This document shows, piece after piece, positions 1 to 52,659 of a DNA stretch of 52,659 bases; position 1 is the first letter of the stretch; each line of letters opens with the position of its first letter. The stretch spans positions 45,501 through 98,159 of the forward strand of contig MHCL01000026.1 of the NCBI GenBank assembly GCA_001816915.1, in the 5' to 3' direction. The notes under the pieces were generated by a model. The model did no database searches. It saw nothing but the letters and a program-made list of their open reading frames with translations, and was not told the DNA's origin. Position numbers and translations under genes: made by a program. This DNA is from Candidatus Chisholmbacteria bacterium RIFCSPLOWO2_01_FULL_49_14 (lineage in GTDB: Bacteria > Patescibacteriota > Microgenomatia > UBA1400 > Chisholmbacteraceae).

Positions 1-443
1 GCGACAGCCTGAGCGGCCGCATACGCCATCTCATTTGATGGAGAAACGGCAAATGTATCAAAGGTAAAATCTTCCCTGAGACGAGCGCGCAGGAAAGCCT
101 GTTGATACTGTTGATGAAGCGAAGGGGATTCGGTTTCAAACAATGGGCCGTTCCCGATTGCTGATACAGAGGCCGGAGAAGAGAACTTGCCGATCACGAA
201 AACGAGTTCGTTCTTGCGCTTCGTGACCCGGTCCAACGCTTCCTTAATTTGTGCAAAATAGCGCTCTTCGATGAATTGTCGGTGATAGGGGCTTTTACAG
301 GCAATTTCCGCGATTTGTCTGCCGGCGTCTACTTGCTGGACACGCGTCAGTCGGGTTGGAGACAGCCAGGTCATAAAATTTCCGCGGGAGAGCGAAACCT
401 CTAAATCAGAAAGAACAGTTTTCCACAATTGATCGACGTTCAT
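1..443 (-). CDS. dnaA: Chromosomal replication initiator DnaA, N-terminal part (gene continues beyond window start)
   Basis: Absent from the ORF track because it runs off the edge. The reverse complement from the ATG (complement of 441-443) reads MNVDQLWKTVLSDLEVSLSRGNFMTWLSPTRL...REDFTFDTFAVSPSNEMAYAAAQAV. This has a DnaA domain-I style start and the F-T-F-D-x-F-V-x-x-x-S-N-x-x-A motif at the entry to the AAA+ domain. It is divergent from rpmH, as in many bacteria. Confidence 0.85.
   Translation of the reverse strand, partial: MNVDQLWKTVLSDLEVSLSRGNFMTWLSPTRLTRVQQVDAGRQIAEIACKSPYHRQFIEERYFAQIKEALDRVTKRKNELVFVIGKFSSPASVSAIGNGPLFETESPSLHQQYQQAFLRARLREDFTFDTFAVSPSNEMAYAAAQAV
419..427 (+). promoter_or_regulatory. 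DnaA-box-like 9-mer TTTTCCACA (inside the first codons of dnaA)
   Basis: One mismatch from the TTATCCACA consensus; located at the dnaA start. Confidence 0.25.
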
Positions 444-532
444 ACGAGCGGTGGGCAGAAAGAGAAAAAACACATCACGCATCCCTGAATAATCAGGTCA
501 GAAGCGGTTGGCAGCTGCCAGATCATTGCAAC

Positions 533-541
533 TTTTCCACA
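533..541 (+). promoter_or_regulatory. DnaA-box-like 9-mer TTTTCCACA in the dnaA-rpmH spacer
   Basis: Second identical copy of TTTTCCACA, in the divergent dnaA/rpmH intergenic region. Confidence 0.3.
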
Positions 542-675
542 AAGAGTCAACCCGCAGAATCCCCAAAAACAGACTGAAAGAAAGGGATTGTTTCAAAGGC
601 AGCCCTGACATGATAGAATAACTGAAGAATAAAAGGTACAACAATTTTTCATTTTGAACTTTAAACTTGTTTGCC

Positions 676-813
676 ATGCCAAAACGAACCTGGAACCCAA
701 AAAAGAAAAAAAGAGCCCGTAAACACGGCTTCCGCAGCAGGGTGGTTACCCGAGCCGGGAGAGAGACTTTAAAAAGAAGAAGGGCGAAGGGAAGGAAAAA
801 GCTTGCTCACTAA
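676..813 (+). CDS. rpmH: 50S ribosomal protein L34
   Basis: A 45-codon ORF below the track cutoff: [45 protein letters not shown]. The L34 sequence is canonical and it sits in the canonical position ahead of rnpA. Confidence 0.9.
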
Positions 814-852
814 TCGTCAAGGGCTCAAGAGGTAGGAGTAGAATCCACGAAC

Positions 853-1203
853 ATGCTTCCCCGCAGACACCGCCTCTCACTCCGTAAAGATGCAGATGCG
901 ATATACAGAGAAGGAAAACGCATTCAAGGAAAGTATTTTGCTATCATTGTGGCCGATCAAAAGGAAAAATCAAACACAAAAATTGCGGTTGTTGTCAGCA
1001 GGAAGGTGGCAAAATTGGCCGTTGAAAGAAACCGTCTGCGACGCAGAGCCACGCAAGCTATTCGATTGCACCTGAATGAATTGGAAAACGGATACAATAT
1101 CATCTGTACGGCAGGAAAAGCGTCCGGAAACGCATCATTTGATCAACTCCACGAGTCCATCTTGAACGACCTGAAAAATACCGGCGTCGTCATGGAGAAA
1201 TAG
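853..1203 (+). CDS. rnpA: Ribonuclease P protein component
   Basis: 116 aa, basic. Contains the RNase P protein signature [20 protein letters not shown] and follows rpmH. Confidence 0.85.
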
Positions 1204-1208
1204 AAAGT

Positions 1209-1475
1209 ATGCAGAAAAAACCAACCCAAAACAACTTACTGCTCAAGCTCATCCGTATCTATCAACTGATGGTCCCATACAGAATGACGCTCACGAAAGC
1301 GATGTTGGGTGGAACTGGACGGGGAACCTGCCGCTTCACTCCGACCTGCTCGCGCTACACCTACGAGGCGATAGAGCGGTATGGTATAGTGAAAGGCATT
1401 ATTTTAGGAGTAAAACGGGTAGGAAGGTGTCATCCGTGGTCGGTTGGTGGTTTCGACCCACTCCCGCACACCTAA
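1209..1475 (+). CDS. yidD: Membrane protein insertion efficiency factor YidD
   Basis: Contains [46 protein letters not shown], the YidD signature. Lies between rnpA and yidC. Confidence 0.85.
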
Positions 1476-1534
1476 GATTCAAGATTTAATATTTTATATT
1501 TAAACATTAAACATTGAACATTAGCCATTAACTC
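1476..1534. repeat. Heptanucleotide-phased AT-rich spacer (8 units + 3 nt) filling the whole yidD-yidC gap
   Basis: Reads gattcaa|gatttaa|tatttta|tatttaa|acattaa|acattga|acattag|ccattaa|ctc, then the ATG of yidC. Confidence 0.6.
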
Positions 1535-2299
1535 ATGTCGATCTTTAACACACTTCTCTATCAGCCGATTCTTAAGGTTTTGGTCTATTTAACCCATCTG
1601 CTTGGTGGAAGCTTCGGTCTGGCAATTATTGCCCTGACGCTGCTCATCCGTTTGGTGTTGATACCGTTAACCCTGCCTGCGATGAAATCAGCGCAAAAAA
1701 TGAAAGAGTTGAAGCCCCGCCTGGATGAACTAAAAAAGAAACACGCAAAAGACAAGCGACAGCTGCAGATAGAACAACTGAATCTTTACAAAGAACAAGG
1801 CATCAACCCGGCAGCCGGCTGTCTCCCCACAATCGTTCAATTTGCCATCCTCATTGCGATGTACAGGGTATTTATTGATTTTATCCAAAATGGAAATGGG
1901 GAATCCCTCATGGCCAACATGCAGTTCTTTTGGCTCGATCTCTCAAAACCGGACCGTCTCCATATTCTCCCGATTCTCGCGGGGGCGACTCAGCTCATCC
2001 TCTCGCAAATGCTGATGACGGCGAAAGAACATCACGAAGCCAAGGAATTGACGAAAGAAGCGCAAAAGAAAGAAAAAACCAAAGGGGAAGATACCCAGGA
2101 AATGGCGGAAACACTTCAGCAACAGATGCTCTATGTCATGCCGGTGATGACGGGCTTAATAGCCTGGAATCTACCCTCAGGGCTTGCGGTCTATTGGGTG
2201 GTCACCACGATATTTTCGCTGGTTCAGCAATATATCATGAGTGGACCGGGAGGCTTGGCCACGCTTCAGGCAAAATTATTGAGGAGGCAACATGGCTGA
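1535..2299 (+). CDS. yidC: YidC/Oxa1-family membrane protein insertase (short form)
   Basis: 254 aa. Matches are LLIRLVLIPLTLPAMKSAQKMKELKPRLDELKKKH, LYKEQGINPAAGCLPTIVQ and LPSGLAVYWVVTTIFSLVQQ. Conserved synteny. Confidence 0.85.
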   Translation: MSIFNTLLYQPILKVLVYLTHLLGGSFGLAIIALTLLIRLVLIPLTLPAMKSAQKMKELKPRLDELKKKHAKDKRQLQIEQLNLYKEQGINPAAGCLPTIVQFAILIAMYRVFIDFIQNGNGESLMANMQFFWLDLSKPDRLHILPILAGATQLILSQMLMTAKEHHEAKELTKEAQKKEKTKGEDTQEMAETLQQQMLYVMPVMTGLIAWNLPSGLAVYWVVTTIFSLVQQYIMSGPGGLATLQAKLLRRQHG

Positions 2300-2801
2300 T
2301 GAAGGAAAAATCGTCAAACAGATAGCCCAACACCTTTTGGCGAGTTTGGGGTTTACGGAAACTGAAATTGGTGTTGAGAAAGAAAAAACCGAAGGAGAGG
2401 AAGAAGTGGTGATCAATATCAAGATTGAAGCCTCTCCGGAAGACACGGGAATGCTTATCGGATTCCATGGCGAAACACTAGCAGCCCTGCAGTTGATCGT
2501 CTCGCAGATGGTATATAAAAAACTCGGGAGTTGGAGAAGAGTTATTGTCAATATCGGGGATTACCGGGAAAAAAGGGAGGTTGCCCTCCGGGAAATGGCA
2601 ACCAACGCCGCTCAGCGCGTCAAGCTCACCGGTAGTCCGGTGATGCTCCCCTATCTGGGAAGTAATGAGCGCCGGCTCATCCACCTGGCGCTCTCCGAGG
2701 ATCCCGACGTCGAAACCATCTCCCAAGGAACCGGCAGAGGCAGAAGACTTTCCGTGAGCCTCAAACGGCAAGAGAAGGTCGATAGCCAAGAACATGAATG
2801 A
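2292..2801 (+). CDS. jag: Jag/KhpB-type RNA-binding protein (KH + R3H domains)
   Basis: R3H signature SNERRLIHLALSEDPDVETISQGTGRGRRLSV. An 8-nt overlap with yidC gives the canonical yidC-jag pairing. Confidence 0.8.
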   Translation: MADEGKIVKQIAQHLLASLGFTETEIGVEKEKTEGEEEVVINIKIEASPEDTGMLIGFHGETLAALQLIVSQMVYKKLGSWRRVIVNIGDYREKREVALREMATNAAQRVKLTGSPVMLPYLGSNERRLIHLALSEDPDVETISQGTGRGRRLSVSLKRQEKVDSQEHE

Positions 2802-4051
2802 AACTGGGCGATAAACTGGAAAAGGCGCTTTTTGTACTCTTCATCGTATTGTTTCCCGTACAACTCGGAAAGCATTTCTGGCCGACATCGGCATTCATCG
2901 GAGGTCTGCGCGTAGACTATCTCTCCCCCACAATCTATGTGAGTGATGTCCTTTTATTACTTCTGCTGGTGGTTAGCGCTGCCAAGACAGACTGGCACAG
3001 AATTAAAATAAACATCAGTCGCAAGTTTGGTGTAATTGGAGTCCTTGCTTGTGCCTTTATCGTCTGGAATATTATTGGTTCGGGGCGTCCATCGACGGCG
3101 ATCTATGTTTGGCTTCGATATATCGAGGCTGCCGGTCTACTTCTGTATGTCAGAAGAACGAAGCTTCAGGTGAAACAATTGCTCACCAGGATTCTTCCAA
3201 TTCCAATTCTCTACTCTTCCCTGATTGCTCTTGCTCAATTTCTGAAAGGAGGATCATTGGGCGGAATGCTGTATTGGCTCGGAGAGCGATCATTTTCGTT
3301 GACCACGCCCGGTATTGCGACAGCAAGCCTATTCGGAAGGCTGGTGATCCGTCCCTATGCAACCTTTCCCCACCCGAACGCTCTCGCCGGTTTTATGCTA
3401 ATTGCCGGCCTTATCTGGATGTGGGGTGTTGGAAGAGGACCAGCAAAGACGAGTCAACAATTAAGCGGCACGCGCTTCATCGTCATGGTCATGACGGCGG
3501 GAACGCTTATGCTCACCCAATCTCTCTCCTCAATAGTAACGGCTGTGATGGTACTGGCGCTCTGGGCAAGATCTGCGCTGTCGGGACCAAGTAAAGGGTT
3601 GGCAGCCGTCCTGGTGACGGCAGTGTTGATTGGAACGCTCGTCGCGCTTCCGCCCGAGCCGCAATCGCTCTCCCAGCGACTGGTGCAAGCCAGGGAGGCC
3701 TGGTTAATGCTGCGCGCTCATCCAATGCAAGGCGTTGGCTTGGGGAATTTTATTCCGAATCTCTTAACCAAGAATAACCTCTATCCCGCATCACCCTTCC
3801 TCTACTTTCAGCCCGTTCATAATATTTACCTGCTCATTGCCAGTGAGCTTGGAATCATTGGCGCGCTCGCCTTTTTCTGGCTTATCACCACGGCCTTGAA
3901 ACAAGCGCTGGGGAAAAAATCAAAAGCCCTGGTCTTTGCGCTCCTGGGCATATTCATCATCGGGATTGTTGATCATTACTGGTCGACCCTTCAACAGACC
4001 CGCTTATTGTTTGCGGCATTGCTTGGTTTGGCGTTCAGGAAAGAAAGCTAA
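2798..4051 (+). CDS. O-antigen ligase / Wzy-like polytopic membrane protein
   Basis: 417 aa with many TM segments and a Wzy_C-like loop region (HPNALAGFMLIAG ... GVGLGNF). ATGA overlap with jag. Confidence 0.55.
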   Translation: MKLGDKLEKALFVLFIVLFPVQLGKHFWPTSAFIGGLRVDYLSPTIYVSDVLLLLLLVVSAAKTDWHRIKINISRKFGVIGVLACAFIVWNIIGSGRPSTAIYVWLRYIEAAGLLLYVRRTKLQVKQLLTRILPIPILYSSLIALAQFLKGGSLGGMLYWLGERSFSLTTPGIATASLFGRLVIRPYATFPHPNALAGFMLIAGLIWMWGVGRGPAKTSQQLSGTRFIVMVMTAGTLMLTQSLSSIVTAVMVLALWARSALSGPSKGLAAVLVTAVLIGTLVALPPEPQSLSQRLVQAREAWLMLRAHPMQGVGLGNFIPNLLTKNNLYPASPFLYFQPVHNIYLLIASELGIIGALAFFWLITTALKQALGKKSKALVFALLGIFIIGIVDHYWSTLQQTRLLFAALLGLAFRKES

Positions 4052-4078
4052 TGAAAAACCAGAGTGAATGAATAGTTT

Positions 4079-5341
4079 ATGATCTCCGCAAAACGCTCCA
4101 TCATCACCAACACGACAGCTCAACTCTTGGGAAAGGCCATCAATACCGGGAGTTCTTTACTGGTAACCATCCTGATTGCCCGCAACTTTGGCGCGCAGTA
4201 TTATGGAGATTTCACTAAAGCATTTATTACCGCAACACTTTTTTTTATCGGGATTGACTTCGGATTAAACGCCATCACCGTCCGCCGCATGCAGGATTCT
4301 CAAGATGAGCAAAGAGAATTTAGGAACGCTTTCGGCGTACGGGTGGTACTGGCCGCGCTGTTTTTTATTCTCCTGAGTTTATTTGTCTTGATCATCCCGA
4401 CTGTGTCGGAGAACGGCTACTCAACGAAGGTAAAAATGGCGACCTTGATTTTCGGCCTGACTTTTTTTGAACAGGCAAGCTTCACCACGGCCAACGCCAT
4501 ATTTCAAAGAAGGCTAAAGTACTCAAAATCGGCGATAGCTTCATCCTTGGGAAGCTTGGTCATCCTCGCCGCGGTGATGGTTGTCATTGCTCTAAATGGA
4601 GATGTACGAGCAGTCGCTTTGGCGCACCTTGTAGGATCAATAACCATGATGTCAGTTGCTTTGTCTTTTGCTCGAGCAGAAATCGGAAGCATCTCGCCGC
4701 GATTTAACTTCGGGAAGATGAAGGGTTTATTCAGCGAGGCGTTTCCCGTCGGGGGTGCTCTTTTGATCAATATGCTGATGATCAGGATTGGAACGATCCT
4801 CCTTGCGTTTTTACGATCTTCAAGTGAGGTGGGTTTCTACGGCCTGGCGTTTCGAGCCTTCGATGTGGTCTTAGTCTTCCCGACGTTTGTGATGAATTCC
4901 GCGTATCCGATCATGGTGGAAAGAGCTAGGCATGGAACCGAGCAATTAGCAAGAATCGTAAAAAAAGTTGCTCTTCTTCTTTTCCTCACCTCATTGGTAG
5001 CGCTTGTAGTTTTATTTTTTGCAAGCCCATTACTCGAGCTTATTCGCGCTGAGTTTATTGAGTCTCAAATCCCGCTCAAAATATTAAGGCTCTGGATTCC
5101 GATATTTTTCTTAAGCTCACTGATGCAATGGACGCTGGTGAGCCAAAAAAAAGAAAATATTCTTATTCCAATCTACCTACTGGCGTTGGTCATCAATCTG
5201 ATTGCTAATCTGGTCATGATACCCAGGTTTGGAATGCTTGCTGCTGCTTTGAATACCGGGATTTCAGAATTCATCGTACTTTTTTTCACATCCGTAGTGG
5301 TGCTACAATCTTTCCGTGACACGAGAGAGCTCAAACGCTAA
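4079..5341 (+). CDS. MOP/Wzx-family polysaccharide flippase
   Basis: 420 aa, about 12 predicted TM helices. The N-terminus NTTAQLLGKAINTGSSLLVTILIARNFGAQYYGDF is typical of polysaccharide biosynthesis (Wzx) transporters. Confidence 0.6.
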   Translation: MISAKRSIITNTTAQLLGKAINTGSSLLVTILIARNFGAQYYGDFTKAFITATLFFIGIDFGLNAITVRRMQDSQDEQREFRNAFGVRVVLAALFFILLSLFVLIIPTVSENGYSTKVKMATLIFGLTFFEQASFTTANAIFQRRLKYSKSAIASSLGSLVILAAVMVVIALNGDVRAVALAHLVGSITMMSVALSFARAEIGSISPRFNFGKMKGLFSEAFPVGGALLINMLMIRIGTILLAFLRSSSEVGFYGLAFRAFDVVLVFPTFVMNSAYPIMVERARHGTEQLARIVKKVALLLFLTSLVALVVLFFASPLLELIRAEFIESQIPLKILRLWIPIFFLSSLMQWTLVSQKKENILIPIYLLALVINLIANLVMIPRFGMLAAALNTGISEFIVLFFTSVVVLQSFRDTRELKR

Positions 5342-5828
5342 TGCGCTGAATATTTATTGCGATGGAGGAGCCAGGGGTAATCCCGGACCGGCCGCCATCG
5401 GCTTTCTTATTAAAGATGGGGCAGATAGGCTGATCTACAAGCACTCGGAGTCGATCGGATTCTCCACGAACAATACAGCGGAATATAAGGCGGTGATTGC
5501 TGCCTTGGCGTATTTAAAAACGCGCAAAGAACTTGTCAGTAGCTCGACAACCATTCAACTGTTTCTTGATTCCCGACTGGTCGTTAATCAGTTGAATGGG
5601 GTATTCAAAATCAAAGATCAGAAAATGAAAACCCTGGTGCTTGCAGTGAGGAACAGTGAGCGGGAGCTTGGCGTATTGCTTGATGAGTACCAGACCTTAT
5701 TTGCTTCAAAAGCACCTCGTATCCGCTATACGCTCGTTCCCCGCGAGTTAAATCAGGAAGCTGATGCGCTCGTCAATCGAGCGCTGGATCAAGAGTACGC
5801 ATCCGAAGGTATTTCTCGTCTTGGATAG
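5316..5828 (+). CDS. rnhA: Ribonuclease HI-like protein
   Basis: IYCDGGARGNPGPAAIGFLI ... NNTAEYKAVIAAL ... LDSRLVVNQLNG ... NQEADALVNRAL gives the D-E-D-D RNase H pattern. The only in-frame start upstream of the domain is GTG at 5316, which overlaps the flippase end. Confidence 0.75.
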   Translation: MTRESSNANALNIYCDGGARGNPGPAAIGFLIKDGADRLIYKHSESIGFSTNNTAEYKAVIAALAYLKTRKELVSSSTTIQLFLDSRLVVNQLNGVFKIKDQKMKTLVLAVRNSERELGVLLDEYQTLFASKAPRIRYTLVPRELNQEADALVNRALDQEYASEGISRLG

Positions 5829-6226
5829 TTTTTCCCCCCTTTTCCTGAAGCAGAAGTTTGAATGTAAGAGTACTTCAAAAGATAAAGTGATGTTCTGTGT
5901 TTTGTAGTGTCAATAAAACAAACAATATAGGGTGAGACAAATGTTAATAGAATGTTGAGAAAAAGTGATTCAGGTGAATCAAGAAGAAACACATGAAAAA
6001 CGGTAAGTACAAAAAAGCATGATAAATAAGCCAAAAAATGTCCTCGACCAGGGAGAGGAAAAAAGGGAAAAGAAGTAATAAAGATAGTCATATGGCACAG
6101 AACTTATACTCTAGGATAGAGTAACCCGAAACATCATTGCTCTATCCAATGGAATTCAGTAACATGAAAGCGCTATTCAACGGGAATCTGAATAATTGCA
6201 AATAACACGAATAGGCGTTGAAGAAT

Positions 6227-9208
6227 ATGAAGAAACACAGCCGGATTCTTCTGCATCAAGTTGTTTCCGAAGAGGGATATCCCACAGCCGTCATTTTTTC
6301 TCGGGAAGGTTTTGTCTCCTCATATCTTGCGCAAAAGTTGCTTGAGTTGCCCCTACGCCTGATTGTGATGAGCCCCATCGAATTAGAAGAAATAAAACAC
6401 TTACAGGGAAACGAGCGATTTCAATTTCTACGCATTGAGAATCCGGAAGATATTTTGCAGGGAGCTATTCCGAATGTGAACTACATTTTTCAGATTGTCG
6501 ATTCTGGTGAGAAGCAAGAGTCAGAAGTCAAGGAAAAGTTAATCAAGCTTGCCAACGATCAGGAAGCAAAATTGATACAGGTGGAAAGTTTATATTCATA
6601 TCGCCAAGCACTGCGATTATTGACAATTGCAGAGCCCGTTGACGGTATTGCGTCTTCGCACACTTCCGCGTTGACGCCGCGGGAGGATGATTCATGCAGA
6701 GTCATATTCCTGCATGCCTATGGTCCAAAGATGCAGCTCTCACAAGATTGGGCACTATCAAGATTTCTGCGTGCCATAGAAGAGGAAAAGAGCTTGCCTG
6801 TGGAAGGAGACGGCCTGGCGCCGCTTTATCCGATCTATATTGAAGACGCTGTGAAAGCATTAGTAAAAGTCATGTTTTCGAAATCAAAAACTGAGAGAAT
6901 GGTCATCATTGCCGGGAAAGAAGAGGTAAGCTCCCTCAATGTCGGTTATAAGCTCCGCGAGATTCTGCTCAAAAAAACCGGGAAACTTTTTGAGATTGTA
7001 TTTTCTGATAGGGGAGAATTGCGGGATTCTCTTGGAGATCGTGCAATTGTAAAAAATGCGATACAAAAAACCTCAGACGATCTTGGGTGGGGGATAACCA
7101 CGAATCTCATGGATGGTTTAACAAAGACATTGGACTGGGCTGTTCATGCAGATCGGCACAAGCGGCAACATCTTCCTGAGCCTCAATCCCCGAAGCAAAG
7201 TAAACGGCTTCAGGGTGATCCGGAACCCGAATCACAACTGGTAACCGGCGCTGTTTCGTCGGTGCCGCAATCGCAAGAAGAAAGGGCGGAACCCAAAAAG
7301 CGTCATGCGTGGGATATGAGTGCCTTCAAACCGAAACTCATCAAGAAAAAAAACTTTGTTGCCTTGTTCGCTGTGCTGCTGATACTCTTCTGCGCGCCGG
7401 TATTTTTCTTTACCTTCACGATTGTTGCCGGGGTAGTATCGTTGCGACAGGCCATGCTTGATTTGCAAACCGCCGAAATTGATCAGGCGTTGGTATTGTC
7501 AGAAAAATCAAACAGTCTCTTCTCCCGAGCTCAAGGCCAAGTTGTTATCGCCTCAAATATAATTCAAGCCCGCTCAATTGGAGGAAAACTGCAGATCATA
7601 CAGGAATATCTTGAGATTGGCCAACTCATTTCGCAAGCCGTCCATCAATCTGCGAGACTGGCAATGGAGGGGAAAGAGGCAAAACAGATAATCCTGAATC
7701 AATCCAACCATGATTTGGAATCGGTTGTATTCAACATGAACGCACAGCTGCACTCCTTAGTTGTGACACTTGCACGCGTTGAATTGTCGATCGCTGCTGG
7801 TGGGAGAGCACATCAAGCGTTGCTGCCCTTTGGATTTGCATCCGGCCTTGATTCCACAATCAGTGAAATTCCCAAACTTCGCAGGCTCGTCTCCGATCTG
7901 ACGCGGATGTTTGACATTCTTCCGCATCTGTTGGGAAAGGAAGGCAAAAATACGTATCTGGTAGTGCTCCAGAATAATGCTGAATTGCGCCCGACAGGGG
8001 GGTTCATCGGCTCGTACGCGCTCGTCACGTTCGATAAATTCAGACTGTTGGACTGGAAAGTGGAAGACGTGTATGCAGCCGATGGGCAATTAAAAGGTCA
8101 TGTTGAACCACCCGCTGAAATTAAAGAATACCTTGGGGAAGAGGGATGGTATTTGCGTGACAGTAATTGGGATCCCGATTTTCCTTCGGCTGCCAGACAA
8201 ATCGAGTGGTTTTTTGAAAAAGAAACGGGGGTGCAAGTCGACGGTACAATCGCCATGAATCTCTTTGTCATTCAGGATTTATTGCGCGTCTTCGGACCGA
8301 TTGATATCCCTGATTATGAGCAAGCGATTACAGCGGAAAACCTCTTTGAAAAAGCTCAATTTCGCAGCGAAATGAACTTTTTTCCCGGGTCAACACAGAA
8401 GAAGGATTTTCTGGGAAGCGTTGGCAAGAACCTATTCTTTGCCATAGAACAGTCAGAACCTCAAGATCTGGCCAAGTTTGCAGCCTCCCTCATTCGATCC
8501 TTACAAAAAGGCCAGCTCTTGCTTGCTGTGAACGATGCGGGGATGGCGCAGACGATCCAGAATCTTGGCTGGGACGGAAGCCTGAAAGATGTAAAATGCG
8601 CGCCGCAGAATAACGAGCCTTGCATCAAAACCTATTTGGCCCTGCGTGAAGCCAACGTCGGTGTCAATAAAGCCAATTATTATATCAAGCGCGCATTGAA
8701 TGTTTCGCAAGTCATGGAGGACGGCAAGGTAACGACTCAACTGACAATTAATCTGCAAAATTTAGGAAATGACAGCGTTTGGCCTTCAGGGTCGTATAAA
8801 AATTATCTGCGCATCTACACCAACCCGGAAAACAGAATCACCGCGGTCTCGATTAACGGGAATGAATTGGAGAACCAACGACTCACCTTGACCGTGGAAC
8901 ACGGTAAACAGGTTGTCGGATTGCTTGTGGACGTACCCATACAGGAGGAAAAAGAGATCGCAATCCTCATGGAAATGGATATGCCGGAGCGCAGCAAGCA
9001 GGGTATATCATCAAGCATCTTGATACAAAAACAACCGGGAACGGAGAATGACTCGTTGACCTTGGAGCTAAGCGCTCCCAAAGGGATGAGTATTGAAGCC
9101 GCCAGTCTGCCGCTTCAAAATGTCAACGGAACCGCAAGTTTGACCCAACCATTTATTGAAGATCTTTCCCTTCAGGTTGAATTCAAGGGTCAGAAAGTGA
9201 TAGAATAG
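6227..9208 (+). CDS. Large envelope protein: N-terminal degenerate SDR/epimerase-like domain, one TM helix, C-terminal DUF4012 domain
   Basis: The DUF4012 hallmark LVVLQNNAELRPTGGFIGSYALV is present. TM segment is FVALFAVLLILFCAPVFFFTFTIVAGVV. The N-terminal roughly 310 aa look like an extended SDR with the glycine loop lost. The track start is TTG 6218; the first ATG is 6227. Confidence 0.7.
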   Translation: MKKHSRILLHQVVSEEGYPTAVIFSREGFVSSYLAQKLLELPLRLIVMSPIELEEIKHLQGNERFQFLRIENPEDILQGAIPNVNYIFQIVDSGEKQESEVKEKLIKLANDQEAKLIQVESLYSYRQALRLLTIAEPVDGIASSHTSALTPREDDSCRVIFLHAYGPKMQLSQDWALSRFLRAIEEEKSLPVEGDGLAPLYPIYIEDAVKALVKVMFSKSKTERMVIIAGKEEVSSLNVGYKLREILLKKTGKLFEIVFSDRGELRDSLGDRAIVKNAIQKTSDDLGWGITTNLMDGLTKTLDWAVHADRHKRQHLPEPQSPKQSKRLQGDPEPESQLVTGAVSSVPQSQEERAEPKKRHAWDMSAFKPKLIKKKNFVALFAVLLILFCAPVFFFTFTIVAGVVSLRQAMLDLQTAEIDQALVLSEKSNSLFSRAQGQVVIASNIIQARSIGGKLQIIQEYLEIGQLISQAVHQSARLAMEGKEAKQIILNQSNHDLESVVFNMNAQLHSLVVTLARVELSIAAGGRAHQALLPFGFASGLDSTISEIPKLRRLVSDLTRMFDILPHLLGKEGKNTYLVVLQNNAELRPTGGFIGSYALVTFDKFRLLDWKVEDVYAADGQLKGHVEPPAEIKEYLGEEGWYLRDSNWDPDFPSAARQIEWFFEKETGVQVDGTIAMNLFVIQDLLRVFGPIDIPDYEQAITAENLFEKAQFRSEMNFFPGSTQKKDFLGSVGKNLFFAIEQSEPQDLAKFAASLIRSLQKGQLLLAVNDAGMAQTIQNLGWDGSLKDVKCAPQNNEPCIKTYLALREANVGVNKANYYIKRALNVSQVMEDGKVTTQLTINLQNLGNDSVWPSGSYKNYLRIYTNPENRITAVSINGNELENQRLTLTVEHGKQVVGLLVDVPIQEEKEIAILMEMDMPERSKQGISSSILIQKQPGTENDSLTLELSAPKGMSIEAASLPLQNVNGTASLTQPFIEDLSLQVEFKGQKVIE

Positions 9209-9241
9209 CTGTTTCTCTGGATCATTGTCCGCTGTGTGTAT

Positions 9242-9250
9242 TGATATAAT
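9242..9250 (+). promoter_or_regulatory. Extended -10 promoter element TGATATAAT upstream of rplY
   Basis: TGnTATAAT match 35 nt upstream of the rplY ATG. No good -35, which is usual for extended -10 promoters. Confidence 0.35.
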
Positions 9251-9284
9251 ATGTGCGCAATAGTTAAAGAAGGTTGAGAGGCAG

Positions 9285-9980
9285 ATGGGAAAAATCATAT
9301 TGGAAGCTTCAAAGAGAGATGTATTTGGTAGGAAGGTGAAAGTCCTTCGCAGCCAAGGAATGCTGCCGGCCAACGTCTATGGGAAAAAGGTAAAATCGCT
9401 GGCGATAGCTGTTTTGGCGAATGACTTTCTCAAAGCCTTTAAAGAGGCTGGAGCAACGAACCTCATCGAACTCAAGGTGAAATCCGAAGACAAATCCCGT
9501 CAGGTACTGGCGACAAATCTGCAGAAAGATCCGGTAACCGATCAGCCGATTCATATTGATTTCCACCAAGTTGATCTGACTGTGAAAGTGGTGGTCGCGG
9601 TTCCGATTGAAGTTCATGGCGAGGCCCCGGCCGTCAAAGAAAAGGGAGCTGTTTTGATTAGACTTTTGGATGAAGTTGAGGTTGAAGCGCTTCCTCAAGA
9701 TCTTCCTGATCGCATCGACGTTGATGTTTCGGGGCTCACGGAATTCGACGATAGCATTCAGATTAAAGACTTGAAGGTCAGTGAGAAAGTAACGCTTAAG
9801 GCTCCAGCAGAAGAGGCGGTCGTTATGGTGCAGGAACCGAAGAAGGAAGAAGAAGTCGCCCCGCCCGCCGAAACCCCGGCGGAAGCAGGGCAGGAGAAAC
9901 TACCGGAAGCGGAAGCAGGACAGCCACAGCCTCAAGAAGGAGAAGCAAGCGAGAAGACCAAAGACGAAAAAGAGAAATGA
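9285..9980 (+). CDS. rplY: 50S ribosomal protein L25 / general stress protein Ctc, with acidic Pro/Glu-rich tail
   Basis: RSQGMLPANVYGKKVKSLAIAV ... PIHIDFHQVDL ... VEVEALPQDLPDRIDVDVSGL; two-domain Ctc form. Confidence 0.85.
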   Translation: MGKIILEASKRDVFGRKVKVLRSQGMLPANVYGKKVKSLAIAVLANDFLKAFKEAGATNLIELKVKSEDKSRQVLATNLQKDPVTDQPIHIDFHQVDLTVKVVVAVPIEVHGEAPAVKEKGAVLIRLLDEVEVEALPQDLPDRIDVDVSGLTEFDDSIQIKDLKVSEKVTLKAPAEEAVVMVQEPKKEEEVAPPAETPAEAGQEKLPEAEAGQPQPQEGEASEKTKDEKEK

Positions 9981-9993
9981 CGCTGAGTTTCTC

Positions 9994-10536
9994 CTAAGGA
10001 GTGTTTTCCCCCAGAAGGAATCCCACGGCCGCAACCTCTTCGTTATTCGGATCAAGCTCCCGAGCGGATTGCCAATGGGCAAGCGCAATGTCTTGTTGCG
10101 CAAGTTGAAAGTAGTTCAGTGCCAAATGCAAATGGCCGTCACGATACCCAGGCTGAGTTTGCACAATTTCCTCCCACCGCCTGGTATCCTCCATAAGAAA
10201 TCGTCTGCGAAAGACAAAAGGCTTGATTTCATCAAAATCAGAGGATAAACCTGCAATCCGGTCGCTGTCCGCGGCGGAGACGAGCTGCAAAGCAAAAGCA
10301 AATTCATGAGCCGCAAGAAACCAGTCGGACGATAGCGCAGACGTTCGGGATAAATTCAAATGCGCTAGGGGAGAGCGAGGACGTTTGAGGACAGACAGCC
10401 GGTTGGCAAAAAAAGGGGAAGAAGCAGGAACAACCTGAGTACCGATCACGGTAAGTAACAAGATTGCAGAGACGAAATGCTGTTGAGGAATGCTCCGCCA
10501 GAAACGCCGATATATTTTAAGAGGCTTTATTTCCAT
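9994..10536 (-). CDS. Hypothetical membrane-anchored protein with TPR-like C-terminus
   Basis: N-terminal hydrophobic segment (FVSAILLLTVIGTQVV). The C-terminal HLHLALNYFQLAQQDIALAHWQSARELDPNNEE resembles a TPR unit. Confidence 0.4.
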   Translation of the reverse strand: MEIKPLKIYRRFWRSIPQQHFVSAILLLTVIGTQVVPASSPFFANRLSVLKRPRSPLAHLNLSRTSALSSDWFLAAHEFAFALQLVSAADSDRIAGLSSDFDEIKPFVFRRRFLMEDTRRWEEIVQTQPGYRDGHLHLALNYFQLAQQDIALAHWQSARELDPNNEEVAAVGFLLGENTP

Positions 10537-10722
10537 ACGTTCCTATGATACCGTGAATACACGGCAATGTGAAAGATTGCTTTACAAAATGCGTCCTATT
10601 ATATCTCTGGGAGGGAAAAACAAAGTCATCCGCGTTCGACGCGGTGATGTCGTTATCCGAACCTGATGCAAGATAAGTGAATTCGGCGGAAACGGATCTC
10701 CTTCGATGAATCAAAGTGATCT

Positions 10723-11226
10723 ATGAGTGAAGTTCAAAAAATTGATAACGAAAGAATTGAACAAATCCTTAAAGGCAGGTTCATATTTGGTTTTTCAGGA
10801 AGCGATCTGTTTATCCTGCTTGCCGCATTTTTGACGCTCATTTTTCTCCAGCTTCAACCCTACGTCATACCGTATTTGGAAGGGAAGCCGATGGGTACGC
10901 AAGCGCTGATTGAGACCGGAGAAAATCCGGCCGCGCAGGCGTCAATGTCAGCCGAGCCGAAACTGGCAACCCCATCTGCGGATGAAAGTGGACAGAAACC
11001 TGCCACCCAAAGCGGGAAGCAAGAGGAGGGAAATCAGGGAAATAGGGTGTATTGTAAGCTGCAAAGACCCCAAATCTGCACCCAGGAATGCATCGCCAGC
11101 CCGCCGTATATCTGCGGCTCCGACGGGAAAAACCACTGTTCAGCCTGTCAAGCCTGCGCCGATCCTCAAGTGGAGTGGTACATGATTGAGGATCAACCAT
11201 GCCCCGATATCACCCCTGGGTTGTAA
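10723..11226 (+). CDS. Membrane-anchored protein with C-terminal Kazal-like cysteine-rich domain
   Basis: TM segment is LFILLAAFLTLIFLQL, followed by a low-complexity linker. Then comes C-x7-C-x11-CGSDGKNHCSAC-x2-C-x17-C, containing the Kazal core CGSDG. Confidence 0.5.
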   Translation: MSEVQKIDNERIEQILKGRFIFGFSGSDLFILLAAFLTLIFLQLQPYVIPYLEGKPMGTQALIETGENPAAQASMSAEPKLATPSADESGQKPATQSGKQEEGNQGNRVYCKLQRPQICTQECIASPPYICGSDGKNHCSACQACADPQVEWYMIEDQPCPDITPGL

Positions 11227-11285
11227 AGACGCATCACATCAGAAAGCCTGGTTCGCTACCTCATGATCAAACTGATGTCCACGAA

Positions 11286-13625
11286 TTATGCAGATCTGTC
11301 AGGCCATGGGGAAGAAATCAGGAGATCTGGATGTAATTCCTTTCTCTTCTTTTTCGGGTTCGCCTCCTGAAGCTGCTGGTAGGCAGCCTCGGTGATAAAC
11401 GGAACAAAGGGATGCATGAGTTTCAGAAAAACAATAAGACCCTGAAGCAAAGCATTATTGCTGATCTCCTGCTTTTTGTTCCGTTCGATGCATTCATCAC
11501 AGAACCAATGCCAAAACTCGTTATAGACGGTTTCAGCAGCCAATCCGATCCGAAAATGATCAAGCTGATTTGTGACGGTATCAACCACCTTCGATAACTG
11601 TTGAAAGAATCGATCATCCGCTTTTGATATCTGAGAATGTGAAGTTCCATTGGGTTTCGTGCTTCGTGCTTCGTGCTTCGTGCTTTCCCGTTTCATGAGA
11701 ATGAAACGGGCAGCATTCCATATTTTATTCGTCAGATTCCTCATTGCGCGAACGTCACCCTCACCGACACTTTTATCTTGCCCGGCTGTCGAACGGATGA
11801 CCAGTGCCATCCGCAAAGCATCCGCTCCGTAAATTGAAGTGACGTCAAGGGGATTGATGATGTTTCCCAAACTCTTGCTCATCTTCCGTCCTTGCTCATC
11901 GCGAATGAGTCCATGCAGATAGACGGTGCGGAAGGGAACAGAGCCGGTCCGATAGAGCCCCATCATGAGCATCCGCATGACCCAAAAGATCAAGATGTCG
12001 TAAGCGGTTTCCATGACGTCTGTTGGGTAAAATCGCTGAAAGTCATCCTGTTTCTCCCGTGTGCTTTCGGTTTTTCCTGCTGTCTTCCCGCGTGACGCTT
12101 GAAGCGTCACCGCCGGCCATTGAGCTGAAGAAAACCAAGTATCGAAAGTATCGGTTTCCTGAAGGTAGTGATCTCCGGGAGGTGTAGGGGAGACAATGTA
12201 ATCAGCGTCAACGGGAGCTCGCAACGACTGTAGCCCGCCCTTGATTTCCGTAAGCGTGTAATCATTCAAGAGTGTTCCGACCTCGCCAGTCACGAGATTT
12301 TTCTTTCGGTTCAAAAAAGAAACGAAGATGTTATTATTTTGACTTTTGACTTTTGACTTTTGACTTTGAATCTTGTACCACACCGGCATTCGGATACCCC
12401 AAACGATCTGGCGGCTGACATTCCAATCTTTGAGATTCTCAAGCCAATGTTTGAGCGTCTTCCCGTACCCGGCGCCGAAGACGGTAACCTGTTTTTGTTG
12501 AAGAGACTGCAGAGTTTTCTGAACTAATGGTTCAACCTTGATAAAAAATTGCGGCAGAGGCAACGGCTCAATCGGAGTCCTGCACCGGTAGCACACACCG
12601 AGGATATGTCGGTACTGTTCGTCCACCTTAGTCAGGAGTCCTTGAGCTTGAAGATCACGGACCACAATCTCTCTTCCTTTCTTGACCGGCAAACCTGCAT
12701 ACTTCCCGGCAGGCGTACTGAGTTTTCCGTCAAAGCCGATGACTTGCTTTGGCCCCGGTATCTCATCGCGGTGCCGCAGCCAGACTTCAAAGTCATTGGG
12801 GTCGTGTGCCGGAGTGATTTTGACCACACCGGTTCCGAATTCCGGATCCACATAGTCGTCGGCGATCACGCGCATCCTAAATTGACCCAGCAACCCTTTG
12901 ACTTCGACTTCTTTTCCGATCCACTGCTTGTAGCGCGGGTCTTTTGGATTGACAGCCACCGCCGTATCTCCGAACTTGGTCTCCGGCCGCACAGTCGCCA
13001 GGGTAAACGGACCATACTTCATATAGTAGAGCGGGGTGATTTGTTCAACATGCTTCACCTCAAGATCGGAAAATGCCGTACCGCAATGGGTGCAAAAGTT
13101 GACGAGCCTTAGATCCCGATACACCAAACCATCGCGATGCAGTTGAAAGAACGTATCAAGAACCATCCGGACCACATTCTCATCAAGCGTGAAGGTGAAC
13201 CTGGACCAGTCTGCGCTTGCGCCCAGTTTCTTCATTTGCTCAGTCGCCACACCCTTGTTTTCTTGGACGTAATCCCAAATCATCCGGAAGAGGCTTTCCC
13301 TGTCATAGTCCATCCGGCTTTTTCCCTGTTTCTTGAGTTTCTTTTCAAACACAAATTGAGTTTCGATTCCGGCATGATCGGCTCCGGGAAGCCAGAGGCA
13401 AGCCCGGCCGCGCATGCGCTGGTAGCGAATGAGAATGTCCTCAACGGTCACAAACATCGCGTGTCCGATATGCAGGGGATCATTGGCATTTGGGGGAGGC
13501 ATGATGATGCAGTACGGCTTGGCGCCTTTTTTTTGAGAAGGAGCAAACGCGCCGCTTTGTTCCCAAAGCGCGTAAATGCGTTCCTCGTGATCGCTATGCG
13601 TGTAGCGTTTTTCCATATGTCTCAT
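11286..13625 (-). CDS. valS: Valine--tRNA ligase
   Basis: 779 aa. HIGH-type motif PPPNANDPLHIGHA, KMSKS motif KMSKSLGN, DTFDTWFSS, and editing-domain TGVVKITPAHDPNDFE. Confidence 0.95.
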   Translation of the reverse strand: MRHMEKRYTHSDHEERIYALWEQSGAFAPSQKKGAKPYCIIMPPPNANDPLHIGHAMFVTVEDILIRYQRMRGRACLWLPGADHAGIETQFVFEKKLKKQGKSRMDYDRESLFRMIWDYVQENKGVATEQMKKLGASADWSRFTFTLDENVVRMVLDTFFQLHRDGLVYRDLRLVNFCTHCGTAFSDLEVKHVEQITPLYYMKYGPFTLATVRPETKFGDTAVAVNPKDPRYKQWIGKEVEVKGLLGQFRMRVIADDYVDPEFGTGVVKITPAHDPNDFEVWLRHRDEIPGPKQVIGFDGKLSTPAGKYAGLPVKKGREIVVRDLQAQGLLTKVDEQYRHILGVCYRCRTPIEPLPLPQFFIKVEPLVQKTLQSLQQKQVTVFGAGYGKTLKHWLENLKDWNVSRQIVWGIRMPVWYKIQSQKSKVKSQNNNIFVSFLNRKKNLVTGEVGTLLNDYTLTEIKGGLQSLRAPVDADYIVSPTPPGDHYLQETDTFDTWFSSAQWPAVTLQASRGKTAGKTESTREKQDDFQRFYPTDVMETAYDILIFWVMRMLMMGLYRTGSVPFRTVYLHGLIRDEQGRKMSKSLGNIINPLDVTSIYGADALRMALVIRSTAGQDKSVGEGDVRAMRNLTNKIWNAARFILMKRESTKHEARSTKPNGTSHSQISKADDRFFQQLSKVVDTVTNQLDHFRIGLAAETVYNEFWHWFCDECIERNKKQEISNNALLQGLIVFLKLMHPFVPFITEAAYQQLQEANPKKKRKELHPDLLISSPWPDRSA
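11657..11684. repeat. Perfect tandem heptamer (TCGTGCT x4 on +; AGCACGA x4 on the coding strand) inside valS
   Basis: Read directly from the sequence. Translated in frame as STKHEARSTK within the C-terminal region of ValRS. Confidence 0.9.
12337..12375. repeat. Tandem heptamer (TTTTGAC x4 then TTTGAATCTTG on +; GTCAAAA on the coding strand) inside valS
   Basis: Read directly from the sequence. Translated as KIQSQKSKVKSQNNN just after the conserved PVWY segment. Confidence 0.9.
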
Positions 13626-13677
13626 ATTATAGCGATAAAATCAGAAAATATTAGGCAAAGCGGAGGGGGACGTGCGG

Positions 13678-14808
13678 TTATTCCGCTATCGTCAGTCCGG
13701 GATCAATAGCCACTCTTGTCCATGGAGTAGGGGAGAATCGGTAGAAAGCCGAAGCCGCAACGGATGCGGCGTTATCTGTACACAGCTCAACGGGTGGAAT
13801 AAAGAGGGCAATTTCGAATTTCAAATTTCGCCTGCCCGCTTGCCCGACCTTTGGCGTGGCCCCTTTGGAGGGAATTTCAAATTTTAACCGTTGGCGTAGC
13901 CTGCGGTTAGCAGCCACACCTCCGGCAACCAAGACCGATTTCGGTCGATACTCATTGATCGCCCGAGCAAGCTTTGTAATAAGAACCTCACAGATTGCTT
14001 CCTGCGCCTCTTGAGCAATAGCCCGAACCAATTGACCGGAAGGCTTTCGACCGCTCAATTGTCGCATGACAGCCGATTTTAACCCACTGAATGAGTAATC
14101 ATATTCCTCACTATCCATCATCGGCCTCGGTAAAGAAATTTTGAATTTTGAATTTTGAATTTTGAATTTCTCCGCCTCAGCGGCAATGGCCGGTCCGCCG
14201 GGATAAGCCAAACCCAGCATCCGCGCGATTTTATCAAACGCTTCACCCGCGGCGTCATCTCGGGTGCTTCCCAGCCGTTCGATATCCTCGTGAGAATGCA
14301 TCAGCACCAGATCGGTGTGCCCTCCCGAAACAACCAGCCCGAGCGCCGGAAACTCAGGTATCTTTGTATTTGTATTTTGAGATTTAAGATTTCGAAATTG
14401 TTTCGAATTTCGTGCTTCGGATTTCGATTTTACGCCGACCCAATTGGCGTACAGGTGTGCAACCAGGTGATTGACGGCAAGCAGGGGTTTTCCCCAAGCC
14501 AAGGCAAGTACCCTGGCGGTTTCAACCCCGACCAGCAGACTTCCGGACAAACCCGGGCCGGCGGTCACGGCGATGGCGTCGATATCTTGGAGTCGTATTT
14601 TGTGCAGCGCTTCGGACAGAACAGGAAGGAGCAGCTCAATTTGCTTGCGAGCCGCTACCTCGGGGACAATGCCGCCGGTATTTTGGTGGAATTCCTGGGA
14701 ACTGGCAACGGCTTGAGAAAGAACGATAACCTTCCGATCAATTGCCGTTCCTTCTACCACAGCCGCAGCTGTTTCATCACACGACGTTTCAATTCCTAGT
14801 ATTTTCAT
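13678..14808 (-). CDS. tsaD: tRNA N6-adenosine threonylcarbamoyltransferase TsaD (Kae1/Qri7 family), carrying three repeat-derived insertions
   Basis: Matches are MKILGIETSCDETAAAVV, GPGLSGSLLVGV, LGLVVSGGHTDL, DDAAGEAFDKIARMLGL, VAGGVAANRRLR and CTDNAA. Confidence 0.9.
   Translation of the reverse strand: MKILGIETSCDETAAAVVEGTAIDRKVIVLSQAVASSQEFHQNTGGIVPEVAARKQIELLLPVLSEALHKIRLQDIDAIAVTAGPGLSGSLLVGVETARVLALAWGKPLLAVNHLVAHLYANWVGVKSKSEARNSKQFRNLKSQNTNTKIPEFPALGLVVSGGHTDLVLMHSHEDIERLGSTRDDAAGEAFDKIARMLGLAYPGGPAIAAEAEKFKIQNSKFKISLPRPMMDSEEYDYSFSGLKSAVMRQLSGRKPSGQLVRAIAQEAQEAICEVLITKLARAINEYRPKSVLVAGGVAANRRLRQRLKFEIPSKGATPKVGQAGRRNLKFEIALFIPPVELCTDNAASVAASAFYRFSPTPWTRVAIDPGLTIAE
13809..13887. 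repeat. Composite repeat inside tsaD: 13-bp direct repeats GAATTTCAAATTT (13816-13828, 13872-13884) flanking a 43-nt GC-rich core
   Basis: The direct repeats are perfect and 56 nt (8 x 7) apart. The core holds CCTTTGG twice, 14 nt apart. Translated as LKFEIPSKGATPKVGQAGRRNLKFEI. Confidence 0.85.
14135..14170. repeat. Tandem heptamer GAATTTT (3 perfect + 2 variant units) inside tsaD
   Basis: Reads gaaatttt gaatttt gaatttt gaatttt gaatttc. The coding strand AAAATTC is translated as KFKIQNSKFKIS. Confidence 0.9.
14362..14432. repeat. Degenerate heptad-phased AT-rich block (about 10 units) inside tsaD
   Basis: Reads tttgtat|ttgtatt|ttgagat|ttaagat|ttcgaaa|ttgtttc|gaatttc|gtgcttc|ggatttc|gatttta. 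Translated as KSKSEARNSKQFRNLKSQNTNTK ahead of the conserved LGLVVSGGHT. Confidence 0.75.
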
Positions 14809-14867
14809 AGGTAGTCAAGCAGTATCACTTGCCCCGTGGATTTTCCGAATGTACATATCTACGGTCC

Positions 14868-16700
14868 CTAGATACTGCCGGTACCGCGCAGAAACACCGA
14901 TTGCCAAGGTCGAAAGTTAGAATAAAAGGTTTTTTCATAAATGGTTGCTCCGTCTCGGCTGACGCTGTAGTCGAATTTAACCTTGGCGCCCCAAGCCTTC
15001 CAATCGACCTGCTTGACGGAACCGGCAGGCAGAGTCGGATCATCTTGATAGAGATCGGGAGGCGGGGGAGACACATCCCACACCCTATGGTTGGCAATAG
15101 ACGAAACGCGCCCGTCGGAAGTCCCATAGATCTCAAACACAAGGGTATTTGCGGCGGTATCGGTTTCTGTTTGGATGAGCAGGTGCCCGGGAGTATCATT
15201 GAGTATTTTTAAATCCACCCGCGGTGCAAAGACGGTCGCATCAAACCCCGGCTTGCTGTTTTGTTCATAGTACGACACCCGGTAGCTGTGTGCCGTTCGT
15301 TCTGAGATGGGAAGCCCGGCCTCAAGAGCGGCTCGAAACAGCGTCGTTGAAACCTGGCAGACACCGCCTCCGTCATCAAGGATGGTTCGCCCTTCTTTGA
15401 TGATGTATGCCTGGCGATAACCGGTAGCCGCGGAAATATCGCCCACAGTTGCATTAAAAGAAAAGACTTCCCCCGGTGCAATCAGTACGCCGTTAACCCG
15501 GGAAGCGGCGAGAGCGATGTTATGTTCACGGTTGGCAATTGACCCATGAAAAGTGGTTACCCCGCGACCGAGAAGCTCCCGAATCCCGAGGTTGTTGACT
15601 TCCGAAGTGCTGATTTGGGCTAGGGTGACCGAGACCGGAAGCGAGAGAGTCATCTCCGGCTCTTCGCTCATCTCCAGTTCGGAAAATGTCCGGGTGAGCG
15701 CGTCCGTAGTCCCGGAAGTGTTGATCGTCAGCCCGTTCTGCTCCGGGGAAAACTCGACGACCCGCCCATCCCGAAAGGCGAATGTTGCGTTGACGGGTTG
15801 CCGATCGATGCTCTCTGCAAGCGTTGCGGAATAGGAGGCTATTTTTTCTGTATCAAACCCTCCGTCAAAAGACAGAAAATGAACAATCTCTTCACCCGTT
15901 AATTCCCAACGCAGCGCTTCGTGGGAATTCTCGGCATAGGAAAGCACGACCGTGCGATCAAGCAGTCGCTCCGCCCGCATCGTGGTCAGCGCCGGATCGA
16001 TGGCGGCATCCGAGGAATTCAGAGAAATGGCGCGCAAAACGACGGGTTCTTGAGATAAAGTAAAAAAACGTTCATGCAGGGTGCGCCGGAGGGAAGAGAC
16101 ATCGAGTTGTAGTCCTGCTTCACCCGCTTCCACCTTGATACGGGAATGCGTCTGCGGGTCGGGAGCTGCAAGAACCTCAAGTGAAGGCGGGATGCTGGGA
16201 ACATTGACGGCCGAAGCAACGGCCGAGATGCTGGATTCAAGCACCTGTTCATCAAGGGGGTAGCGCAGGGGCAAATCCTTCCCCTCCTCAAGGATCCCAA
16301 GTAGGGGTGGTAAACCGAAGAAAGCTTCATTTCGTCCGGAGAGGTAGGCGGCGCGAACGCTCAGCGAAAGTTCATAGGAAAGCGAAAGTTGGGAGGGTTC
16401 AATCGTCCACCTTTGCTCATCGTATGAGAGGGAGAGGGGAGACTCCAGAAACTCAGCGCTGCGGTTCGAGAGAATTTCATTCGCGCGCTCCGGAGAAAGC
16501 CCCCCGATCGCGATCCCGGAAATGCTGATTCCGGGAAATATTTTCCCGCGCCATAGTAAACGATAGGAAAAGAAAATAAACGAAAGAACAATAAGCATGA
16601 CGGCACTGGCGGCTCCAAAACGGCGCAGCCAAAGATGGGTGCGGAAGACTGCAACAACTCGACGCATAGGCCTTACTATATCATGGGTTGCAGCGTACAC
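14868..16700 (-). CDS. VanW-family protein (N-terminal TM anchor, C-terminal VanW domain)
   Basis: GGGVCQVSTTLFRAALEAGLPISERTAHSYRVSYY is the VanW core; TM is AASAVMLIVLSFIFFSY. Confidence 0.8.
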   Translation of the reverse strand: MYAATHDIVRPMRRVVAVFRTHLWLRRFGAASAVMLIVLSFIFFSYRLLWRGKIFPGISISGIAIGGLSPERANEILSNRSAEFLESPLSLSYDEQRWTIEPSQLSLSYELSLSVRAAYLSGRNEAFFGLPPLLGILEEGKDLPLRYPLDEQVLESSISAVASAVNVPSIPPSLEVLAAPDPQTHSRIKVEAGEAGLQLDVSSLRRTLHERFFTLSQEPVVLRAISLNSSDAAIDPALTTMRAERLLDRTVVLSYAENSHEALRWELTGEEIVHFLSFDGGFDTEKIASYSATLAESIDRQPVNATFAFRDGRVVEFSPEQNGLTINTSGTTDALTRTFSELEMSEEPEMTLSLPVSVTLAQISTSEVNNLGIRELLGRGVTTFHGSIANREHNIALAASRVNGVLIAPGEVFSFNATVGDISAATGYRQAYIIKEGRTILDDGGGVCQVSTTLFRAALEAGLPISERTAHSYRVSYYEQNSKPGFDATVFAPRVDLKILNDTPGHLLIQTETDTAANTLVFEIYGTSDGRVSSIANHRVWDVSPPPPDLYQDDPTLPAGSVKQVDWKAWGAKVKFDYSVSRDGATIYEKTFYSNFRPWQSVFLRGTGSI

Positions 16701-16726
16701 TCGCAGAGTGTTATGATAATTGAGTT

Positions 16727-18373
16727 ATGCCTGACCCGAAGGACAATACACCTCCGGCCCTTGGCCAACCAAGCATCTCCCCACAGCTCCCCAGTCAAGA
16801 GAAACCTGCTTTGGGAAAACCGGAGCCTGTGGTTGAGCCGGAATTGCCGACACTGGATATGAAATCAACCTCGCGTACCATTGGCGGCCAGTCAATACAG
16901 CCGGACCCGATGTCTTCCTTGGAGAAAGAAAAACCATTTGTGCCGCCTCCGCCTCCTCCACCGCCTCGATATGTTCCGCCCCCCCCTCCGCCTGCTTCGT
17001 CAACTGTGGCCTCGCAAACGGCGCCTCCCCCAGCCGAAAGCCCGCAAGTCACGCCGCCCAAACGATCCGGAAATATCAAGAAATTTTTCATGATCGCGGC
17101 GGCGGCGATCGGCTTATCCGCTCTGGCGTTTTTGATCGTACGGGTGGTTCTTCCCAGAATCCAGTCGATAAAAGTTCCCGGTTTACCGGGAAAGGAGATT
17201 GCCTTAACCTACTGGGGTCTTTGGGAACCGAATGCCGTCATGCAGGACGTCATCGACGAGTACGTACTGGATCACCCGAATGTGAAGATCGAATATGTTC
17301 AGCAAAGTCATAAAGACTACCGTGAAAGACTGCAGTCGGCATTGGCTAGGGGAGAGGGGCCGGACATTTTCCGCTTTCACAACACATGGGTGCCAATGCT
17401 CAATGATGATCTCGACGCGGTCCCTGCCGATGTCTATAGCGCCGGCGATTTTCAGGAAACCTTCTATCCGACGGCAGCCAGGGATCTCCGCCGCGGTGCG
17501 AGTTTCGTCGGCATACCCTTGGAAACGGACGGATTGGCACTCTTTTATAACAAAGAAATCTTTAAAACCGCAGGGAAAATACCGCCAACCACCTGGGAGG
17601 ATCTGAGGAAGACCGCGTTCGATTTGACGATACGGGACAGTCAGGGACGCATCCAGCGTGCCGGAGTTGCTCTGGGAACTACAGGGAACGTCGATCACTG
17701 GCCGGATATTCTTGGCCTCATGATGTTGCAGAACGGCGCCAACCTCTCCGATCCGACGGACAAGCTCGCTGCCGACGCCCTACTGTTTTACACGATCTTT
17801 GTCCGATCGGATAAGGTGTGGGATGCAACGCTTCCCGGATCAACCCAAGCCTTTGCGTCCGGAGACGTCGCGATGTATTTCGGTCCGTCCTGGAGGGTGT
17901 TGGACATCAAAGCCTTAAACCCCGATCTGGACTTTGCGGTTATTCCCGTTCCGCAATTGCCCAAGTCCGACATCACCTGGGCCTCCTATTGGGTAGAAGG
18001 GGTATCCGCTCAATCCGAGAACACCAAGGATGCCTGGGAGTTTCTCAAGTTCCTCTCCTCAAAAGAAACGTTGGAAAAATTCTATGCCTCGGCAGTGAAG
18101 TCGGGAAGAATGATCGGCGAACCATATTCACGAAAAGATATGCGAGAATTGCTTGCCGATGATCCGGCCGCGGGAGCCTATGTGAATCAGGCATCCAACG
18201 CACAATCTTGGTATCTGTCATCACTGACCCATGATAATGGGATCAATGACCGCATCATTAAATATTTTGAAGACGCGGTCAACGCGGTGAATCAACGAAC
18301 CGATCCGGAACAAGCGCTCTCCACCGCAGCCGAGGGAGTCAGTCAAGTCCTCACCCAGTACGGGATCAAATAA
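16727..18373 (+). CDS. Extracellular solute-binding protein (ABC SBP family 1-like) with Pro-rich N-terminus and TM anchor
   Basis: Poly-Pro tract PPPPPPPPRYVPPPPPP and TM FFMIAAAAIGLSALAFLIV. SBP_bac_1-like features are LTYWGLWEPN ... GEGPDIFRFHNTWVP ... GIPLETDGLALFYNKEIF ... TWEDL. The true start is uncertain. Confidence 0.65.
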   Translation: MPDPKDNTPPALGQPSISPQLPSQEKPALGKPEPVVEPELPTLDMKSTSRTIGGQSIQPDPMSSLEKEKPFVPPPPPPPPRYVPPPPPPASSTVASQTAPPPAESPQVTPPKRSGNIKKFFMIAAAAIGLSALAFLIVRVVLPRIQSIKVPGLPGKEIALTYWGLWEPNAVMQDVIDEYVLDHPNVKIEYVQQSHKDYRERLQSALARGEGPDIFRFHNTWVPMLNDDLDAVPADVYSAGDFQETFYPTAARDLRRGASFVGIPLETDGLALFYNKEIFKTAGKIPPTTWEDLRKTAFDLTIRDSQGRIQRAGVALGTTGNVDHWPDILGLMMLQNGANLSDPTDKLAADALLFYTIFVRSDKVWDATLPGSTQAFASGDVAMYFGPSWRVLDIKALNPDLDFAVIPVPQLPKSDITWASYWVEGVSAQSENTKDAWEFLKFLSSKETLEKFYASAVKSGRMIGEPYSRKDMRELLADDPAAGAYVNQASNAQSWYLSSLTHDNGINDRIIKYFEDAVNAVNQRTDPEQALSTAAEGVSQVLTQYGIK

Positions 18374-18452
18374 CTCTCCGCTTTTGCCTTGAAGATATCC
18401 GACGCCCACGAAGGAAGCAATCGCCGTCGCGTGTTATCATAAACTCCGGAAT

Positions 18453-19457
18453 ATGAGGAATACTCGCCATCTCCAGGATGCGATCCTGAAAACCCTGTGC
18501 TACGCGGATATTTTCGAATACCCGTTAACGGATGAGGAGCTTCATCGCTATCTCATCGCTTCGCACAAAATTTCCGCGCCGGATGGAAAAACGGTACTGG
18601 AAAAGTTGCACAGCCAAGGCCTGATAGGGGAAGAGCAGGGGTTGTATTTCCTCCGGGGAAGAGCATCCCTGGTGGCCAAACGGATCAGGCGCAGAGTTAT
18701 TGCAGGCAAGAGCCTGACTATTGCCAGAAGGGTCGGGAACTGGTTAAAGCGTATTCCCACAATCAGCATGGTTGCCGTGACAGGGGCCTTGGCGATGGAG
18801 AACACGGAGGAAAGCGATGATATCGACCTGATGATTATTACCCAAAGAAATCGCCTGTGGCTGACGCGCGGTATCGCAATACTACTCATCTCACTGATTG
18901 CCAAGAGGCGTAAGCCGGAGATGACGTCGAGCTTGCATGCAGTGGGCAAGTCGAATCGGCCGATTGCCGGGAGACCGGAACCGGGAAGTAAGCTGAGGAG
19001 TCTGCGCAGGACGAGTGAAAAGGGAAAATGGAGGCGTTCGGTATGTCTGAATCTATTTCTCGATGAAACGTCGCTCCGTCTTCCCGAAAAGAGACGCAAT
19101 CTCTATTCTGCCCATGAAGTTGTCCAAGCGTTGCCGCTTTGGAGCAGGAATGAGACACGCGAGAAATTTCTGCGGGAAAATGCGTGGATCCTCGACTTTC
19201 TGCCCAACACCAAGATTCCCCACCATCCGGGAAAAACGGCCAACGTCAATGGCGCGGCGCAGCCGTTGCCGTCGGGGAACAGCCAACCGGGCAGCCTACT
19301 TGAAAACTATGCGTACCAAATCCAGCTGCATCATATGAGACCGAAGCGAACGCGAGAGCTTGTGCTTCCCAACGCCGCATATTTTCATCCCCGCAACACC
19401 ACACGGCTCGTGCTTAGTCAGTATCAGAAACGCCTGAAGCGCTTTCACCTGATGTGA
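18453..19457 (+). CDS. Hypothetical protein with nucleotidyltransferase-fold-like core
   Basis: VAVTGALAMENTEESDDIDLMIIT resembles the G[SA]-x(n)-D-x-D minimal NTase motif. A highly basic Ser/Arg/Lys-rich segment follows (residues about 150-195). Confidence 0.35.
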   Translation: MRNTRHLQDAILKTLCYADIFEYPLTDEELHRYLIASHKISAPDGKTVLEKLHSQGLIGEEQGLYFLRGRASLVAKRIRRRVIAGKSLTIARRVGNWLKRIPTISMVAVTGALAMENTEESDDIDLMIITQRNRLWLTRGIAILLISLIAKRRKPEMTSSLHAVGKSNRPIAGRPEPGSKLRSLRRTSEKGKWRRSVCLNLFLDETSLRLPEKRRNLYSAHEVVQALPLWSRNETREKFLRENAWILDFLPNTKIPHHPGKTANVNGAAQPLPSGNSQPGSLLENYAYQIQLHHMRPKRTRELVLPNAAYFHPRNTTRLVLSQYQKRLKRFHLM

Positions 19458-19482
19458 GAGAATAAACTGTAGGTATACGTGA

Positions 19483-20004
19483 ATGGTTAACCAAAAGCAA
19501 GTGAAATTTTCCCTGGAAGAGGCTATCGCCCGCCGCTCATCCCTCGCATCCGGACAAATTGTTACGCTGGCAACCGGAGTCTTTGACATTCTTCACATCG
19601 AGCACCTGCGTTTTCTCAGGCGGGCCAAACAACAGGGGGACATATTATTTGTCGGTATCGAACGGGATCGAAGAGTGCGCCAGCTCAAAGGGAGGGGAAG
19701 GCCGGTCAATTCCGAAATGCATCGCGCGCAGGTCATAAGCGCGCTCAAATCGGTTGATTGTGTCTTTCTGCTTCCGGATGACATGGAGGACCAAGCAGGG
19801 AGGGAGAGGGTCATCCAGAAACTCAAACCGGATATCTATGCCGTGAGCGCCAACACCCCCTATTTGCAGGAAAAAGAGAAAATCATCAAAAAGTTCGCAG
19901 GTCAGTTGAGGGTTGTCCATCAGCACAACCCGAACATCTCCACGACCAAGATTATTACCGCCAAGCGAAATCATCGCAGAAGAGTAAGATCAGCCAATAT
20001 ATAA
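19483..20004 (+). CDS. Cytidylyltransferase-family nucleotidyltransferase (RfaE domain II / TagD-like)
   Basis: ATGVFDILHIEHLRFLRRAKQQGDILFVGIERD ... GRPVNSEMHRAQVISALKSVDCVFLL; H-x-x-H motif with Rossmann-like layout. Confidence 0.7.
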   Translation: MVNQKQVKFSLEEAIARRSSLASGQIVTLATGVFDILHIEHLRFLRRAKQQGDILFVGIERDRRVRQLKGRGRPVNSEMHRAQVISALKSVDCVFLLPDDMEDQAGRERVIQKLKPDIYAVSANTPYLQEKEKIIKKFAGQLRVVHQHNPNISTTKIITAKRNHRRRVRSANI

Positions 20005-20035
20005 TGGAACAACGTAGTAATGGAACAATAGAACA
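20002..20035. repeat. Short AT-rich leader repeat (TAATGGAACAA x2, then TAGAACA) abutting the ATG of the YidC paralogue
   Basis: TAATGGAACAA occurs at 20002-20012 and 20018-20028. The sequence ends ...GAACAATG, the same ending as the GT-C gene leader at 39567-39636. Confidence 0.6.
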
Positions 20036-20821
20036 ATGAATTTATTCACCCACTTTATCTATCAGCCGTTCCTCAATCTCTTAGTCGCCATCTACATGGG
20101 CATCAATGCGATAAGCGGGGGCAACACCGACATGGGTATCGCAGTCATCATCTTCACCATTGCCTTGAGGTTTATTCTGCTTCCCCTCTCTCTTGCCTCA
20201 AGTCGAACTGAGGCGGAGCGTCGGGAGATTGAAGAAAAAGTCGCCGAGATCAACAGGGTGTTTAAGGACGATCCTCTGCGCACCAAGTCAGAAACCAAAA
20301 AACTGTTAAAAGGCAACCGCCGCATTCTGATTTCGGAAGGCTTGAACCTGACAATCCAGATTATAGTAGCTTTGATGCTGTATCGCCTGTTTGCCAAGGG
20401 CTTGCTCGGCAGCGATCTTCATCTCATTTATGATTTTATGCCGAAAGTGAAGGAGCCGTTTAACCTGGTCTTCGCGGGCAAGTACGACCTGACGCACCCC
20501 AACCTTTTCTTGAATTTCATCCAATCGCTGGCAATCTTCACCGTCGAATCCCTCTCGATGTTTACCTCACCCTTCCCCGTAACCAGAAAGGAAATCATTC
20601 GCCTGCAAGTCTTTCTCCCTCTCGTATCCTTTATGATTTTTGCCTATCTTCCAGCAGGGAAAAAGCTATTCGTCATCACCACCCTTTGCTTTTCCATCGT
20701 CTTGATCCTCGCAAGACGGGGAATGCAGCTATTTCAACACTTCAGTAGCAAACCAGCCCCCATTCCCGTTCCAGACCATGAGGAAAGCCAAGGAGATGGA
20801 AAAAACCTGCAAACAGAGTAA
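20036..20821 (+). CDS. Divergent second YidC/Oxa1-family insertase paralogue
   Basis: FIYQPFLNLLVAIY ... GIAVIIFTIALRFILLPLSLASSRTEAERREIEEKVAEINRVFKDDP ... LPAGKKLFVITT parallels the layout of the first YidC (1535-2299). Confidence 0.55.
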   Translation: MNLFTHFIYQPFLNLLVAIYMGINAISGGNTDMGIAVIIFTIALRFILLPLSLASSRTEAERREIEEKVAEINRVFKDDPLRTKSETKKLLKGNRRILISEGLNLTIQIIVALMLYRLFAKGLLGSDLHLIYDFMPKVKEPFNLVFAGKYDLTHPNLFLNFIQSLAIFTVESLSMFTSPFPVTRKEIIRLQVFLPLVSFMIFAYLPAGKKLFVITTLCFSIVLILARRGMQLFQHFSSKPAPIPVPDHEESQGDGKNLQTE

Positions 20822-20843
20822 AATGGAGTGTTGTAAACAACAC

Positions 20844-20974
20844 AAATTCGAATCACGAAATCCGAAGCACGAAACAAATCCAATTTACCAAAACCCAAAA
20901 TATAAAACAGTTTTGATCATTTGATATTTGAATTTAGAGATTGTTTCGAATTTAGAGATTAGGATTTCGAATTT
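20844..20974. repeat. 131-nt inverted double array of heptad units, centred at 20909
   Basis: Left arm: aaattcg|aatcacg|aaatccg|aagcacg|aaacaaa|tccaatt|taccaaa|acccaaa|atataaa. The right arm is the T-rich mirror, ending cgaattt. The termini (9 nt), an internal cgaaacaa block and the centre aaaac-a-gtttt are complementary. Confidence 0.7.
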
Positions 20975-20990
20975 ACCCTGAAAGGGTTCT

Positions 20991-21599
20991 ATGGAATTTG
21001 ATCGCTTGGTCGTTTCATTTTTGGTTGATGAGGTTGTCGGGGGCTTTTTTATTTCGGTACCGCCCGGCCACATCGCCTGCCTCTATGATCGGGGCAGGGG
21101 GGTGTTAAAAAAGGTTTGGGGACCGGGATTGCACCTGAAAATCCCGTTCTGGCAGATTGCCAAGCTTTTTAACGCGCAGATCGTCGAATATACGATTAGG
21201 GAAAATTTTGATCTGAAAATCAAAGAAGCATTGGGAGACATGCCTGTGAAAACGACTACCAAAGACGGGCACTATGTCCAGATAGAGGGATCTATTCTTT
21301 TTAAGATTGACAAATCAAATGCGCCCGAGCTCTGGGAAAATATCGGAGACAATTTCGTCTCCAAAGTCATCCGTCCCATCAGCCGCTCCCGCATCGCGGC
21401 TGTGTTCGCCAACCTCACCATCGATCAGATCAAGTCCTCGAGAACCCAGATCGAAGAGCTCTTGACCAGGGAACTCAATAAAAACATCAACCAGAAAGGG
21501 CTGATCTGCGAAGGAGCGCCGCTCTCCGAAGTCAAACTCTTGGATCAGCAGAGGAAAGCCGCCGACGGCGAGGTCATTTTCGCCGAGCAGGGCAACTAG
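20991..21599 (+). CDS. SPFH/Band-7 (prohibitin/stomatin-like) domain protein
   Basis: PGHIACLYDRGRGVLKKVWGPGLHLKIPFWQIAKLFNAQIVEY ... YVQIEGSILFKI. Confidence 0.75.
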   Translation: MEFDRLVVSFLVDEVVGGFFISVPPGHIACLYDRGRGVLKKVWGPGLHLKIPFWQIAKLFNAQIVEYTIRENFDLKIKEALGDMPVKTTTKDGHYVQIEGSILFKIDKSNAPELWENIGDNFVSKVIRPISRSRIAAVFANLTIDQIKSSRTQIEELLTRELNKNINQKGLICEGAPLSEVKLLDQQRKAADGEVIFAEQGN

Positions 21600-22191
21600 A
21601 GTAAAACCAGTAAGCCGTCCATTCTCCCCTCAGGAAGGATTTTTCTCATCCGGATTTCTCCCTTTTTAGAGTAGGGCAAGCAGGAGAGCAACCAATCACA
21701 GCACCTGCAACAAAACCCACGCGCAGTCGATGAAACAGTCCAGGGCATTCCAGAGCTGATATCCAATATATTAGAGAAAAGACGGGCGGAGGAGTGATTT
21801 TACGGTCAATTTGAATAAAAGATAAAAATGGCCGGCATGTCGACAAAGCGTCGTCGTTAAAACGCCAAAAACTGCTCCCGAAGGCAATATTTTAAGCCCT
21901 CTTGAGGCAAGTAAAAAACAGCCGTCCCGCGGTTGTTCAATAGGGCAAAGGAAACCCAAAAAGTTAAGCCGCGGGATCAAAAATACACCTCTGGTATCAT
22001 TCCCCTTCCCCCACCTCAATCCAGAGGAAAAAGAAAAAAATCGCTCGCGTTTTACCAGGGACCAGGCAAACGAGTTGAAAGATCAGTCATACCTGTTCTC
22101 TGAATGAATAGTTCTTTCTCTGGAAATGTCCGAATATAAAACGAAATCAAAGCATGGTGCTCGAATATTATTCATCAAGAAAAAAATAGTC

Positions 22192-22220
22192 TTGACAAAA
22201 ACAACGGTGGCCTATAAAAT
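22192..22220 (+). promoter_or_regulatory. Sigma-70-type promoter of groES-groEL (TTGACA, 17 nt, TAAAAT)
   Basis: TTGACA at 22192-22197, a 17-nt spacer, then TAAAAT at 22215-22220. Lies about 110 nt upstream of groES. Confidence 0.55.
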
Positions 22221-22226
22221 AGCACT

Positions 22227-22247
22227 CGTTATCAAATACTGATAACG
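22227..22247. promoter_or_regulatory. Perfect 8-bp inverted repeat CGTTATCA-N5-TGATAACG at the predicted groES transcription start, overlapping a CIRCE-like left half
   Basis: Read directly from the sequence. TAGCACTC (22220-22227) equals the CIRCE left arm, but the expected right arm is degenerate (TACTGATAA versus GAGTGCTAA). Confidence 0.45.
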
Positions 22248-22328
22248 TTTTTATTTGAAATAGTACTGGTCGCCAGGAGATTCTTATCCTGCCTGCCAGC
22301 GAAAGTAATAAAAGAAAGGAGTAGAAGA

Positions 22329-22643
22329 ATGGCAAGCAAAAAGTCAGTCAAAGTCGGAAATCTTCAACCCGCACCCGGTTACGTTTTAGTCGAACCCATG
22401 GAGGCACAGAAAAAAACCGCCTCCGGCATTTATCTTCCCGATAGCAGCGATGAAAAACCACAGGAAGGCAAAGTCCTCGCCATCGGTCCCGTATGGGTCA
22501 CCGAACAGGGGGCAAAAATCACGCCTCCCTGCAAAAAAGGCCAAACCGTCATCTATAAGAAATGGGGCGGCAACGAGGTCAAAGTCGAGGACGTGGAATA
22601 CCAGTTCCTGAAATTTGAAGACATATTAGCAGTAGTCAATTAA
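22329..22643 (+). CDS. groES: Co-chaperonin GroES
   Basis: 104 aa: LQPAPGYVLVEPMEAQKKTASGIYLPDSSDEKPQEGKVLAIG. SD aaaggag upstream. Confidence 0.9.
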   Translation: MASKKSVKVGNLQPAPGYVLVEPMEAQKKTASGIYLPDSSDEKPQEGKVLAIGPVWVTEQGAKITPPCKKGQTVIYKKWGGNEVKVEDVEYQFLKFEDILAVVN

Positions 22644-22713
22644 AGGAGGACGTAAGGAGGGAATTGCAGAATAGAAGCGACTTTCCACCTATTCTTTATT
22701 CCTTACCACTTAA

Positions 22714-24357
<1,644 letters not shown>

Positions 24358-24448
24358 GAAGTCTCGCAATGCGGGACGACGAAATCCTCCGTAGCCTCGC
24401 GCGAAGGAGGATGAAGACAGACAAGCAATTCAATTTATCAAACAAAAG

Positions 24449-24475
24449 GAGCCGCTCCCCCGCGGCTCTTTTTTT
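24449..24475 (+). terminator. Rho-independent terminator after groEL
   Basis: Stem GAGCCGC (24449-24455) / GCGGCTC (24462-24468), 6-nt loop, then a run of 7 T (24469-24475). Confidence 0.8.
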
Positions 24476-24490
24476 ACTAGAATCGAGCCC

Positions 24491-24787
24491 ATGGGAAATC
24501 TCTTTGTCTACGGCACGCTGAAAGATCCGAAAGTTCAAAAGATGGTGTTTGGAAGAGTTGAGGCAGGAACTCCTGATACGTTGGACGGATATAAGAAATC
24601 GAAAGTCGTCATCAACAAAAAGACGTATCCGGCAATAGTCCCTTCCCCGAAAGATTCCATCAAAGGTCTCATGCTGATGGTGACTGCAAAGGAACTGAAG
24701 CAAATCGATGCATACGAAACCAGAGCCTACAGAAGGAAGAAAATAACTTTAAAAAGCGGCAAAATAGCCTGGGTATACCAAAAATAG
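24491..24787 (+). CDS. Gamma-glutamylcyclotransferase-like (AIG2/GGACT fold) protein
   Basis: N-terminal LFVYGTLKDPKVQKMVFGR is the AIG2-like signature; 98 aa. Confidence 0.6.
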   Translation: MGNLFVYGTLKDPKVQKMVFGRVEAGTPDTLDGYKKSKVVINKKTYPAIVPSPKDSIKGLMLMVTAKELKQIDAYETRAYRRKKITLKSGKIAWVYQK

Positions 24788-24901
24788 ACCATTCAACTGA
24801 AAAACAATGTCAATCGGAAAAGCTTTCGCAACGCCTAGAAGGTAATCGTACCCCCCTATCCTCTCCCCCAACCTGGAACAATAAATTGCTACAATGGGCT
24901 C

Positions 24902-25681
24902 ATGAAAACCAGCTTTACAAACCGCAAAGGGAAAAGACTCGTTGTCCAAATCGATCCAGAAAAATTCACAGACAATCTCGTCTTTATCGCCCACGGACTC
25001 GGCGGGTTTAAGGAACAACCGCACATCCAAATAATCACCGAAGCATTCCTTGAGAACAACTTCACCGCCATCCGCTGGGATATGAGTAGCTCAATCGGCG
25101 AGAGCGAAGGCTCCATAGAAAACGCAACGCTGACCGACTACTACGAAGACCTGGAAGACGTGATCAGTTGGGCAGAGAGACAGATATGGTACATAGAGCC
25201 ATTCATGCTCTCCGGCCACAGTATCGGCAGCGCCAGCATAATTATGTTCGTCACAAAACACCCAAACAAAGTTAAAGGCCTCGCACCAATTTCGGCTTTT
25301 CTTTCAGGGAGATCTTACTTCGAATTCAAGAAAAACGAGGTTGGGGAATGGAAAAAGAAAGGCTTTATGCTCGAGGCGAGCACATCAAAACCAGGTGTTG
25401 TAAAGAAGCTCAGCTGGAATTTCATGGAGGATATACTGAAGTACAATTTTGTAGATGATGCAGAGAAGCTGACACTGCCTGTGTTGTTAATCGTCGGAAG
25501 TGAAGACCAAGGGACTCCATATAAAGATCAAAAAAAGTTTTTCGACAATCTCGCATCCAAACAGAAAGAACTTCATGTTATTAAAGGAGCTCCACAAACA
25601 TTCTATAATCAGGAACATTTGGTGAAGATCAAAGAGATTATGAAGAAATGGATAAAGAAAGTTGAAGAAGCCAAAGGATGA
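24902..25681 (+). CDS. Alpha/beta-fold hydrolase
   Basis: Nucleophile elbow LSGHSIGSAS (G-x-S-x-G), HG-type oxyanion motif IAHGLGG, about 260 aa. Confidence 0.65.
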   Translation: MKTSFTNRKGKRLVVQIDPEKFTDNLVFIAHGLGGFKEQPHIQIITEAFLENNFTAIRWDMSSSIGESEGSIENATLTDYYEDLEDVISWAERQIWYIEPFMLSGHSIGSASIIMFVTKHPNKVKGLAPISAFLSGRSYFEFKKNEVGEWKKKGFMLEASTSKPGVVKKLSWNFMEDILKYNFVDDAEKLTLPVLLIVGSEDQGTPYKDQKKFFDNLASKQKELHVIKGAPQTFYNQEHLVKIKEIMKKWIKKVEEAKG

Positions 25682-26243
25682 ACAACGGCAGACAGTTCTT
25701 AAAATTAGCAATTGAGGAGGCAAAAAAATCTGTCGAGCAAGGAGGATTCTCTGCCGGCGCGGTTGTCGTCAAAGAGGAAAAGTAATCGCAAAGGGTTTGA
25801 GTTTGGGTTTCCGCCTCAATGATCCTTCCGGTCACTCGGAGACGACTGCAATCCGAAAAGCCTGTAAAAAGCTCAAGACAAGCGATCTTCGTGGGGCGGT
25901 TTTGTATGCCTCGCTCCAGCCGTGTCTGATGTGCTTCTCGACTGCCTTCTGGGCGGGCATCTCAAAAATCGTCTACGGGTGCAGGAAAACAAAAGAAATG
26001 ATTACAAAACACTATTATGAGGGTTCGACAGATATCCATACGGTGAACAAAAACAACACGAGAAAGATTGAGTTAGTCTACGTCCCAGACTTTGAAAAAG
26101 AATCTTTGGATGTGGTTCAAGTATGGGAAGATCAAAGGCAGGCCAATCCGATGAAAGTCTTTGTCGGGAAGGGCAAGGCAGAAGAAAAGACGGATGCGGT
26201 CAAAGAGATAAAACACTACTATCAAAAGTCTCCCCGGAAATGA
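25678..26243 (+). pseudogene. CMP/dCMP-type zinc deaminase (TadA/guanine-deaminase-like), reading frame interrupted at an A-run
   Basis: Frame 1 (25678-25785) gives MNNGRQFLKLAIEEAKKSVEQGGFSAGAVVVKEEK, then TAA. The -1 frame continues VIAKGLSLGFRLNDPSGHSETTAIR ... LQPCLMCFSTAFWAGISKIVYG (H-x-E and PC-x-x-C zinc motifs). The junction lies at GAGGAAAAGTAA (25774-25785). Confidence 0.7.
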
Positions 26244-26407
26244 AGATCATCAGAATAGGTATGAAACTTCTTAAGGACTAACAAGTAAAATAATCCCAAA
26301 TGAAAAACGCCCTCAGTTTGCACGGCTCGGAAAATAATTTCCGCCAAAATTCTTCGCAACATCTTAGACTTGACAAAATCATTATTGTGTAATAAGGTGT
26401 GTAATGT

Positions 26408-26701
26408 ATGTTACAACGTACACAGCTGATGATTGATGAGCAAACCAAACAAGACCTCGAATTCTTGGCCAGATCCAGAGGCAAACCAGTTTCGAAGTTA
26501 GTACGCGAGTATTTAAAAGACCGCATCCTCAAAGAAAAGAAAAAGTACGCTCCACGAGCAGGAGCGGGCGCAACCACAACGCTTACTAAAATGGCAGAGG
26601 CAGCCAAAAAACTTGAGGAAAGATACGGGCAATCCCGTCCAACAGACGTTTCCAGCAACATCGATCACTACCTCTATGGTGCTCCAAAGAAGAAGGTTTA
26701 G
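26408..26701 (+). CDS. Ribbon-helix-helix (CopG/VapB-like) antitoxin
   Basis: The N-terminal RTQLMIDEQTKQDLEFLARSRGKPVSKLVREYLKDRI fits the beta-alpha-alpha RHH pattern. Overlaps the downstream PIN gene. Confidence 0.6.
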   Translation: MLQRTQLMIDEQTKQDLEFLARSRGKPVSKLVREYLKDRILKEKKKYAPRAGAGATTTLTKMAEAAKKLEERYGQSRPTDVSSNIDHYLYGAPKKKV

Positions 26702-27128
26702 CCCGGACGTCCTTGTCGATAGCGGGCCGCTGTACGCCCTCAACAGCCCGAGAGACCAGTACTTCACGAAAGCTCAAAGGATTCTCAAAAAGCTGCAGAA
26801 CGAGAAATCTAGGCTAGTGACTACCGACTATGTGATCGATGAGGCGGTCACCACGTTGCTTACCACCAAACGAGGTGGCTACCATTTCGCCATGAATCTT
26901 CTCAACTGGATCTTCAGCCCCAGAAAAACCAGCCCTCAACTGCGGATCGAGTGGATCACCCCAAGTAGATTCCATAGAGCGCGGGTTATCTTCCGCCGCT
27001 TCAATAGAGACAAGACCTGGTCATTCACTGATTGTACGAGCTACGCGCTAATGAATGAACTCAAGCTCAAGAAGGCATTCACTTTCGACGAGCACTTTAC
27101 ACAAATGGGATTTGAAGTGTTTGAATGA
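26676..27128 (+). CDS. vapC: PIN-domain toxin (VapC-like)
   Basis: Acidic quartet in PIN spacing: VLVDSGPL, VIDEAV, SFTDCTS, TFDEHF. The start is taken at the ATG at 26676 (MVLQRRRFSPDVLVDSG) rather than the track start 26613. Confidence 0.7.
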   Translation: MVLQRRRFSPDVLVDSGPLYALNSPRDQYFTKAQRILKKLQNEKSRLVTTDYVIDEAVTTLLTTKRGGYHFAMNLLNWIFSPRKTSPQLRIEWITPSRFHRARVIFRRFNRDKTWSFTDCTSYALMNELKLKKAFTFDEHFTQMGFEVFE

Positions 27129-27712
27129 ATAGTATCAATATGAAAAACGCCCTCATTCTCCATGGCGCTGGAAATGACTCACAAGGTAATTGGTTTCCGT
27201 GGTTAAAGTCGAAGCTCGAAGCCAAAGGATGGAAAGTTTGGGCACCCGACTTACCGAATACTGATCGACCAAACCAAAAAGATTGGTTGGATGTCATCTT
27301 TTCAAATGAACACTGGCAATTTACCGACGAGTCGATCATGATCGGTCATTCAGCGGGAGCAACGCTGATTCTCCGTATTCTTGAACGGCTGCCGAAAGAT
27401 ACGCAAATTCATAAAGTCATCTTAGTTGCCGGGACTGTAGAACGAGGAACAAAGCCTGAATATGTTCAGTACAAAGAAGATATGGTGAAACGACCGTTTA
27501 ACTGGAAGAAAATCAAGCGATCATGCGAGAAATTCTATTTTATTCATTCCATGAACGATCCATATCAGTGCGGTGCCGATCAGGGAGAGATCATGCATAA
27601 AAAACTTGGCGGAGAGCTCATTATTCAACCTGACCAAGGCCACTTCAATCTTGAAAGAAGCCCCAAATACAAGCGATTTCCTCTCATACTTGAAATTCTG
27701 GAGAGACGCTAA
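27125..27712 (+). CDS. YdeN/RBBP9-type serine hydrolase (alpha/beta fold)
   Basis: ILHGAGNDSQGNWFPWLKSKLEAKGWKVWAPDLPN ... MIGHSAGA ... HFNLE. ATGA overlap with vapC. Confidence 0.7.
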   Translation: MNSINMKNALILHGAGNDSQGNWFPWLKSKLEAKGWKVWAPDLPNTDRPNQKDWLDVIFSNEHWQFTDESIMIGHSAGATLILRILERLPKDTQIHKVILVAGTVERGTKPEYVQYKEDMVKRPFNWKKIKRSCEKFYFIHSMNDPYQCGADQGEIMHKKLGGELIIQPDQGHFNLERSPKYKRFPLILEILERR

Positions 27713-27767
27713 ACCCCTCCCCTGCGAAATTTCAAAAAGATTTGTGCGTGCTATAATGGTTTTGTAA

Positions 27768-28070
27768 ATGCGCAGACTGTTTTCACTCAAAGACGCCGTA
27801 ATCATCATCGCGCTTTCCATCGTCTTCTCCTTCGTCTCATGGTGGACTCTATTTACCACGGAAAAGGCAAAACAAGTCGTTCGTCAGGATATTTCTCAAT
27901 CACTTGAGGAAGGAAAAGATGTATCCCTCACGAACTTTCCCTCGAAAATCATCCTGCCGATTATTGCCTACTTCCCGTTTTGGGCGATTACCTTTGGCCT
28001 AATCCGAGTTTTCACGAACCTGGAGAAGCGCCGCACCTCCAACTCCCCCCTCCAACAACAAACACTCTGA
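27768..28070 (+). CDS. Small hypothetical membrane protein (2 TM)
   Basis: Hydrophobic segments VIIIALSIVFSFVSWWTLF and ILPIIAYFPFWAITFGLIRVF. No recognisable family. Confidence 0.35.
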   Translation: MRRLFSLKDAVIIIALSIVFSFVSWWTLFTTEKAKQVVRQDISQSLEEGKDVSLTNFPSKIILPIIAYFPFWAITFGLIRVFTNLEKRRTSNSPLQQQTL

Positions 28071-28118
28071 GGCAATAAAGCTTGCTAAGCCAACTTGTTT
28101 CCTGGTAACGTAAAGGGA

Positions 28119-28496
28119 ATGGATCAAAGGCCCTTTCTTCTGAGACTGACCAAAGCCATTGCCAAGTTCATCGGCTCCTGGTGGGGAGTCTTCGCCCATA
28201 CGCTCTGGTTCGCGTTTTGGTTGATGCTGGATTTCTCCGTGGAACGCCTCTCATTTTGGGTATCCCTGGAAGCAATCTTTATCGGTATTTTCCTCTTGAT
28301 GGCCGCCAATCAGGCGGAAATTGAAAGAGATCGCATGGAAGCACGCGATCGTTCCCGGGAAATGCAGAACGTGAAGGAAGATCTTGAGCTCGATCGCAGA
28401 GAGGAGCACGAACTGCGTGAAATCAAAGAAATGTTGGCTGCAGTTCAGAGGGATCTCAATGAGCTCAAAGGGAAATTGAAGAATCAGAACGGGTAA
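28119..28496 (+). CDS. DUF1003-like membrane protein with C-terminal coiled coil
   Basis: GSWWGVFAHTLWFAFWLMLD ... SLEAIFIGIFLLMAANQAEIERDRMEARD resembles DUF1003. The first ATG is at 28119; the track start 28095 is TTG. Confidence 0.45.
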   Translation: MDQRPFLLRLTKAIAKFIGSWWGVFAHTLWFAFWLMLDFSVERLSFWVSLEAIFIGIFLLMAANQAEIERDRMEARDRSREMQNVKEDLELDRREEHELREIKEMLAAVQRDLNELKGKLKNQNG

Positions 28497-28583
28497 TTCA
28501 GATCACGCGGAAGTTGTGGGAATGGTACAATGAAGCTCGAAGAATGAACAAAGGCAAAGGAAAGATAGGAGATACCAAGGAGG

Positions 28584-29312
28584 ATGAAAGCGATGGATAA
28601 ACCGAAATATGAGCGAGTACTCATCAAGCTCGGCGGAGAAGCCTTGCTCGGAAAACGCCAATACGGGATTGATGTTGATGCGACAAAGGAAGTTGCCCTC
28701 CAAATAAAAGAGATCCACGAACTCGGAGTCCAAACCGCGCTCACAATCGGATCGGGAAATATCTTCCGGGGCTTAGCCGGGGAAAAAGAAGGAATGGATC
28801 GGGCAACTGCCGACTACATGGGAATGCTCGCAACCGTCATCAACGGCCTTGCCCTTCAAGATGCGTTGGAAAAAATAGGGACCGATACCAGGCTGCAAAG
28901 CGCGATTGAGATGAAAGCCGTTGCGGAGCCATTCATCCGTCGTCGGGCAATTCGGCACATGGAAAAAGGACGGGTCGTCCTTTTGGCTGCCGGCGTCGGA
29001 AGTCCTTATTTCACGACCGATACCGGCGCAGCCCTTCGGGCGCTTGAACTCAAATGTGAAGTATTGCTCAAAGCAACAAAAGTTGACGGGATATATGAAA
29101 AGGATCCGTTGAAATATCCCAACGCGAAACGATTTAATACAATAAAGTATATCGATGCCATCAGAGAGGAAGGCATTAAAATTATGGACACGGCAGCGCT
29201 ATCCCTCTGTATGGAGAATAAGTTGCCGATCGTTGTCTTCAACCTCTTCCAGAAAGGGAATCTCAAAAGGGTTGTGATGGGAGAAAACGTTGGCACAAAA
29301 GTCGAAGCCTAA
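28584..29312 (+). CDS. pyrH: UMP kinase
   Basis: RVLIKLGGEAL ... GSGNIFRG ... DYMGMLATVINGLALQDAL ... GSPYFTTDTGAALRA. The second ATG (28593) has better spacing to the SD aaggagg and may be the real start. Confidence 0.9.
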   Translation: MKAMDKPKYERVLIKLGGEALLGKRQYGIDVDATKEVALQIKEIHELGVQTALTIGSGNIFRGLAGEKEGMDRATADYMGMLATVINGLALQDALEKIGTDTRLQSAIEMKAVAEPFIRRRAIRHMEKGRVVLLAAGVGSPYFTTDTGAALRALELKCEVLLKATKVDGIYEKDPLKYPNAKRFNTIKYIDAIREEGIKIMDTAALSLCMENKLPIVVFNLFQKGNLKRVVMGENVGTKVEA

Positions 29313-29335
29313 CGAGGACTCTCGATAACTTCGAA

Positions 29336-30112
29336 TTAATACGGAAGAAGTTTCGCGGGATTAATTACTTTTCCGTCTTTGTAGATCTCCAAATGCAAGT
29401 GAGGTCCGGTCGAATGACCGGTCATGCCGATCTCGGCAATCACGGAATCACGGTCGACGTTGGAATGGGGTTCAACAAAGATGCGTGAAACGTGAGCGTA
29501 CATCGAAGTATATCCGTTGGCATGCTCAATGACAATTGCTTGACCATACCCCCAATTGCTGAAATAGACGTCTTTGACCACACCCTCCGTGACCGGGTGA
29601 ATCGGCGAACCGTAGGGAGCGCGCAGATCGACACCTGGGTGATAACTCGTGAAGCTCTGTGAAACGCCGATAAGCTCCGCCGGCATCTGAAATGGACTCT
29701 CCGTGGTGCGAACGACGGTCTCCGGCGCCTCAACGACGGTGATTTCAACCTGCTCATCAGAAGCTCCGGAGGGGAAATCCGCGACAACGGGCGAACCGGA
29801 CAGTCCGACAAACGTCAGGGCAGCCACCAACTGAACTCCAAAAATCCCCCGCATGCGCCGATGTTCCAAAAACGGCAGCACGAGCTTGCTCAATGGATTG
29901 CTGCTGCGCGTCTTCGGCAGAAGGTTGAATAAACCTCCCCGGTACTGATTGAGCCTTTCAAACCACTCCTCGAGTTGTCGAGTGATCCCACGACAAAGAT
30001 GAGAGGGTGTCTGAGTTCTATGGTTGGAAAGTACTCGCAAAACACGCACAACTGAATCGCGGATATCCCGCTTTTCTTTCTTTGTTATGCGCCTGTTTTG
30101 TGGTCGTATCAT
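29336..30112 (-). CDS. M23-family (LytM-type) peptidoglycan endopeptidase
   Basis: HPGVDLRAPYGSPIHPVTEGVV ... YGQAIVIEHANGYTSMYAHVS ... GMTGHSTGPHLHLEI (HxxxD and HxH motifs). Confidence 0.85.
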   Translation of the reverse strand: MIRPQNRRITKKEKRDIRDSVVRVLRVLSNHRTQTPSHLCRGITRQLEEWFERLNQYRGGLFNLLPKTRSSNPLSKLVLPFLEHRRMRGIFGVQLVAALTFVGLSGSPVVADFPSGASDEQVEITVVEAPETVVRTTESPFQMPAELIGVSQSFTSYHPGVDLRAPYGSPIHPVTEGVVKDVYFSNWGYGQAIVIEHANGYTSMYAHVSRIFVEPHSNVDRDSVIAEIGMTGHSTGPHLHLEIYKDGKVINPAKLLPY

Positions 30113-30204
30113 AGTGCGGCGTAGTCAGGCCGCAGAGTCAAACCCGGCAAGCCACGTTTGACGTGGCCGCAAAGTATAAAGGCCCATCCGCAGGATGAGC
30201 CATT

Positions 30205-30229
30205 AAAAAACCACCATATGTTGGCGGTT
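30205..30229 (-). terminator. Candidate minus-strand rho-independent terminator between the IS and the M23 gene
   Basis: The minus strand reads AACCGCCA-acata-TGGTGGTT followed by TTTT: an 8-bp stem with one G-U pair. On the plus strand the same stem has an A-C mismatch and no T-run. Confidence 0.3.
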
Positions 30230-30265
30230 TCCAGTATTGTACCAAATAATTCCCAAAAGTCAAGA

Positions 30266-31350
30266 TTATGTATGAGTCACATACATATGAGACTCTGGAA
30301 GATTTTTCAGCAAATAGTCAATGGGTGTTTGATTGCCCAGCGACCGATGCACCCGTTTGGTATTGTACCAAACAAGGTAGTCCATCAGCTTTCGGTTAAA
30401 GACACCGAGATCTTCTAAGAGATATTCAAGGTGGCTGTCAATGAACTCTTCCTGTAGCGTCCTGTTGGCCCTTTCCACAAAGGCGTTGATCTTGGGACAC
30501 CTGGGGTAGATGTACAGGTGCTTGATGCCCCTTCTCCTGAGGTAAGCGGCCAAGGCTCCTTGGTATTCAAGCCCGTTATCTGTCTGGATGATCTTGATCC
30601 CGCGTTGCAAAGGATAGACCAGCTCAAGTTTCCCAACAAAGTCCACTGCAGTCTTGCTGGAGAGCCTTGAGTACCCGTACGAGAAGGTGAATTTCAGCTT
30701 GATGTCGATGGCATTGAAGATGTAGAAGCGGATGCCGTGGACCAACCTGGTGATGGTGTCGATCTCCAGGTAGCCAGAGCCTTCCGGTCGAGGGGAATGC
30801 TTGATTTTGGCTTTGAAGATCCTCTTCTTTCCGGCAAAACCGCTTCCCGGGTTATGGTAGATCCGCCGCTGTGGGGAAGAGAACAGGCGGTGTCGCTTGA
30901 TGACGTTGCCGATGGTGGATGTGGAAATCGTCGGGACCCCCTCTTCCCTGCAGAACGCATCCAACAGCGGCTTGATCTTCTCTTTCCCGAGGCGATGGTG
31001 GTCTTCCCGCAGCTGCGCAATGAAGGCGACAACCTGGGGATGCGTCTCCATGACCCGCTTCCGTTGGGGGGCCCTTGAATGCGGAAGGAGGGACTGGAGC
31101 TTCCCTTGCGCTTGGGACAACCTCCCCTCTTCCAGCGGTAGATGGTGGCCTTTGACACCGTATAGGCATCACGAGTCGCCTGGGTGCCGTACCTGGCATG
31201 GAAGCTGAGGACGGTCAACCGGTACTGGGCAAGCTCACTGGCGGAAAATCTGTTGGTGGAAATGATTGAGTTCATCACAGAGGGATTATACAGGGCAGAT
31301 CCGTACACCCCCTGCCGAACATGGGTTGGGATCCCAACTCTTCCACGCAT
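30266..31350 (-). pseudogene. IS481-like transposase, HTH part and DDE part in different frames
   Basis: Frame A from 31350: ...NRFSASELAQYRLTVLSFHARYGTQATRDAYTVSKATIYRWK (HTH). The -1 frame from about 31130: EEGRLSQAQGKLQSLLPHSRAPQRKR ... LGKEKIKPLL ... YLEIDT ... IIQTDNGLEYQG ... NAFVERANRTLQEEF ... YNTKRVHRSLGNQTP. The junction lies in the purine run GGAAGAGGGGAGG. Confidence 0.7.
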
Positions 31351-31401
31351 ACGGAGACTCCTTTCTCATTCCGGGAGTCTCATATGTTTCGTAACTTATC
31401 C
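30269..31401 (-). mobile_element. IS481-family-like insertion sequence (about 1.13 kb, boundaries approximate)
   Basis: rve-type DDE transposase inside. Imperfect terminal inverted repeats with a perfect 12-bp core: CATATGAGACTC at 30284-30295 and GAGTCTCATATG at 31375-31386. The hexamer AGATTA lies just outside both ends (30263-30268, 31402-31407) and is a candidate target duplication. Confidence 0.65.
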
Positions 31402-31418
31402 AGATTACCCATCTAAGT

Positions 31419-32423
31419 ATGTTACACTCAAAAAAGATGGAGAAACTGGAAAATATTCCCGTAGCGGGAAAACGAATCATCGTACGCGCCGATTACGACG
31501 TCCCGCTTGCACACGGAAAAGTCTTGGATAAAACGCGCATTGATGCTTCCTTGCCGACGCTCAAAAACCTTTTTGAACGCAAGGCAAGAGCAGTAACAAT
31601 CCTCTGCCACATCGACAGGCCGGGCGGAAAAGTGGTCGAGGAACTGCGCGTGCGTCCGGTTGCCGAGCTCCTCAAAGTCATGCTTCCGAAAAATTTCCCG
31701 GCGACCATTGAAGAAAATCTTCGCTTCAATCCGGGAGAAGAGACTAATAACCTTGAGTTTGCCGGGCAACTTGCACTGCACGCTGACCTATTTATCAACG
31801 AGGCCTTCGCGGATTCTCACAGAAATCATGCATCAATTGTCTCCCTCCCCAAACTGCTTCCCTCCGCCATCGGTCTCCACTTCAGAAAAGAACTTGAAGC
31901 GCTGGAACGGGTTCGCCATGCCCCGCACCGCCCGCTCTTGCTGATTATTGGTGGGGCAAAACTGGAGACGAAGCTTCCGCTTATCGAGAAGCTGCTTCCC
32001 CTTGCCGATGAGATGCTGATCGGAGGCAAACTTGTAGCTGAAGTAAACAAGAGCTGCTCCCCGGAGGTGCTCTCGCGGATGATGGTAGCGGATCTTTCGA
32101 AAGATGGAAGAGATATCACGAAGCGGTCTGCACAGAAATTCTCCGAGAAGATAAAAACCGCCGGCACCATCGTCTGGAACGGGCCGATGGGAGTCTTTGA
32201 AGAAGCAGAAACAAGCCTGGGAACCAAAATCGTTGCCCAGGCAATAGACTCGGCGCAAGGTTATACGATCATCGGCGGGGGCGACACCGAGGCGGCGGCA
32301 ACCAAATTTAACGCTGAAAAAGGAATAGATCACATTTCCATGGGAGGTGGGGCAATGCTACAATATCTTGCAGACGGAACATTAGTTGGTTTGGATGCGA
32401 TAGAGGGAGGCAAGCAATGGTAA
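31419..32423 (+). CDS. pgk: Phosphoglycerate kinase (compact form)
   Basis: GKRIIVRADYDVP, LENLRF-like EENLRFNPGEE, INEAFADSHRNHAS, IIGGAKLETK, WNGPMGVFE, IIGGGDT, SMGGGAML. At 334 aa or fewer it is noticeably shorter than the roughly 390-aa canonical enzyme. An alternative start is at 31437. Confidence 0.85.
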   Translation: MLHSKKMEKLENIPVAGKRIIVRADYDVPLAHGKVLDKTRIDASLPTLKNLFERKARAVTILCHIDRPGGKVVEELRVRPVAELLKVMLPKNFPATIEENLRFNPGEETNNLEFAGQLALHADLFINEAFADSHRNHASIVSLPKLLPSAIGLHFRKELEALERVRHAPHRPLLLIIGGAKLETKLPLIEKLLPLADEMLIGGKLVAEVNKSCSPEVLSRMMVADLSKDGRDITKRSAQKFSEKIKTAGTIVWNGPMGVFEEAETSLGTKIVAQAIDSAQGYTIIGGGDTEAAATKFNAEKGIDHISMGGGAMLQYLADGTLVGLDAIEGGKQW

Positions 32424-33472
32424 GCGCTGCGATCAATGGGTTTGGGAGAATCGGCCGGTTGGCGATGCGGGTTTGGCTTGCACGCCCCGATCTCATGGAA
32501 AAACTCGAGATTGCCGCCATCAACACCTCCGGGTCAATGCCGGTTAAAGGCTGGGCGCATCTGTTGCAGTACGATACCGCCTACGGGAAACTTCAGGAAG
32601 TTATCCGGACGGAATCAGTAAGAGATCCGAAAGAAGTCACCGATCAAGATATGCTCATCGGGTATTTGCTGGTAAGGGAGAAGAAGATCCCGCTGTTGGC
32701 TCAGCGGGATCCCGCCAAACTGCCATGGTCGACCTTTAAAGTCGAGGTGGTCATCGAATCAACGGGAGCCTTCACAACGGAGGCGCTCGCTTCCGCCCAC
32801 CTCAAAGCAGGAGCCAGGAAAGTGTTGATCTCGGCGCCAAGCAAGGGCGGAGATATTGGTACTTTCGTCTTGGGGGTCAATGAATATCAAGGGGAAGGCG
32901 GGATTGTCGATAACGCTTCCTGCACTACCAATTGCACGGCCCCGGTGGTCGCGATCCTGCACCAAAGGTTCACAGTGAGGAAAGCGACTCTGACGACCGT
33001 GCACGGCTATACGGACGACCAACGCTTACAGGATAATTCGCATAAAGATCTGCGTCGGGCGCGTGCCGCCGCGCAAAATATCATCCCCACTTCAACCGGC
33101 GCGGCAATCTCAACCACGAAAATCATACCCGAGCTTGAAGGACTGTTTGGCGGAGTTGCCTTGCGAGTTCCGGTGATTGTCGGCTCCATCTCCGACATCG
33201 TCTGTCTGGTAAAAAGAAAGACGACGGTCGACCAAGTGAATCAGGCGTTCACAGAAGCCGCTGCCGATCCGCGCTGGAAGGGCATCGTCGCCGTGACCGA
33301 TGAGCCGCTCGTTTCAAGCGATATCATCGGTCGCTCCGAATCCGCCGTTGTCGACCTTGCCTTCACCCAAGTGGTTGACGGCGATCTCGTCAAAGTTCTC
33401 GCCTGGTACGACAACGAATGGGGGTATTGCAATCGCCTCATGGAACAGGCTGTTAAAGTCGGTGAAGCGTAA
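32417..33472 (+). CDS. gap: Glyceraldehyde-3-phosphate dehydrogenase
   Basis: INGFGRIGR, ASCTTNCTAPV, WYDNEWGY. ATGGTAA overlap with pgk. Confidence 0.92.
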   Translation: MVSAAINGFGRIGRLAMRVWLARPDLMEKLEIAAINTSGSMPVKGWAHLLQYDTAYGKLQEVIRTESVRDPKEVTDQDMLIGYLLVREKKIPLLAQRDPAKLPWSTFKVEVVIESTGAFTTEALASAHLKAGARKVLISAPSKGGDIGTFVLGVNEYQGEGGIVDNASCTTNCTAPVVAILHQRFTVRKATLTTVHGYTDDQRLQDNSHKDLRRARAAAQNIIPTSTGAAISTTKIIPELEGLFGGVALRVPVIVGSISDIVCLVKRKTTVDQVNQAFTEAAADPRWKGIVAVTDEPLVSSDIIGRSESAVVDLAFTQVVDGDLVKVLAWYDNEWGYCNRLMEQAVKVGEA

Positions 33473-33476
33473 TAGT

Positions 33477-34199
33477 TCATCTGGAAATATTGTCATACTC
33501 CTCTATATAGCCTCTGTATTTTTCGTATTTCCTTGCCAGGTACGGAGCTTTGTCTAATTCGGTGTACATGAATGAGAGGATTTTCAAACAATTCCCTTTC
33601 CTATAGCGAAGCCTGAAAGCTCGGTGGCTCTTACGGATTCTCATGTGAGAAGTATCGATTGCTGAACGTAAATTTTGCATAAGCACATACAGATACTCAT
33701 AACTACCACTGGTAAATATCACTTGAATATTCGGCCACCTTCTCCCATCTGGAGTTTCGACATTAACGCATCCATCTCCATCAAAGTAGCCACGAATGTA
33801 GAAATTGAGATAGTCTGACGGTATTTCAGGAAAGTGCATAGTTTTTGACTTATTAGGTGTCAAGCCTTTATCAACTAAATCTTGATACATGAGCTTGTTC
33901 CCTATTCTAAGTGTAAACAAATCTGAGCATAGATATCGCTTACCAAAAAATAATCTAGATTGTGAGCGCCGCATAGAAATAGCATGTTTTGAAGAAAGTG
34001 CAGTTCGGACATTCTCAAGTAGTTCCTTATCGACACTAGAAAGCTGAAGATAACAAGTTCTTGAAGATTGACGGACATCTTCTACAGCCCCATCCGCATA
34101 GATGAGCCCCAAGACATAAGCCATTTGAGGAGACCAAGTTTTGAAGAAATATTCATTGACACCCTTCCGATTATGGCCACCCCGAGGGTCACGATACAT
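33477..34199 (-). CDS. Free-standing double-motif LAGLIDADG homing endonuclease
   Basis: Motif 1 is YVLGLIYADGAV and motif 2 is IRGYFDGDGCV, in 240 aa. The DNA is visibly AT-richer than the neighbours. Confidence 0.8.
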   Translation of the reverse strand: MYRDPRGGHNRKGVNEYFFKTWSPQMAYVLGLIYADGAVEDVRQSSRTCYLQLSSVDKELLENVRTALSSKHAISMRRSQSRLFFGKRYLCSDLFTLRIGNKLMYQDLVDKGLTPNKSKTMHFPEIPSDYLNFYIRGYFDGDGCVNVETPDGRRWPNIQVIFTSGSYEYLYVLMQNLRSAIDTSHMRIRKSHRAFRLRYRKGNCLKILSFMYTELDKAPYLARKYEKYRGYIEEYDNISR

Positions 34200-34264
34200 A
34201 GCTCATTATGAACCGAAGTTTATACGAATGTCAATGAAAAGTTTGTGATGTAAGACAGAAATTG

Positions 34265-34336
34265 AGACCGGGATGGGATTCGAACCCACGTAAGCTGTTT
34301 TGCAGACAGCTCCCTGAGCCCCTCGGGTACCCGGTC
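34265..34336 (-). tRNA. tRNA-Cys (anticodon GCA)
   Basis: The minus strand reads GACCGGG-TA-CCCGAGGGGCTCAGGGA-GCTGT-CTGCAAA-ACAGC-TTAC-GTGGG-TTCGAAT-CCCAT-CCCGGTC-T. It has a 7-bp acceptor stem, a 5-bp anticodon stem, the T-loop TTCGAAT, and discriminator U73, the known CysRS identity base. No CCA is encoded. Confidence 0.85.
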
Positions 34337-34371
34337 GTATTTCTACTTCTCTATGCGGCCAAACTGGAAGA

Positions 34372-34380
34372 ATTATAGCA
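34372..34380 (-). promoter_or_regulatory. Extended -10 element TGCTATAAT upstream of tRNA-Cys
   Basis: The reverse complement of attatagca is a perfect TGnTATAAT, 35 nt upstream of the mature tRNA 5' end. Confidence 0.5.
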
Positions 34381-34618
34381 AAACCGCGCCCTCTCCATGA
34401 GAAGGCGGAGAAAAACGGGGAAGAGAGTGCGCACACGCGTATTTCTTTTCTTTCAATGTAACTGAGATTTTCTTTGGTTTTGCCTCCGGCGTTTTCATAA
34501 ACGTCACGGTTAAAACACCGTTATCAATATTTTTACCTCCACCCAAAGGGAAGAAAAGAAAAAAGGAGACAAGGATAAGGATTGTTCCAGAGGAAGATTT
34601 TTGATATGATAAAAACCT

Positions 34619-35494
34619 ATGGGAAAGAAAGCGTTGCTTCTTCTCACCAGCGCCGTTCTGTTTGCAGGCTGCTCTCTGCCAAGCTTTTTGCGTACAAAAT
34701 ATGCAGCTCTCCAGATTACCACCAGGCCTGACGCGGAAGTGTATCTGGATGGAGAAGCCATGGGGACAACCCCCTTTAAAAGCAAGCAAATCAAAGTCAA
34801 AGATCACACGCTGCGTTTGGTTCCCAAAGAGGCCGGTTTAAACACCTGGGAGACTGTGGTATCGCTGCAGCCGAACATCACGACAGTCATCAATTATGAA
34901 TTCGCAAAGGTAAGTGAGCAAGCCAGCGGAGAGGTGATCAGTCTTGAACAATTGGCAAACAACCAAGCGGTTGAAATTGCCGTCGTCTCTGTGCCTGACA
35001 GTGCCTCGCTCAATCTTGATGGACAACCAAAAGGTTTAACGCCTGTTCAACTGAAGGATATACAGGAAGGAGATCATATACTCATCCTCTCCTCCCCAGG
35101 CTATACAGATCGTCGAGTCGACATTAAAACGGTGAAAGGCCATAAGCTGACGTTGGATGTGGTACTTGCTCGGGAAACAGCATTGCTGCCGAGGGAAGAA
35201 TCAGCTGATGAGGAAACAACCCCTCAACCAACAATAACTCCGACTCCGACAGGCAAACCCGCAAGCCAATCGGTTAAACCAAAACTGCCGTATGTAGAAA
35301 TTCTTGAAACGCCGACCGGATGGTTGAGGGTGCGTTCAGCACCTACCACCGCGGCGGACAATGAAGTAGCCAAAGCAAATACCGGTGAAACCTTCCCGTA
35401 TGTTGAAACCAACGAGACGGGTTGGCACAAGATCACGCTCCCGGATGGCTCTGAGGGCTGGATTTCAGGAACGTACGCCAAGGTCTATAAATAG
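34619..35494 (+). CDS. Lipoprotein with two PEGA-like domains and a C-terminal bacterial SH3 domain
   Basis: Lipobox LFAGC, PEGA-like PDAEVYLDGEAMGTTP and ASLNLDGQPKGLTP, and SH3-like GWLRVRSAPTT ... GWHKITLPDGSEGWISGTY. Confidence 0.6.
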   Translation: MGKKALLLLTSAVLFAGCSLPSFLRTKYAALQITTRPDAEVYLDGEAMGTTPFKSKQIKVKDHTLRLVPKEAGLNTWETVVSLQPNITTVINYEFAKVSEQASGEVISLEQLANNQAVEIAVVSVPDSASLNLDGQPKGLTPVQLKDIQEGDHILILSSPGYTDRRVDIKTVKGHKLTLDVVLARETALLPREESADEETTPQPTITPTPTGKPASQSVKPKLPYVEILETPTGWLRVRSAPTTAADNEVAKANTGETFPYVETNETGWHKITLPDGSEGWISGTYAKVYK

Positions 35495-35560
35495 CCTTCT
35501 GTATACACCCCAGTGTCGGAAAAATCATAAACCCCGGGAAGGTACTCTAACGAGAGAGGG

Positions 35561-36502
35561 TCACCCGATCCCATAGACGATGGTCGTGACCAACACGAAC
35601 CAAAAAACGACAGCCAAGAGAAGCGGCTTATCAGAAAGCAGTACTTTATCAGGGCTTTCTCCCTCATTTTTCTCATAGATAAGTTGCAGATAGCGCATCA
35701 CGCCATAGACAACCACTGGCACGCTCACCATAAGCCATTTCTGTGTAGCCAGGGTATGGGGCAATTCAGCCAAGAATCCGACAACTTTGGGACGGGTGAA
35801 AACAGGCTGTTGATGAAGAAAAGTAAAAAGCGCATACGTAATCCACGTGGCATTGGCGAACATGCTGGTATAGACATCCAGGAGCCTGGGACTGTAGCCA
35901 ACCAGCGTGGCGCGCTGTTTGAATAAACCCCCTCCCTGACCAACCAGAAGGGTCCGTTCGCTCTGTCGCTTCCCCACGGCCAAAAACAGAGCCAGGGAAA
36001 CGACGGCAAGCAGGAACCAAACATTCATATGGGCGTTGATGACCAATGCCCCGGAATACACTCGAATGATAAAACCCGTGGCGAGGACCAGGAGATCGAG
36101 GATGGGAATGTGTTTCAGCCATAAGGAGTAAAAGAGTTGCAGTACAAGATATGAGAGGCAAGCCAAAAAGAAAAAAAATGAGTGCGACTGTGCAAACCAA
36201 AGAGACAGAAAATATCCCGCGATGGCAATAAAAAGCACCAAACTCATCGGCAACTTTCCGGAAGCGACGGGACGTTGTTTTTTCAAAGGATGTTGTCTGT
36301 CAAGCGGAGCGTCGACGACGTCATTAAACAAATAGACGGAGGAAGTGAGCAGACAAAAGATGAAAAAAGCGCCAACCACACGCAGAAATGAGTCAAGAAA
36401 GAAAAGCTTTCCGGAGAAAATGAGAGCCGCAAATAATGAAAAGTTCTTTACCCATTGCCGCGGCCTGGCTGTTTCGAAAATGAAGTAAAGAAGTTGAGCC
36501 AT
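35561..36502 (-). CDS. UbiA-family prenyltransferase, decaprenyl-phosphate phosphoribosyltransferase-like
   Basis: ARPRQWVKNFSLFAALIFSG ... YLFNDVVDAPLDRQHPLKKQRPVASG, about 9 TM helices. Confidence 0.75.
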   Translation of the reverse strand: MAQLLYFIFETARPRQWVKNFSLFAALIFSGKLFFLDSFLRVVGAFFIFCLLTSSVYLFNDVVDAPLDRQHPLKKQRPVASGKLPMSLVLFIAIAGYFLSLWFAQSHSFFFFLACLSYLVLQLFYSLWLKHIPILDLLVLATGFIIRVYSGALVINAHMNVWFLLAVVSLALFLAVGKRQSERTLLVGQGGGLFKQRATLVGYSPRLLDVYTSMFANATWITYALFTFLHQQPVFTRPKVVGFLAELPHTLATQKWLMVSVPVVVYGVMRYLQLIYEKNEGESPDKVLLSDKPLLLAVVFWFVLVTTIVYGIG

Positions 36503-37566
36503 AAGAGTGCACCTCCAACCAACACGGCAAGCGCCACGATTGTATAGAATTTCTGCTGGCTATTCAATTGAAGGGCGATGATGCCCAGGATTGCACTGAC
36601 AACCCAATAGAAGATCGCAACTCGAGGTTTGCTCCACCCCAGATCCAGGAGACGATGGTGGAAATGGCCGCGATCGCCCCAGACGGGTGATCTGCCGCTC
36701 ACGATCCTGCGCAGGATGGTATAGACGGCATCCATAGTTGGAATTCCGAGTACCAAAATCGCCATTGCGATTTTTGCTCCCGAAAGAATCGCCAAAGTCG
36801 CCAAGAGGTAGCCGGCCAGCGCCCCCCCTCCATAACCGGGCATGATCTTTTGGGGATAAAAATTCCACGGTAAAAATCCGAAATATGATCCTGCGGTGAT
36901 GGCCGCTAAAATTGCGACTTCCCATTGAGTCACATCCTCGGTGAAACGAAAAGAGAGAAGCGCGATAAATACAGCGGCGATCACCACAATCCCAGGGAGC
37001 TGTCCGTCCAATCCCTTTGACCAATTGACCATGTTCATGCTCCATACGATCCAAATGAGAGCGAAGAGATCGGAGACAACCCAAATCGTATGCTGCAGGG
37101 AAAAAAGGGAAAAAGAGATTTGCGGCCGATCCAAATACAGAACGCCCTCACCGACGGGATTCGTGATAAAAGCAATCCCGATCCCGGCAGCAACTACGAA
37201 GCTAGCTGCCACAAAACCAAGAATGAGACGAAGATACGGATTGAGATCCTTCCGATCATCCAAAAAACCAACCACGGCCAACAACAGTCCGCCAAGAAGA
37301 ATGCCCAGTGAATGTTTATCAATTCCTAAGAAATAGACGGTCGAAAGAAAAAATCCGGTAAAGATAGCCAGTCCCCCACCCCGGGGAACTGGATAGGTAT
37401 GAATAACTTTTGGATGCCGTTGGAGAGCAGGATCATCCAGCCAGTGAAACCGCAGATACAATGAACGAACGAAATACGTGGCTGCGTATGCAAGAAGTGT
37501 TGAAACGATAAAAGGAACAAGAAAGATCCTGGTAAACAATTCAAGCGAGGGCATATTAAATAACAA
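36448..37566 (-). CDS. Glycosyltransferase family 4 polyprenyl-phosphate sugar-1-phosphate transferase (WecA/MraY-like)
   Basis: PRGGGLAIF, GFLDDRKDLNP, NMVNWSKGLDGQ, GYGGGALAGYL, GDRGHFHHRL. A 55-nt overlap with the downstream UbiA gene. Confidence 0.8.
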   Translation of the reverse strand: MLFNMPSLELFTRIFLVPFIVSTLLAYAATYFVRSLYLRFHWLDDPALQRHPKVIHTYPVPRGGGLAIFTGFFLSTVYFLGIDKHSLGILLGGLLLAVVGFLDDRKDLNPYLRLILGFVAASFVVAAGIGIAFITNPVGEGVLYLDRPQISFSLFSLQHTIWVVSDLFALIWIVWSMNMVNWSKGLDGQLPGIVVIAAVFIALLSFRFTEDVTQWEVAILAAITAGSYFGFLPWNFYPQKIMPGYGGGALAGYLLATLAILSGAKIAMAILVLGIPTMDAVYTILRRIVSGRSPVWGDRGHFHHRLLDLGWSKPRVAIFYWVVSAILGIIALQLNSQQKFYTIVALAVLVGGALLWLNFFTSFSKQPGRGNG

Positions 37567-37957
37567 TCAACAGAACTCGCAGTACGGTGATATCGACAAG
37601 AAAAATGGTGAGAACTCCAGCCCAAGCGACGATTCTTGCCAGGAGAGGTTCAACCGGGAAAAAGACACCGGACAGGAATCCATTAAGTGAGACAAGTAAT
37701 ACGACGAGACCTGCGACGAGAAAAAGGAAAGAAGCCGGTAAGAGTTGTGCATTCCCCCAAGGCCGAGAATACAAAAGAGGAATTTCAGGCGGCAGGCGCC
37801 ATGCGGAAACGATGATGAGAAAGACGAGGAAGACAAAGAGAATGAGTGACAGGCGAATTGCCCAACCACCGATTTCATCTCTCCATAACTCTGAAAATGA
37901 CGCCTTGAAATGTTTGCGTACAGGCAGATCTTGACTTCGAGCGACCCGGGTAGGCAT
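37556..37957 (-). CDS. Small hypothetical membrane protein (3 TM)
   Basis: The likely start is the internal ATG at 37957 (MPTRVARSQD...). This avoids the 89-nt overlap the track ORF (to 38122) would have with the GT-C gene. Confidence 0.35.
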   Translation of the reverse strand: MPTRVARSQDLPVRKHFKASFSELWRDEIGGWAIRLSLILFVFLVFLIIVSAWRLPPEIPLLYSRPWGNAQLLPASFLFLVAGLVVLLVSLNGFLSGVFFPVEPLLARIVAWAGVLTIFLVDITVLRVLLIVI

Positions 37958-38033
37958 GGCGAAAGTATAGCATATGGGAAGGATGGGAAAACGTCGGATT
38001 GGAAACAAGCAAAAAATATTTGAAAGAAGCGGA

Positions 38034-39566
38034 TCAGCCTTGGACCGCCTGTGTATCGTCTTCTCGGAGGCGATAGATATCGGCATGGTCAATAACCGTT
38101 TCCAGATTGTAGCGGGCATCAAGGAATGACTTTAGATTATTAAACTCATCAAATGTGTCAATGACAACGATAAATTTCGCAGGTGTCGTTTTCAAGGCAG
38201 TGAGCGTTTCATCAAAGGCACGAAAATCAATGATATGGTAAGAAACGGTATAACGCCCAACAGGCAGACGATCGGAAAGGGCATAAATCGCCGGCTCGGT
38301 TCCCCAAATAAAAATTCGATCCGTCGCAGAGGTTCGTGACTGGATATACTCGGAGATTTGATAATTTCGACGCGCCCCCCAGTAATCAAGGTTGGCTTCC
38401 CAGCTTTCCGCGCCTGTTGCGTAGTGAAGAAAATGTTGGTAATACGGAAGCGTTTTATAGTACCAAAAACCATTAGTAACATAAGCGATGCCAACAACAC
38501 CCATCATTACCAGAGCGGAAATTCGATCCAAGAGCGAGCGACGAAGGAATGGGAAAACCACCAGCAGTGAAACTGGTACCAACGGTTCCAAAAGGTAATG
38601 AGGATACGGACGACTAGAGAGGAGAGCTCCATAGAGAGAAAACACGGTCCAAATCATCGTCAAGAGGACGGGACGGGAGAGTCGCTGCCTCAACGCAAAA
38701 AGAACGGCGGAAATCCCGGCAATAATCAAACCTCGCCAAACGAGGGGATTCTCTAAGACGCCACCTCCGCTCCTCCAGGAAGAGAGATAGCCGATATTTT
38801 GCAGAAGCGCCGAACGGACGTATGGTTCAAAGGCGCCAAGCCAAGCATAGTAGGCAATGGAGAGAATAACCGGAAAAGCAAAACCAACCAGAACCAGCAT
38901 GAAGCGGCGTGAAACAAGCAAACGAATCCATTCCCGAAACAATGAATGAGACTGGGATAAAAAAACCCAAAAGAGGAGAATTCCCAAAAAGTCAAAGACG
39001 ATGGGAATTTTAAATAAGAAAGCAGTCGCAAACAGCACCCCAATCAACGGGTATAACCATGGAGATTTCTGTTTGCTGGGATATTTGAGCATCCGATATA
39101 AGAGAAAGACAGCAGCCAAGGCCGGGATAATCATGAAGTTTTCGCCGTTCGCGATATTCCCCTCCAACAGCGGCAAAGTGGACAGAATCGCAAAGAGTGA
39201 CGTTGAAACAAAGACAGCCTTGTGGTGTTGATTAAAAACGAGTTCGGCCAATTTCCAAAAAATAATAACACCGATGGCATGGACAACCAGAAGAAAAAAA
39301 CGAAACCAAAAAATATTTCCTGCAAGAGCTGCGATGAAGTATAAGAGTGGCGGTTTATTATCATGGATATCCCGATAGAAGACGAGACCTTTTCTTAACC
39401 CCTGCCCGAGGGTAAGGTAAATCTCCTCATCGGCGTAGCGATGCGGCTCCATGAGAGATGGGAGACGCAGGACGAACACCGCGAGAAGAATGAACAGCAA
39501 GCCACGATGCTTGGAAATGAATGAAAGTATTTGCCGAGAGAATGAGAGAGATTGACTGTCAGGCAT
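38034..39566 (-). CDS. GT-C fold glycosyltransferase (GT39/ArnT/PMT_2-like)
   Basis: 510 aa, polytopic. The first-loop motif RYADEEIYLTLGQGLRKGLVFYRDIHDNKPPLLYF is typical of ArnT/PMT-like enzymes. Confidence 0.7.
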   Translation of the reverse strand: MPDSQSLSFSRQILSFISKHRGLLFILLAVFVLRLPSLMEPHRYADEEIYLTLGQGLRKGLVFYRDIHDNKPPLLYFIAALAGNIFWFRFFLLVVHAIGVIIFWKLAELVFNQHHKAVFVSTSLFAILSTLPLLEGNIANGENFMIIPALAAVFLLYRMLKYPSKQKSPWLYPLIGVLFATAFLFKIPIVFDFLGILLFWVFLSQSHSLFREWIRLLVSRRFMLVLVGFAFPVILSIAYYAWLGAFEPYVRSALLQNIGYLSSWRSGGGVLENPLVWRGLIIAGISAVLFALRQRLSRPVLLTMIWTVFSLYGALLSSRPYPHYLLEPLVPVSLLVVFPFLRRSLLDRISALVMMGVVGIAYVTNGFWYYKTLPYYQHFLHYATGAESWEANLDYWGARRNYQISEYIQSRTSATDRIFIWGTEPAIYALSDRLPVGRYTVSYHIIDFRAFDETLTALKTTPAKFIVVIDTFDEFNNLKSFLDARYNLETVIDHADIYRLREDDTQAVQG

Positions 39567-39636
39567 TGTTCAATTGTTTCATGGTTTCATTGTTCAGTTC
39601 AACAATGGAGCAATGGTTCAATAAAATAGTGATTTC
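39567..39636. repeat. Heptad-phased AT-rich spacer of exactly 70 nt (10 x 7) between the GT2 stop and the GT-C start
   Basis: The minus strand reads ...ttgaaccattgctccattgttgaactg|aacaatg|aaaccat|gaaacaa|ttgaaca|ATG. The vocabulary matches 1476-1534 and 20002-20035. Confidence 0.6.
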
Positions 39637-41127
39637 TTACACCTTCTCCGTCACGCGGTATTCGATGTATCGTCCCAACATCAGTCGTGTATGAGCATCA
39701 ATGCCGGGGAGCGCATTGAAGAAAAATCCGACAATTGGTAAGAGCACGAACTCGAAAGGCTGGAACAATCTCTTTAAAAGCGAGACATCAGCCGGTCTGG
39801 GCGGCCTGGAACGGGCATCGATGAACAAGATAATCAGCAGTGAAAGCAGAGAAAGCGTTAAAATTGCCGAAGATACCTGGGGCAAAGTCTTACCCAGAAC
39901 CGTTCGGGAGAAATCTTCGTTTATGAGCGGCGGCAAAAGGGCGCCAACCGTTATGGCAAACCAATTCACAGGCCAAAGAAAATGATCTTCGAGAACATTG
40001 AGGACGCGGAAGGTCTTATCCCAAAAGGAGATGTGTTTTGCCCGCAACCAACGTTTGATGATATACGGATCGTCCGCAACACCCCAAGCCCAGCGCTTGA
40101 CCTGTTCGTATTGGTTACGCATCGTTTTCCAGTACGTTGTCGACTCAGCAGCATCGGCATAAACCGGTAAAAATATCGGTTCCACAGCAAAGTCACCTTG
40201 AAAATGAAAATAACTTTTAAAAAACAGTCGGTAATCCTCAGGAATGACGTCAACATCCCAATAGCCGATCGAATCGACAAGTTTCATGCTCGTGGAGTAG
40301 GTTGAAAAATTGATGAGGCGGTCCCGACGCATGAGAATAAACATCTGTACGACGCTCCACAATGTAGCCAAAACCCGAATTGGTGCCGGAACACGCCAAA
40401 TGTTGTTATAAAAAACGATTGCTGCCTGCCAAATTCGCCGGTAGCGTTTGGGATGATCAAGAAATGAATAGGTGAGAGCGGCCAAGTAGTTCGGATGAAG
40501 GACCGCATCGGCGTCTTCGCTGGTGACGGTTAACGTATCGATATCATATCCTCGCCGATCAACAAGCTCATGTTTCATAAATTTTGCAGCCCATGAGGTA
40601 TTGGATGATTTTCCTGCAACCTCTCCCGGTAAGGTAGGATGGACTGTGGTGAAAAAATTGGCAAACAGGCTCCCGAATTCGCTAGTCAGAACCTTCGCCT
40701 TTCGTACAGCGGATTCTCCTTCCCGTTTTTCAAATGACAACACGACGCTCACCTGGCTCAAAGGTAATGTTTGACGGCGCAAACCATTGAGTGTGCGCCT
40801 CAGGGTGGCGAGGGGCTCGCGATACGTGGGTATAAGCATGGCATGATGGACTCTTCTCCAGTCAGGAAAGAGTGAGACATCACCCATCCAATCAAACTGC
40901 TGTGCTGCCTGCATACGGAAATGCGCGAGGACCGCGAGAAAAGACGTCGATAGCGAGCGGTAGAGCCAATAGATATCAAAGGCCAGGACATAATAGGCAA
41001 CAGCCACCGGAAAGATGAGTGAGCCCCAAAATGGGAAAAGGATTAAAGACCAAGAGAAGAATCCGGGAACGAATTCTAAAAACCGTTGGATGCTGTGAGA
41101 AATTACTTTCTGATGATTAGACTTCAT
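39637..41127 (-). CDS. Membrane-embedded processive family-2 glycosyltransferase (cellulose/chitin-synthase-like)
   Basis: IPTYREPLATLRRTLNGL, TSEDADAVLHPNY and QVKRWAWG (the Q-x-x-RW motif), flanked by TM helices. Confidence 0.7.
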   Translation of the reverse strand: MKSNHQKVISHSIQRFLEFVPGFFSWSLILFPFWGSLIFPVAVAYYVLAFDIYWLYRSLSTSFLAVLAHFRMQAAQQFDWMGDVSLFPDWRRVHHAMLIPTYREPLATLRRTLNGLRRQTLPLSQVSVVLSFEKREGESAVRKAKVLTSEFGSLFANFFTTVHPTLPGEVAGKSSNTSWAAKFMKHELVDRRGYDIDTLTVTSEDADAVLHPNYLAALTYSFLDHPKRYRRIWQAAIVFYNNIWRVPAPIRVLATLWSVVQMFILMRRDRLINFSTYSTSMKLVDSIGYWDVDVIPEDYRLFFKSYFHFQGDFAVEPIFLPVYADAAESTTYWKTMRNQYEQVKRWAWGVADDPYIIKRWLRAKHISFWDKTFRVLNVLEDHFLWPVNWFAITVGALLPPLINEDFSRTVLGKTLPQVSSAILTLSLLSLLIILFIDARSRPPRPADVSLLKRLFQPFEFVLLPIVGFFFNALPGIDAHTRLMLGRYIEYRVTEKV

Positions 41128-41223
41128 GGTGGTGAACGCTGATATGCGATGAAAGACTGAAAAAACTTGAATTGGACAAATGATTCGAGTGATCGATGAA
41201 TAGTGAAACTGTCGCTTGATATG

Positions 41224-42645
41224 TCAAAGGCGCGGGAAAAGCGGCTTGGCCGCTGAAATCTTGGGACCGGAAAACAGTTTGAGAACCGCAGAGGCTGTAT
41301 CTGGCAGGAACGGCTGCAACTCAAAGCCAATCTGACGGATGTGGGCAACAAGCTCGGTCAGTACCGATTTAAGCGTTTTTCCAGAAAGCTCCCAAGGCCG
41401 TTGCTGTTCAATCAAAGTATCAACATCAGAGATTTTTTTCCAGATTTCGGCCAACGCTAAATCCAGGCGGTACGACTCCATATGTTTCACAACCTCGCTT
41501 CGAAAACCGGGAGGGAGATCCGGGGCAAATGTAAACCCACTATTTTCACAAAGCTTAGCAATTCTCGATATGATGTTTCCTAACCCATTCGCCAAATCCG
41601 CAGCATAAAGCTGCTTAAATCGTCGAAAGGTAAAATCTCCGTCTCCATGAGTGGGAATCTCCCGCAAGAGGTAGTATCGAGTTGCATCGGCACCATATTC
41701 TTCTACGACCTTGAACGGATCAACGACGTTTCCCAAACTTTTACTCATCTTATGTCCGCCTGACGTAAGATATCCATGAACGAGAATTGATCGTGGTAAA
41801 GGAAGCTCGGCTGAAAGCAGCATCCCGATCCAATAAACAGCGTGAAAGCGTAAAATGCCTTTCCCAATAACATGCAAATCAGCAGGCCACCACTTTTTCC
41901 AAAGCCGCTCATCAAAGCCCCACCCCACAGCGGTTTGATAGATGTTGAGCGCGTCAAACCAAGTGTATACGACCTGGTTCGGGTCTCCTGGAACAGGAAT
42001 ACCCCATTGTTTAGCGCGTTCCCTGCTACGTGAGATGCTGAAGTCTTGAAGACCGTCCTTCATAAACGCAAGAGCCTCTCTCTTCCTCGTAGTTGGGATA
42101 ATCGAAAGTTTTTCTGAAGCAACAAGCCTCTCAATCTGGTTCTGATACCGTGAAAGCCGGAAAAAATAGTTCTCCTCCTCTACCCATTCCGGTTCAATGA
42201 GGTGTTCTGGACATTTACCATCAACGAGATCCTTTTTTGTGTAAAAATCCTCGCATCCAACGCAGTAAAAACCACCGTAGTTTTTTTTATAAATATCACC
42301 TCTTTTTTCACAAATTTTCCACAACTTCCACGTTCCAGGCCAGTGAAGTTTACGATCAGAACCCCGCCTCCAAACATCAATTCGAACGTTCAGTAGCTTC
42401 ACGAGATCCCGAAACGCCTTCGTGTTTTTATCTGCCAACTGCTTCGGGCTAAATCCCTTCTCTTCAGCGGCTTGAACGATCTTCAGGCCATTTTCATCTG
42501 ATCCAGAGATCAGAAGGGCCTCGTAACCTAATAGTTTCTGATATCTTGCAATGGCGTCACATTGAACAAACTCAAGAGCATGACCTCCATGCGGAAGTCC
42601 GTTGACATAAGGAATAGCGGCAGTGATGTAATACTTCTTGTCCAT
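41224..42645 (-). CDS. metG: Methionine--tRNA ligase (short form without C-terminal tRNA-binding domain)
   Basis: ITAAIPYVNGLPHGGHA (HIGH), KMSKSLGN, and a zinc knuckle CVGCEDFY ... CPEH. Confidence 0.92.
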   Translation of the reverse strand: MDKKYYITAAIPYVNGLPHGGHALEFVQCDAIARYQKLLGYEALLISGSDENGLKIVQAAEEKGFSPKQLADKNTKAFRDLVKLLNVRIDVWRRGSDRKLHWPGTWKLWKICEKRGDIYKKNYGGFYCVGCEDFYTKKDLVDGKCPEHLIEPEWVEEENYFFRLSRYQNQIERLVASEKLSIIPTTRKREALAFMKDGLQDFSISRSRERAKQWGIPVPGDPNQVVYTWFDALNIYQTAVGWGFDERLWKKWWPADLHVIGKGILRFHAVYWIGMLLSAELPLPRSILVHGYLTSGGHKMSKSLGNVVDPFKVVEEYGADATRYYLLREIPTHGDGDFTFRRFKQLYAADLANGLGNIISRIAKLCENSGFTFAPDLPPGFRSEVVKHMESYRLDLALAEIWKKISDVDTLIEQQRPWELSGKTLKSVLTELVAHIRQIGFELQPFLPDTASAVLKLFSGPKISAAKPLFPRL

Positions 42646-42660
42646 AGAGACATTTCACCG

Positions 42661-43671
42661 TCACATACCAATATACCCGTATCTTCTATTCCTTTCATCA
42701 ATATTATTTAGCACCTTCAGCGTATCTTTCACTCTCTTTGCATGTTTTAAGTAAGGACGAACCATTCTTGTAAAATTAAAAAGATCAGCTTTCCGATCAA
42801 CGCTGAGAATCCTATAGTCATTGTTGTGAGCATAACCATCTTTTCCTCGGTAACCCTTCTTTACACCGATAAACAGCCTACTTCTAACTCCTAACTTTTC
42901 TAAAGCACTTCGTATCTGCTCCAGTAAAGTTACATTATAGTTCCCAACCGAGAAAGTTGCTGCCTTTCCATTGCTGGTCACAAAGAAACTTCCTTCTGCG
43001 TCGATGAAACCCACCAGAAGGGGAAGAAACAATGGCTTTTTCTCTAAACCCCAAGTAGGAAACCTATCAAAGTTTTCAAGCAAAAAAGAGAAAGACAAGT
43101 CAACAGCACACTCTATCTGTAATTTTCCTGACTTGGTGGGTTTGCTTATCCATACTCTTCCATATTGCGAAAATAACGACTTGATCAATTCGATCTGGCT
43201 TTTCTTTGTTGACCCACAATCAACTAAGATTGTTTCACTATTTTTATACATCTTCCTCACCCGTAAGTCTCCTATTCTAAAACCAATCAGATAAGCTTTT
43301 TCTTGTTGATTTCCAGAAAATGGAGCCCTGAAGGTTGTGATATGCGCAAGAGATAGTGTCTTTTTCGCAAGTCCATACTGTTTAATTTTTCTATCAACAG
43401 AAGAATAAGCACATTCATAAATCTTTGCAATCTTTCTGCTCGACAAACCTTTGTGTAGATACAATTCATACAAATCCTTTTTGGAAATATGTACTCTAGG
43501 AGGCCCAGGAGTGCGCGGAGGAATGCCACACTCCACCATCCTAATAGAGATAGTTCTAGCAGCATACCCCAATAGGCTACCAATTTCTTTAATTGTAAGA
43601 CAATCTTCCCAATACAATTTCTTCAAAGTTTGTTGAGAAATAGAGAATCTTTTAGCTTTCATAGGAACCAT
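42661..43671 (-). CDS. LAGLIDADG homing endonuclease with two N-terminal HTH modules
   Basis: LAGLIDADG motifs are YLIGFRIGDL and LLVGFIDAEGSF. The duplicated N-terminal HTH-like units are LTIKEIGSLLGYAARTISIRMVECGI and LSSRKIAKIYECAYSSVDRKIKQYGL. The DNA is AT-rich and the stop lies 15 nt from the metG start. Confidence 0.75.
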   Translation of the reverse strand: MVPMKAKRFSISQQTLKKLYWEDCLTIKEIGSLLGYAARTISIRMVECGIPPRTPGPPRVHISKKDLYELYLHKGLSSRKIAKIYECAYSSVDRKIKQYGLAKKTLSLAHITTFRAPFSGNQQEKAYLIGFRIGDLRVRKMYKNSETILVDCGSTKKSQIELIKSLFSQYGRVWISKPTKSGKLQIECAVDLSFSFLLENFDRFPTWGLEKKPLFLPLLVGFIDAEGSFFVTSNGKAATFSVGNYNVTLLEQIRSALEKLGVRSRLFIGVKKGYRGKDGYAHNNDYRILSVDRKADLFNFTRMVRPYLKHAKRVKDTLKVLNNIDERNRRYGYIGM

Positions 43672-43806
43672 TATGACCCTAACTTAATGCGAATACAACA
43701 ACCACAACTCAATTAAACAGAAGCCTTTATTTGAAGGCCGTCGTGGAGCATAAGCTTATGGGAAATCGTACCTTAGAGAGGTCTCCAGAAAAGTGACTGG
43801 TGAAGA

Positions 43807-44178
43807 CTAAGATGTGTTGCTCGAGACCTTGCGAAATATGCCGGTGATTCTACCGGCCCACTGCCCAGCCCATTCTTCAGCCCGGATACGTTCCAGGGCC
43901 ATTTGAAATCCGGGATTGCCGATTTGCTCGGCAACGGACGCAATGGTTGCCGACGAGACCTTGAGGGTATCTCGGATGTTTTCATAGCTGCGGCCTTTCT
44001 CCAAAAACGTCGCAATCGCCAAACGCTTTGCCAGAGCAGTTAACTCTGTCTCAGTCAATAAATCCGTGAGCACTGTTTTGATTTCTTCCGGGGTTCGCAG
44101 ATCGGAGAGTGTTTGGTAGAAGACGGAAAATATTTGCTTTTCTAAAACAGAGTTTAGTTGTCTGCTTGAAACTTGCAT
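43807..44178 (-). CDS. TrpR-related YerC/YecD-family DNA-binding protein
   Basis: LTDLLTETELTALAKRLAIATFLEKGRSYENIRDTLKVSSATIASV. Confidence 0.6.
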   Translation of the reverse strand: MQVSSRQLNSVLEKQIFSVFYQTLSDLRTPEEIKTVLTDLLTETELTALAKRLAIATFLEKGRSYENIRDTLKVSSATIASVAEQIGNPGFQMALERIRAEEWAGQWAGRITGIFRKVSSNTS

Positions 44179-44308
44179 GCCGAAACCCGATTTAATTGGG
44201 TAAACTCAGATTTTTATAACACGTCGATACGAAGCGTGTCAATCATGAACAAAACAGGAAGTAAGGGAGAAATACAAAAGGAGACTTGCCGCGGCTCATG
44301 AAGATCAC

Positions 44309-44647
44309 TCAGGACGAGCGCGCCACCGCAAGTTCAAAGACAAGCAGGAAGGCAAACAACAACACCGTATTTAAGAGATGTCCGAGTCCGAACAGGCGAA
44401 GATAGAGATAGACGACGATGCCCAATGCAAAAAGAAATCCGCGCCGAGTGTGTGAGAGGAGAAGCGAAGCGGTCAGAAAGAGAGAGAAAAAGAGCAGCAA
44501 AAAAAAGGGAATATACGATCCGGAAATGGGCACATCACGCACAATTTGAGGATCCACAAAAAATATCATGAAGAAAACCGTAGACCAGGCAACCAAGGAA
44601 AACAGCACCGTTGGAAGGAAATTCTTTCTGGATCGGATCGTCATCAT
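44309..44647 (-). CDS. Small hypothetical membrane protein (3 TM)
   Basis: Hydrophobic segments only; no family recognised. Confidence 0.35.
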   Translation of the reverse strand: MMTIRSRKNFLPTVLFSLVAWSTVFFMIFFVDPQIVRDVPISGSYIPFFLLLFFSLFLTASLLLSHTRRGFLFALGIVVYLYLRLFGLGHLLNTVLLFAFLLVFELAVARSS

Positions 44648-44736
44648 ATGCTATTCTACATGTTCTTTGACAGATAAGAGATAAACAGAAATAGACATCA
44701 ACAAGGGAACGTTCTAAAATATCCTGGGGAGGAGAT

Positions 44737-45774
44737 ATGCCGAGAGAAATATATCTGCTCGCAACAATCATCATTGTCGGGTTTGCCGCGACGGCTTGGT
44801 ACATCGTCAATCACATCGAACGCTTGAGAGAAAAGCAAGAGGATCCGACGCTTCTCGAATGGGCAAAGGCGACACAGAATGATATTCGGCAGCTGCAAAA
44901 AGTACTTTCAGAATCATTGCAGCGCTCCTCACAAAACCTTACCGATACGCTCTTGAAAAGCTCGCATTCATTAAATGAACGCCTTGATAAAGCGGCAGAA
45001 GTGATTGGCGAGTTAAAAAAGGAGGCTGGTCAATTTTCCGAGGTTTCTCATTCCATGCGCGATCTTCAGGCATTTCTGCAAAGTCCGAAGCTGCGCGGAA
45101 ATATCGGCGAACAGGTGCTGGCGGATCTCATCAGCCAGATCTTTCCCAAGAAATCCTTCCACTTGCAATATATGTTCAAATCGGGACAAAAGGTCGACGC
45201 CGCCATACGTACTGACGCCGGTATTCTGCCCATCGACTCAAAATTCCCGATGGAAAACTTCCAGAAACTGGTAAGCGGCGAGACCAAGGATGAGCGCGAC
45301 GCCGGCAAGAAAGAGTTTATCAAGGATGTGCGCCACCATATTGATGACATCGCGAAAAAGTATATCCTTCCGGAAGAAGGAACCATGGACTTTGCGTTGA
45401 TGTATGTTCCCAGTGAGCCAGTCTATTATGAGATTGTCAATGTCGTGGACTTGAGTGATTATGCCCGCCAAAAACGGGTCTATCCGGTGTCACCGACTAC
45501 TCTCTACGCACATCTGCAAATGATACTTTTATCATTTGAAGGAAAAAAAATTGAAAGCCGAGCCCGCGAAATCTTTTCCCTCCTGCGAAGCATTAAGAAA
45601 GATTACGAAAAAGTGGACAGCCACCTTTCGACGTTGGGTGGACATATCGCAAATGCCTACAACAAATTTTCAGAGGTAACACACAGCTTCACCCGCATGG
45701 GGCAAAAATTGACCTTAGAAGATAAGATGGAACCGATGGAAAAAGATGAGAATTCCAAAATATTGACACCCTGA
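44737..45774 (+). CDS. rmuC: DNA recombination protein RmuC
   Basis: N-terminal TM plus coiled coil, then RGNIGEQVLADLISQIFPK ... VDAAIRTDAGILPIDSKFP ... ALMYVPSEPVYYE. Confidence 0.8.
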   Translation: MPREIYLLATIIIVGFAATAWYIVNHIERLREKQEDPTLLEWAKATQNDIRQLQKVLSESLQRSSQNLTDTLLKSSHSLNERLDKAAEVIGELKKEAGQFSEVSHSMRDLQAFLQSPKLRGNIGEQVLADLISQIFPKKSFHLQYMFKSGQKVDAAIRTDAGILPIDSKFPMENFQKLVSGETKDERDAGKKEFIKDVRHHIDDIAKKYILPEEGTMDFALMYVPSEPVYYEIVNVVDLSDYARQKRVYPVSPTTLYAHLQMILLSFEGKKIESRAREIFSLLRSIKKDYEKVDSHLSTLGGHIANAYNKFSEVTHSFTRMGQKLTLEDKMEPMEKDENSKILTP

Positions 45775-45829
45775 AAGATATTCCCCGATTATTGAATATC
45801 GATGCAACTCAAGAGAGAATCGCTCCGAC

Positions 45830-48800
45830 ATGAAAGACGATCTGGTCCTGAATAAGAAACAAAAAGAAGCGGTGGAATTCCGCCAGGGACCATTGTTGAT
45901 CGTCGCCGGCGCCGGAACCGGAAAGACGACAGTCATCACGGAACGCATTAAATTCCTCATTCGCTCCGAAGCCGCGTCACCAGCACAGATATTGGCATTG
46001 ACCTTCACAGAGAAAGCAGCGCGTGAGATGGAAGAAAGGGTTGATATCGCCATGCCCTATGGATACACGCAAATGTGGATCTCAACCTTTCACGCATTCG
46101 GCACGCAAATTCTGCGCCGGGAAGCGTTGCATATTGGCCTCAATCCAAATTACAAGCTCATGACGGAGGCGGAGGCGATTCAAGTGATCCGTCGCAACCT
46201 TTTCCAATTCAAACTGAACTATTTCAGGCCGCTGGGGAACCCGACTAAATTTGTCGGCGGGCTACTCCAGCACTTCTCAAGGTTACAGGATGAGGATGTG
46301 GGTCCTTCCGAATATTTGAAGTTTGCGATGAGCTTGGGGAAGAAAGCAAACAAATCACGGGAGGAGAAGCTGGAAGTCGAAAAAACCTTAGAGCTTGCGC
46401 GAGCCTATCAACAATTCGGGGAGCTGAAAATCAAAGAGGGGTACATGGATTACGGCGACCTGATCGGTAACACCCTTTTGCTGTTTCGCAAACGCAAGAA
46501 CGTCCTGAAAACCTATCAAGAACAATTTAAATACATGCTGGTCGATGAATTCCAGGACACCAATTTTGCCCAATATGAGATGTTAAAACTTCTTGTTCCA
46601 CCCGGTAAACGGGCAAACTTGACCGTTGTCGGCGATGATTCACAGTGTTTGCCCCCCACCGCAATCATCGCAACCCCAGACGGAGGAAAAGCAATACAGG
46701 AAATAAACAGAAGAGATGAGGTAATCACCGCCATTGGGAAAGGCCACACTTCTGTCGCAAGGGTATCGCGAGTCTTTCGACGAAAAAGGAGAGCCCGGCT
46801 GCTTACGTTCAAAACCGAAGATGGAAAAAAAATCACGCTTACCGATAATCATAAGATGTTTTGTTTTCTCCCTGCGTACTACCCACTCACGGGCTGGCAC
46901 TTCGTCTACCTCATGCACCAGCAGGGAATCGGGTGGAGAATTGGCGTAACAAACAGCATCCCTCAGAGACTTCGACTCGAGACTCACGCCGACACAATTT
47001 TAGCGATAGGGTCATACAAGACAGATCAGGAAGCAAGATTCTTTGAGGCGTACTATGCTGCAAAATATGGTTTACCGACAGTCCCATTTACTGCTCGACC
47101 GAGACAAGCAATACGAGGAAAATGGTTAGCAAGATTATTTAGCGAAATTGATACAGAAGAAAACGCGCGCGTATTGGCGAAAGACTTGAATATCGAACTT
47201 GATTCCCCCCAATACTCGGTAGATGGCATTACCCGCGGAATCAGTCGTCGGGTAAAAGTCCATCTGTCGATGTGCCATAGGAACTACCGGAGTAAGTCGC
47301 ACAAAAAAGGCTTCGTCGGTAATCCGGGCATTTCACATCAGGTACACATTGAGACATCAAACACAAGGGTATTACGTATTCTGAAGAAGACTGGCTTCAA
47401 TCTTACGAAAGCGAAGAAAGGAAAACGATTCCGTTTTCAAACACCGGACCTGGAAAAAGCTTGGGAAGTTGCAACGGAACTCACGCGATTAACGGGTGGC
47501 ATCATGGACAAAAAATTCGTTGTCGGACGCTATAATTATCAGCATCTTCCGACCAGAATTGTACCGGCAAGCCACATTCTTCCTGGAATGTATCTTCCCA
47601 CACTGAAGGGAAAACAGATTGAATATAAAATGGTAGTTTCTCGGAAAGAGGAAGAAAGAACGATAGAAACGTACGATTTAGAAGTTAAAAAGACGTACAA
47701 CTTCATTGCAGACGGAATAGTCGTCCACAACTCAATCTATAAATTCAGAGGCGCCGCGGTATCAAACATCCTGCACTTCAGGGATGACTACAGGCAAGCA
47801 AAAACAGTGGTACTCACCGAGAACTACCGATCGACGCAAAGCATCCTCGATCCCGCATACCGCTTAATTAACCACAACAATCCGGACACGTTGGAGGTAA
47901 AGTTGGGTATGAAAAAAAACTTGGTAAGCAGACGCGATCCCCATGGAGGAAAACCGGTCAAATTCATCCACACCGATCGAGTGGAAAATGAGGCTGATAC
48001 GGTCACTAAAAACATCATGGAGCATATAAAAGGAGAGGAATATGAATATAAGGATATTGCAATCCTGGTACGCGCCAATAATCATGCCCAATCGTTCATG
48101 CGGGCTTTGTCAAGGCATGGAATACCATATCAGTTTTTAGGACCGGGCAGGCTTTTCAAACAACCGGAGATCATTGACCTCATTTCATACCTCAAAGTCC
48201 TCTACGATTTTGAAGACTCAATTGCCCTCTATCGGCTGTTATCCATCGAGCAGTTTGAAATTCCTGTCAAAGAACTCATCAAGGTGAACAATCTTGCCAG
48301 AAGAAAGAATCTCACACTCTACGAAGCATGCGAAAATCTGAAGGATATCTCCATTTCACAAACAGCACGCAAGAAAGTCAGGCAAATCTTGGAAATCATC
48401 GAAAAGCAACTGAAGCGTACGAGAAACGAAACGGCAGGCCAGCTCCTGTTCGATTTTCTCCAAGAATCAGGGTTGTTAACGAAGCTTTTAAACCCGAAAA
48501 ACGTGGAAGCAGAAAAAAAGGCTGCCAATATCTCAAAATTATTCGACAGGCTTAAGAGCTTTGAAGCGGGTCATGAAGACGCCACCGTTTCGGCAGTTGT
48601 CGATTGGATTGAGCTGGCAAGTGAATTGGGAGAGTCTCCGCTTGCCGCGGACACGGACTGGACAAAGGTGAACGCCGTCAATCTCTTGACGGTGCATTCG
48701 GCAAAGGGGCTGGAATTTCCCATCGTCTACCTCACAAACCTGGTCTCCCAGCGCTTTCCGACCATTGAACGCAGAGAACAGATACCGATTCCCGAGGCAC

Positions 48801-49834
48801 TGATTAAAGAAGAACTTCCTTCAGGGGATTATCACCTTCAGGAAGAACGCCGTCTCTTCTATGTCGGGATGACCAGAGCCAGAGACAGCCTCGTGCTGAG
48901 TGCGGCAGATTACTACGGTGACGGCAAGCGTGGGAAAATAATTTCCCCATTCGTCTTTGAGGCACTCGGAGACAGAGTGCTCTCGGCAGAACGAGAAGAG
49001 GATGGCAACCAACTCACATTTTTGGATTACTCATCATCCGAGCCTGCAGCCGTAAACCATGAACCTTCAAGGCTGCACGTCGATTATCTCTCCTACTCTC
49101 AGATTGAGACGTTTAGATTCTGCCCGTTGCACTATAAACTGAAATACCTGTTGAAACTTCCTTCTCCCCCATCGGGCGCTTTGAGTTTCGGCACATCATT
49201 GCACGCCGCGCTCAAAGAGATCTATTCTGCCGTCATACGGAGCGAGAAAGTGAGTTCCAAATACGCAATTGAGTCCTTGAAAAAGAATTGGATATCGGAA
49301 GGCTACAGCGGGAAGAAACACGAGCATCGGATGTTTGAGAAAGGAGAAAAGTATCTGACGAATGTGCTCAAAGAAGAAGCAAAATCAAAGAAAAAACCGG
49401 TAGCACTGGAACAGCAATTCATCGTTCCGCTGACGACTGACAGGGGGAAACATCCGTTCTTAAAGATCGGAGGAAAAATTGACCGGGTTGACGAAATTGA
49501 CGGAGGGGGAATTGAGATCATAGATTACAAAACAGGGGAAAATCCTCCTACGCAGCGTCAGGTTGATCATGATTTGCAGTTAACTTTTTACGCGCTTGCA
49601 GCAGTAAATATCAGAGAATTCCCCTTTGGAAGAAAAGCGGATGATATTAGCCTCACCCTCCATTATTTATATGGGAACAGGAGAATGACGACAACAAGAA
49701 GTTTGCAAGAACTCGAAAAAGCGAAGGAAGATATATTTTCTTGGCGGGAGAAGATTGAAGCTTCAGACTTTTCCTGCTCCAAACAGCCACTCTGCGAGAA
49801 ATGCGAATACGCGTTTCTCTGCCGAGCAGAATAA
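45830..49834 (+). CDS. UvrD/PcrA-type SF1 helicase fused to a C-terminal Cas4/AddB-like PD-(D/E)XK nuclease with a 4-Cys cluster; interrupted by an intein
   Basis: Helicase motifs: I AGAGTGKT, Ia LALTFTEKAAREM, II DEFQDTN, III VVGDDSQ/SIYKFRGA (split), V/VI TVHSAKGLEFP, LFYVGMTRAR. Nuclease: FCPLHYKLKY ... IDRVDE ... IEIIDYKTG ... QLTFYA ... CSKQPLCEKCEYAFLC. Confidence 0.9.
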   Translation: MKDDLVLNKKQKEAVEFRQGPLLIVAGAGTGKTTVITERIKFLIRSEAASPAQILALTFTEKAAREMEERVDIAMPYGYTQMWISTFHAFGTQILRREALHIGLNPNYKLMTEAEAIQVIRRNLFQFKLNYFRPLGNPTKFVGGLLQHFSRLQDEDVGPSEYLKFAMSLGKKANKSREEKLEVEKTLELARAYQQFGELKIKEGYMDYGDLIGNTLLLFRKRKNVLKTYQEQFKYMLVDEFQDTNFAQYEMLKLLVPPGKRANLTVVGDDSQCLPPTAIIATPDGGKAIQEINRRDEVITAIGKGHTSVARVSRVFRRKRRARLLTFKTEDGKKITLTDNHKMFCFLPAYYPLTGWHFVYLMHQQGIGWRIGVTNSIPQRLRLETHADTILAIGSYKTDQEARFFEAYYAAKYGLPTVPFTARPRQAIRGKWLARLFSEIDTEENARVLAKDLNIELDSPQYSVDGITRGISRRVKVHLSMCHRNYRSKSHKKGFVGNPGISHQVHIETSNTRVLRILKKTGFNLTKAKKGKRFRFQTPDLEKAWEVATELTRLTGGIMDKKFVVGRYNYQHLPTRIVPASHILPGMYLPTLKGKQIEYKMVVSRKEEERTIETYDLEVKKTYNFIADGIVVHNSIYKFRGAAVSNILHFRDDYRQAKTVVLTENYRSTQSILDPAYRLINHNNPDTLEVKLGMKKNLVSRRDPHGGKPVKFIHTDRVENEADTVTKNIMEHIKGEEYEYKDIAILVRANNHAQSFMRALSRHGIPYQFLGPGRLFKQPEIIDLISYLKVLYDFEDSIALYRLLSIEQFEIPVKELIKVNNLARRKNLTLYEACENLKDISISQTARKKVRQILEIIEKQLKRTRNETAGQLLFDFLQESGLLTKLLNPKNVEAEKKAANISKLFDRLKSFEAGHEDATVSAVVDWIELASELGESPLAADTDWTKVNAVNLLTVHSAKGLEFPIVYLTNLVSQRFPTIERREQIPIPEALIKEELPSGDYHLQEERRLFYVGMTRARDSLVLSAADYYGDGKRGKIISPFVFEALGDRVLSAEREEDGNQLTFLDYSSSEPAAVNHEPSRLHVDYLSYSQIETFRFCPLHYKLKYLLKLPSPPSGALSFGTSLHAALKEIYSAVIRSEKVSSKYAIESLKKNWISEGYSGKKHEHRMFEKGEKYLTNVLKEEAKSKKKPVALEQQFIVPLTTDRGKHPFLKIGGKIDRVDEIDGGGIEIIDYKTGENPPTQRQVDHDLQLTFYALAAVNIREFPFGRKADDISLTLHYLYGNRRMTTTRSLQELEKAKEDIFSWREKIEASDFSCSKQPLCEKCEYAFLCRAE
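46646..47731 (+). mobile_element. Intein (362 codons) inserted in helicase motif III
   Basis: The N-extein ends VVGDDSQ. The intein starts CLPPTAIIATPDG (block A). Block B is ITLTDNHKMF (T-x-x-H). The C-terminus is TYDLEVKKTYNFIADGIVVHN, followed by +1 Ser (SIYKFRGA). Confidence 0.88.
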
Positions 49835-49850
49835 TGAAAAGCCCGAAAGA

Positions 49851-50786
49851 CTACAGACCGAAAGTGGAGAGAAAAGAAAACGGAATAAATGTTCGAACAA
49901 ACGGTCCGGGATAGGTAATTTCCTCTCCCCCGAACTTCCTTTTAAAGGAAGAAAATCCACGCCACCGCTTCAAATGAGGAAAGCGGGGATCATAGACACC
50001 TTCCAGATCAAAGAGACGACAGCCTCTCCGCTTCGCCTCCCGCATTGCCTCCCACACGGTAAGGTAGCCGGAAAATTGCGATCTGCCTTGAGAAGATGTG
50101 ACAGCATGACAATAATAGGCGCAGCCCCGCGAAACCAAAATCACGCATCCGGAAAGAAGGTGACCACCACCGGATAAGCTCTCAACCAGATAGGCATCCT
50201 TTGCGAAGGAGCGAAGCAGGGAAACGAAATCGGTAAGCGGAAGGATATATCCCCTTCCGTTGTGTCTCCAAAATGAATGGAAACGTTCGATCGACTGTTG
50301 GTCAATACTTCGAAGAATGTTGGCCGCACTCTTCAATCGAGCTTTCGTGATGCTCCTGCGGGCATCTTTCTTCATGTCGGCAAAAAGATCTGCATAACTC
50401 TTCGTCAAATTGATAACAAGAGTTTTTGGCGGCAGCATCGGCCAACGGGATTTTCGGTAGCCGTGCGTACTCATCAGCTGTTCGATATCGGATTCCGATA
50501 TTTGAGTCACCTTTCCGGGTTCCAAGCTTATGGAGATAACGTGATGGATGCGGGCGAGTCGTTCAATCGCTTTAAAATCTGGAAGTCGGGAAAACCGCTG
50601 GATCTTCATGATGGCAAATGGCAACCACCCAAGCCGGCGGATATAAGTAAAAAGCCGTGTTGGTTGAATGCCTCCGCTTCCGGATAAAGCGGAATGAGTG
50701 CGGCGGACCGTTGGAACGGACTCAACCACCCAACCACGAGAACGCATATAATCCGCATAGTGAGGGCTTTGTCGAAGATCAATCAT
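49851..50786 (-). CDS. FemAB-family peptidoglycan bridge-formation (aminoacyl-tRNA-dependent) transferase-like protein
   Basis: MIDLRQSPHYADYMRSRGWVVE ... AYYCHAVTSSQGRSQFSGYLTVWEAMREAKRRGCRLFDLEG. A start at 50786 gives an ATGA overlap with the upstream paralogue's stop. Confidence 0.65.
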   Translation of the reverse strand: MIDLRQSPHYADYMRSRGWVVESVPTVRRTHSALSGSGGIQPTRLFTYIRRLGWLPFAIMKIQRFSRLPDFKAIERLARIHHVISISLEPGKVTQISESDIEQLMSTHGYRKSRWPMLPPKTLVINLTKSYADLFADMKKDARRSITKARLKSAANILRSIDQQSIERFHSFWRHNGRGYILPLTDFVSLLRSFAKDAYLVESLSGGGHLLSGCVILVSRGCAYYCHAVTSSQGRSQFSGYLTVWEAMREAKRRGCRLFDLEGVYDPRFPHLKRWRGFSSFKRKFGGEEITYPGPFVRTFIPFSFLSTFGL

Positions 50787-51811
50787 CTCAGGCGCGCCCA
50801 AAAACGCAACAGCTTCCAGCGCAGATCATCTGCAAAGCAAACCAGTGAATAGAGTTGCGGGAAGAGCACAAGATCATATGTTCCGACGAATTCTATCAAG
50901 TTTCCGCCATAACCTTCTTTAAAACGGTGGAATCCGAACCAGGGATCTTTCGGATCAGGTTGGGGTCCCAGCGCCCCCCACAAATCAAATGTTTGACAAG
51001 TCATCCGCTTTCCGAAGCGCATTGCTTCCCACATCATGAGATTACTTGCCATGAGATTGCGATGCTCGTTGGAGGAAGCCCCGTACGGATAATAAAGGAC
51101 ACCGTTAAAGACAAAGAGGATCCATGCGACAAGGATGTTATCGTTCCAAGTGGCGGTGAGGAGATGCGCGATTCCGGACGGTTGAAGTTCTTCCCACATC
51201 TGACGATGATACGTTTCATCGTGGGCATAGAAGCCTTGACGCTTTGCAGTTTCAAAGGTTAATCGCAGATAGGTTTCAAAAGCCTGTTGGTCATTGTCTT
51301 CTAAAACACGAACTCCCCGTCGTTGTGCAAGCCCGATGTTATAGCGCGTCTTTGCTTTCATTCTTTCCAAAAGCTCTTCTTCGCTCGGTAAAAGATCAAT
51401 GGTGAAGCTATGCGGCGTGAAGACATTCTTTCCCTGTCGCAAATCATAATCTTTTGCGAGTTTGTCTATTGCGGGTTGTCCTGTCCCTTTCTCAATATTT
51501 GGCTCAAGTTTAATAAAAATCGCTTTGCGCTCATTCCCCACTTTGCTGATCGCGTCGATCATGCGTTTATCGGGCAATGGCCCTTTGGGAAAATATCCGA
51601 TCGAGTAGGAGGTTCTCGGAATCGGGTGAAAGGAAAGTTGATAAGCGGCCTGCATCCGGCTGCCTTCTAAGACGCCGATACGCACGACCTCAACGCCGGT
51701 TTTTCTCTTAAACTCTCCCCACTCCCAGCTTTGCACGGGATGGGAAACGAGGGCATTATAAGCGGCTTTTTCATCAAGCCGAACATCACGAACGATCATA
51801 GACAAGGACAT
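50783..51811 (-). CDS. FemAB-family peptidoglycan bridge-formation transferase-like protein
   Basis: HPVQSWEWGEFKRKTG ... KTRYNIGLAQRRGV ... LYYPYGASSNEHRNLMASNLMMWEAMRFGKRMTCQTFDLWG. Confidence 0.75.
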   Translation of the reverse strand: MSLSMIVRDVRLDEKAAYNALVSHPVQSWEWGEFKRKTGVEVVRIGVLEGSRMQAAYQLSFHPIPRTSYSIGYFPKGPLPDKRMIDAISKVGNERKAIFIKLEPNIEKGTGQPAIDKLAKDYDLRQGKNVFTPHSFTIDLLPSEEELLERMKAKTRYNIGLAQRRGVRVLEDNDQQAFETYLRLTFETAKRQGFYAHDETYHRQMWEELQPSGIAHLLTATWNDNILVAWILFVFNGVLYYPYGASSNEHRNLMASNLMMWEAMRFGKRMTCQTFDLWGALGPQPDPKDPWFGFHRFKEGYGGNLIEFVGTYDLVLFPQLYSLVCFADDLRWKLLRFWARLR

Positions 51812-51844
51812 TATACCTGCTGCGAAGGAAAACAGAAGAAAGAT

Positions 51845-52573
51845 TCATTGAGCGGCTTTGTCCACAAGCAGATACACGTCAACGTAGTGTGCCGTCCACT
51901 GTCCGTTGAGAGAATCGTACCCCAGATCAACACGGTTGCCTTTTATTGAACCACCCACATCTCCGGCGACGGCGATACCGCATCCGGGAATATAAACGCG
52001 TGAGTGCAGTGGAATAACCGTTGGATCAACCGCGATCACTCCGTACCCCTGCTTCATGCCCGTGGCTGTGGTTTCATTGCATCCGGCACAGGTGGAATCA
52101 TAGCTCGTCGCCCACACTTGAGGAAGTTGCTTCCAATAGGTGATGGTTCCCGAATCCGTAAGCATGGTTCGTTCAATGATTTTAGTGCCTCGCGAAATGA
52201 CCTCTTCGACCGGCTCTTGAATGGTATGTTTTTGGCTGCTTCTCGTATATTCATCATTGTCGTAATAGAGGATGGTTGTATGTATTTCCTTTTTCCCGTA
52301 GCGGCCCTTATGTAAGACAGTCTCAGTACCAATTTCTGAATCTGGATCATCGACATATCGTGTGGAATACGGGATGGACTCCGCACGAGTCTGTTGTTCC
52401 TCACGGAACCGCGATTGAGTGAGGAAGATATCGGATGGAGAACGGAGAAGAGAAGAAACATCAGCAGAAGCGTCATCAGCTGAGACATTTGCAGAGAGAA
52501 GGAGGCAGACTGCGATAGCACCAAGGATGCACAGCGAGGCAAGGTGCCTCTCAAAAGACCGCATGTACTGCAT
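51845..52573 (-). CDS. Secreted G5-domain / 3D-domain cell-wall protein (YabE/RpfB-like C-terminus)
   Basis: Signal-like N-terminus, G5-like IPYSTRYVDDPDSEIGTETVLHKGRYGKKE, and 3D domain ATGMKQGYGVIAVDPTVIPLHSRVYIPGCGIAVAGDVGGSIKGNRVDLGY. Confidence 0.7.
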   Translation of the reverse strand: MQYMRSFERHLASLCILGAIAVCLLLSANVSADDASADVSSLLRSPSDIFLTQSRFREEQQTRAESIPYSTRYVDDPDSEIGTETVLHKGRYGKKEIHTTILYYDNDEYTRSSQKHTIQEPVEEVISRGTKIIERTMLTDSGTITYWKQLPQVWATSYDSTCAGCNETTATGMKQGYGVIAVDPTVIPLHSRVYIPGCGIAVAGDVGGSIKGNRVDLGYDSLNGQWTAHYVDVYLLVDKAAQ

Positions 52574-52659
52574 TCTACCAGAGAACTGAATTCTAATCTG
52601 AATCCGAACACTTTGGTAATTTAAGGTAATTTAATTCTTTTAGCATCGCCTCACTAGCA

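Follow-up and report, generated by a model that had tools for sequence, protein, structure and literature searches.

How does foreign-looking DNA come to lie within the coding sequence of a universal, essential enzyme, and what keeps the gene readable afterwards? This question is raised by a tsaD gene, which serves the t6A modification of tRNA, in a 52.6-kb stretch of DNA (hereafter the window, meaning the whole stretch analysed) from Candidatus Chisholmbacteria, a lineage of the candidate phyla radiation (CPR). A first-pass annotation had described, in the connector between two conserved TsaD segments, a block composed of 13-bp direct repeats and a GC-rich core, and had interpreted it either as a MITE-like insertion or as an insertion nested in a pre-existing heptad array. 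The comparison of closely related strains shows, with high confidence, that the block (site B) consists of three layers, namely a heptad array, a cassette (E1), and a second cassette (N) nested in the first, and is not one composite element. Our main reading, which combines this anatomy with the copying of cassettes between heptad arrays, is given a probability of about 0.5.

The host gene encodes a normal TsaD with a long connector

The 376-aa ORF matched the Pfam family TsaD (PF00814) with an E-value of 4.7e-77 and 259.7 bits (cut-off 24.8), and its best PDB sequence matches were TsaD chains (E = 3e-64). Its AlphaFold model (mean pLDDT 88) aligned with E. coli YgjD in Foldseek with TM-scores of 0.82/0.91, and H114, H118, and D345 of the metal-site motifs HxxxH and CTDN were invariant in the alignments. 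With a PF00814 score over threshold, an ASKHA fold, and both motifs, the protein belongs to the TsaD/Kae1/Qri7 family; it is 100% identical to OGY16821.1/OGY19486.1 of Candidatus Chisholmbacteria.

As annotated, the site-B block is translated between the GGVAANRRLR and CTDNAA segments of TsaD; its translation is LKFEIPSKGATPKVGQAGRRNLKFEI, flanked by GGVAANRRLRQR and ALFIPPVELCTDNAA. The connector is indeed unusually long, exceeding that of T. maritima TsaD by 16 residues, and the segment measures 32 aa here against a median of 18 aa among 120 homologues. The connector of the empty allele is only ~2 aa longer than that of T. maritima, and the heptad-coded part thus mostly takes the place of the ordinary connector instead of lengthening it. 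In the AlphaFold model, the insert (aa 312-333) is a loop, with mean pLDDT values of 71 and 55 for the 10-residue blocks over aa 311-330; the 14 added residues are thus predicted to form a low-confidence surface loop of an otherwise normal TsaD fold.

Site B is built from a heptad array and two nested cassettes

The repeats described in the first-pass annotation were all recovered. GAATTTCAAATTT has exactly two copies in the window, both perfect (13816-13828 and 13872-13884; spacing 56 nt), CCTTTGG occurs at 13848 and 13862 (spacing 14 nt), and LKFEI is encoded twice in the block at a spacing of 63 nt. The core, given as 43 nt, is actually 42 nt long (13831-13872) when it is delimited by empty-site alleles. 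The first layer is an in-frame (GAAATTY)5 array, which codes for LKFEIRNSKFEI, the connector that links the GGVAAN helix to the CTDN strand. The second is E1 (CCCTCCAAAGGGGCGGGCAGG), a 21-nt GC-rich cassette placed precisely at the boundary of heptad units 2 and 3, so that the junctions read ...GAAATT, then CCCTCC...GGCAGG, and then CGAAATT.... The third is the related 21-nt cassette N, nested within E1; the two together make up the 42-nt core and account for 14 additional residues. E1 and N, compared with a rotation of 1 nt, are related at p < 0.0005 against shuffles. Because the cassettes comprise whole numbers of heptads (21 and 42 nt), neither the array register nor the reading frame is disturbed. 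The division of the core into two nested 21-nt cassettes, the replacement of most of the connector, and two further heptad sites in tsaD (site A and site 1, Table 1) are additions to the first-pass annotation.

Table 1 Features of the tsaD gene, with positions in the window.
Feature	Position	Strand	Basis or state in relatives
tsaD coding sequence (host gene, 376 aa)	13678..14808	-	ORF list, Pfam, PDB, AlphaFold
Site-B array, downstream part (coding strand CGAAATT TGAAATT CGAAATT G; codes RNLKFEI)	13809..13830	-	Three units after the insertion point in empty and filled alleles
E1, 3' part (GCGGGCAGG)	13831..13839	-	Comparison with L024 and L025
Nested cassette N, 21 nt (GCCACGCCAAAGGTCGGGCAA); boundary ambiguous by 2 nt	13840..13860	-	Absent from L024 and L025
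E1, 5' part (CCCTCCAAAGGG)	13861..13872	-	Intact 21-nt E1 at site B in L024 and L025
Site-B array, upstream part (coding strand TTAAAATT TGAAATT; codes LKFEI)	13873..13887	-	Same two units precede the insertion point in empty L001 and L002
Site-A heptad array, (CAAAATT)4 (codes KFKIQNSKFKI)	14135..14171	-	Empty in the window; 42-mer in L001, E2 in L025
Site-1 heptad mosaic (aa 124-150)	14355..14445	-	Empty in the window; E3 in L024; (AGAGCAT)n-like array instead in L003
Junction-spanning peptides of filled TsaD: FEIPSK, NLKFEIALFIPPVELCTDNAASVAASAFYR			

Empty, half-filled, and filled alleles coexist among close relatives

The presence/absence polymorphism that had been proposed as a check in sister genomes was found: site-B states of 0, 21, and 42 nt are all present among strains that are 89-99.9% identical. 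In the relatives L001 and L002, the site-B array is an uninterrupted TTAAAATT(CGAAATT)4, which bears out the view of a nested insertion into a pre-existing array. The filled alleles retain the five heptad units unchanged and are longer by 21 or 42 bases, which lie between units 2 and 3; in L024 and L025, site B holds an intact E1, and the missing N is the sole difference there from the window. As the annotation of an in-frame insertion had it, the reading frame of tsaD is intact in all cassette alleles. In L003, the upstream heptad unit is one base off the 13-mer of the window. Since the copies of this 13-mer are array units, their pairing is incidental, and the supposed 13-bp direct repeats at the flanks of the insertion are neither a target-site duplication nor element ends.

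The cassettes are not confined to site B. The identical 42-mer is present in the site-A array of L001, whose tsaD is 89.4% identical to that of the window, and the probability of 42/42 identity by descent is ~0.009. Site A of L025 contains the cassette E2 (18/21 identical to E1), which lies one heptad unit further along site A than the L001 insertion, with an equal junction phase. The tsaD genes of L024 and L025 are identical at 1109/1110 positions, and the sole substitution is the base adjoining E2, converting CAAAATT to CGAAATT, the unit found 3' of E1 at site B. E1 at site B is read as PSKGAGR, and its relative E2 at site A as LQFGGQA; with the frame of translation changing from site to site, the cassettes are units of DNA and not selected peptides.

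Between the window and L024 (98.97% identical over 3.8 kb), the sole indels are two 21-nt events in tsaD arrays, while the sole coding indels between the window and L001 over 5.7 kb are two 42-nt events. The gain and loss of cassettes between strains is at least as fast as the accumulation of single substitutions over the whole gene. In valS, too, the heptad array varies among strains, the difference being exactly 3 units (21 nt). The strain comparisons are mosaics of blocks that are 98-99.8% or 90-95% identical, indicating frequent homologous recombination.

Short tandem repeats can mislead k-mer assemblers and our comparison rests on contigs, but an error of assembly or sequencing caused by the repeats has a negligible probability: five or more independent assemblies contain the core, those from NCBI, JGI, ENA, and SRA-derived sources agree on every base of the 42-mer, the cassette sequences themselves are non-repetitive, and the frame of an essential gene is kept throughout. 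The core is also absent from all outgroup TsaDs (50-65% identity), which makes the insertion the derived state and speaks against the conservation across distant taxa that an ancestral loop would entail. That the 14-residue loop is ancestral, with the shorter alleles arising by independent slippage deletions between flanking heptads, is thus very improbable. In-phase flanking direct repeats would ease precise deletion, and an unrooted four-taxon tree alone cannot polarise the change; however, the outgroups and the shorter median segment of the homologues argue against it, a deletion cannot place an identical 42-mer or E2 in another array of tsaD, and the 21-nt intermediate lacks an internal block that is not heptad-flanked.

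The core is rare, unfolded beyond chance, and unlike a MITE

With ≤3 mismatches allowed, the window contains a single copy of the core. The JGI metagenomes gave one match, which is the L001 contig itself, and the GTDB species representatives gave 0 matches. A family regex for the cassettes gave no convincing match in the rest of the window; IMG/VR gave 0 matches for the 42-mer part, E1, E-family-plus-flank, and the 33-mer; and a six-frame peptide search with the core returned 17 word-sharing candidates, none with E ≤ 10, a result informative on rarity only. E1, E2, and N were found in tsaD arrays only, and this search revealed no donor locus outside tsaD. On the single window copy and the database rarity, a high-copy dispersed element was rejected, and the low copy number argues against a genome-wide transposon.

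Folding of the core, proposed earlier as a check on RNA structure, was no better than that of shuffles as RNA or DNA, on both strands, with and without flanks (z -0.7 to +0.9), and the same held for E1 and E2 (z ~0). A functional RNA or DNA hairpin in the core was rejected on these grounds, together with the lack of an Rfam family and of a promoter or terminator signal at the site. All six frames of the core are open, but so are those of 41% of composition-matched shuffles, and this openness was rejected as a sign of adaptation. Inspection also led us to reject -1 frameshifting or translational bypass of the core: the AAATTTG heptamer upstream of the core is out of phase, there is no stop codon after a take-off site, and the insert is read in the ordinary frame.

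The composite MITE-like element was not upheld. The ends of the core (CCCTCC and GGCAGG) are not terminal inverted repeats, the reverse complement CCTGCC matching CCCTCC at 4/6 positions; five heptad units in both empty and filled alleles leave no target-site duplication, with a junction ambiguity of 1 nt (C) only; no significant hairpin is formed; and one copy in the window and rarity in public collections stand in place of the many copies and autonomous IS of a MITE. The only transposase-like ORF of the window is an rve integrase, which has no sequence link to the cassettes, and no RAYT/Y1 transposase was detected among the 40 window ORFs scanned against Pfam.

Heptad arrays and related cassettes recur beyond site B

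Among short periods, 7 alone is enriched in the window, with 4 strict runs at lag 7 and 0 at each other lag from 3 to 12, indicating that the periodicity is not due to chance. TRF listed heptad repeats at 13810-13830, 14137-14169, 11656-11685, and 12337-12367. With at least three head-to-tail 7-nt units, enrichment over other periods, and an uninterrupted 5-unit array in L001 and L002, these are heptanucleotide tandem repeats, of which the literature searched contained no description in Patescibacteria. The site-1 mosaic is collinear with an intergenic (non-coding) element at 20836-20990, 6.5 kb away; it was rejected as an RPE-like element of many proteins, as a six-frame peptide query returned a TsaD fragment only. 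Across 14 CPR loci, whose choice was partly biased to interesting alleles, the density of period-7 arrays in tsaD is ~25-fold that of the flanking DNA. Heptad arrays occupy the same 3-4 tsaD loop sites across Patescibacteria, with lineage-specific units, and in L012 tsaD is frameshifted within an array.

This distribution might be taken as programmed diversification of TsaD surface loops, for example as an escape from a phage-, host-, or competitor-encoded inhibitor, with cassettes supplied from silent archives by gene conversion in a manner analogous to pilE/pilS-type antigenic variation. A turnover of cassettes at or above the substitution rate and the non-coding site-1 copy would fit, as would the density of arrays at the same loops. 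We nevertheless consider this quite unlikely, given that E-type cassettes have no archive in the window, a dedicated gene was not found, the loci were partly chosen for interesting alleles, neutral turnover in permissive loops could give the same variation, and the L012 frameshift resembles collateral damage rather than design. A further view, improbable but less so, holds that heptad arrays are dedicated register-keeping landing pads, where writing, homogenising, and exchange in 7-nt quanta would preferentially target 3-4 TsaD loops and produce phylum-wide loop hypervariation; the 21-nt cassettes, swapped faster than point mutation, would be its cargo or else the smallest known horizontally mobile elements. 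This view cites the 21-mer X, which is identical across lineages and is also present in phage contigs.

The cassettes are related to each other and to inserts of other lineages: E1-E2, E1-N, and N-E3 each at p < 0.0005, N-valS33 at p = 0.0005, E2-X at p = 0.001, and E1-X at p = 0.008. Their ends are constant (CCYKCC...GGCAGG), the module size is uniformly 21 nt, and there is no target-site duplication. X (CCTGCCTTGCCGGCAGGCAGG) is 21/21 identical in L015 and L016, whose TsaDs are 60% identical, and there it lies in opposite orientations and in arrays of different units, with reciprocal presence/absence. A copy with 1 mismatch lies in an unrelated ORF outside any array, several IMG/VR contigs contain X exactly (in frame in three different ORFs), and a 5.8-kb contig has 2 copies, from which the wider family may be dispersed. 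Inserts of a 33-nt hairpin family were found in L003 (valS) and in L005 (tsaD, two copies); E3, X, and a 30-mer of L014 form hairpins as well. Derivation of N as a templated copy of adjacent tsaD was rejected, its 13/15 match to GGCTACGCCAACGGT having p = 0.10-0.14 against shuffles within +/-400 nt.

The statistical relatedness across lineages, the uniform size and ends without target-site duplication, the behaviour of X, the hairpin inserts of valS and tsaD, and the nesting of N in E1 are all points in favour of viewing the cassettes as tiny non-autonomous mobile elements of one family, built of 21-nt modules and mobilised in trans. The enzyme would be encoded elsewhere, possibly an HUH/Y1-type single-strand transposase or another site-specific nuclease, and would insert the element without target duplication, preferring the AT-rich boundary of heptad units as its target. 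This explanation is the main rival but is less likely than not: the copy number of E1/E2/N-type cassettes is very low, the scanned window ORFs include no Y1/RAYT transposase, E1, E2, and the 42-mer have no hairpin beyond shuffles whereas REP-type substrates fold, and the co-conversion of a neighbouring heptad unit is unexpected under clean transposition.

Cassettes may be copied between heptad arrays

The mechanism that we propose is heptad-array-guided copying of cassettes, which we put forward tentatively, at slightly less than an even chance. Heptad arrays would serve as short portable homology arms, and gene conversion or template switching would copy a heptad-flanked cassette to a second array, either in the same gene or in a homologous allele acquired from a related strain. 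The arrays could align in any repeat register; such alignment would explain why the junction phase is constant, the unit position is variable, no target is duplicated, and adjacent unit variants are co-converted. Cassette loss would be the reverse event, or slippage between flanking heptad units. As tsaD is essential, selection would remove any outcome that breaks the frame, the loop itself being tolerant of additional residues. The cassettes are best read as tolerated passengers at the DNA level, and no protein benefit is assigned to them.

Several observations run against the homology-arm model. Three clustered differences separate E2 from the E1 of its own genome, and its donor was thus not simply site B of the same genome. 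N lies within E1 without heptad arms and E3 entered a non-uniform mosaic, neither of which arm homology can account for. X is identical in TsaD lineages of 60% identity, in opposite orientations and among different array units, and occurs once outside arrays. For RecA-type recombination, arms of 7-20 nt are short, and cassette lengths in multiples of 7 are not accounted for.

Comparison with known repeat systems

The small dispersed repeats (SDRs) of Nostocaceae are reportedly 21-27 nt long, and are said to be nested in some cases. The tsaD cassettes share with them a very small, non-coding nature (a 21-nt unit), a mobility inferred from presence/absence between close relatives, and a short reiterated target. 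They differ in phylum and sequence; furthermore, the tsaD cassettes are in frame in essential genes, target heptad arrays, and have a low copy number, the many-copy dispersal of SDRs not being seen for E1, E2, and N. SDR5 inserts into the short reiterated target HIP1 (PMC5861425), and SDRs of Nostocaceae cyanobacteria are cited in PMC5861425 and PMC3116915.

Rickettsia palindromic elements (RPEs) are selfish repeats located in frame within protein-coding genes; they are palindromic, ~100-150 bp long, and present in dozens of unrelated genes (PMC10969869). In both systems, repeat DNA is inserted in conserved metabolic or essential protein-coding genes with the frame unbroken and is tolerated at fold-compatible positions. 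Unlike RPEs with their conserved peptide, the inserts here are 21-nt modules (21-42 nt in all) that are read in different frames, with non-palindromic E1 and E2, concentrated in one gene, and nested in tandem heptads. REP elements are extragenic, high-copy hairpin doublets adjoining a RAYT gene (PMC3116915). REP/REPIN sequences and the tsaD cassettes are both short, GC-rich, non-autonomous, and without target duplication, and the hairpins of E3, X, and the L014 30-mer add to the likeness; however, the core is intragenic and has no significant fold, and the cassettes have no inverted hairpin doublets at the locus, no high copy number, and no RAYT gene among the 40 window ORFs scanned.

Known heptanucleotide repeats resemble the present arrays in their tandem 7-nt units, short arrays, and enrichment over other periods in the genome. 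The arrays here differ in being AT-rich and located within ORFs, at homologous loops of one enzyme across a phylum, and in that they vary in 21-nt steps and host cassettes. In-frame tandem repeats of Borgs create disordered protein regions (PMC9879509), and both systems are fast-evolving, recent repeats in ORFs that add low-complexity or disordered segments. Borg repeats belong to an archaeal extrachromosomal element, whereas the present host is a core bacterial enzyme, with a unit length (7) that is no multiple of 3 and with arrays that enclose non-repeat cassettes.

Implications for tsaD and for CPR genomes

The empty, half-filled, and filled alleles provide a nucleotide-resolution record of insertion in 21-nt quanta into an essential, universal enzyme. 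In natural populations of this uncultivated CPR bacterium, the process matches or exceeds the pace of point substitution. Cassette turnover in tsaD is an unusually fast, frame-preserving form of insertion in a core gene. The results also call for caution in CPR marker-gene annotation and phylogenomics, because neither heptad-coded segments nor cassettes represent homologous residues, and they can frameshift genes. If the arrays act as portable homology arms or as targets of tiny elements, they would represent a new route by which proteins of reduced genomes gain and lose loops.

A nested insertion in a heptad array of tsaD

The window's TsaD matches OGY16821.1/OGY19486.1 of the Patescibacteria (CPR) lineage Candidatus Chisholmbacteria at 100% identity, and its nearest counterparts in species-representative genomes are from Patescibacteria and Woesebacteria MAGs (51-59% identity). 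Period 7 is the sole enriched short period across the entire window, and tsaD holds three heptad sites, termed site 1, site A and site B. At site B, the first-pass annotation had described an in-frame composite heptad element, and all its sequence observations were reproduced: two copies of the 13-mer GAATTTCAAATTT (13816-13828 and 13872-13884), CCTTTGG at 13848 and 13862, translation of the block as LKFEIPSKGATPKVGQAGRRNLKFEI, and a connector that exceeds that of T. maritima TsaD by 16 residues.

Features of the tsaD locus and other repeats or selfish elements in the window
Feature	Coordinates	Strand	Description
tsaD	13678..14808	minus	376-aa ORF; Pfam PF00814, E = 4.7e-77; PDB sequence search led by bacterial TsaD chains
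Core CCCTCCAAAGGGGCCACGCCAAAGGTCGGGCAAGCGGGCAGG	13831-13872	minus	42 nt in site B; extra relative to the empty alleles of L001 and L002
Cassette N GCCACGCCAAAGGTCGGGCAA	13840-13860	minus	inside E1; absent from L024/L025
Site A	14135-14171	minus	second heptad site of tsaD; array (CAAAATT)4, encodes KFKIQNSKFKI
Site 1	~14355-14445	minus	third heptad site of tsaD; heptad mosaic, aa 124-150
valS	11286..13625	minus	two in-frame heptad arrays
valS array (TTCGTGC)x4	11652-11687	plus-strand reading
valS array (TTTTGAC)x4	12335-12370	plus-strand reading
Inverted-repeat element	20836-20990		~150 nt, mixed heptads; intergenic, between yidC-like and SPFH genes
Adjoining AT-rich period-7 arrays	1474-1523		(AAGATTC/TAAGATT)-like and (TTAAACA)x4.6; spacer directly upstream of yidC-like gene 1535..2299
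Intein	45830..49834		Hint/Intein_splicing, within UvrD-type helicase/PD-(D/E)XK nuclease
LAGLIDADG endonuclease ORFs	33477..34199; 42661..43671		one adjoins tRNA gene 34265-34336, the other metG
Integrase	30266..31120		rve family

The insertion was delimited by nucleotide alignment and by pairwise alignments with L001-L003, the tsaD loci of close relatives found by protein search (83-99% identity). In L001 and L002, site B is an unbroken array, TTAAAATT CGAAATT CGAAATT CGAAATT CGAAATT G, while in the window and L003 the identical five units are split after unit 2 by exactly 42 nt. Comparison of empty and filled alleles showed no target duplication at site B, merely a 1-nt junction ambiguity. 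Because the five units are alike in both kinds of allele and no target was duplicated, the "13-bp direct repeats" said to flank the core are array units, and one copy already differs by one base in L003. The core is absent at site B from TsaDs of 50-65% identity, and the corresponding segment has a median of 18 aa among homologues against 32 aa in the window TsaD; the insertion is therefore the derived state. An ancestral loop later shortened by deletions is accordingly disfavoured and very improbable.

Two further proteins, P0122 and P0125, fall into the same 90% protein cluster as the window TsaD and are 99% identical to it, with tsaD DNA that is 99.6% identical. Their loci (L024 and L025) have just 21 nt at site B, namely cassette E1, CCCTCCAAAGGGGCGGGCAGG, whereas the window allele is E1 with another 21 nt, cassette N, placed after CCCTCCAAAGGG. 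When N is rotated by one base, its alignment to E1 is better than all 2000 composition shuffles, and thus N is a related cassette nested in E1. The presence/absence polymorphism that the first-pass annotation had proposed to look for among sister genomes is thereby found, with site-B states of 0, 21 and 42 nt. The alignments show that the in-frame insertion is derived and strain-polymorphic, and that it entered an already existing heptad array in two steps, one nested in the other, at a fixed array phase. An artefact is disfavoured to the point of being scarcely credible. The allele series bears out one alternative of the first-pass annotation, a nested insertion into such an array.

In an AlphaFold2 model of the window TsaD (mean pLDDT 88; TM 0.82/0.91 to E. 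coli YgjD), residues 312-333 form a loop that joins helix 302-311 to strand 334-336, and the 10-residue blocks over aa 311-330 have mean pLDDT values of 71 and 55. The model thus places the insertion in a loop of a predicted intact TsaD fold. The loop lies 10-12 residues ahead of the invariant C343-T344-D345-N346 motif, whose Asp coordinates the catalytic metal in TsaD/Kae1 proteins. If the core is discounted, the heptad-coded connector exceeds that of T. maritima TsaD by only ~2 aa, so the array mostly stands in for an ordinary helix end and is not an addition.

Cassette turnover among close relatives

Site A of L001 holds a 42-mer identical to the window core, although the two tsaD genes are just 89.4% identical; the chance of 42/42 identity at this divergence is ~0.009. 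Site A of L025 holds cassette E2 (CCCTCCAATTCGGCGGGCAGG, 18/21 identical to E1), one heptad unit beyond the site-A insertion of L001 but with an equal junction phase, and site 1 of L024 holds E3 (ACCAAGTCAAACTTGGTCAAG), a hairpin 21-mer. L024 and L025 differ by a single substitution in 1110 nt of tsaD, yet by two cassettes. This sole substitution adjoins E2 and changes CAAAATT to CGAAATT, the unit 3' of E1 at site B. The window and L024 are 98.97% identical over 3.8 kb, and two 21-nt events in tsaD arrays are the sole indels that separate them. Together, these comparisons show that cassette turnover is rapid. E1 is read as PSKGAGR at site B and E2 as LQFGGQA at site A; conservation of the cassettes lies in the DNA and not in the peptide. 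A programmed system for diversifying TsaD loops is an improbable reading.

Identity blocks of 98-99.8% and 90-95% alternate along window 13067-20912 relative to L025 and 11260-15060 relative to L024, which indicates frequent homologous recombination in this Chisholmbacteria population. The spacer upstream of tsaD varies as well: L003 has a 109-nt insertion (opposite window ~14853) in which the opening ~32 nt of tsaD recur in diverged form (ATGAAAATTCTTGGAATCGAGACTAGTTGCGA), and L001 and L002 show 53-, 30- and 56-nt indels. In valS, the (TTCGTGC)x4 array and its L003 counterpart differ by exactly three units, a 21-nt change in copy number that keeps the frame. Site 1 is collinear over ~70 nt with both arms of the intergenic inverted-repeat element and shares a 19-nt exact inverted match with it; half of a MITE-like heptad-mosaic element appears to be translated within tsaD at this site.

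The cassettes proved to be of low copy number. The window holds one copy of the core at <=3 mismatches, and a family regex revealed no convincing further cassette copies there. A 24-mer of the core had no match in 185,579 species-representative genomes, a 22-mer matched the L001 contig alone among JGI metagenomes, six-frame peptide words of the core were common to merely 17 of 5.8 billion proteins, and core or cassette sequence was not found in IMG/VR. Folding of the core, E1 and E2 on both strands was no better than that of shuffles, and no Rfam family, promoter or terminator was found at the core. Its being stop-free in all six frames is not special, as 41% of shuffles are equally so.

Heptad arrays and cassettes across Patescibacteria

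Other Patescibacteria carry heptad arrays at the same 3-4 tsaD loop sites, with different units (AAGTTCA, AAATCTC, CAAATTC, AAGTTAA and others). Many of 120 TsaD homologues contain 7-residue periodic peptides, and runs of four identities number 26 at 7-residue spacing against 0-6 at other spacings. In 14 CPR loci (the window, L001-L003, L005-L009 and L012-L016), period-7 arrays are ~25x denser in tsaD than in the flanks (26/15.3 kb vs 10/152 kb); five loci picked regardless of alleles gave 9 arrays in tsaD vs 3 in flanks. tsaD thus appears to be a phylum-wide heptad hotspot.

GC-rich inserts are nested in the tsaD arrays of other lineages too (L012, 2 x 28 nt; L014, 30 nt; L015; L016). The 21-mer X (CCTGCCTTGCCGGCAGGCAGG) is an exact match between L015 4979-4999 (site A) and L016 3894-3914 (site B) in opposite orientation, the two TsaDs being 60% identical with reciprocal 7-8-aa gaps; a copy with 1 mismatch lies in another L016 ORF (1359-1379). 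Exact X also occurs in high-GC viral contigs of IMG/VR (L017-L023), encoding DLPAGKAG in three different ORFs and, in L020 and L022, taking the form of a perfect palindrome of 42 nt; these viral matches call for caution, since a shared protein module could be the cause. Cassette length equals whole heptads in 11/12 instances, including a 56-nt insert not divisible by 3, and pairwise tests linked E1, E2, N, E3, X, the L012 core and a 33-nt hairpin insert as one loose family. This GC-rich 33-nt insert, CCCCACTTCGCCAGAGGCTTCGAAGGGGCATGG, lies in frame in L003 valS (3954-3986, opposite window ~12190), outside the heptad arrays; a 25/33 relative is present in tsaD of the distant MAG locus L005 (2697-2729), with a second copy ~110 nt upstream, and these copies suggest a second family of small in-frame inserts common to CPR lineages.

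Two other loci deserve mention. The L012 tsaD (protein P0011) has a frameshift within the site-B array (4160-4220), AAGTTTAAAGTTAAAAGTTAAATTG with an in-frame TAA, after which the conserved IPPPELCTDNAA resumes in the +1 frame; a slip of one unit, a pseudogene or a variant within the population could account for this. The L013 tsaD (protein P0009) has an 80-aa insert at site 1 (2530-2790) that includes part of the native PEFPAxGLVxSGGHT segment in duplicate beside heptad-coded residues, suggestive of a recombination scar.

Candidate mechanisms and relation to known repeats

We favour, at a probability of about 0.5, a model in which homology-guided gene conversion or template switching copies cassettes with flanking heptad units from one array to another. 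The source would be elsewhere in the same gene or alleles of related strains, and cassettes would be lost by slippage or by the same process in reverse. Such copying accounts for the constant junction phase at varying unit positions, the co-converted unit beside E2, an unchanged 42-mer in two arrays of 10%-diverged alleles, the scarcity of copies elsewhere, and the mosaic strain identity, a sign of frequent recombination. Left unaccounted for are the nesting of N in E1, the E3 insertion and the sharing of X by lineages whose arrays differ; on account of these, a tiny element mobilised in trans stays a serious rival, possible if doubtful. No Y1/RAYT transposase was found among the 40 window ORFs. 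We assign no function to the cassettes and regard the mechanism as inferential.

Very small mobile repeats of 21-27 nt were reportedly described in Nostocaceae by Elhai in 2008, a study to which PMC5861425 and PMC3116915 refer. Rickettsia RPEs are in-frame selfish repeats of ~100-150 bp that are palindromic and occur in many genes (PMC10969869), REPs/REPINs are short non-autonomous palindromes moved by RAYTs (PMC3116915), heptameric SSRs have been noted in bacteria (PMC4692102), and Borg tandem repeats form disordered regions in ORFs (PMC9879509). The tsaD cassettes have some traits in common with each of these five. Assignment to MITEs, REPs/REPINs or RPEs fails on terminal inverted repeats, target-site duplication, hairpin, extragenic location and copy number, and the composite MITE-like element of the first-pass annotation is rejected on the first two and on low copy number. 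The literature searched held no account of heptad repeats in Patescibacteria. What sets the tsaD case apart is that 21-nt modules sit inside heptad arrays that are part of the coding sequence of an essential CPR gene, with an allele series at site B that is unusually clean.

Follow-up and report, generated by a model that had tools for sequence, protein, structure and literature searches.

An in-frame heptanucleotide repeat in the tsaD gene of a Candidatus Chisholmbacteria genome and its period-7 context

The tsaD gene and its heptad sites

The window analysed here is a stretch of 52,659 nt from the groundwater organism Candidatus Chisholmbacteria bacterium RIFCSPLOWO2_01_FULL_49_14 (contig MHCL01000026.1, positions 45,501 to 98,159), and all coordinates below refer to it. 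Its minus strand carries tsaD, the essential gene for the tRNA t6A37 threonylcarbamoyltransferase subunit. The ORF product belongs to the TsaD family, since it matches Pfam TsaD (PF00814), has homologues named TsaD in their sources and aligns with solved TsaD structures (T. maritima 6nak, E=3e-64). Tandem 7-nt units are found at three sites within the gene:

13678–14808, minus strand: tsaD ORF, 376 aa
14362–14431, minus strand: site 1, a composite, heterogeneous heptad array encoding KSKSEARNSKQFRNLKSQNTNTK, read from the sequence
14137–14169, minus strand: the tract (site 2), AAAATTC x4.7 in the sense orientation, 33 nt of perfect period 7, from direct reading and TRF
13873–13885, minus strand: site 3, upstream heptads AAAATTTGAAATT (KFEI), read from the sequence
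13831–13872, minus strand: site 3, a GC-rich, heptad-flanked, in-frame 42-nt cassette, PSKGATPKVGQAGR, recognised by comparing alleles
13810–13830, minus strand: site 3, downstream heptads CGAAATT TGAAATT CGAAATT (RNLKFEI), from TRF and relatives

On the plus strand, positions 14135–14142 read GAAATTTT and are followed by three perfect GAATTTT units at 14143–14163 and by GAATTTC at 14164–14170; an earlier note on this DNA had described the same arrangement, as three perfect and two variant units between 14135 and 14170. TRF returns 14137–14169 as a 33-nt repeat of period 7 with 4.7 copies and 100% match, i.e., a head-to-tail 7-nt unit in at least three copies as in other heptameric repeats. 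The tsaD sense codons are GAG AAA TTC AAA ATT CAA AAT TCA AAA TTC AAA ATT TCT TTA CCG AGG CCG, which translate as E-KFKIQNSKFKIS-LPRP. The peptide encoded by the tract is KFKIQNSKFKI, TsaD residues 214–224, and it directly precedes LPRP, as the note had read from the opposite strand. The same note held that this region is short in canonical TsaD, and the Thermotoga maritima protein (6nak) is indeed 4 residues shorter there. In an AlphaFold model, residues 218–222 of the tract have pLDDT <50 and form a coil following helix 205–213; residues 129–149 of site 1 also fall below 50, and all three heptad or cassette sites lie in coil of this kind. According to the model, the tract sits in a permissive, low-confidence loop that is probably disordered.

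The tract is genuine and reflects neither an assembly artefact nor a frameshift error. The same AAAATTC repeat is present in L010, an independent ENA assembly, its peptide is unchanged in five full-length near-identical cluster alleles (the sixth holds a cassette within the tract), and 96% of the words of the tsaD locus are found in four metagenome runs, all of which argues against an artefact of assembly. As to other properties of the tract, a programmed −1 frameshift site was considered and rejected by inspection, AAA ATT TCT giving no zero-frame X_XXY_YYZ heptamer. A structural role at the DNA or RNA level was likewise discarded: the minimum free energy of 14137–14169 is 0 kcal/mol, weaker than that of every shuffle, and the tract contains no palindrome.

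Period-7 repeats, stop codons and orientation

Perfect tandem repeats of at least three copies number 31 at period 7 in this genome, with 0–1 at each of periods 5, 6 and 8–12 and none in locally shuffled sequence; the tsaD tract is thus not a product of chance. The over-representation is also evident with TRF, whose genome-wide output comprises 284 tracts of period 7, built from 136 different units, as against 36 of period 6 and 42 of period 8. In this 1.2-Mb Patescibacteria (CPR) genome, 228 period-7 tracts reach three copies or more, and most of them are intergenic: about 70 are coding, which corresponds to a 14-fold lower density in coding (6.4 per 100 kb) than in intergenic sequence (91.6 per 100 kb), with genes called by a crude longest-ORF heuristic. 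Pfam validation covers 10 host ORFs plus tsaD, and all ten of the former proved to be housekeeping genes (uppS, gdh, miaA, lgt, argS, mnmA, an ABC ATPase gene, glyA, recR and a 5'-3' exonuclease gene). Further examples within the window are the following:

11656–11685, minus strand: valS tract, GCACGAA x4.3, encoding STKHEARSTK, from TRF and the catalogue of tracts
12337–12367, minus strand: valS tract, GTCAAAA x4.4, encoding QSQKSKVKSQN, with a unit that is stop-free in one orientation only
20844–20975, no strand assigned: intergenic composite heptad array, A-rich in its first arm and T-rich in its second, in both orientations and with stop codons

The A-rich arm of the intergenic array reads AAATTCG AATCACG AAATCCG AAGCACG while the T-rich arm contains TGA and TAG, in agreement with the earlier reading of both orientations at 20844–20974.

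Comparable repeats are found in relatives. Across 111 kb of tsaD neighbourhood drawn from 29 other genomes, 8 repeats have period 7 and periods 5, 6 and 8–12 yield none. (AAARTTC)3 is present in 9 of 41 genomes, the reversed-pattern control in 0 of 41, and some of the matches, in uppS, leuS and the DNA ligase gene, lie at positions apparently identical to those in this genome. Judging by the genome sequences compared, the period-7 phenomenon is order-wide.

Translated in one frame, three or more tandem 7-nt units pass through every one of the three phases. AAAATTC is free of stops in each phase and its complement gives GAA TTT TGA, and the earlier note, whose logic and reading are correct on both counts, concluded that only stop-free orientations survive in ORFs. 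Statistically, the claim holds. Units that are stop-free both ways account for 46 tracts in ORFs and 14 intergenic tracts, compared with 14 and 77, respectively, for units with stops both ways (unit stop status vs tract location: chi-square 61.8, p=1.2e-12; Fisher odds ratio 18). In the catalogue of period-7 tracts, none of the 14 perfect coding tracts has a stop in its sense-strand unit, and all 12 (AAARTTC)>=3 tracts fetched from relatives lie in open frames and in the sense orientation. Pfam-confirmed genes contain the unit AAATTCG, which is stop-free both ways, in either orientation: its A-rich strand is the sense strand in uppS, lgt and the 5'-3' exonuclease gene, its T-rich strand in miaA and argS. 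The claim is not absolute, however. In 16 of the 59 tracts within ORFs of at least 150 aa the consensus unit has a stop in the sense orientation, and in the 11 stop-unit coding tracts that were examined (all indel-free) the would-be in-frame stop has been changed (TAA to CAA, TGA to TCA, TGA to CGA). This change is the sole departure from a perfect repeat in three of them, and at least 11 stop-unit tracts have thus been patched.

For an intact ORF, the orientation rule is a logical necessity, close to a tautology, and says nothing about survival. It adds little, all the more since the literature already contains this argument, made for TAACTGA heptamers (PMC4679880). Less expected is the presence of dozens of translated perfect 7-nt microsatellites in aminoacyl-tRNA synthetase genes, tsaD, uppS, glyA and further core genes of a minimal-genome CPR bacterium. 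Some of these tracts recur at apparently the same loops order-wide while their units turn over, and they are targets for 21-nt in-frame cassettes. For annotation, such heptad tracts should be regarded as neither frameshift nor assembly errors.

The same sites in alleles and relatives

Several relatives, spread over three families of this order, also have period-7 DNA where the tsaD tract lies, with equal loop length and other units. In L024 (67% aa identity) the array is (AAAGTTC)x5 and perfect, in L025 AAATTCA alternates with AAATTAA, and both lie within the same 28-residue loop; decayed heptads, or none, are found in more distant relatives. Perfect arrays in two lineages as divergent as this genome and L024 imply recent homogenisation in each. 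The tract is no simple insert of a copy of a repeat family: the loop is just as long in relatives whose units differ and in those that lack a recognisable heptad, and it exceeds that of T. maritima by only 4 aa.

Elsewhere the segment has been exchanged altogether. In L008 (91% nt identity) the unrelated RMEHQEIRIKDH takes the place of the whole tract; in L026 and more distant relatives the sequences are unrelated and the loops measure 24–59 aa, while the segment is missing in L005 and in T. maritima. Site 1, made up of AAAATCG AAATCCG AAGCACG AAATTCG AAACAAT and further units, is occupied in L010 by a GAGCATA-type array (GAGCATA GAGCAAA GAGCATA AAGCATA) that is 12 nt shorter, and in L054 it holds a 21-nt hairpin cassette. 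Site 1 also has stretches of 19–36 nt in common with intergenic arrays and one other ORF: an intergenic array on contig C8 matches it over 36 nt (94% identity), and two other loci do so over 19–26 nt. Indels between tsaD alleles measure 21, 42 or 12 nt, each length being divisible by 3, and no copy-number variant of the tract by ±7 or ±21 nt was seen in L010 and the six full-length near-identical cluster alleles.

The 42-nt cassette at 13831–13872 consists of a 21-nt cassette, CCCTCCAAAGGG|GCGGGCAGG, with a second one, GCCACGCCAAAGGTCGGGCAA, nested inside. It is absent from L008, halved in L053 and L054, and located at site 2 in L009. L053, at 99.5% nt identity, has a 21-nt cassette, CCCTCCAATTCGGCGGGCAGG, inserted in the tract itself after AAATT, and seven additional residues are tolerated in the middle of KFKIQNSKFKI. 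The 21-nt cassettes lie at AAATT^CGAAATT junctions and occupy different sites in alleles that are 99.5% identical.

Origin of the tract and comparison with known repeats

We consider it likely that the tsaD tract is an in-frame heptanucleotide microsatellite which stems from a DNA-level period-7 process and whose K/F/I/Q/N/S peptide is a passenger. An origin at the DNA level is indicated because the period of 7 spans all three reading phases, beyond what selection on the protein can produce. A process specific for period 7 would create arrays and re-homogenise them throughout the genomes of this order, most plausibly by replication slippage or by recombination between heptad units, after the polymerase slippage proposed for bacterial heptamers. 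Selection would then remove arrays that place a stop in frame or shift the frame. What is left in ORFs would be units without a stop on the sense strand, stop-containing units with the would-be in-frame stop substituted, and net changes in length divisible by 3 and mostly by 21. The peptide of the tsaD tract would be passenger loop sequence with no selected motif, and the tract would in addition receive 21-nt in-frame mini-cassettes.

Slippage is not a complete answer. With the copy number of the tract constant across the alleles compared, ongoing slippage is no more than a possibility, and the whole-tract replacements in close relatives (site 2 in L008, site 1 in L010) make slippage alone insufficient and call for recombination or another mechanism. 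The 19–36-nt stretches found both in tsaD and at intergenic loci point to dispersal or ectopic conversion rather than to a purely in-situ origin. These shared stretches, together with the exchange of whole tracts for arrays of unrelated units at the same site and the 21-nt cassettes at differing heptad tracts of nearly identical alleles, are what speaks for the alternative that the tracts in genes were copied from arrays which move or convert ectopically (MITE- or SDR-like, or spread by gene conversion), with arrival in either orientation and subsequent filtering by selection as the earlier note envisaged. We nevertheless regard this as unlikely. The 136 different units do not suggest one element, same-site units differ by single bases at equal loop length (AAAATTC, AAAGTTC, AAATTAA), and neither terminal repeats nor target duplications can be discerned. 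Moreover, none of the (AAARTTC)>=3 tracts is intergenic, neither the 3 in this genome nor the 12 fetched from relatives, despite the 14-fold denser intergenic heptads. Random insertion should leave many intergenic copies, and their absence weighs against mobile arrays and, for AAARTTC, against insertion in random orientation followed by filtering.

It is much less probable still that KFKIQNSKFKI is a functional protein motif, for example a basic amphipathic loop in contact with tRNA or with TsaB/TsaE, the periodicity of the DNA being secondary. Several relatives in three families do keep, besides the period-7 DNA, a K/F/Q/N/S-rich segment of equal length at this position, and similar peptides recur in many enzymes; but selection on amino acids cannot yield a perfect 7-nt periodicity over three reading phases, and the segment, a coil of low pLDDT which accepts a 7-aa cassette in its middle, is unrelated in L008, L026 and distant relatives and missing in L005 and T. 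maritima. Phase variation, with tsaD switched on and off as a contingency locus by changes in 7-nt copy number, is hardly credible: a simple-sequence repeat in an ORF with a unit that is not a multiple of 3, in a genome without detected MutS and MutL, would suit it, but all recovered full-length alleles are in frame with unchanged tract length, no frameshifted copy was seen among them, and the hosts are core housekeeping genes (tsaD, valS, argS, leuS, uppS, glyA, miaA, mnmA, recR) rather than surface, virulence or restriction-modification genes. The failure to detect MutS or MutL in this genome (90% complete) is context only, as it cannot explain the specificity for period 7.

These tracts offer a tractable natural system for asking why slippage in bacteria favours units of 7 nt, what amount of inserted low-complexity sequence essential enzymes tolerate, and how very small insertions arise without an obvious transposase. 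A further step, which we put forward as a speculation with the balance against it, is that an active period-7 repeat-writing and homogenising process and 21-nt (3 x 7) cassettes together bring about a frame-preserving rewriting of the surface loops of essential proteins in Microgenomates-type CPR. If so, they would constitute a lineage-specific source of protein-loop diversity beyond mutational debris.

Heptameric long simple-sequence repeats (LSSRs) of bacteria were described by Mrazek, Guo & Shah (2007), with GGGAATC in Xanthomonas and GGGGA(T/C)T in Nostoc as examples and polymerase slippage as the proposed cause, as summarised in later papers (PMC4679880, PMC4692102). The present genome resembles them in its genome-wide 7-nt excess and its many arrays of 3–6 copies, mostly intergenic and under-represented in coding sequence. 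It differs in having 136 units, mostly A/T-rich, instead of one dominant motif, and about 70 in-frame ORF tracts, including some in Pfam-confirmed core genes and some at apparently the same sites order-wide. A literature search combining simple sequence repeats with the candidate phyla radiation found no report of heptameric repeats in Patescibacteria. MacGregor (2015) described TAACTGA direct repeats in marine Beggiatoaceae and cyanobacteria, which in forward orientation have stops in all three frames and occur only at ORF ends, and in reverse orientation are translatable and occasionally found inside ORFs (PMC4679880). These too are tandem heptamer arrays to which the stop and orientation argument applies, but with a single unit, mostly just upstream of start codons and with a suggested translational-regulatory role, whereas many units are found here; coding copies of TAACTGA lie at protein termini, those described here in internal loops of conserved enzymes (PMC4679880). 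The tsaD tract is a further variant among the known heptameric repeats.

Repetitive DNA tolerated as extra peptide in loops of conserved proteins is a trait in common with the Rickettsia palindromic elements (RPE), palindromic elements of about 100–150 nt inserted in frame in protein-coding genes. Unlike RPE, the tract is a tandem 7-nt array devoid of a palindrome (MFE 0). Heptanucleotide repeats termed STRR were reportedly described by Mazel et al. in 1990, and the small dispersed repeats (SDR) of Nostocaceae are reported by Elhai et al. (2008) to be 21–27 nt long, placed in tandem heptamers, nested in each other and different between close strains. Cassettes of the L053 type correspond to SDR in all these respects, being 21 nt long, placed in heptad tracts, mutually nested and present or absent at a given position in 99.5%-identical alleles. 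STRR and SDR come from another phylum and share neither unit nor cassette sequences with the repeats of this genome, and in contrast to SDR the heptads and cassettes are here translated in frame (21 = 3 x 7) in essential genes. A hairpin, considered as a common property of the cassettes, is supported for only one of four: ACCAAGTCAAACTTGGTCAAG of L054 folds with z=-4.2, and the CCCTCC...GGCAGG cassettes have z about 0 vs shuffles. The 13831–13872 cassette is a low-copy element, with one related copy of the 42-nt form found in the genome by BLAST (contig C10) and one more copy of the 21-nt form found by pattern search in the 5'-3' exonuclease gene (C16).

A translated heptad tract in tsaD

Read directly, the + strand at 14135-14170 is GAAATTTT followed by three GAATTTT units and then GAATTTC, and TRF delimits a period-7 repeat of 4.7 copies (33 nt, 100% match) at 14137-14169. 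The tract lies within one open reading frame.

13678-14808, reverse strand: tsaD ORF, 376 aa, containing the tract

The host is identified as TsaD by PF00814, by many homologues so named by their sources and by its similarity to Thermotoga maritima TsaD 6nak (E=3e-64); its closest named relatives come from Patescibacteria and Candidatus Woesebacteria MAGs. In frame the tract is translated as E-KFKIQNSKFKIS-LPRP, at a position where the T. maritima protein has KKG----DPEKYSFPRP and is 4 residues shorter. The composition of the repeat, its translation ahead of LPRP and the shortness of this region in canonical TsaD, all described in the earlier note, are thus borne out, as is the presence of both orientations in the intergenic array at 20844-20975, where an A-rich arm comes first and the T-rich arm after it contains TGA and TAG.

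Misassembly does not account for the tract. It recurs unchanged in a relative (L010) on an independent ENA contig, its peptide is the same in five full-length near-identical cluster alleles (ENA, JGI, NCBI, SRC) while a sixth has a cassette inside it, and 96% of the words of the locus are found in four metagenome runs.

Period-7 repeats and stop codons across the genome

In the source genome (1.21 Mb in 29 contigs, 90% complete, the window being C26:45501-98159), TRF detects 284 tracts of period 7, made of 136 different units, versus 36 of period 6 and 42 of period 8. Perfect repeats of at least three copies number 31 at period 7 (14 coding, 17 non-coding) versus 0-1 at each of the periods 5, 6 and 8-12 and none in locally shuffled sequence, a pattern that makes the process period-7-specific; the scarcity extends even to the frame-neutral periods 6, 9 and 12. 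With longest-ORF gene calls, by which 88.8% of the genome is coding, 69 period-7 tracts of at least three copies fall in ORFs, 35 at ORF edges and 124 between genes. This corresponds to 6.4 per 100 kb of coding versus 91.6 per 100 kb of intergenic sequence, a 14-fold coding depletion.

All ten host ORFs tested against Pfam are housekeeping genes (uppS, glutamate dehydrogenase, miaA, lgt, argS, mnmA, ABC ATPase, glyA, recR and 5'-3' exonuclease), and by eye further hosts look like leuS, ATP-dependent DNA ligase, ribonucleotide reductase, fmt and nadD. A contingency locus was rejected, since every allele keeps the reading frame and the host genes have housekeeping roles. Two perfect tracts with different units lie in valS.

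11656-11685: valS tract, unit GCACGAA, perfect, encoding STKHEARSTK
12337-12367: valS tract, unit GTCAAAA, perfect, encoding QSQKSKVKSQN

A Shine-Dalgarno-like heptamer, AAGGAGT, forms perfect tandem arrays of up to 84 nt (C17:27756-27803, C9:4076-4159, C3:23324-23352), one of which adjoins the leuS start; these arrays may be multiple tandem ribosome-binding sites.

It had been proposed that only stop-free orientations of heptad units survive in ORFs, and a catalogue of period-7 tracts by strand gave the predicted outcome. None of the 14 perfect coding tracts has a stop in the sense orientation, and six of them are stop-free only that way round. Over all 284 tracts, location can be predicted from whether the unit contains stops (chi-square 61.8, p=1.2e-12; Fisher odds ratio 18, p=3e-14).

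Location of the 284 period-7 tracts by stop status of the unit
Stop-free both ways: in ORF 46, ORF edge 5, intergenic 14
Stop-free one way: in ORF 38, ORF edge 19, intergenic 55
Stops both ways: in ORF 14, ORF edge 16, intergenic 77

AAATTCG, a unit stop-free both ways, occurs in both orientations in Pfam-confirmed genes, with the A-rich strand as sense in uppS, lgt, tsaD and the exonuclease gene and the T-rich strand in miaA (SFEFRISNFEF) and argS (YFEFRISDFGF). Among same-order genomes, (AAARTTC)3 is present in 8 of 40 others (9/41 with the source genome) and its reversed-pattern control in none; the 12 tracts fetched from relatives all lie in an open frame in sense orientation.

The rule is nevertheless not absolute: ORFs of at least 150 aa contain 59 tracts, and in 16 of these the consensus unit has a sense-orientation stop. 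In the 11 indel-free tracts of this kind that were examined, the would-be in-frame stop is altered, for instance TAA to CAA in two GT39-like paralogues, TGA to TCA in two large paralogues, TGA to CGA in argS and TAA to TCA in the ABC ATPase, and in three stop-patched tracts this is the sole mismatch to a perfect repeat.

Coding tracts with a stop patched by substitution
C3:26044-26074
C3:21351-21379
C14:6921-6950
C16:9962-9991
C9:8135-8165
C17:21180-21207

Selection acts against in-frame stops and frameshifts. In an intact ORF the stop-free rule is a logical necessity; the point is correct, yet largely tautological, already published for TAACTGA heptamer repeats (PMC4679880) and in need of a 'patched stop' amendment. 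Insert lengths in multiples of three, also anticipated, are found in tsaD alleles, which differ by 21, 42 or 12 nt, and are there a necessity too.

Turnover and cassettes in the loops of TsaD

Compared across the order, the tract is no simple insertion into tsaD. The YPGGP...PRP loop has 28 residues in six same-order TsaD orthologues, source genome included. At the tract position one of them (L024, 67% aa identity) has a perfect (AAAGTTC)x5 array, L025 alternates AAATTCA and AAATTAA, and L027, L028 and L041 contain decayed heptads, while L026 has no evident periodicity there, though its loop is equally long. Perfect arrays one base per unit apart in proteins 67% identical imply recent homogenisation or re-expansion in each lineage. 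Since peptide selection could not produce nucleotide identity over all three reading phases, the process acts on DNA. In more distant same-order genomes the loop is unrelated in sequence and 24-59 residues long, and L005, like T. maritima, has a short GDPE-type loop. Elsewhere in the order, other families carry different small inserts in this TsaD loop, which is probably an insertion hot spot; the tsaD of genome G008 (L032) carries a perfect hairpin in it, GGACTGTCCTTG...CAAGGACAGTCC, with a 12-bp stem.

The heptads and cassettes of TsaD are placed in loops. The AlphaFold model (mean pLDDT 69) shows pLDDT <50 and coil at exactly the three heptad/cassette sites (residues 129-149, 218-222 and 316-327), which are predicted to be permissive loops. 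The YPGGP...PRP loop of L029 and L039 (tsaD of genomes G049 and G019) contains related GC-rich inserts, LRQSG...AQDD and LRRPG...AQDD.

Units turn over at the same sites in relatives, and the tract is itself a cassette target, as seen when the window tsaD is aligned at the DNA level with three relatives of 89-93% nt identity. The tract of L010 is as in the window. In L008 an unrelated AAGAAT-type sequence of equal length takes its place and extra substitutions lie on its flanks, which suggests that a patch was imported, and in L009 it is interrupted by a 42-nt GC-rich cassette identical to that at 13831-13872 of the window (site 3). At site 1 (14362-14431), L010 has instead a GAGCATA-type heptad array (GAGCATA GAGCAAA GAGCATA AAGCATA). 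A closer allele, L053 (L053:1501-2631, 99.5% nt identity), carries a 21-nt cassette, CCCTCCAATTCGGCGGGCAGG (LQFGGQA), in the tract after AAATT; it aligns to window 14150-14156, yields KFKIQNS-LQFGGQA-KFKIS and is followed by CGAAATT versus CAAAATT in the window. In L054 (L054:253-1383, 99.6% identity) the site-1 heptads are interrupted at window ~14397 by a cassette of 21 nt, ACCAAGTCAAACTTGGTCAAG, which forms a perfect hairpin (7-bp stem, z=-4.2).

The 42 nt at 13831-13872 are one 21-nt cassette nested in another; at site 3, L053 and L054 have the outer one only (PSKGAGR) and L008 none, L009 carrying its full 42 nt at site 2, the tract, instead. The 5'-3' exonuclease gene has a near-identical 21-nt copy flanked by heptads. 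Most full-length tsaD alleles have exactly two cassettes in total, at differing sites, and their length is therefore constant at 376 aa. Copy-number variants of the tract were not seen in L010 or the near-identical full-length cluster alleles. The nested cassettes behave like the small dispersed repeats of cyanobacteria (Elhai et al. 2008), which are reportedly nested.

Class and origin of the repeats

Among known repeats, the tract belongs with the bacterial heptameric simple-sequence repeats, with which it shares head-to-tail 7-nt units in at least three copies, a genome-wide excess of period 7 and depletion in coding DNA. A literature search found no report of heptamer repeats in CPR; what is new is the CPR lineage, how many units there are and how often core enzymes contain translated tracts, some of which appear to be at shared sites across the order.

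The process that generates the heptad tracts is inferred. According to summaries in PMC4679880 and PMC4692102, the heptamer excess has been hypothesised to reflect polymerase slippage tied to DNA length at the active site (Mrazek 2007). MutS (PF00488) and MutL (PF01119) were not detected in the 90%-complete genome, which is compatible with slippage and leaves period 7 unaccounted for. Against slippage purely in situ stand the whole-tract replacements between close relatives and the 19-36 nt common to tsaD site 1 and intergenic arrays; recombination or ectopic conversion therefore contributes too. These identical stretches belong to a composite AAATCCG-AAGCACG-AAATTCG-AAACAAT array that recurs at two coding and two intergenic loci, a distribution that suggests spread by dispersal or ectopic conversion.

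Window 14362-14431: composite array
C8:13602-13665: composite array
C8:19671-19696: composite array
Window 20856-20874: composite array

Random insertion followed by filtering through selection is argued against by (AAARTTC) tracts of at least three copies (3 in the source genome, 12 fetched from relatives), none of which is intergenic despite the 14-fold intergenic heptad excess.

Several heptad-coded segments also accompany a nested cassette (LQFG-RANGRAG-GQA) at C10:89803-92385 (minus strand), where the frame stays open for at least 861 aa; by eye, the N-terminus of its product is helix-turn-helix/transposase-like and the C-terminus glycosyltransferase-like.

Follow-up and report, generated by a model that had tools for sequence, protein, structure and literature searches.

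According to reviews and surveys, inteins with a nested endonuclease carry one of the LAGLIDADG or, more rarely, of the HNH type, whereas enzymes of the GIY-YIG type are encoded by free-standing genes or group I introns, and not by inteins (PMC1564403, PMC2677866). An association between the two was described for the "fractured genes" (Dassa et al. 2009, PMC2677866), where a free-standing gene for a GIY-YIG or Vsr-like endonuclease lies between the halves of a split intein; this arrangement was proposed as a route to new intein endonuclease domains, and according to the same paper, no GIY-YIG domain was known inside an intein. A preprint survey of 2025 (bioRxiv 10.1101/2025.01.02.630785) added antisense or out-of-frame cases only, of the Vsr-like and endonuclease VII-like types. 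Our own literature search, whose coverage was incomplete and which is no proof of absence, returned neither an in-frame GIY-YIG intein nor an account of the domains of UvrD/PcrA inteins.

The locus described here lies in a stretch of 52,659 nucleotides from Candidatus Chisholmbacteria bacterium RIFCSPLOWO2_01_FULL_49_14 (contig MHCL01000026.1), called the window; all coordinates are positions within it. A first-pass annotation made from the letters alone had placed an intein in motif III of a helicase and had considered its GIY-YIG-like passenger unusual, in agreement with PMC1564403 and PMC2677866. We consider it likely that the locus encodes a mobile class-1 intein in motif III bearing a two-part homing endonuclease of GIY-YIG type, which would cleave DNA and home.

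The intein and its host helicase gene

The gene is divided into the following segments.

45830..49834, + strand: host gene ORF, whose 1334-aa product is the precursor of a superfamily-1 helicase of UvrD/PcrA type with a C-terminal PD-(D/E)XK nuclease domain
45830..46645, + strand: N-extein, ending in ...NLTVVGDDSQ, the first half of helicase motif III
46646..47731, + strand: class-1 intein of 362 aa, with Cys1, T66-x-x-H69 (block B), D344 (block F) and H361-N362 (block G)
46646..46882, + strand: N-terminal splicing (HINT) segment, intein residues 1-79; TIGR01445 and Pfam Hint each span residues 1-72
47534..47731, + strand: C-terminal splicing (HINT) segment, intein residues 297-362, ending in VVHN
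47732..49834, + strand: C-extein, starting with SIYKFRGA, the second half of motif III, and continuing with the helicase 2A/2B domains and the PD-(D/E)XK domain

In the precursor, Pfam recognized UvrD-helicase (4.9e-66), UvrD_C (3e-56) and PDDEXK_1 (6.5e-38). The translation of 46646-47731 is free of stops and runs for 362 aa from CLPPTAIIATPDG through FIADGIVVHN, followed by Ser(+1). Pfam Intein_splicing matched it at 7.2e-13 (49.1 bits, cut-off 35.8), and both TIGR01445 intein_Nterm (1.3e-8) and TIGR01443 intein_Cterm (1.1e-7) scored over their cut-offs. Block B reads T66-D-N-H69; among 74 relatives, clustered at <=50% identity, C1, T66 and H69 are invariant, and D344, H361-N362 and Ser+1 are either invariant or present in 73 of the 74. 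The C-terminal HINT segment was delimited on the basis of the stretch matched by Pfam Intein_splicing (271-362), of TIGR01443 (341-362) and of its alignment with the mini-intein structures 2imz and 4e2u; when the intein was compared with the PDB by phmmer, the matches were confined to the ends that it shares with mini-inteins.

Removal of the insert in silico joins VVGDDSQ to SIYKFRGA and gives a predicted spliced helicase of 972 aa, which aligns with PcrA of B. stearothermophilus (2pjr/1pjr) at E 4e-73 and without gaps across the junction, vGDdsQSIYkfRGA facing vGDADQSIYRWRGA. The same context, with GDxxQ directly before the insertion, was also found in 73 representatives and in 120 genome loci. 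At the DNA level, the intein-less junction constructed in silico reads ...GGCGATGATTCACAG joined to TCAATCTATAAATTCAGAGGC... (46631-46645 joined to 47732-47752). Judged by these sequence comparisons, 46646-47731 is a class-1 intein within motif III of a UvrD/PcrA-type helicase; the earlier assignment to class 1 (from Cys1, T-x-x-H, His-Asn and Ser+1) and the claim that excision rebuilds motif III both held.

The GC content of the intein is 0.457, compared with 0.463-0.487 for the exteins, and its GC3 is 0.46 compared with 0.54, a contrast too small for dating the insertion.

Fold and superfamily relations of the central domain

Between the two HINT segments we distinguished three parts.

46883..47116, + strand: predicted GIY-YIG-like catalytic core, intein residues 80-157
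47117..47227, + strand: acidic helical hairpin joining both subdomains, intein residues 158-194, net charge -4
47228..47533, + strand: basic alpha/beta subdomain, intein residues 195-296, with 24 K+R against 6 D+E, net charge +18

AlphaFold2 modelled the whole central domain (217 residues) with a pLDDT of 91.4 and the core alone (about 78 residues) with 90.5, in the order strand-strand-helix-strand-helix (E4-11, E15-21, H24-30, E36-43 and H46-60 in core numbering); the helices of the hairpin, at positions 79-88 and 91-102 of the central-domain model (A1), have a pLDDT >90. Strand 1 of the core holds V87-Y88-L-M90 and strand 2 holds G96-W-R98-I-G100-V-T102. Helix 1 contains R108; E112 comes directly after this helix and strand 3 next, while helix 2 contains E129, A130 and E134 and leads to Y141-G-L-P144...F148. 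In the basic subdomain, a candidate DNA-binding module, R202, H231 and R261 are conserved; it gave no PDB match at E <=0.001 and no confident fold match.

Scans of the intein and of its centre with Pfam, NCBIfam and PHROGs found the splicing ends alone, and at E up to 1 the central region matched none of the nuclease families in these collections, LAGLIDADG and HNH included. Likewise, the 74 aligned relatives contain no LAGLIDADG motif and the Foldseek matches in the PDB and BFVD include no HNH structure, results that bear out the first-pass annotation, which had seen neither a LAGLIDADG nor a convincing HNH motif in the centre. With the whole 217-residue model, Foldseek found nothing in the PDB at E <=0.001; the weak matches obtained, to eIF1, the MotA C-terminal domain and a few LAGLIDADG enzymes (these last at E 0.4-0.8, probability <=0.28), were not interpretable. 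Out-of-frame and antisense intein endonucleases are documented (bioRxiv 10.1101/2025.01.02.630785), and together with those few LAGLIDADG structures they could speak for a central LAGLIDADG or HNH enzyme in cryptic or degenerate form, or for a true endonuclease encoded antisense or in a different frame. However, the longest alternative-frame ORFs inside the intein measure 106-115 aa, overlap its 5' end only and are not convincing, antisense ones included, and the in-frame domain is both confidently folded in the model and conserved; taken with the profile and motif searches above, this makes such an enzyme extremely improbable.

The core by itself was compared with the viral proteins of BFVD using Foldseek. 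The first three matches appear to contain the same domain as the intein core, and at ranks 4-50 nearly every named match is a GIY-YIG nuclease, a group I intron endonuclease or a NUMOD protein, the GIY-YIG matches having a TMq of 0.57-0.70 and a probability of about 1.0, and no other fold class recurs. No single match to an annotated GIY-YIG protein is strong, the best E being 0.0067 in BFVD (from rank 4 on) and 0.09 in the PDB. The GIY-YIG protein BH0048 (1zg2) is the top PDB match by structure (E 0.09, probability 0.80), with a best TM-score to the core of 0.42, and is also the top PDB match by sequence profile (E 0.11). Since the scoring of Foldseek has an amino-acid term, its results are only partly independent of the sequence.

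Moreover, when the family alignment was compared by hhalign with that of the YazA/YhbQ proteins (UPF0213), a probability of 93.3% was obtained, with a score of 39.3 and a P of 2.7e-7 over 64 columns. As controls, 100 column shuffles scored 10.9 +/- 2.5 (maximum 20.6) and a reversed alignment 10.3, which places the real score about 11 standard deviations over the shuffles; as a yardstick, the I-TevI family scored 38.1 with UPF0213, equal to the value for the intein domain. The direct comparison with an alignment of 13 phage genes representing the I-TevI family was not significant (0.7%). Within Pfam, PF01541 (GIY-YIG) was the sole family to recur on the central domain, in 6 of 38 members, with a best E of 0.045 and, for the family consensus, 16.7 bits and E 0.009; its gathering cut-off of 22.6 bits was not reached, and the window sequence had no correctly placed match. 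T5orf172 (PF10544) matched one member of the 38 at E 0.2 and MUG113 (PF13455) one at E 0.036, in both cases without a match for the window sequence, so the suggestion of a T5orf172-type core found no support.

Sub-threshold scores in Pfam, the missing hhalign relation to I-TevI, a PDB without a match at E <=0.001 and the TM-score of 0.42 to 1zg2 are what might be expected if the domain had an unrelated fold and resembled GIY-YIG through convergence, or through an artefact arising from a predicted model and a small, widespread strand-strand-helix-strand-helix unit. We regard this as very unlikely. Three partly independent lines (HMM against the PDB, Foldseek against the PDB and BFVD, and hhalign against UPF0213) converge on one superfamily, which counts against convergence or artefact, as do the distance of the hhalign score from its shuffles, the absence of any other recurring fold class in BFVD, and the placement of the conserved residues, described below. 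The profile searches of the intein centre and the structure prediction with Foldseek that had been proposed earlier were thus run, and they indicate a GIY-YIG-like domain and not a LAGLIDADG or HNH one; the predicted topology, the matches to BFVD and 1zg2 and the relation to UPF0213 support the assignment of the intein core to GIY-YIG at the level of fold and superfamily.

Conserved residues at the predicted active site

Y88, M90, R98, G100, R108, E112 and P144 are invariant in the 74 relatives, and E134 is present in 73. A second set, of genome loci, was gathered using a degenerate nucleotide pattern that encodes YVYLM-x5-G-[YWF]-R-[IVL]-G; this pattern biases its own positions in the genome set, and the claims of conservation for those positions therefore rest on the unbiased 74 representatives. 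At positions outside the search pattern, the 72 inteins examined (71 genome loci and the window copy) have R108 in 70, E112 in all 72 and E134 in 71.

The "GIY" motif is represented on strand 1 by [YF]-V-Y88-L-M, in which Y88 (74/74) aligns with the tyrosine of the family both by hhalign and by HMM. The "YIG" motif reads [YWF]-R98-[IVL]-G100, its glycine being invariant and its tyrosine position occupied by an invariant Arg; a basic residue also stands here in some bona fide members of GIY-YIG, Hpy188I among them. R108 (74/74), located at G100+8 and inside the predicted helix 105-111, corresponds to the helix-1 Arg, an equivalence based on spacing and secondary structure, as the hhalign path pairs R108 with a UPF0213 loop because of insertions in both families. 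Four residues past R108 stands the invariant Glu112, where the UPF0213 and I-TevI alignments have an invariant His. At the metal-ligand position, E134 pairs with the invariant Glu of the family in the hhalign comparison with UPF0213, and with E75 of I-TevI in the sole segment that hhalign aligned to the I-TevI family. For the conserved Asn that follows the Glu helix, no equivalent was identified in the 74 relatives, where the region is Y141-G-[IL]-P144...F148; UPF0213 is likewise without an invariant Asn in the aligned span.

The motif spacings reported in the first-pass annotation, for WHFVYLMHQQGIGWRIGVTNSIPQRLRLE...DQEARFFEAYYAAKYGLP at intein residues 84-144, were right to within one residue, and the invariance of these residues across the relatives indicates that the pattern is not due to chance. 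The conserved residues map to the same secondary-structure elements as the catalytic residues of GIY-YIG enzymes. On the alignments, an invariant Tyr, two Arg and two Glu in sequences that are about 30% identical look like a conserved catalytic site.

Distribution, proposed mechanism and known systems

The intein family comprises 347 clusters at 50% identity. It occurs in at least 120 bacterial species: all of the 120 species genomes fetched have the same intein at the same site, and intein-bearing groups include Patescibacteria, Chloroflexota, Deinococcota, Cyanobacteria, Clostridia, Myxococcota, Planctomycetes and others; five viral contigs also carry it at the motif III site. One helicase has three such inteins at three sites, one relative has its GIY-YIG core cleanly deleted, and decayed copies of the intein are present among the relatives. 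A word-indexed homology search with the central domain, in a collection that lacks this protein and nearly all of its full-length relatives, returned nothing, and the same type of search with the family alignments returned gene fragments only. One of these, P0155, sits in a helicase-intein gene that was called as separate ORFs. Four further relatives (P0032, P0079, P0114 and P0124) start with Met and lack Cys1, and may be free-standing genes.

Over 2556 pairs, intein and extein identities are correlated with r = 0.88, a value that active homing and prolonged vertical retention would explain equally well. This correlation, the very wide and apparently old distribution and the replacement of two canonical catalytic residues (Tyr by Arg, His by Glu) would also be compatible with a GIY-YIG fold that has lost the function of a homing nuclease, or has never had it, and that serves as a DNA or nucleotide sensor tuning splicing, or as a structural passenger, under mainly vertical inheritance. 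Inteins in ATPase motifs have been argued to act as regulators (PMC4760082), and a sensor that tunes splicing would also tune the activation of the helicase. Nevertheless, we find this unlikely: the invariant Tyr, Arg and Glu residues occupy GIY-YIG active-site positions in spite of the low overall identity, the decayed and core-deleted copies are what a homing cycle would predict, members of the family occur at several sites of one helicase, and in some pairs from different phyla (Cyanobacteria and Deinococcota) the inteins are more alike than the exteins, with identities of 0.52-0.55 and 0.39-0.42, respectively.

For the homing endonuclease that we favor, the following mechanism can be proposed. 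After translation, the HINT halves (1-79 and 297-362) would excise the intein and ligate the helicase by means of Cys1, His361-Asn362 and Ser+1. The endonuclease located between these halves would consist of the divergent GIY-YIG core (80-157), the short helical hairpin and the basic alpha/beta subdomain (195-296), the latter probably binding DNA. We infer that the freed intein would recognise and cut the intact coding sequence of motif III in an allele that lacks the intein, into which recombinational repair would then copy the intein. The putative catalytic set is composed of Tyr88 as the GIY tyrosine, Arg98 where YIG has its tyrosine, Arg108 of helix 1, Glu112 where a histidine is usual, and Glu134 as the metal ligand; GIY-YIG enzymes typically give 2-nt 3' overhangs.

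On balance, we lean towards regarding these proteins as a large undescribed intein family with an in-frame GIY-YIG homing endonuclease of variant active site (Tyr/Arg/Arg/Glu/Glu), the first to be described as fused within an intein. If so, a further endonuclease superfamily would stand beside LAGLIDADG and HNH as an in-frame intein domain, GIY-YIG would be a superfamily recruited by inteins as well, and the fusion would represent the end-state that the "fractured gene" model predicts for endonuclease acquisition. The family would also explain a common, unannotated block of about 220 residues in many UvrD/PcrA annotations, and would provide the scaffold of a nuclease predicted to be monomeric, whose catalytic set is unusual and whose target, helicase motif III, is highly conserved.

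The UPF0213/YazA/YhbQ proteins, with BH0048 (1zg2) as the solved member, are the best match of the core by sequence profile, by profile-profile comparison and by structure. Both have the same order of strands and helices, and the first tyrosine, the Gly and Thr of the second motif, the helix-1 Arg (by its spacing, G+8) and the helix-2 Glu correspond. However, UPF0213 proteins are free-standing and of about 95 aa, while the domain described here lies within an intein, joined to further subdomains; they have Tyr in YIG and His four residues past the Arg, where the intein domain has the invariant Arg98 and Glu112, and their GKGAKYT loop is missing from the intein domain, which carries the YG[IL]P...F tail.

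The homing endonucleases of the I-TevI type (T4 I-TevI, Seg proteins) share the superfamily fold according to the BFVD matches, a bipartite layout in which the catalytic core stands at the N-terminus and a distinct region for DNA binding comes after it, and a presumed selfish homing. They differ from the intein domain in their catalytic residues, the profile similarity is not significant (0.7%), and the intein domain showed no NUMOD, zinc-finger or HTH region. Moreover, their carriers are group I introns or free-standing genes, whereas the intein domain is in frame with its host and would be released by protein splicing.

The bifunctional inteins with LAGLIDADG (PI-SceI, PI-MtuI) or HNH domains likewise consist of a class-1 HINT domain interrupted by an endonuclease; they also occupy a conserved ATPase motif of a protein of DNA metabolism and have splicing residues identical in kind, but the domain nested here comes from another nuclease superfamily. 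As for the "fractured genes", a GIY-YIG endonuclease is tied to an intein in genes of DNA metabolism, helicases included, in both cases; in the fractured genes, a split intein is accompanied by an endonuclease with an ORF of its own, whereas here a continuous polypeptide contains the endonuclease domain together with both HINT halves.

Host gene, boundaries and relatives of the intein

The ORF at 45830-49834 (+) encodes a 1334-aa protein in which Pfam recognizes UvrD-helicase (4.9e-66), UvrD_C (3e-56) and a C-terminal PD-(D/E)XK domain (6.5e-38), the coding sequence containing the following block:

46646-47731, + strand: intein, in-frame, 362 codons, starting with CLPPTAIIATPDG and ending in FIADGIVVHN, followed by Ser

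These details of both ends, as read in the first-pass annotation, were all confirmed by translation. The Pfam model Intein_splicing matched above its cut-off (7.2e-13), TIGR01445 (N-terminal splicing region) matched intein residues 1-72 (1.3e-8) and TIGR01443 (C-terminal region) residues 341-362 (1.1e-7); moreover, the C-terminal 60-90 residues could be aligned to the solved mini-inteins PI-MtuI (2imz) and Pho RadA (4e2u). Judged by the sequence of both its ends, the block is thus an intein. Without it the helicase is 972 aa long, and residues 1-442 of this spliced form gave an alignment to Bacillus stearothermophilus PcrA (E 4e-73) that is ungapped across the junction ("vGDdsQSIYkfRGA" in the spliced helicase, "vGDADQSIYRWRGA" in PcrA), which bears out both the location of the intein in helicase motif III and the restoration of this motif by its removal. 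The PD-(D/E)XK domain (PDDEXK_1, window 48900-49831) closes the ORF with a Cys-rich tail, CSKQPLCEKCEYAFLC; the host protein is a helicase-nuclease fusion rather than a plain UvrD/PcrA.

No match came from a word-indexed collection of 5.8 billion proteins, which contains neither the window protein nor full-length relatives, only fragments; one fragment (P0155) is part of a helicase-intein gene called as separate ORFs on an 18-kb contig. An exhaustive phmmer search of 1.84 billion representatives (50% identity) retrieved 347 proteins at E ≤0.001, 19 of them at E ≤1e-30. The whole 362-residue intein was aligned by 73 of the best 150 of these 347, and the insertion site was identical in all 73: GDxxQ | C...HN | [SCT]IYx[FW]RGA. 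Outlying relatives that matched at other coordinates were UvrD-like helicases too, several with a second, LAGLIDADG-type intein upstream; in P0044, P0087 and P0109 the motif III intein shares its host gene with a LAGLIDADG-type intein that lies upstream of it in the N-terminal helicase domain, so that one gene contains two endonuclease families.

Among the 74 inteins aligned, the splicing residues C1, T66, H69, D344 and N362 were present in every one and H361 in 73. Y88, M90, R98, G100, R108, E112 and P144 were invariant in the central region, E134 and F148 were found in 73/74, and L89, G96, A115, D116, A130, Y141, R202, H231 and R261 were nearly invariant, giving the pattern [YF]-V-Y-L-M-x5-G-[YWF]-R-[IVL]-G-x-T ... 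R-x3-E-x2-A-D ... E-A-x3-E-x6-Y-G-[IL]-P-x3-F. In many relatives ~11 extra residues separate the RIG strand from the R-x3-E helix; this insert is absent from the window intein, a short form. Four whole intein-like proteins with a Met start (P0032, P0079, P0114 and P0124, 362-380 aa) lack Cys1 and the terminal His-Asn and keep the YVYLM, RIG and R..E motifs; these could represent free-standing derivatives (compare yeast HO) or gene-calling artefacts.

The nested domain

Searches of Pfam, NCBIfam and PHROGs gave no family for intein residues ~72-296 (E up to 1); as had been read from the sequence, this region yielded neither LAGLIDADG nor HNH matches at that threshold. Some phage inteins carry an out-of-frame or antisense endonuclease (bioRxiv 10.1101/2025.01.02.630785); such an arrangement was ruled out here, since the other five frames within the intein hold only short ORFs (≤115 aa), all overlapping its 5' end alone.

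In the AlphaFold2 model of residues 80-296, built with 38 relatives (mean pLDDT 91.4), three parts can be told apart: first a strand-strand-helix-strand-helix unit (~85-141), next a helical hairpin (158-181), and last an alpha/beta subdomain. Residues 82-157, modelled on their own with 74 relatives, had the same topology (pLDDT 90.5). When these models were compared by Foldseek, as had been proposed, the whole central model had no match in the PDB at E ≤0.001, and the core gave as its top PDB match 1zg2, the GIY-YIG protein BH0048 of the UPF0213 family, a match weak by itself (E 0.09, probability 0.80, TMq 0.42). The signal was much clearer against the predicted viral structures of BFVD. Ranks 1-3 (TMq 0.76-0.83; a DNA 3'-5' helicase and an unnamed protein at ranks 1-2, an annotated DNA methyltransferase at rank 3) appear to contain the same domain; from there to rank 50 the named matches were nearly all GIY-YIG nucleases, group I intron endonucleases, homing endonucleases or NUMOD-containing proteins, with TMq 0.57-0.70, probability ~1.0 and E 0.007-0.08. 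The rank 3 protein (A0A8S5TZY8, a 782-aa phage protein annotated as adenine-specific DNA methyltransferase, TMq 0.76) may be a further host of the core domain or a mis-annotation.

Profile comparisons pointed the same way. A core HMM searched against all PDB sequences again ranked 1zg2 first (E 0.11), pairing YVYLM with YVYIL, RIG-T with YTGYT and EA..yE with EEAMRWE. MUG113 and T5orf172 are families related to GIY-YIG (PF01541). Of the GIY-YIG/T5orf172 resemblance first suggested, the former half recurred in individual Pfam scans of 38 members, where PF01541 was the sole recurrent family (6 members, best E 0.045); T5orf172, like MUG113, was matched once, and the short-form consensus scored 16.7 bits against PF01541 (E 0.009), under the cut-off of 22.6. 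We then used hhalign with two reference alignments, one of 13 I-TevI-like catalytic domains from annotated phage records and one of 12 YazA/YhbQ-type (UPF0213) genes that plasmid records annotate as "GIY-YIG nuclease family protein". Against the I-TevI family the core reached only 0.7%, the lone aligned segment pairing E134 with I-TevI E75. Against UPF0213 it reached 93.3% probability (P 2.7e-7, score 39.3, 64 columns from strand 1 to helix 2), the controls scoring 10.3 (reversed template) and 10.9 ± 2.5, maximum 20.6 (100 column-shuffled templates). The I-TevI and UPF0213 families, both accepted superfamily members, scored 38.1 (91.6%) against each other; the core therefore resembles UPF0213 as closely as a genuine GIY-YIG family does. 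Predicted topology, BFVD matches and the UPF0213 profile thus support the GIY-YIG likeness first proposed, as regards fold and superfamily, and the passenger forms a divergent family, so far without a model, within a known superfamily.

From the alignments and predicted secondary structure, Y88 (strand 1) would correspond to the GIY tyrosine, G100 and T102 (strand 2) to the glycine of YIG and the threonine after it, and E134 (helix 2) to the metal-binding glutamate. R108, in helix 1 and eight residues past G100, corresponds by spacing and helix position to the catalytic arginine; the hhalign path sets it against a UPF0213 loop because both families have insertions there. R98 would occupy the position of the YIG tyrosine and E112 that of the histidine four residues past the arginine, so two canonical positions seem to have changed identity, each to another residue that is itself invariant; for the conserved GIY-YIG Asn, the same comparison found no counterpart in the core. 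Such altered residues are compatible with the main rival reading, a domain kept for a non-nucleolytic role, for example DNA sensing to regulate splicing of the repair helicase, which we regard as unlikely.

Beyond the core lie an acidic helical hairpin (residues 158-194) and an alpha/beta subdomain (195-296) with 24 Lys+Arg against 6 Asp+Glu (net charge +18) and conserved R202, H231 and R261, whose fold had no confident match in PDB sequence and structure comparisons. With its catalytic core, linker and basic module, the nested domain is laid out much like GIY-YIG homing endonucleases, which are built in two parts (PMC2677866); the basic subdomain probably binds DNA.

Distribution, possible transfer and decay

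One genome per GTDB species was scanned at the DNA level with a degenerate pattern for YVYLM-x5-G-[YWF]-R-[IVL]-G. At least 120 loci matched; the intein family was present in 120/120, at the motif III site in every locus whose N-terminal junction lay inside the fetched DNA. Many of the loci listed belong to Patescibacteria (Saccharibacteria, Paceibacterota, Moraniibacteriota and others), the rest including Chloroflexota, Deinococcota, Cyanobacteria, Myxococcota, Planctomycetes, Rokubacteria, Elusimicrobia, Omnitrophota, Armatimonadota, Muribaculaceae and Clostridia, among these the cultured Clostridium bovifaecis BXX, C. thermopalmarium DSM 5974 and Desulfosporosinus lacus DSM 15449. Of those listed, the closest to the window copy is in a Saccharibacteria MAG (L124; intein 58%, extein 47% identical). 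The intein was also present, at this motif III site of the helicase, in five viral contigs; the other window genes scanned are ordinary bacterial chromosomal ones (GroEL, aminoacyl-tRNA synthetases, TsaD, GAPDH, RmuC). The Pfam match of the TsaD homologue (376 aa, 13678-14808, -) is split into two stretches, which may reflect a small insertion. A free-standing 336-aa ORF (42661-43671, -; LAGLIDADG_3 3.7e-7, weak helix-turn-helix matches) directly adjoins the methionyl-tRNA synthetase gene (41224-42645) and may, from its sequence, represent an independent homing-endonuclease-like gene, the window's second.

Identities of intein and extein were strongly correlated (r = 0.88), a co-divergence that is also compatible with a non-nucleolytic role. 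Between Cyanobacteria (L048, L061, L071, L093, L132) and Deinococcota (L037, L043, L079, L108), inteins were 0.51-0.55 and exteins (400 flanking residues) 0.39-0.43 identical, which hints at some inter-phylum transfer of the intein independent of the host gene. About 10 loci had partial intein matches not explained by the end of the fetched DNA; these are decayed copies or assembly errors. P0020 (1217 aa) also carries the intein at motif III (residues 260-548), but without family-model positions 80-160, which make up precisely the GIY-YIG core, while the HINT flanks and basic subdomain are still there; from its sequence it looks like a decaying endonuclease. The giant helicase P0101 (2433 aa) contains three inteins of this family (residues 590-986, 1046-1370 and 1874-2108), at three sites, among them motif II (VLVDE|C...SHN|CQD) and motif III (...SHN|SIYSWRGA); the family is therefore not confined to motif III.

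Proposed function and known inteins

The best-supported reading is a mobile intein with a GIY-YIG-type homing endonuclease. Its intact, invariant splicing residues suggest competence for splicing, and the predicted fold, the superfamily relation and the invariant Tyr, Arg, Arg, Glu and Glu suggest competence of the nested domain as a nuclease; the released protein would then target intein-less alleles, at the highly conserved sequence coding for motif III. We are highly confident of an intein with a nested GIY-YIG-fold domain, and consider the full statement, endonuclease function included, likely.

UvrD inteins as such are known, 16 being listed in PMC4760082, and Dassa et al. (PMC2677866) described free-standing GIY-YIG genes between split-intein halves. 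Published surveys (PMC1564403, PMC2677866) place GIY-YIG enzymes in group I introns or in genes of their own, and not inside inteins. Our literature search, whose incomplete coverage makes an earlier description possible, found none of the nested domain or of UvrD/PcrA intein endonucleases; within the literature searched, bifunctional inteins are a known architecture, and this class of passenger is unreported. The helicase intein would work like canonical bifunctional inteins, but its putative nuclease comes from another superfamily.
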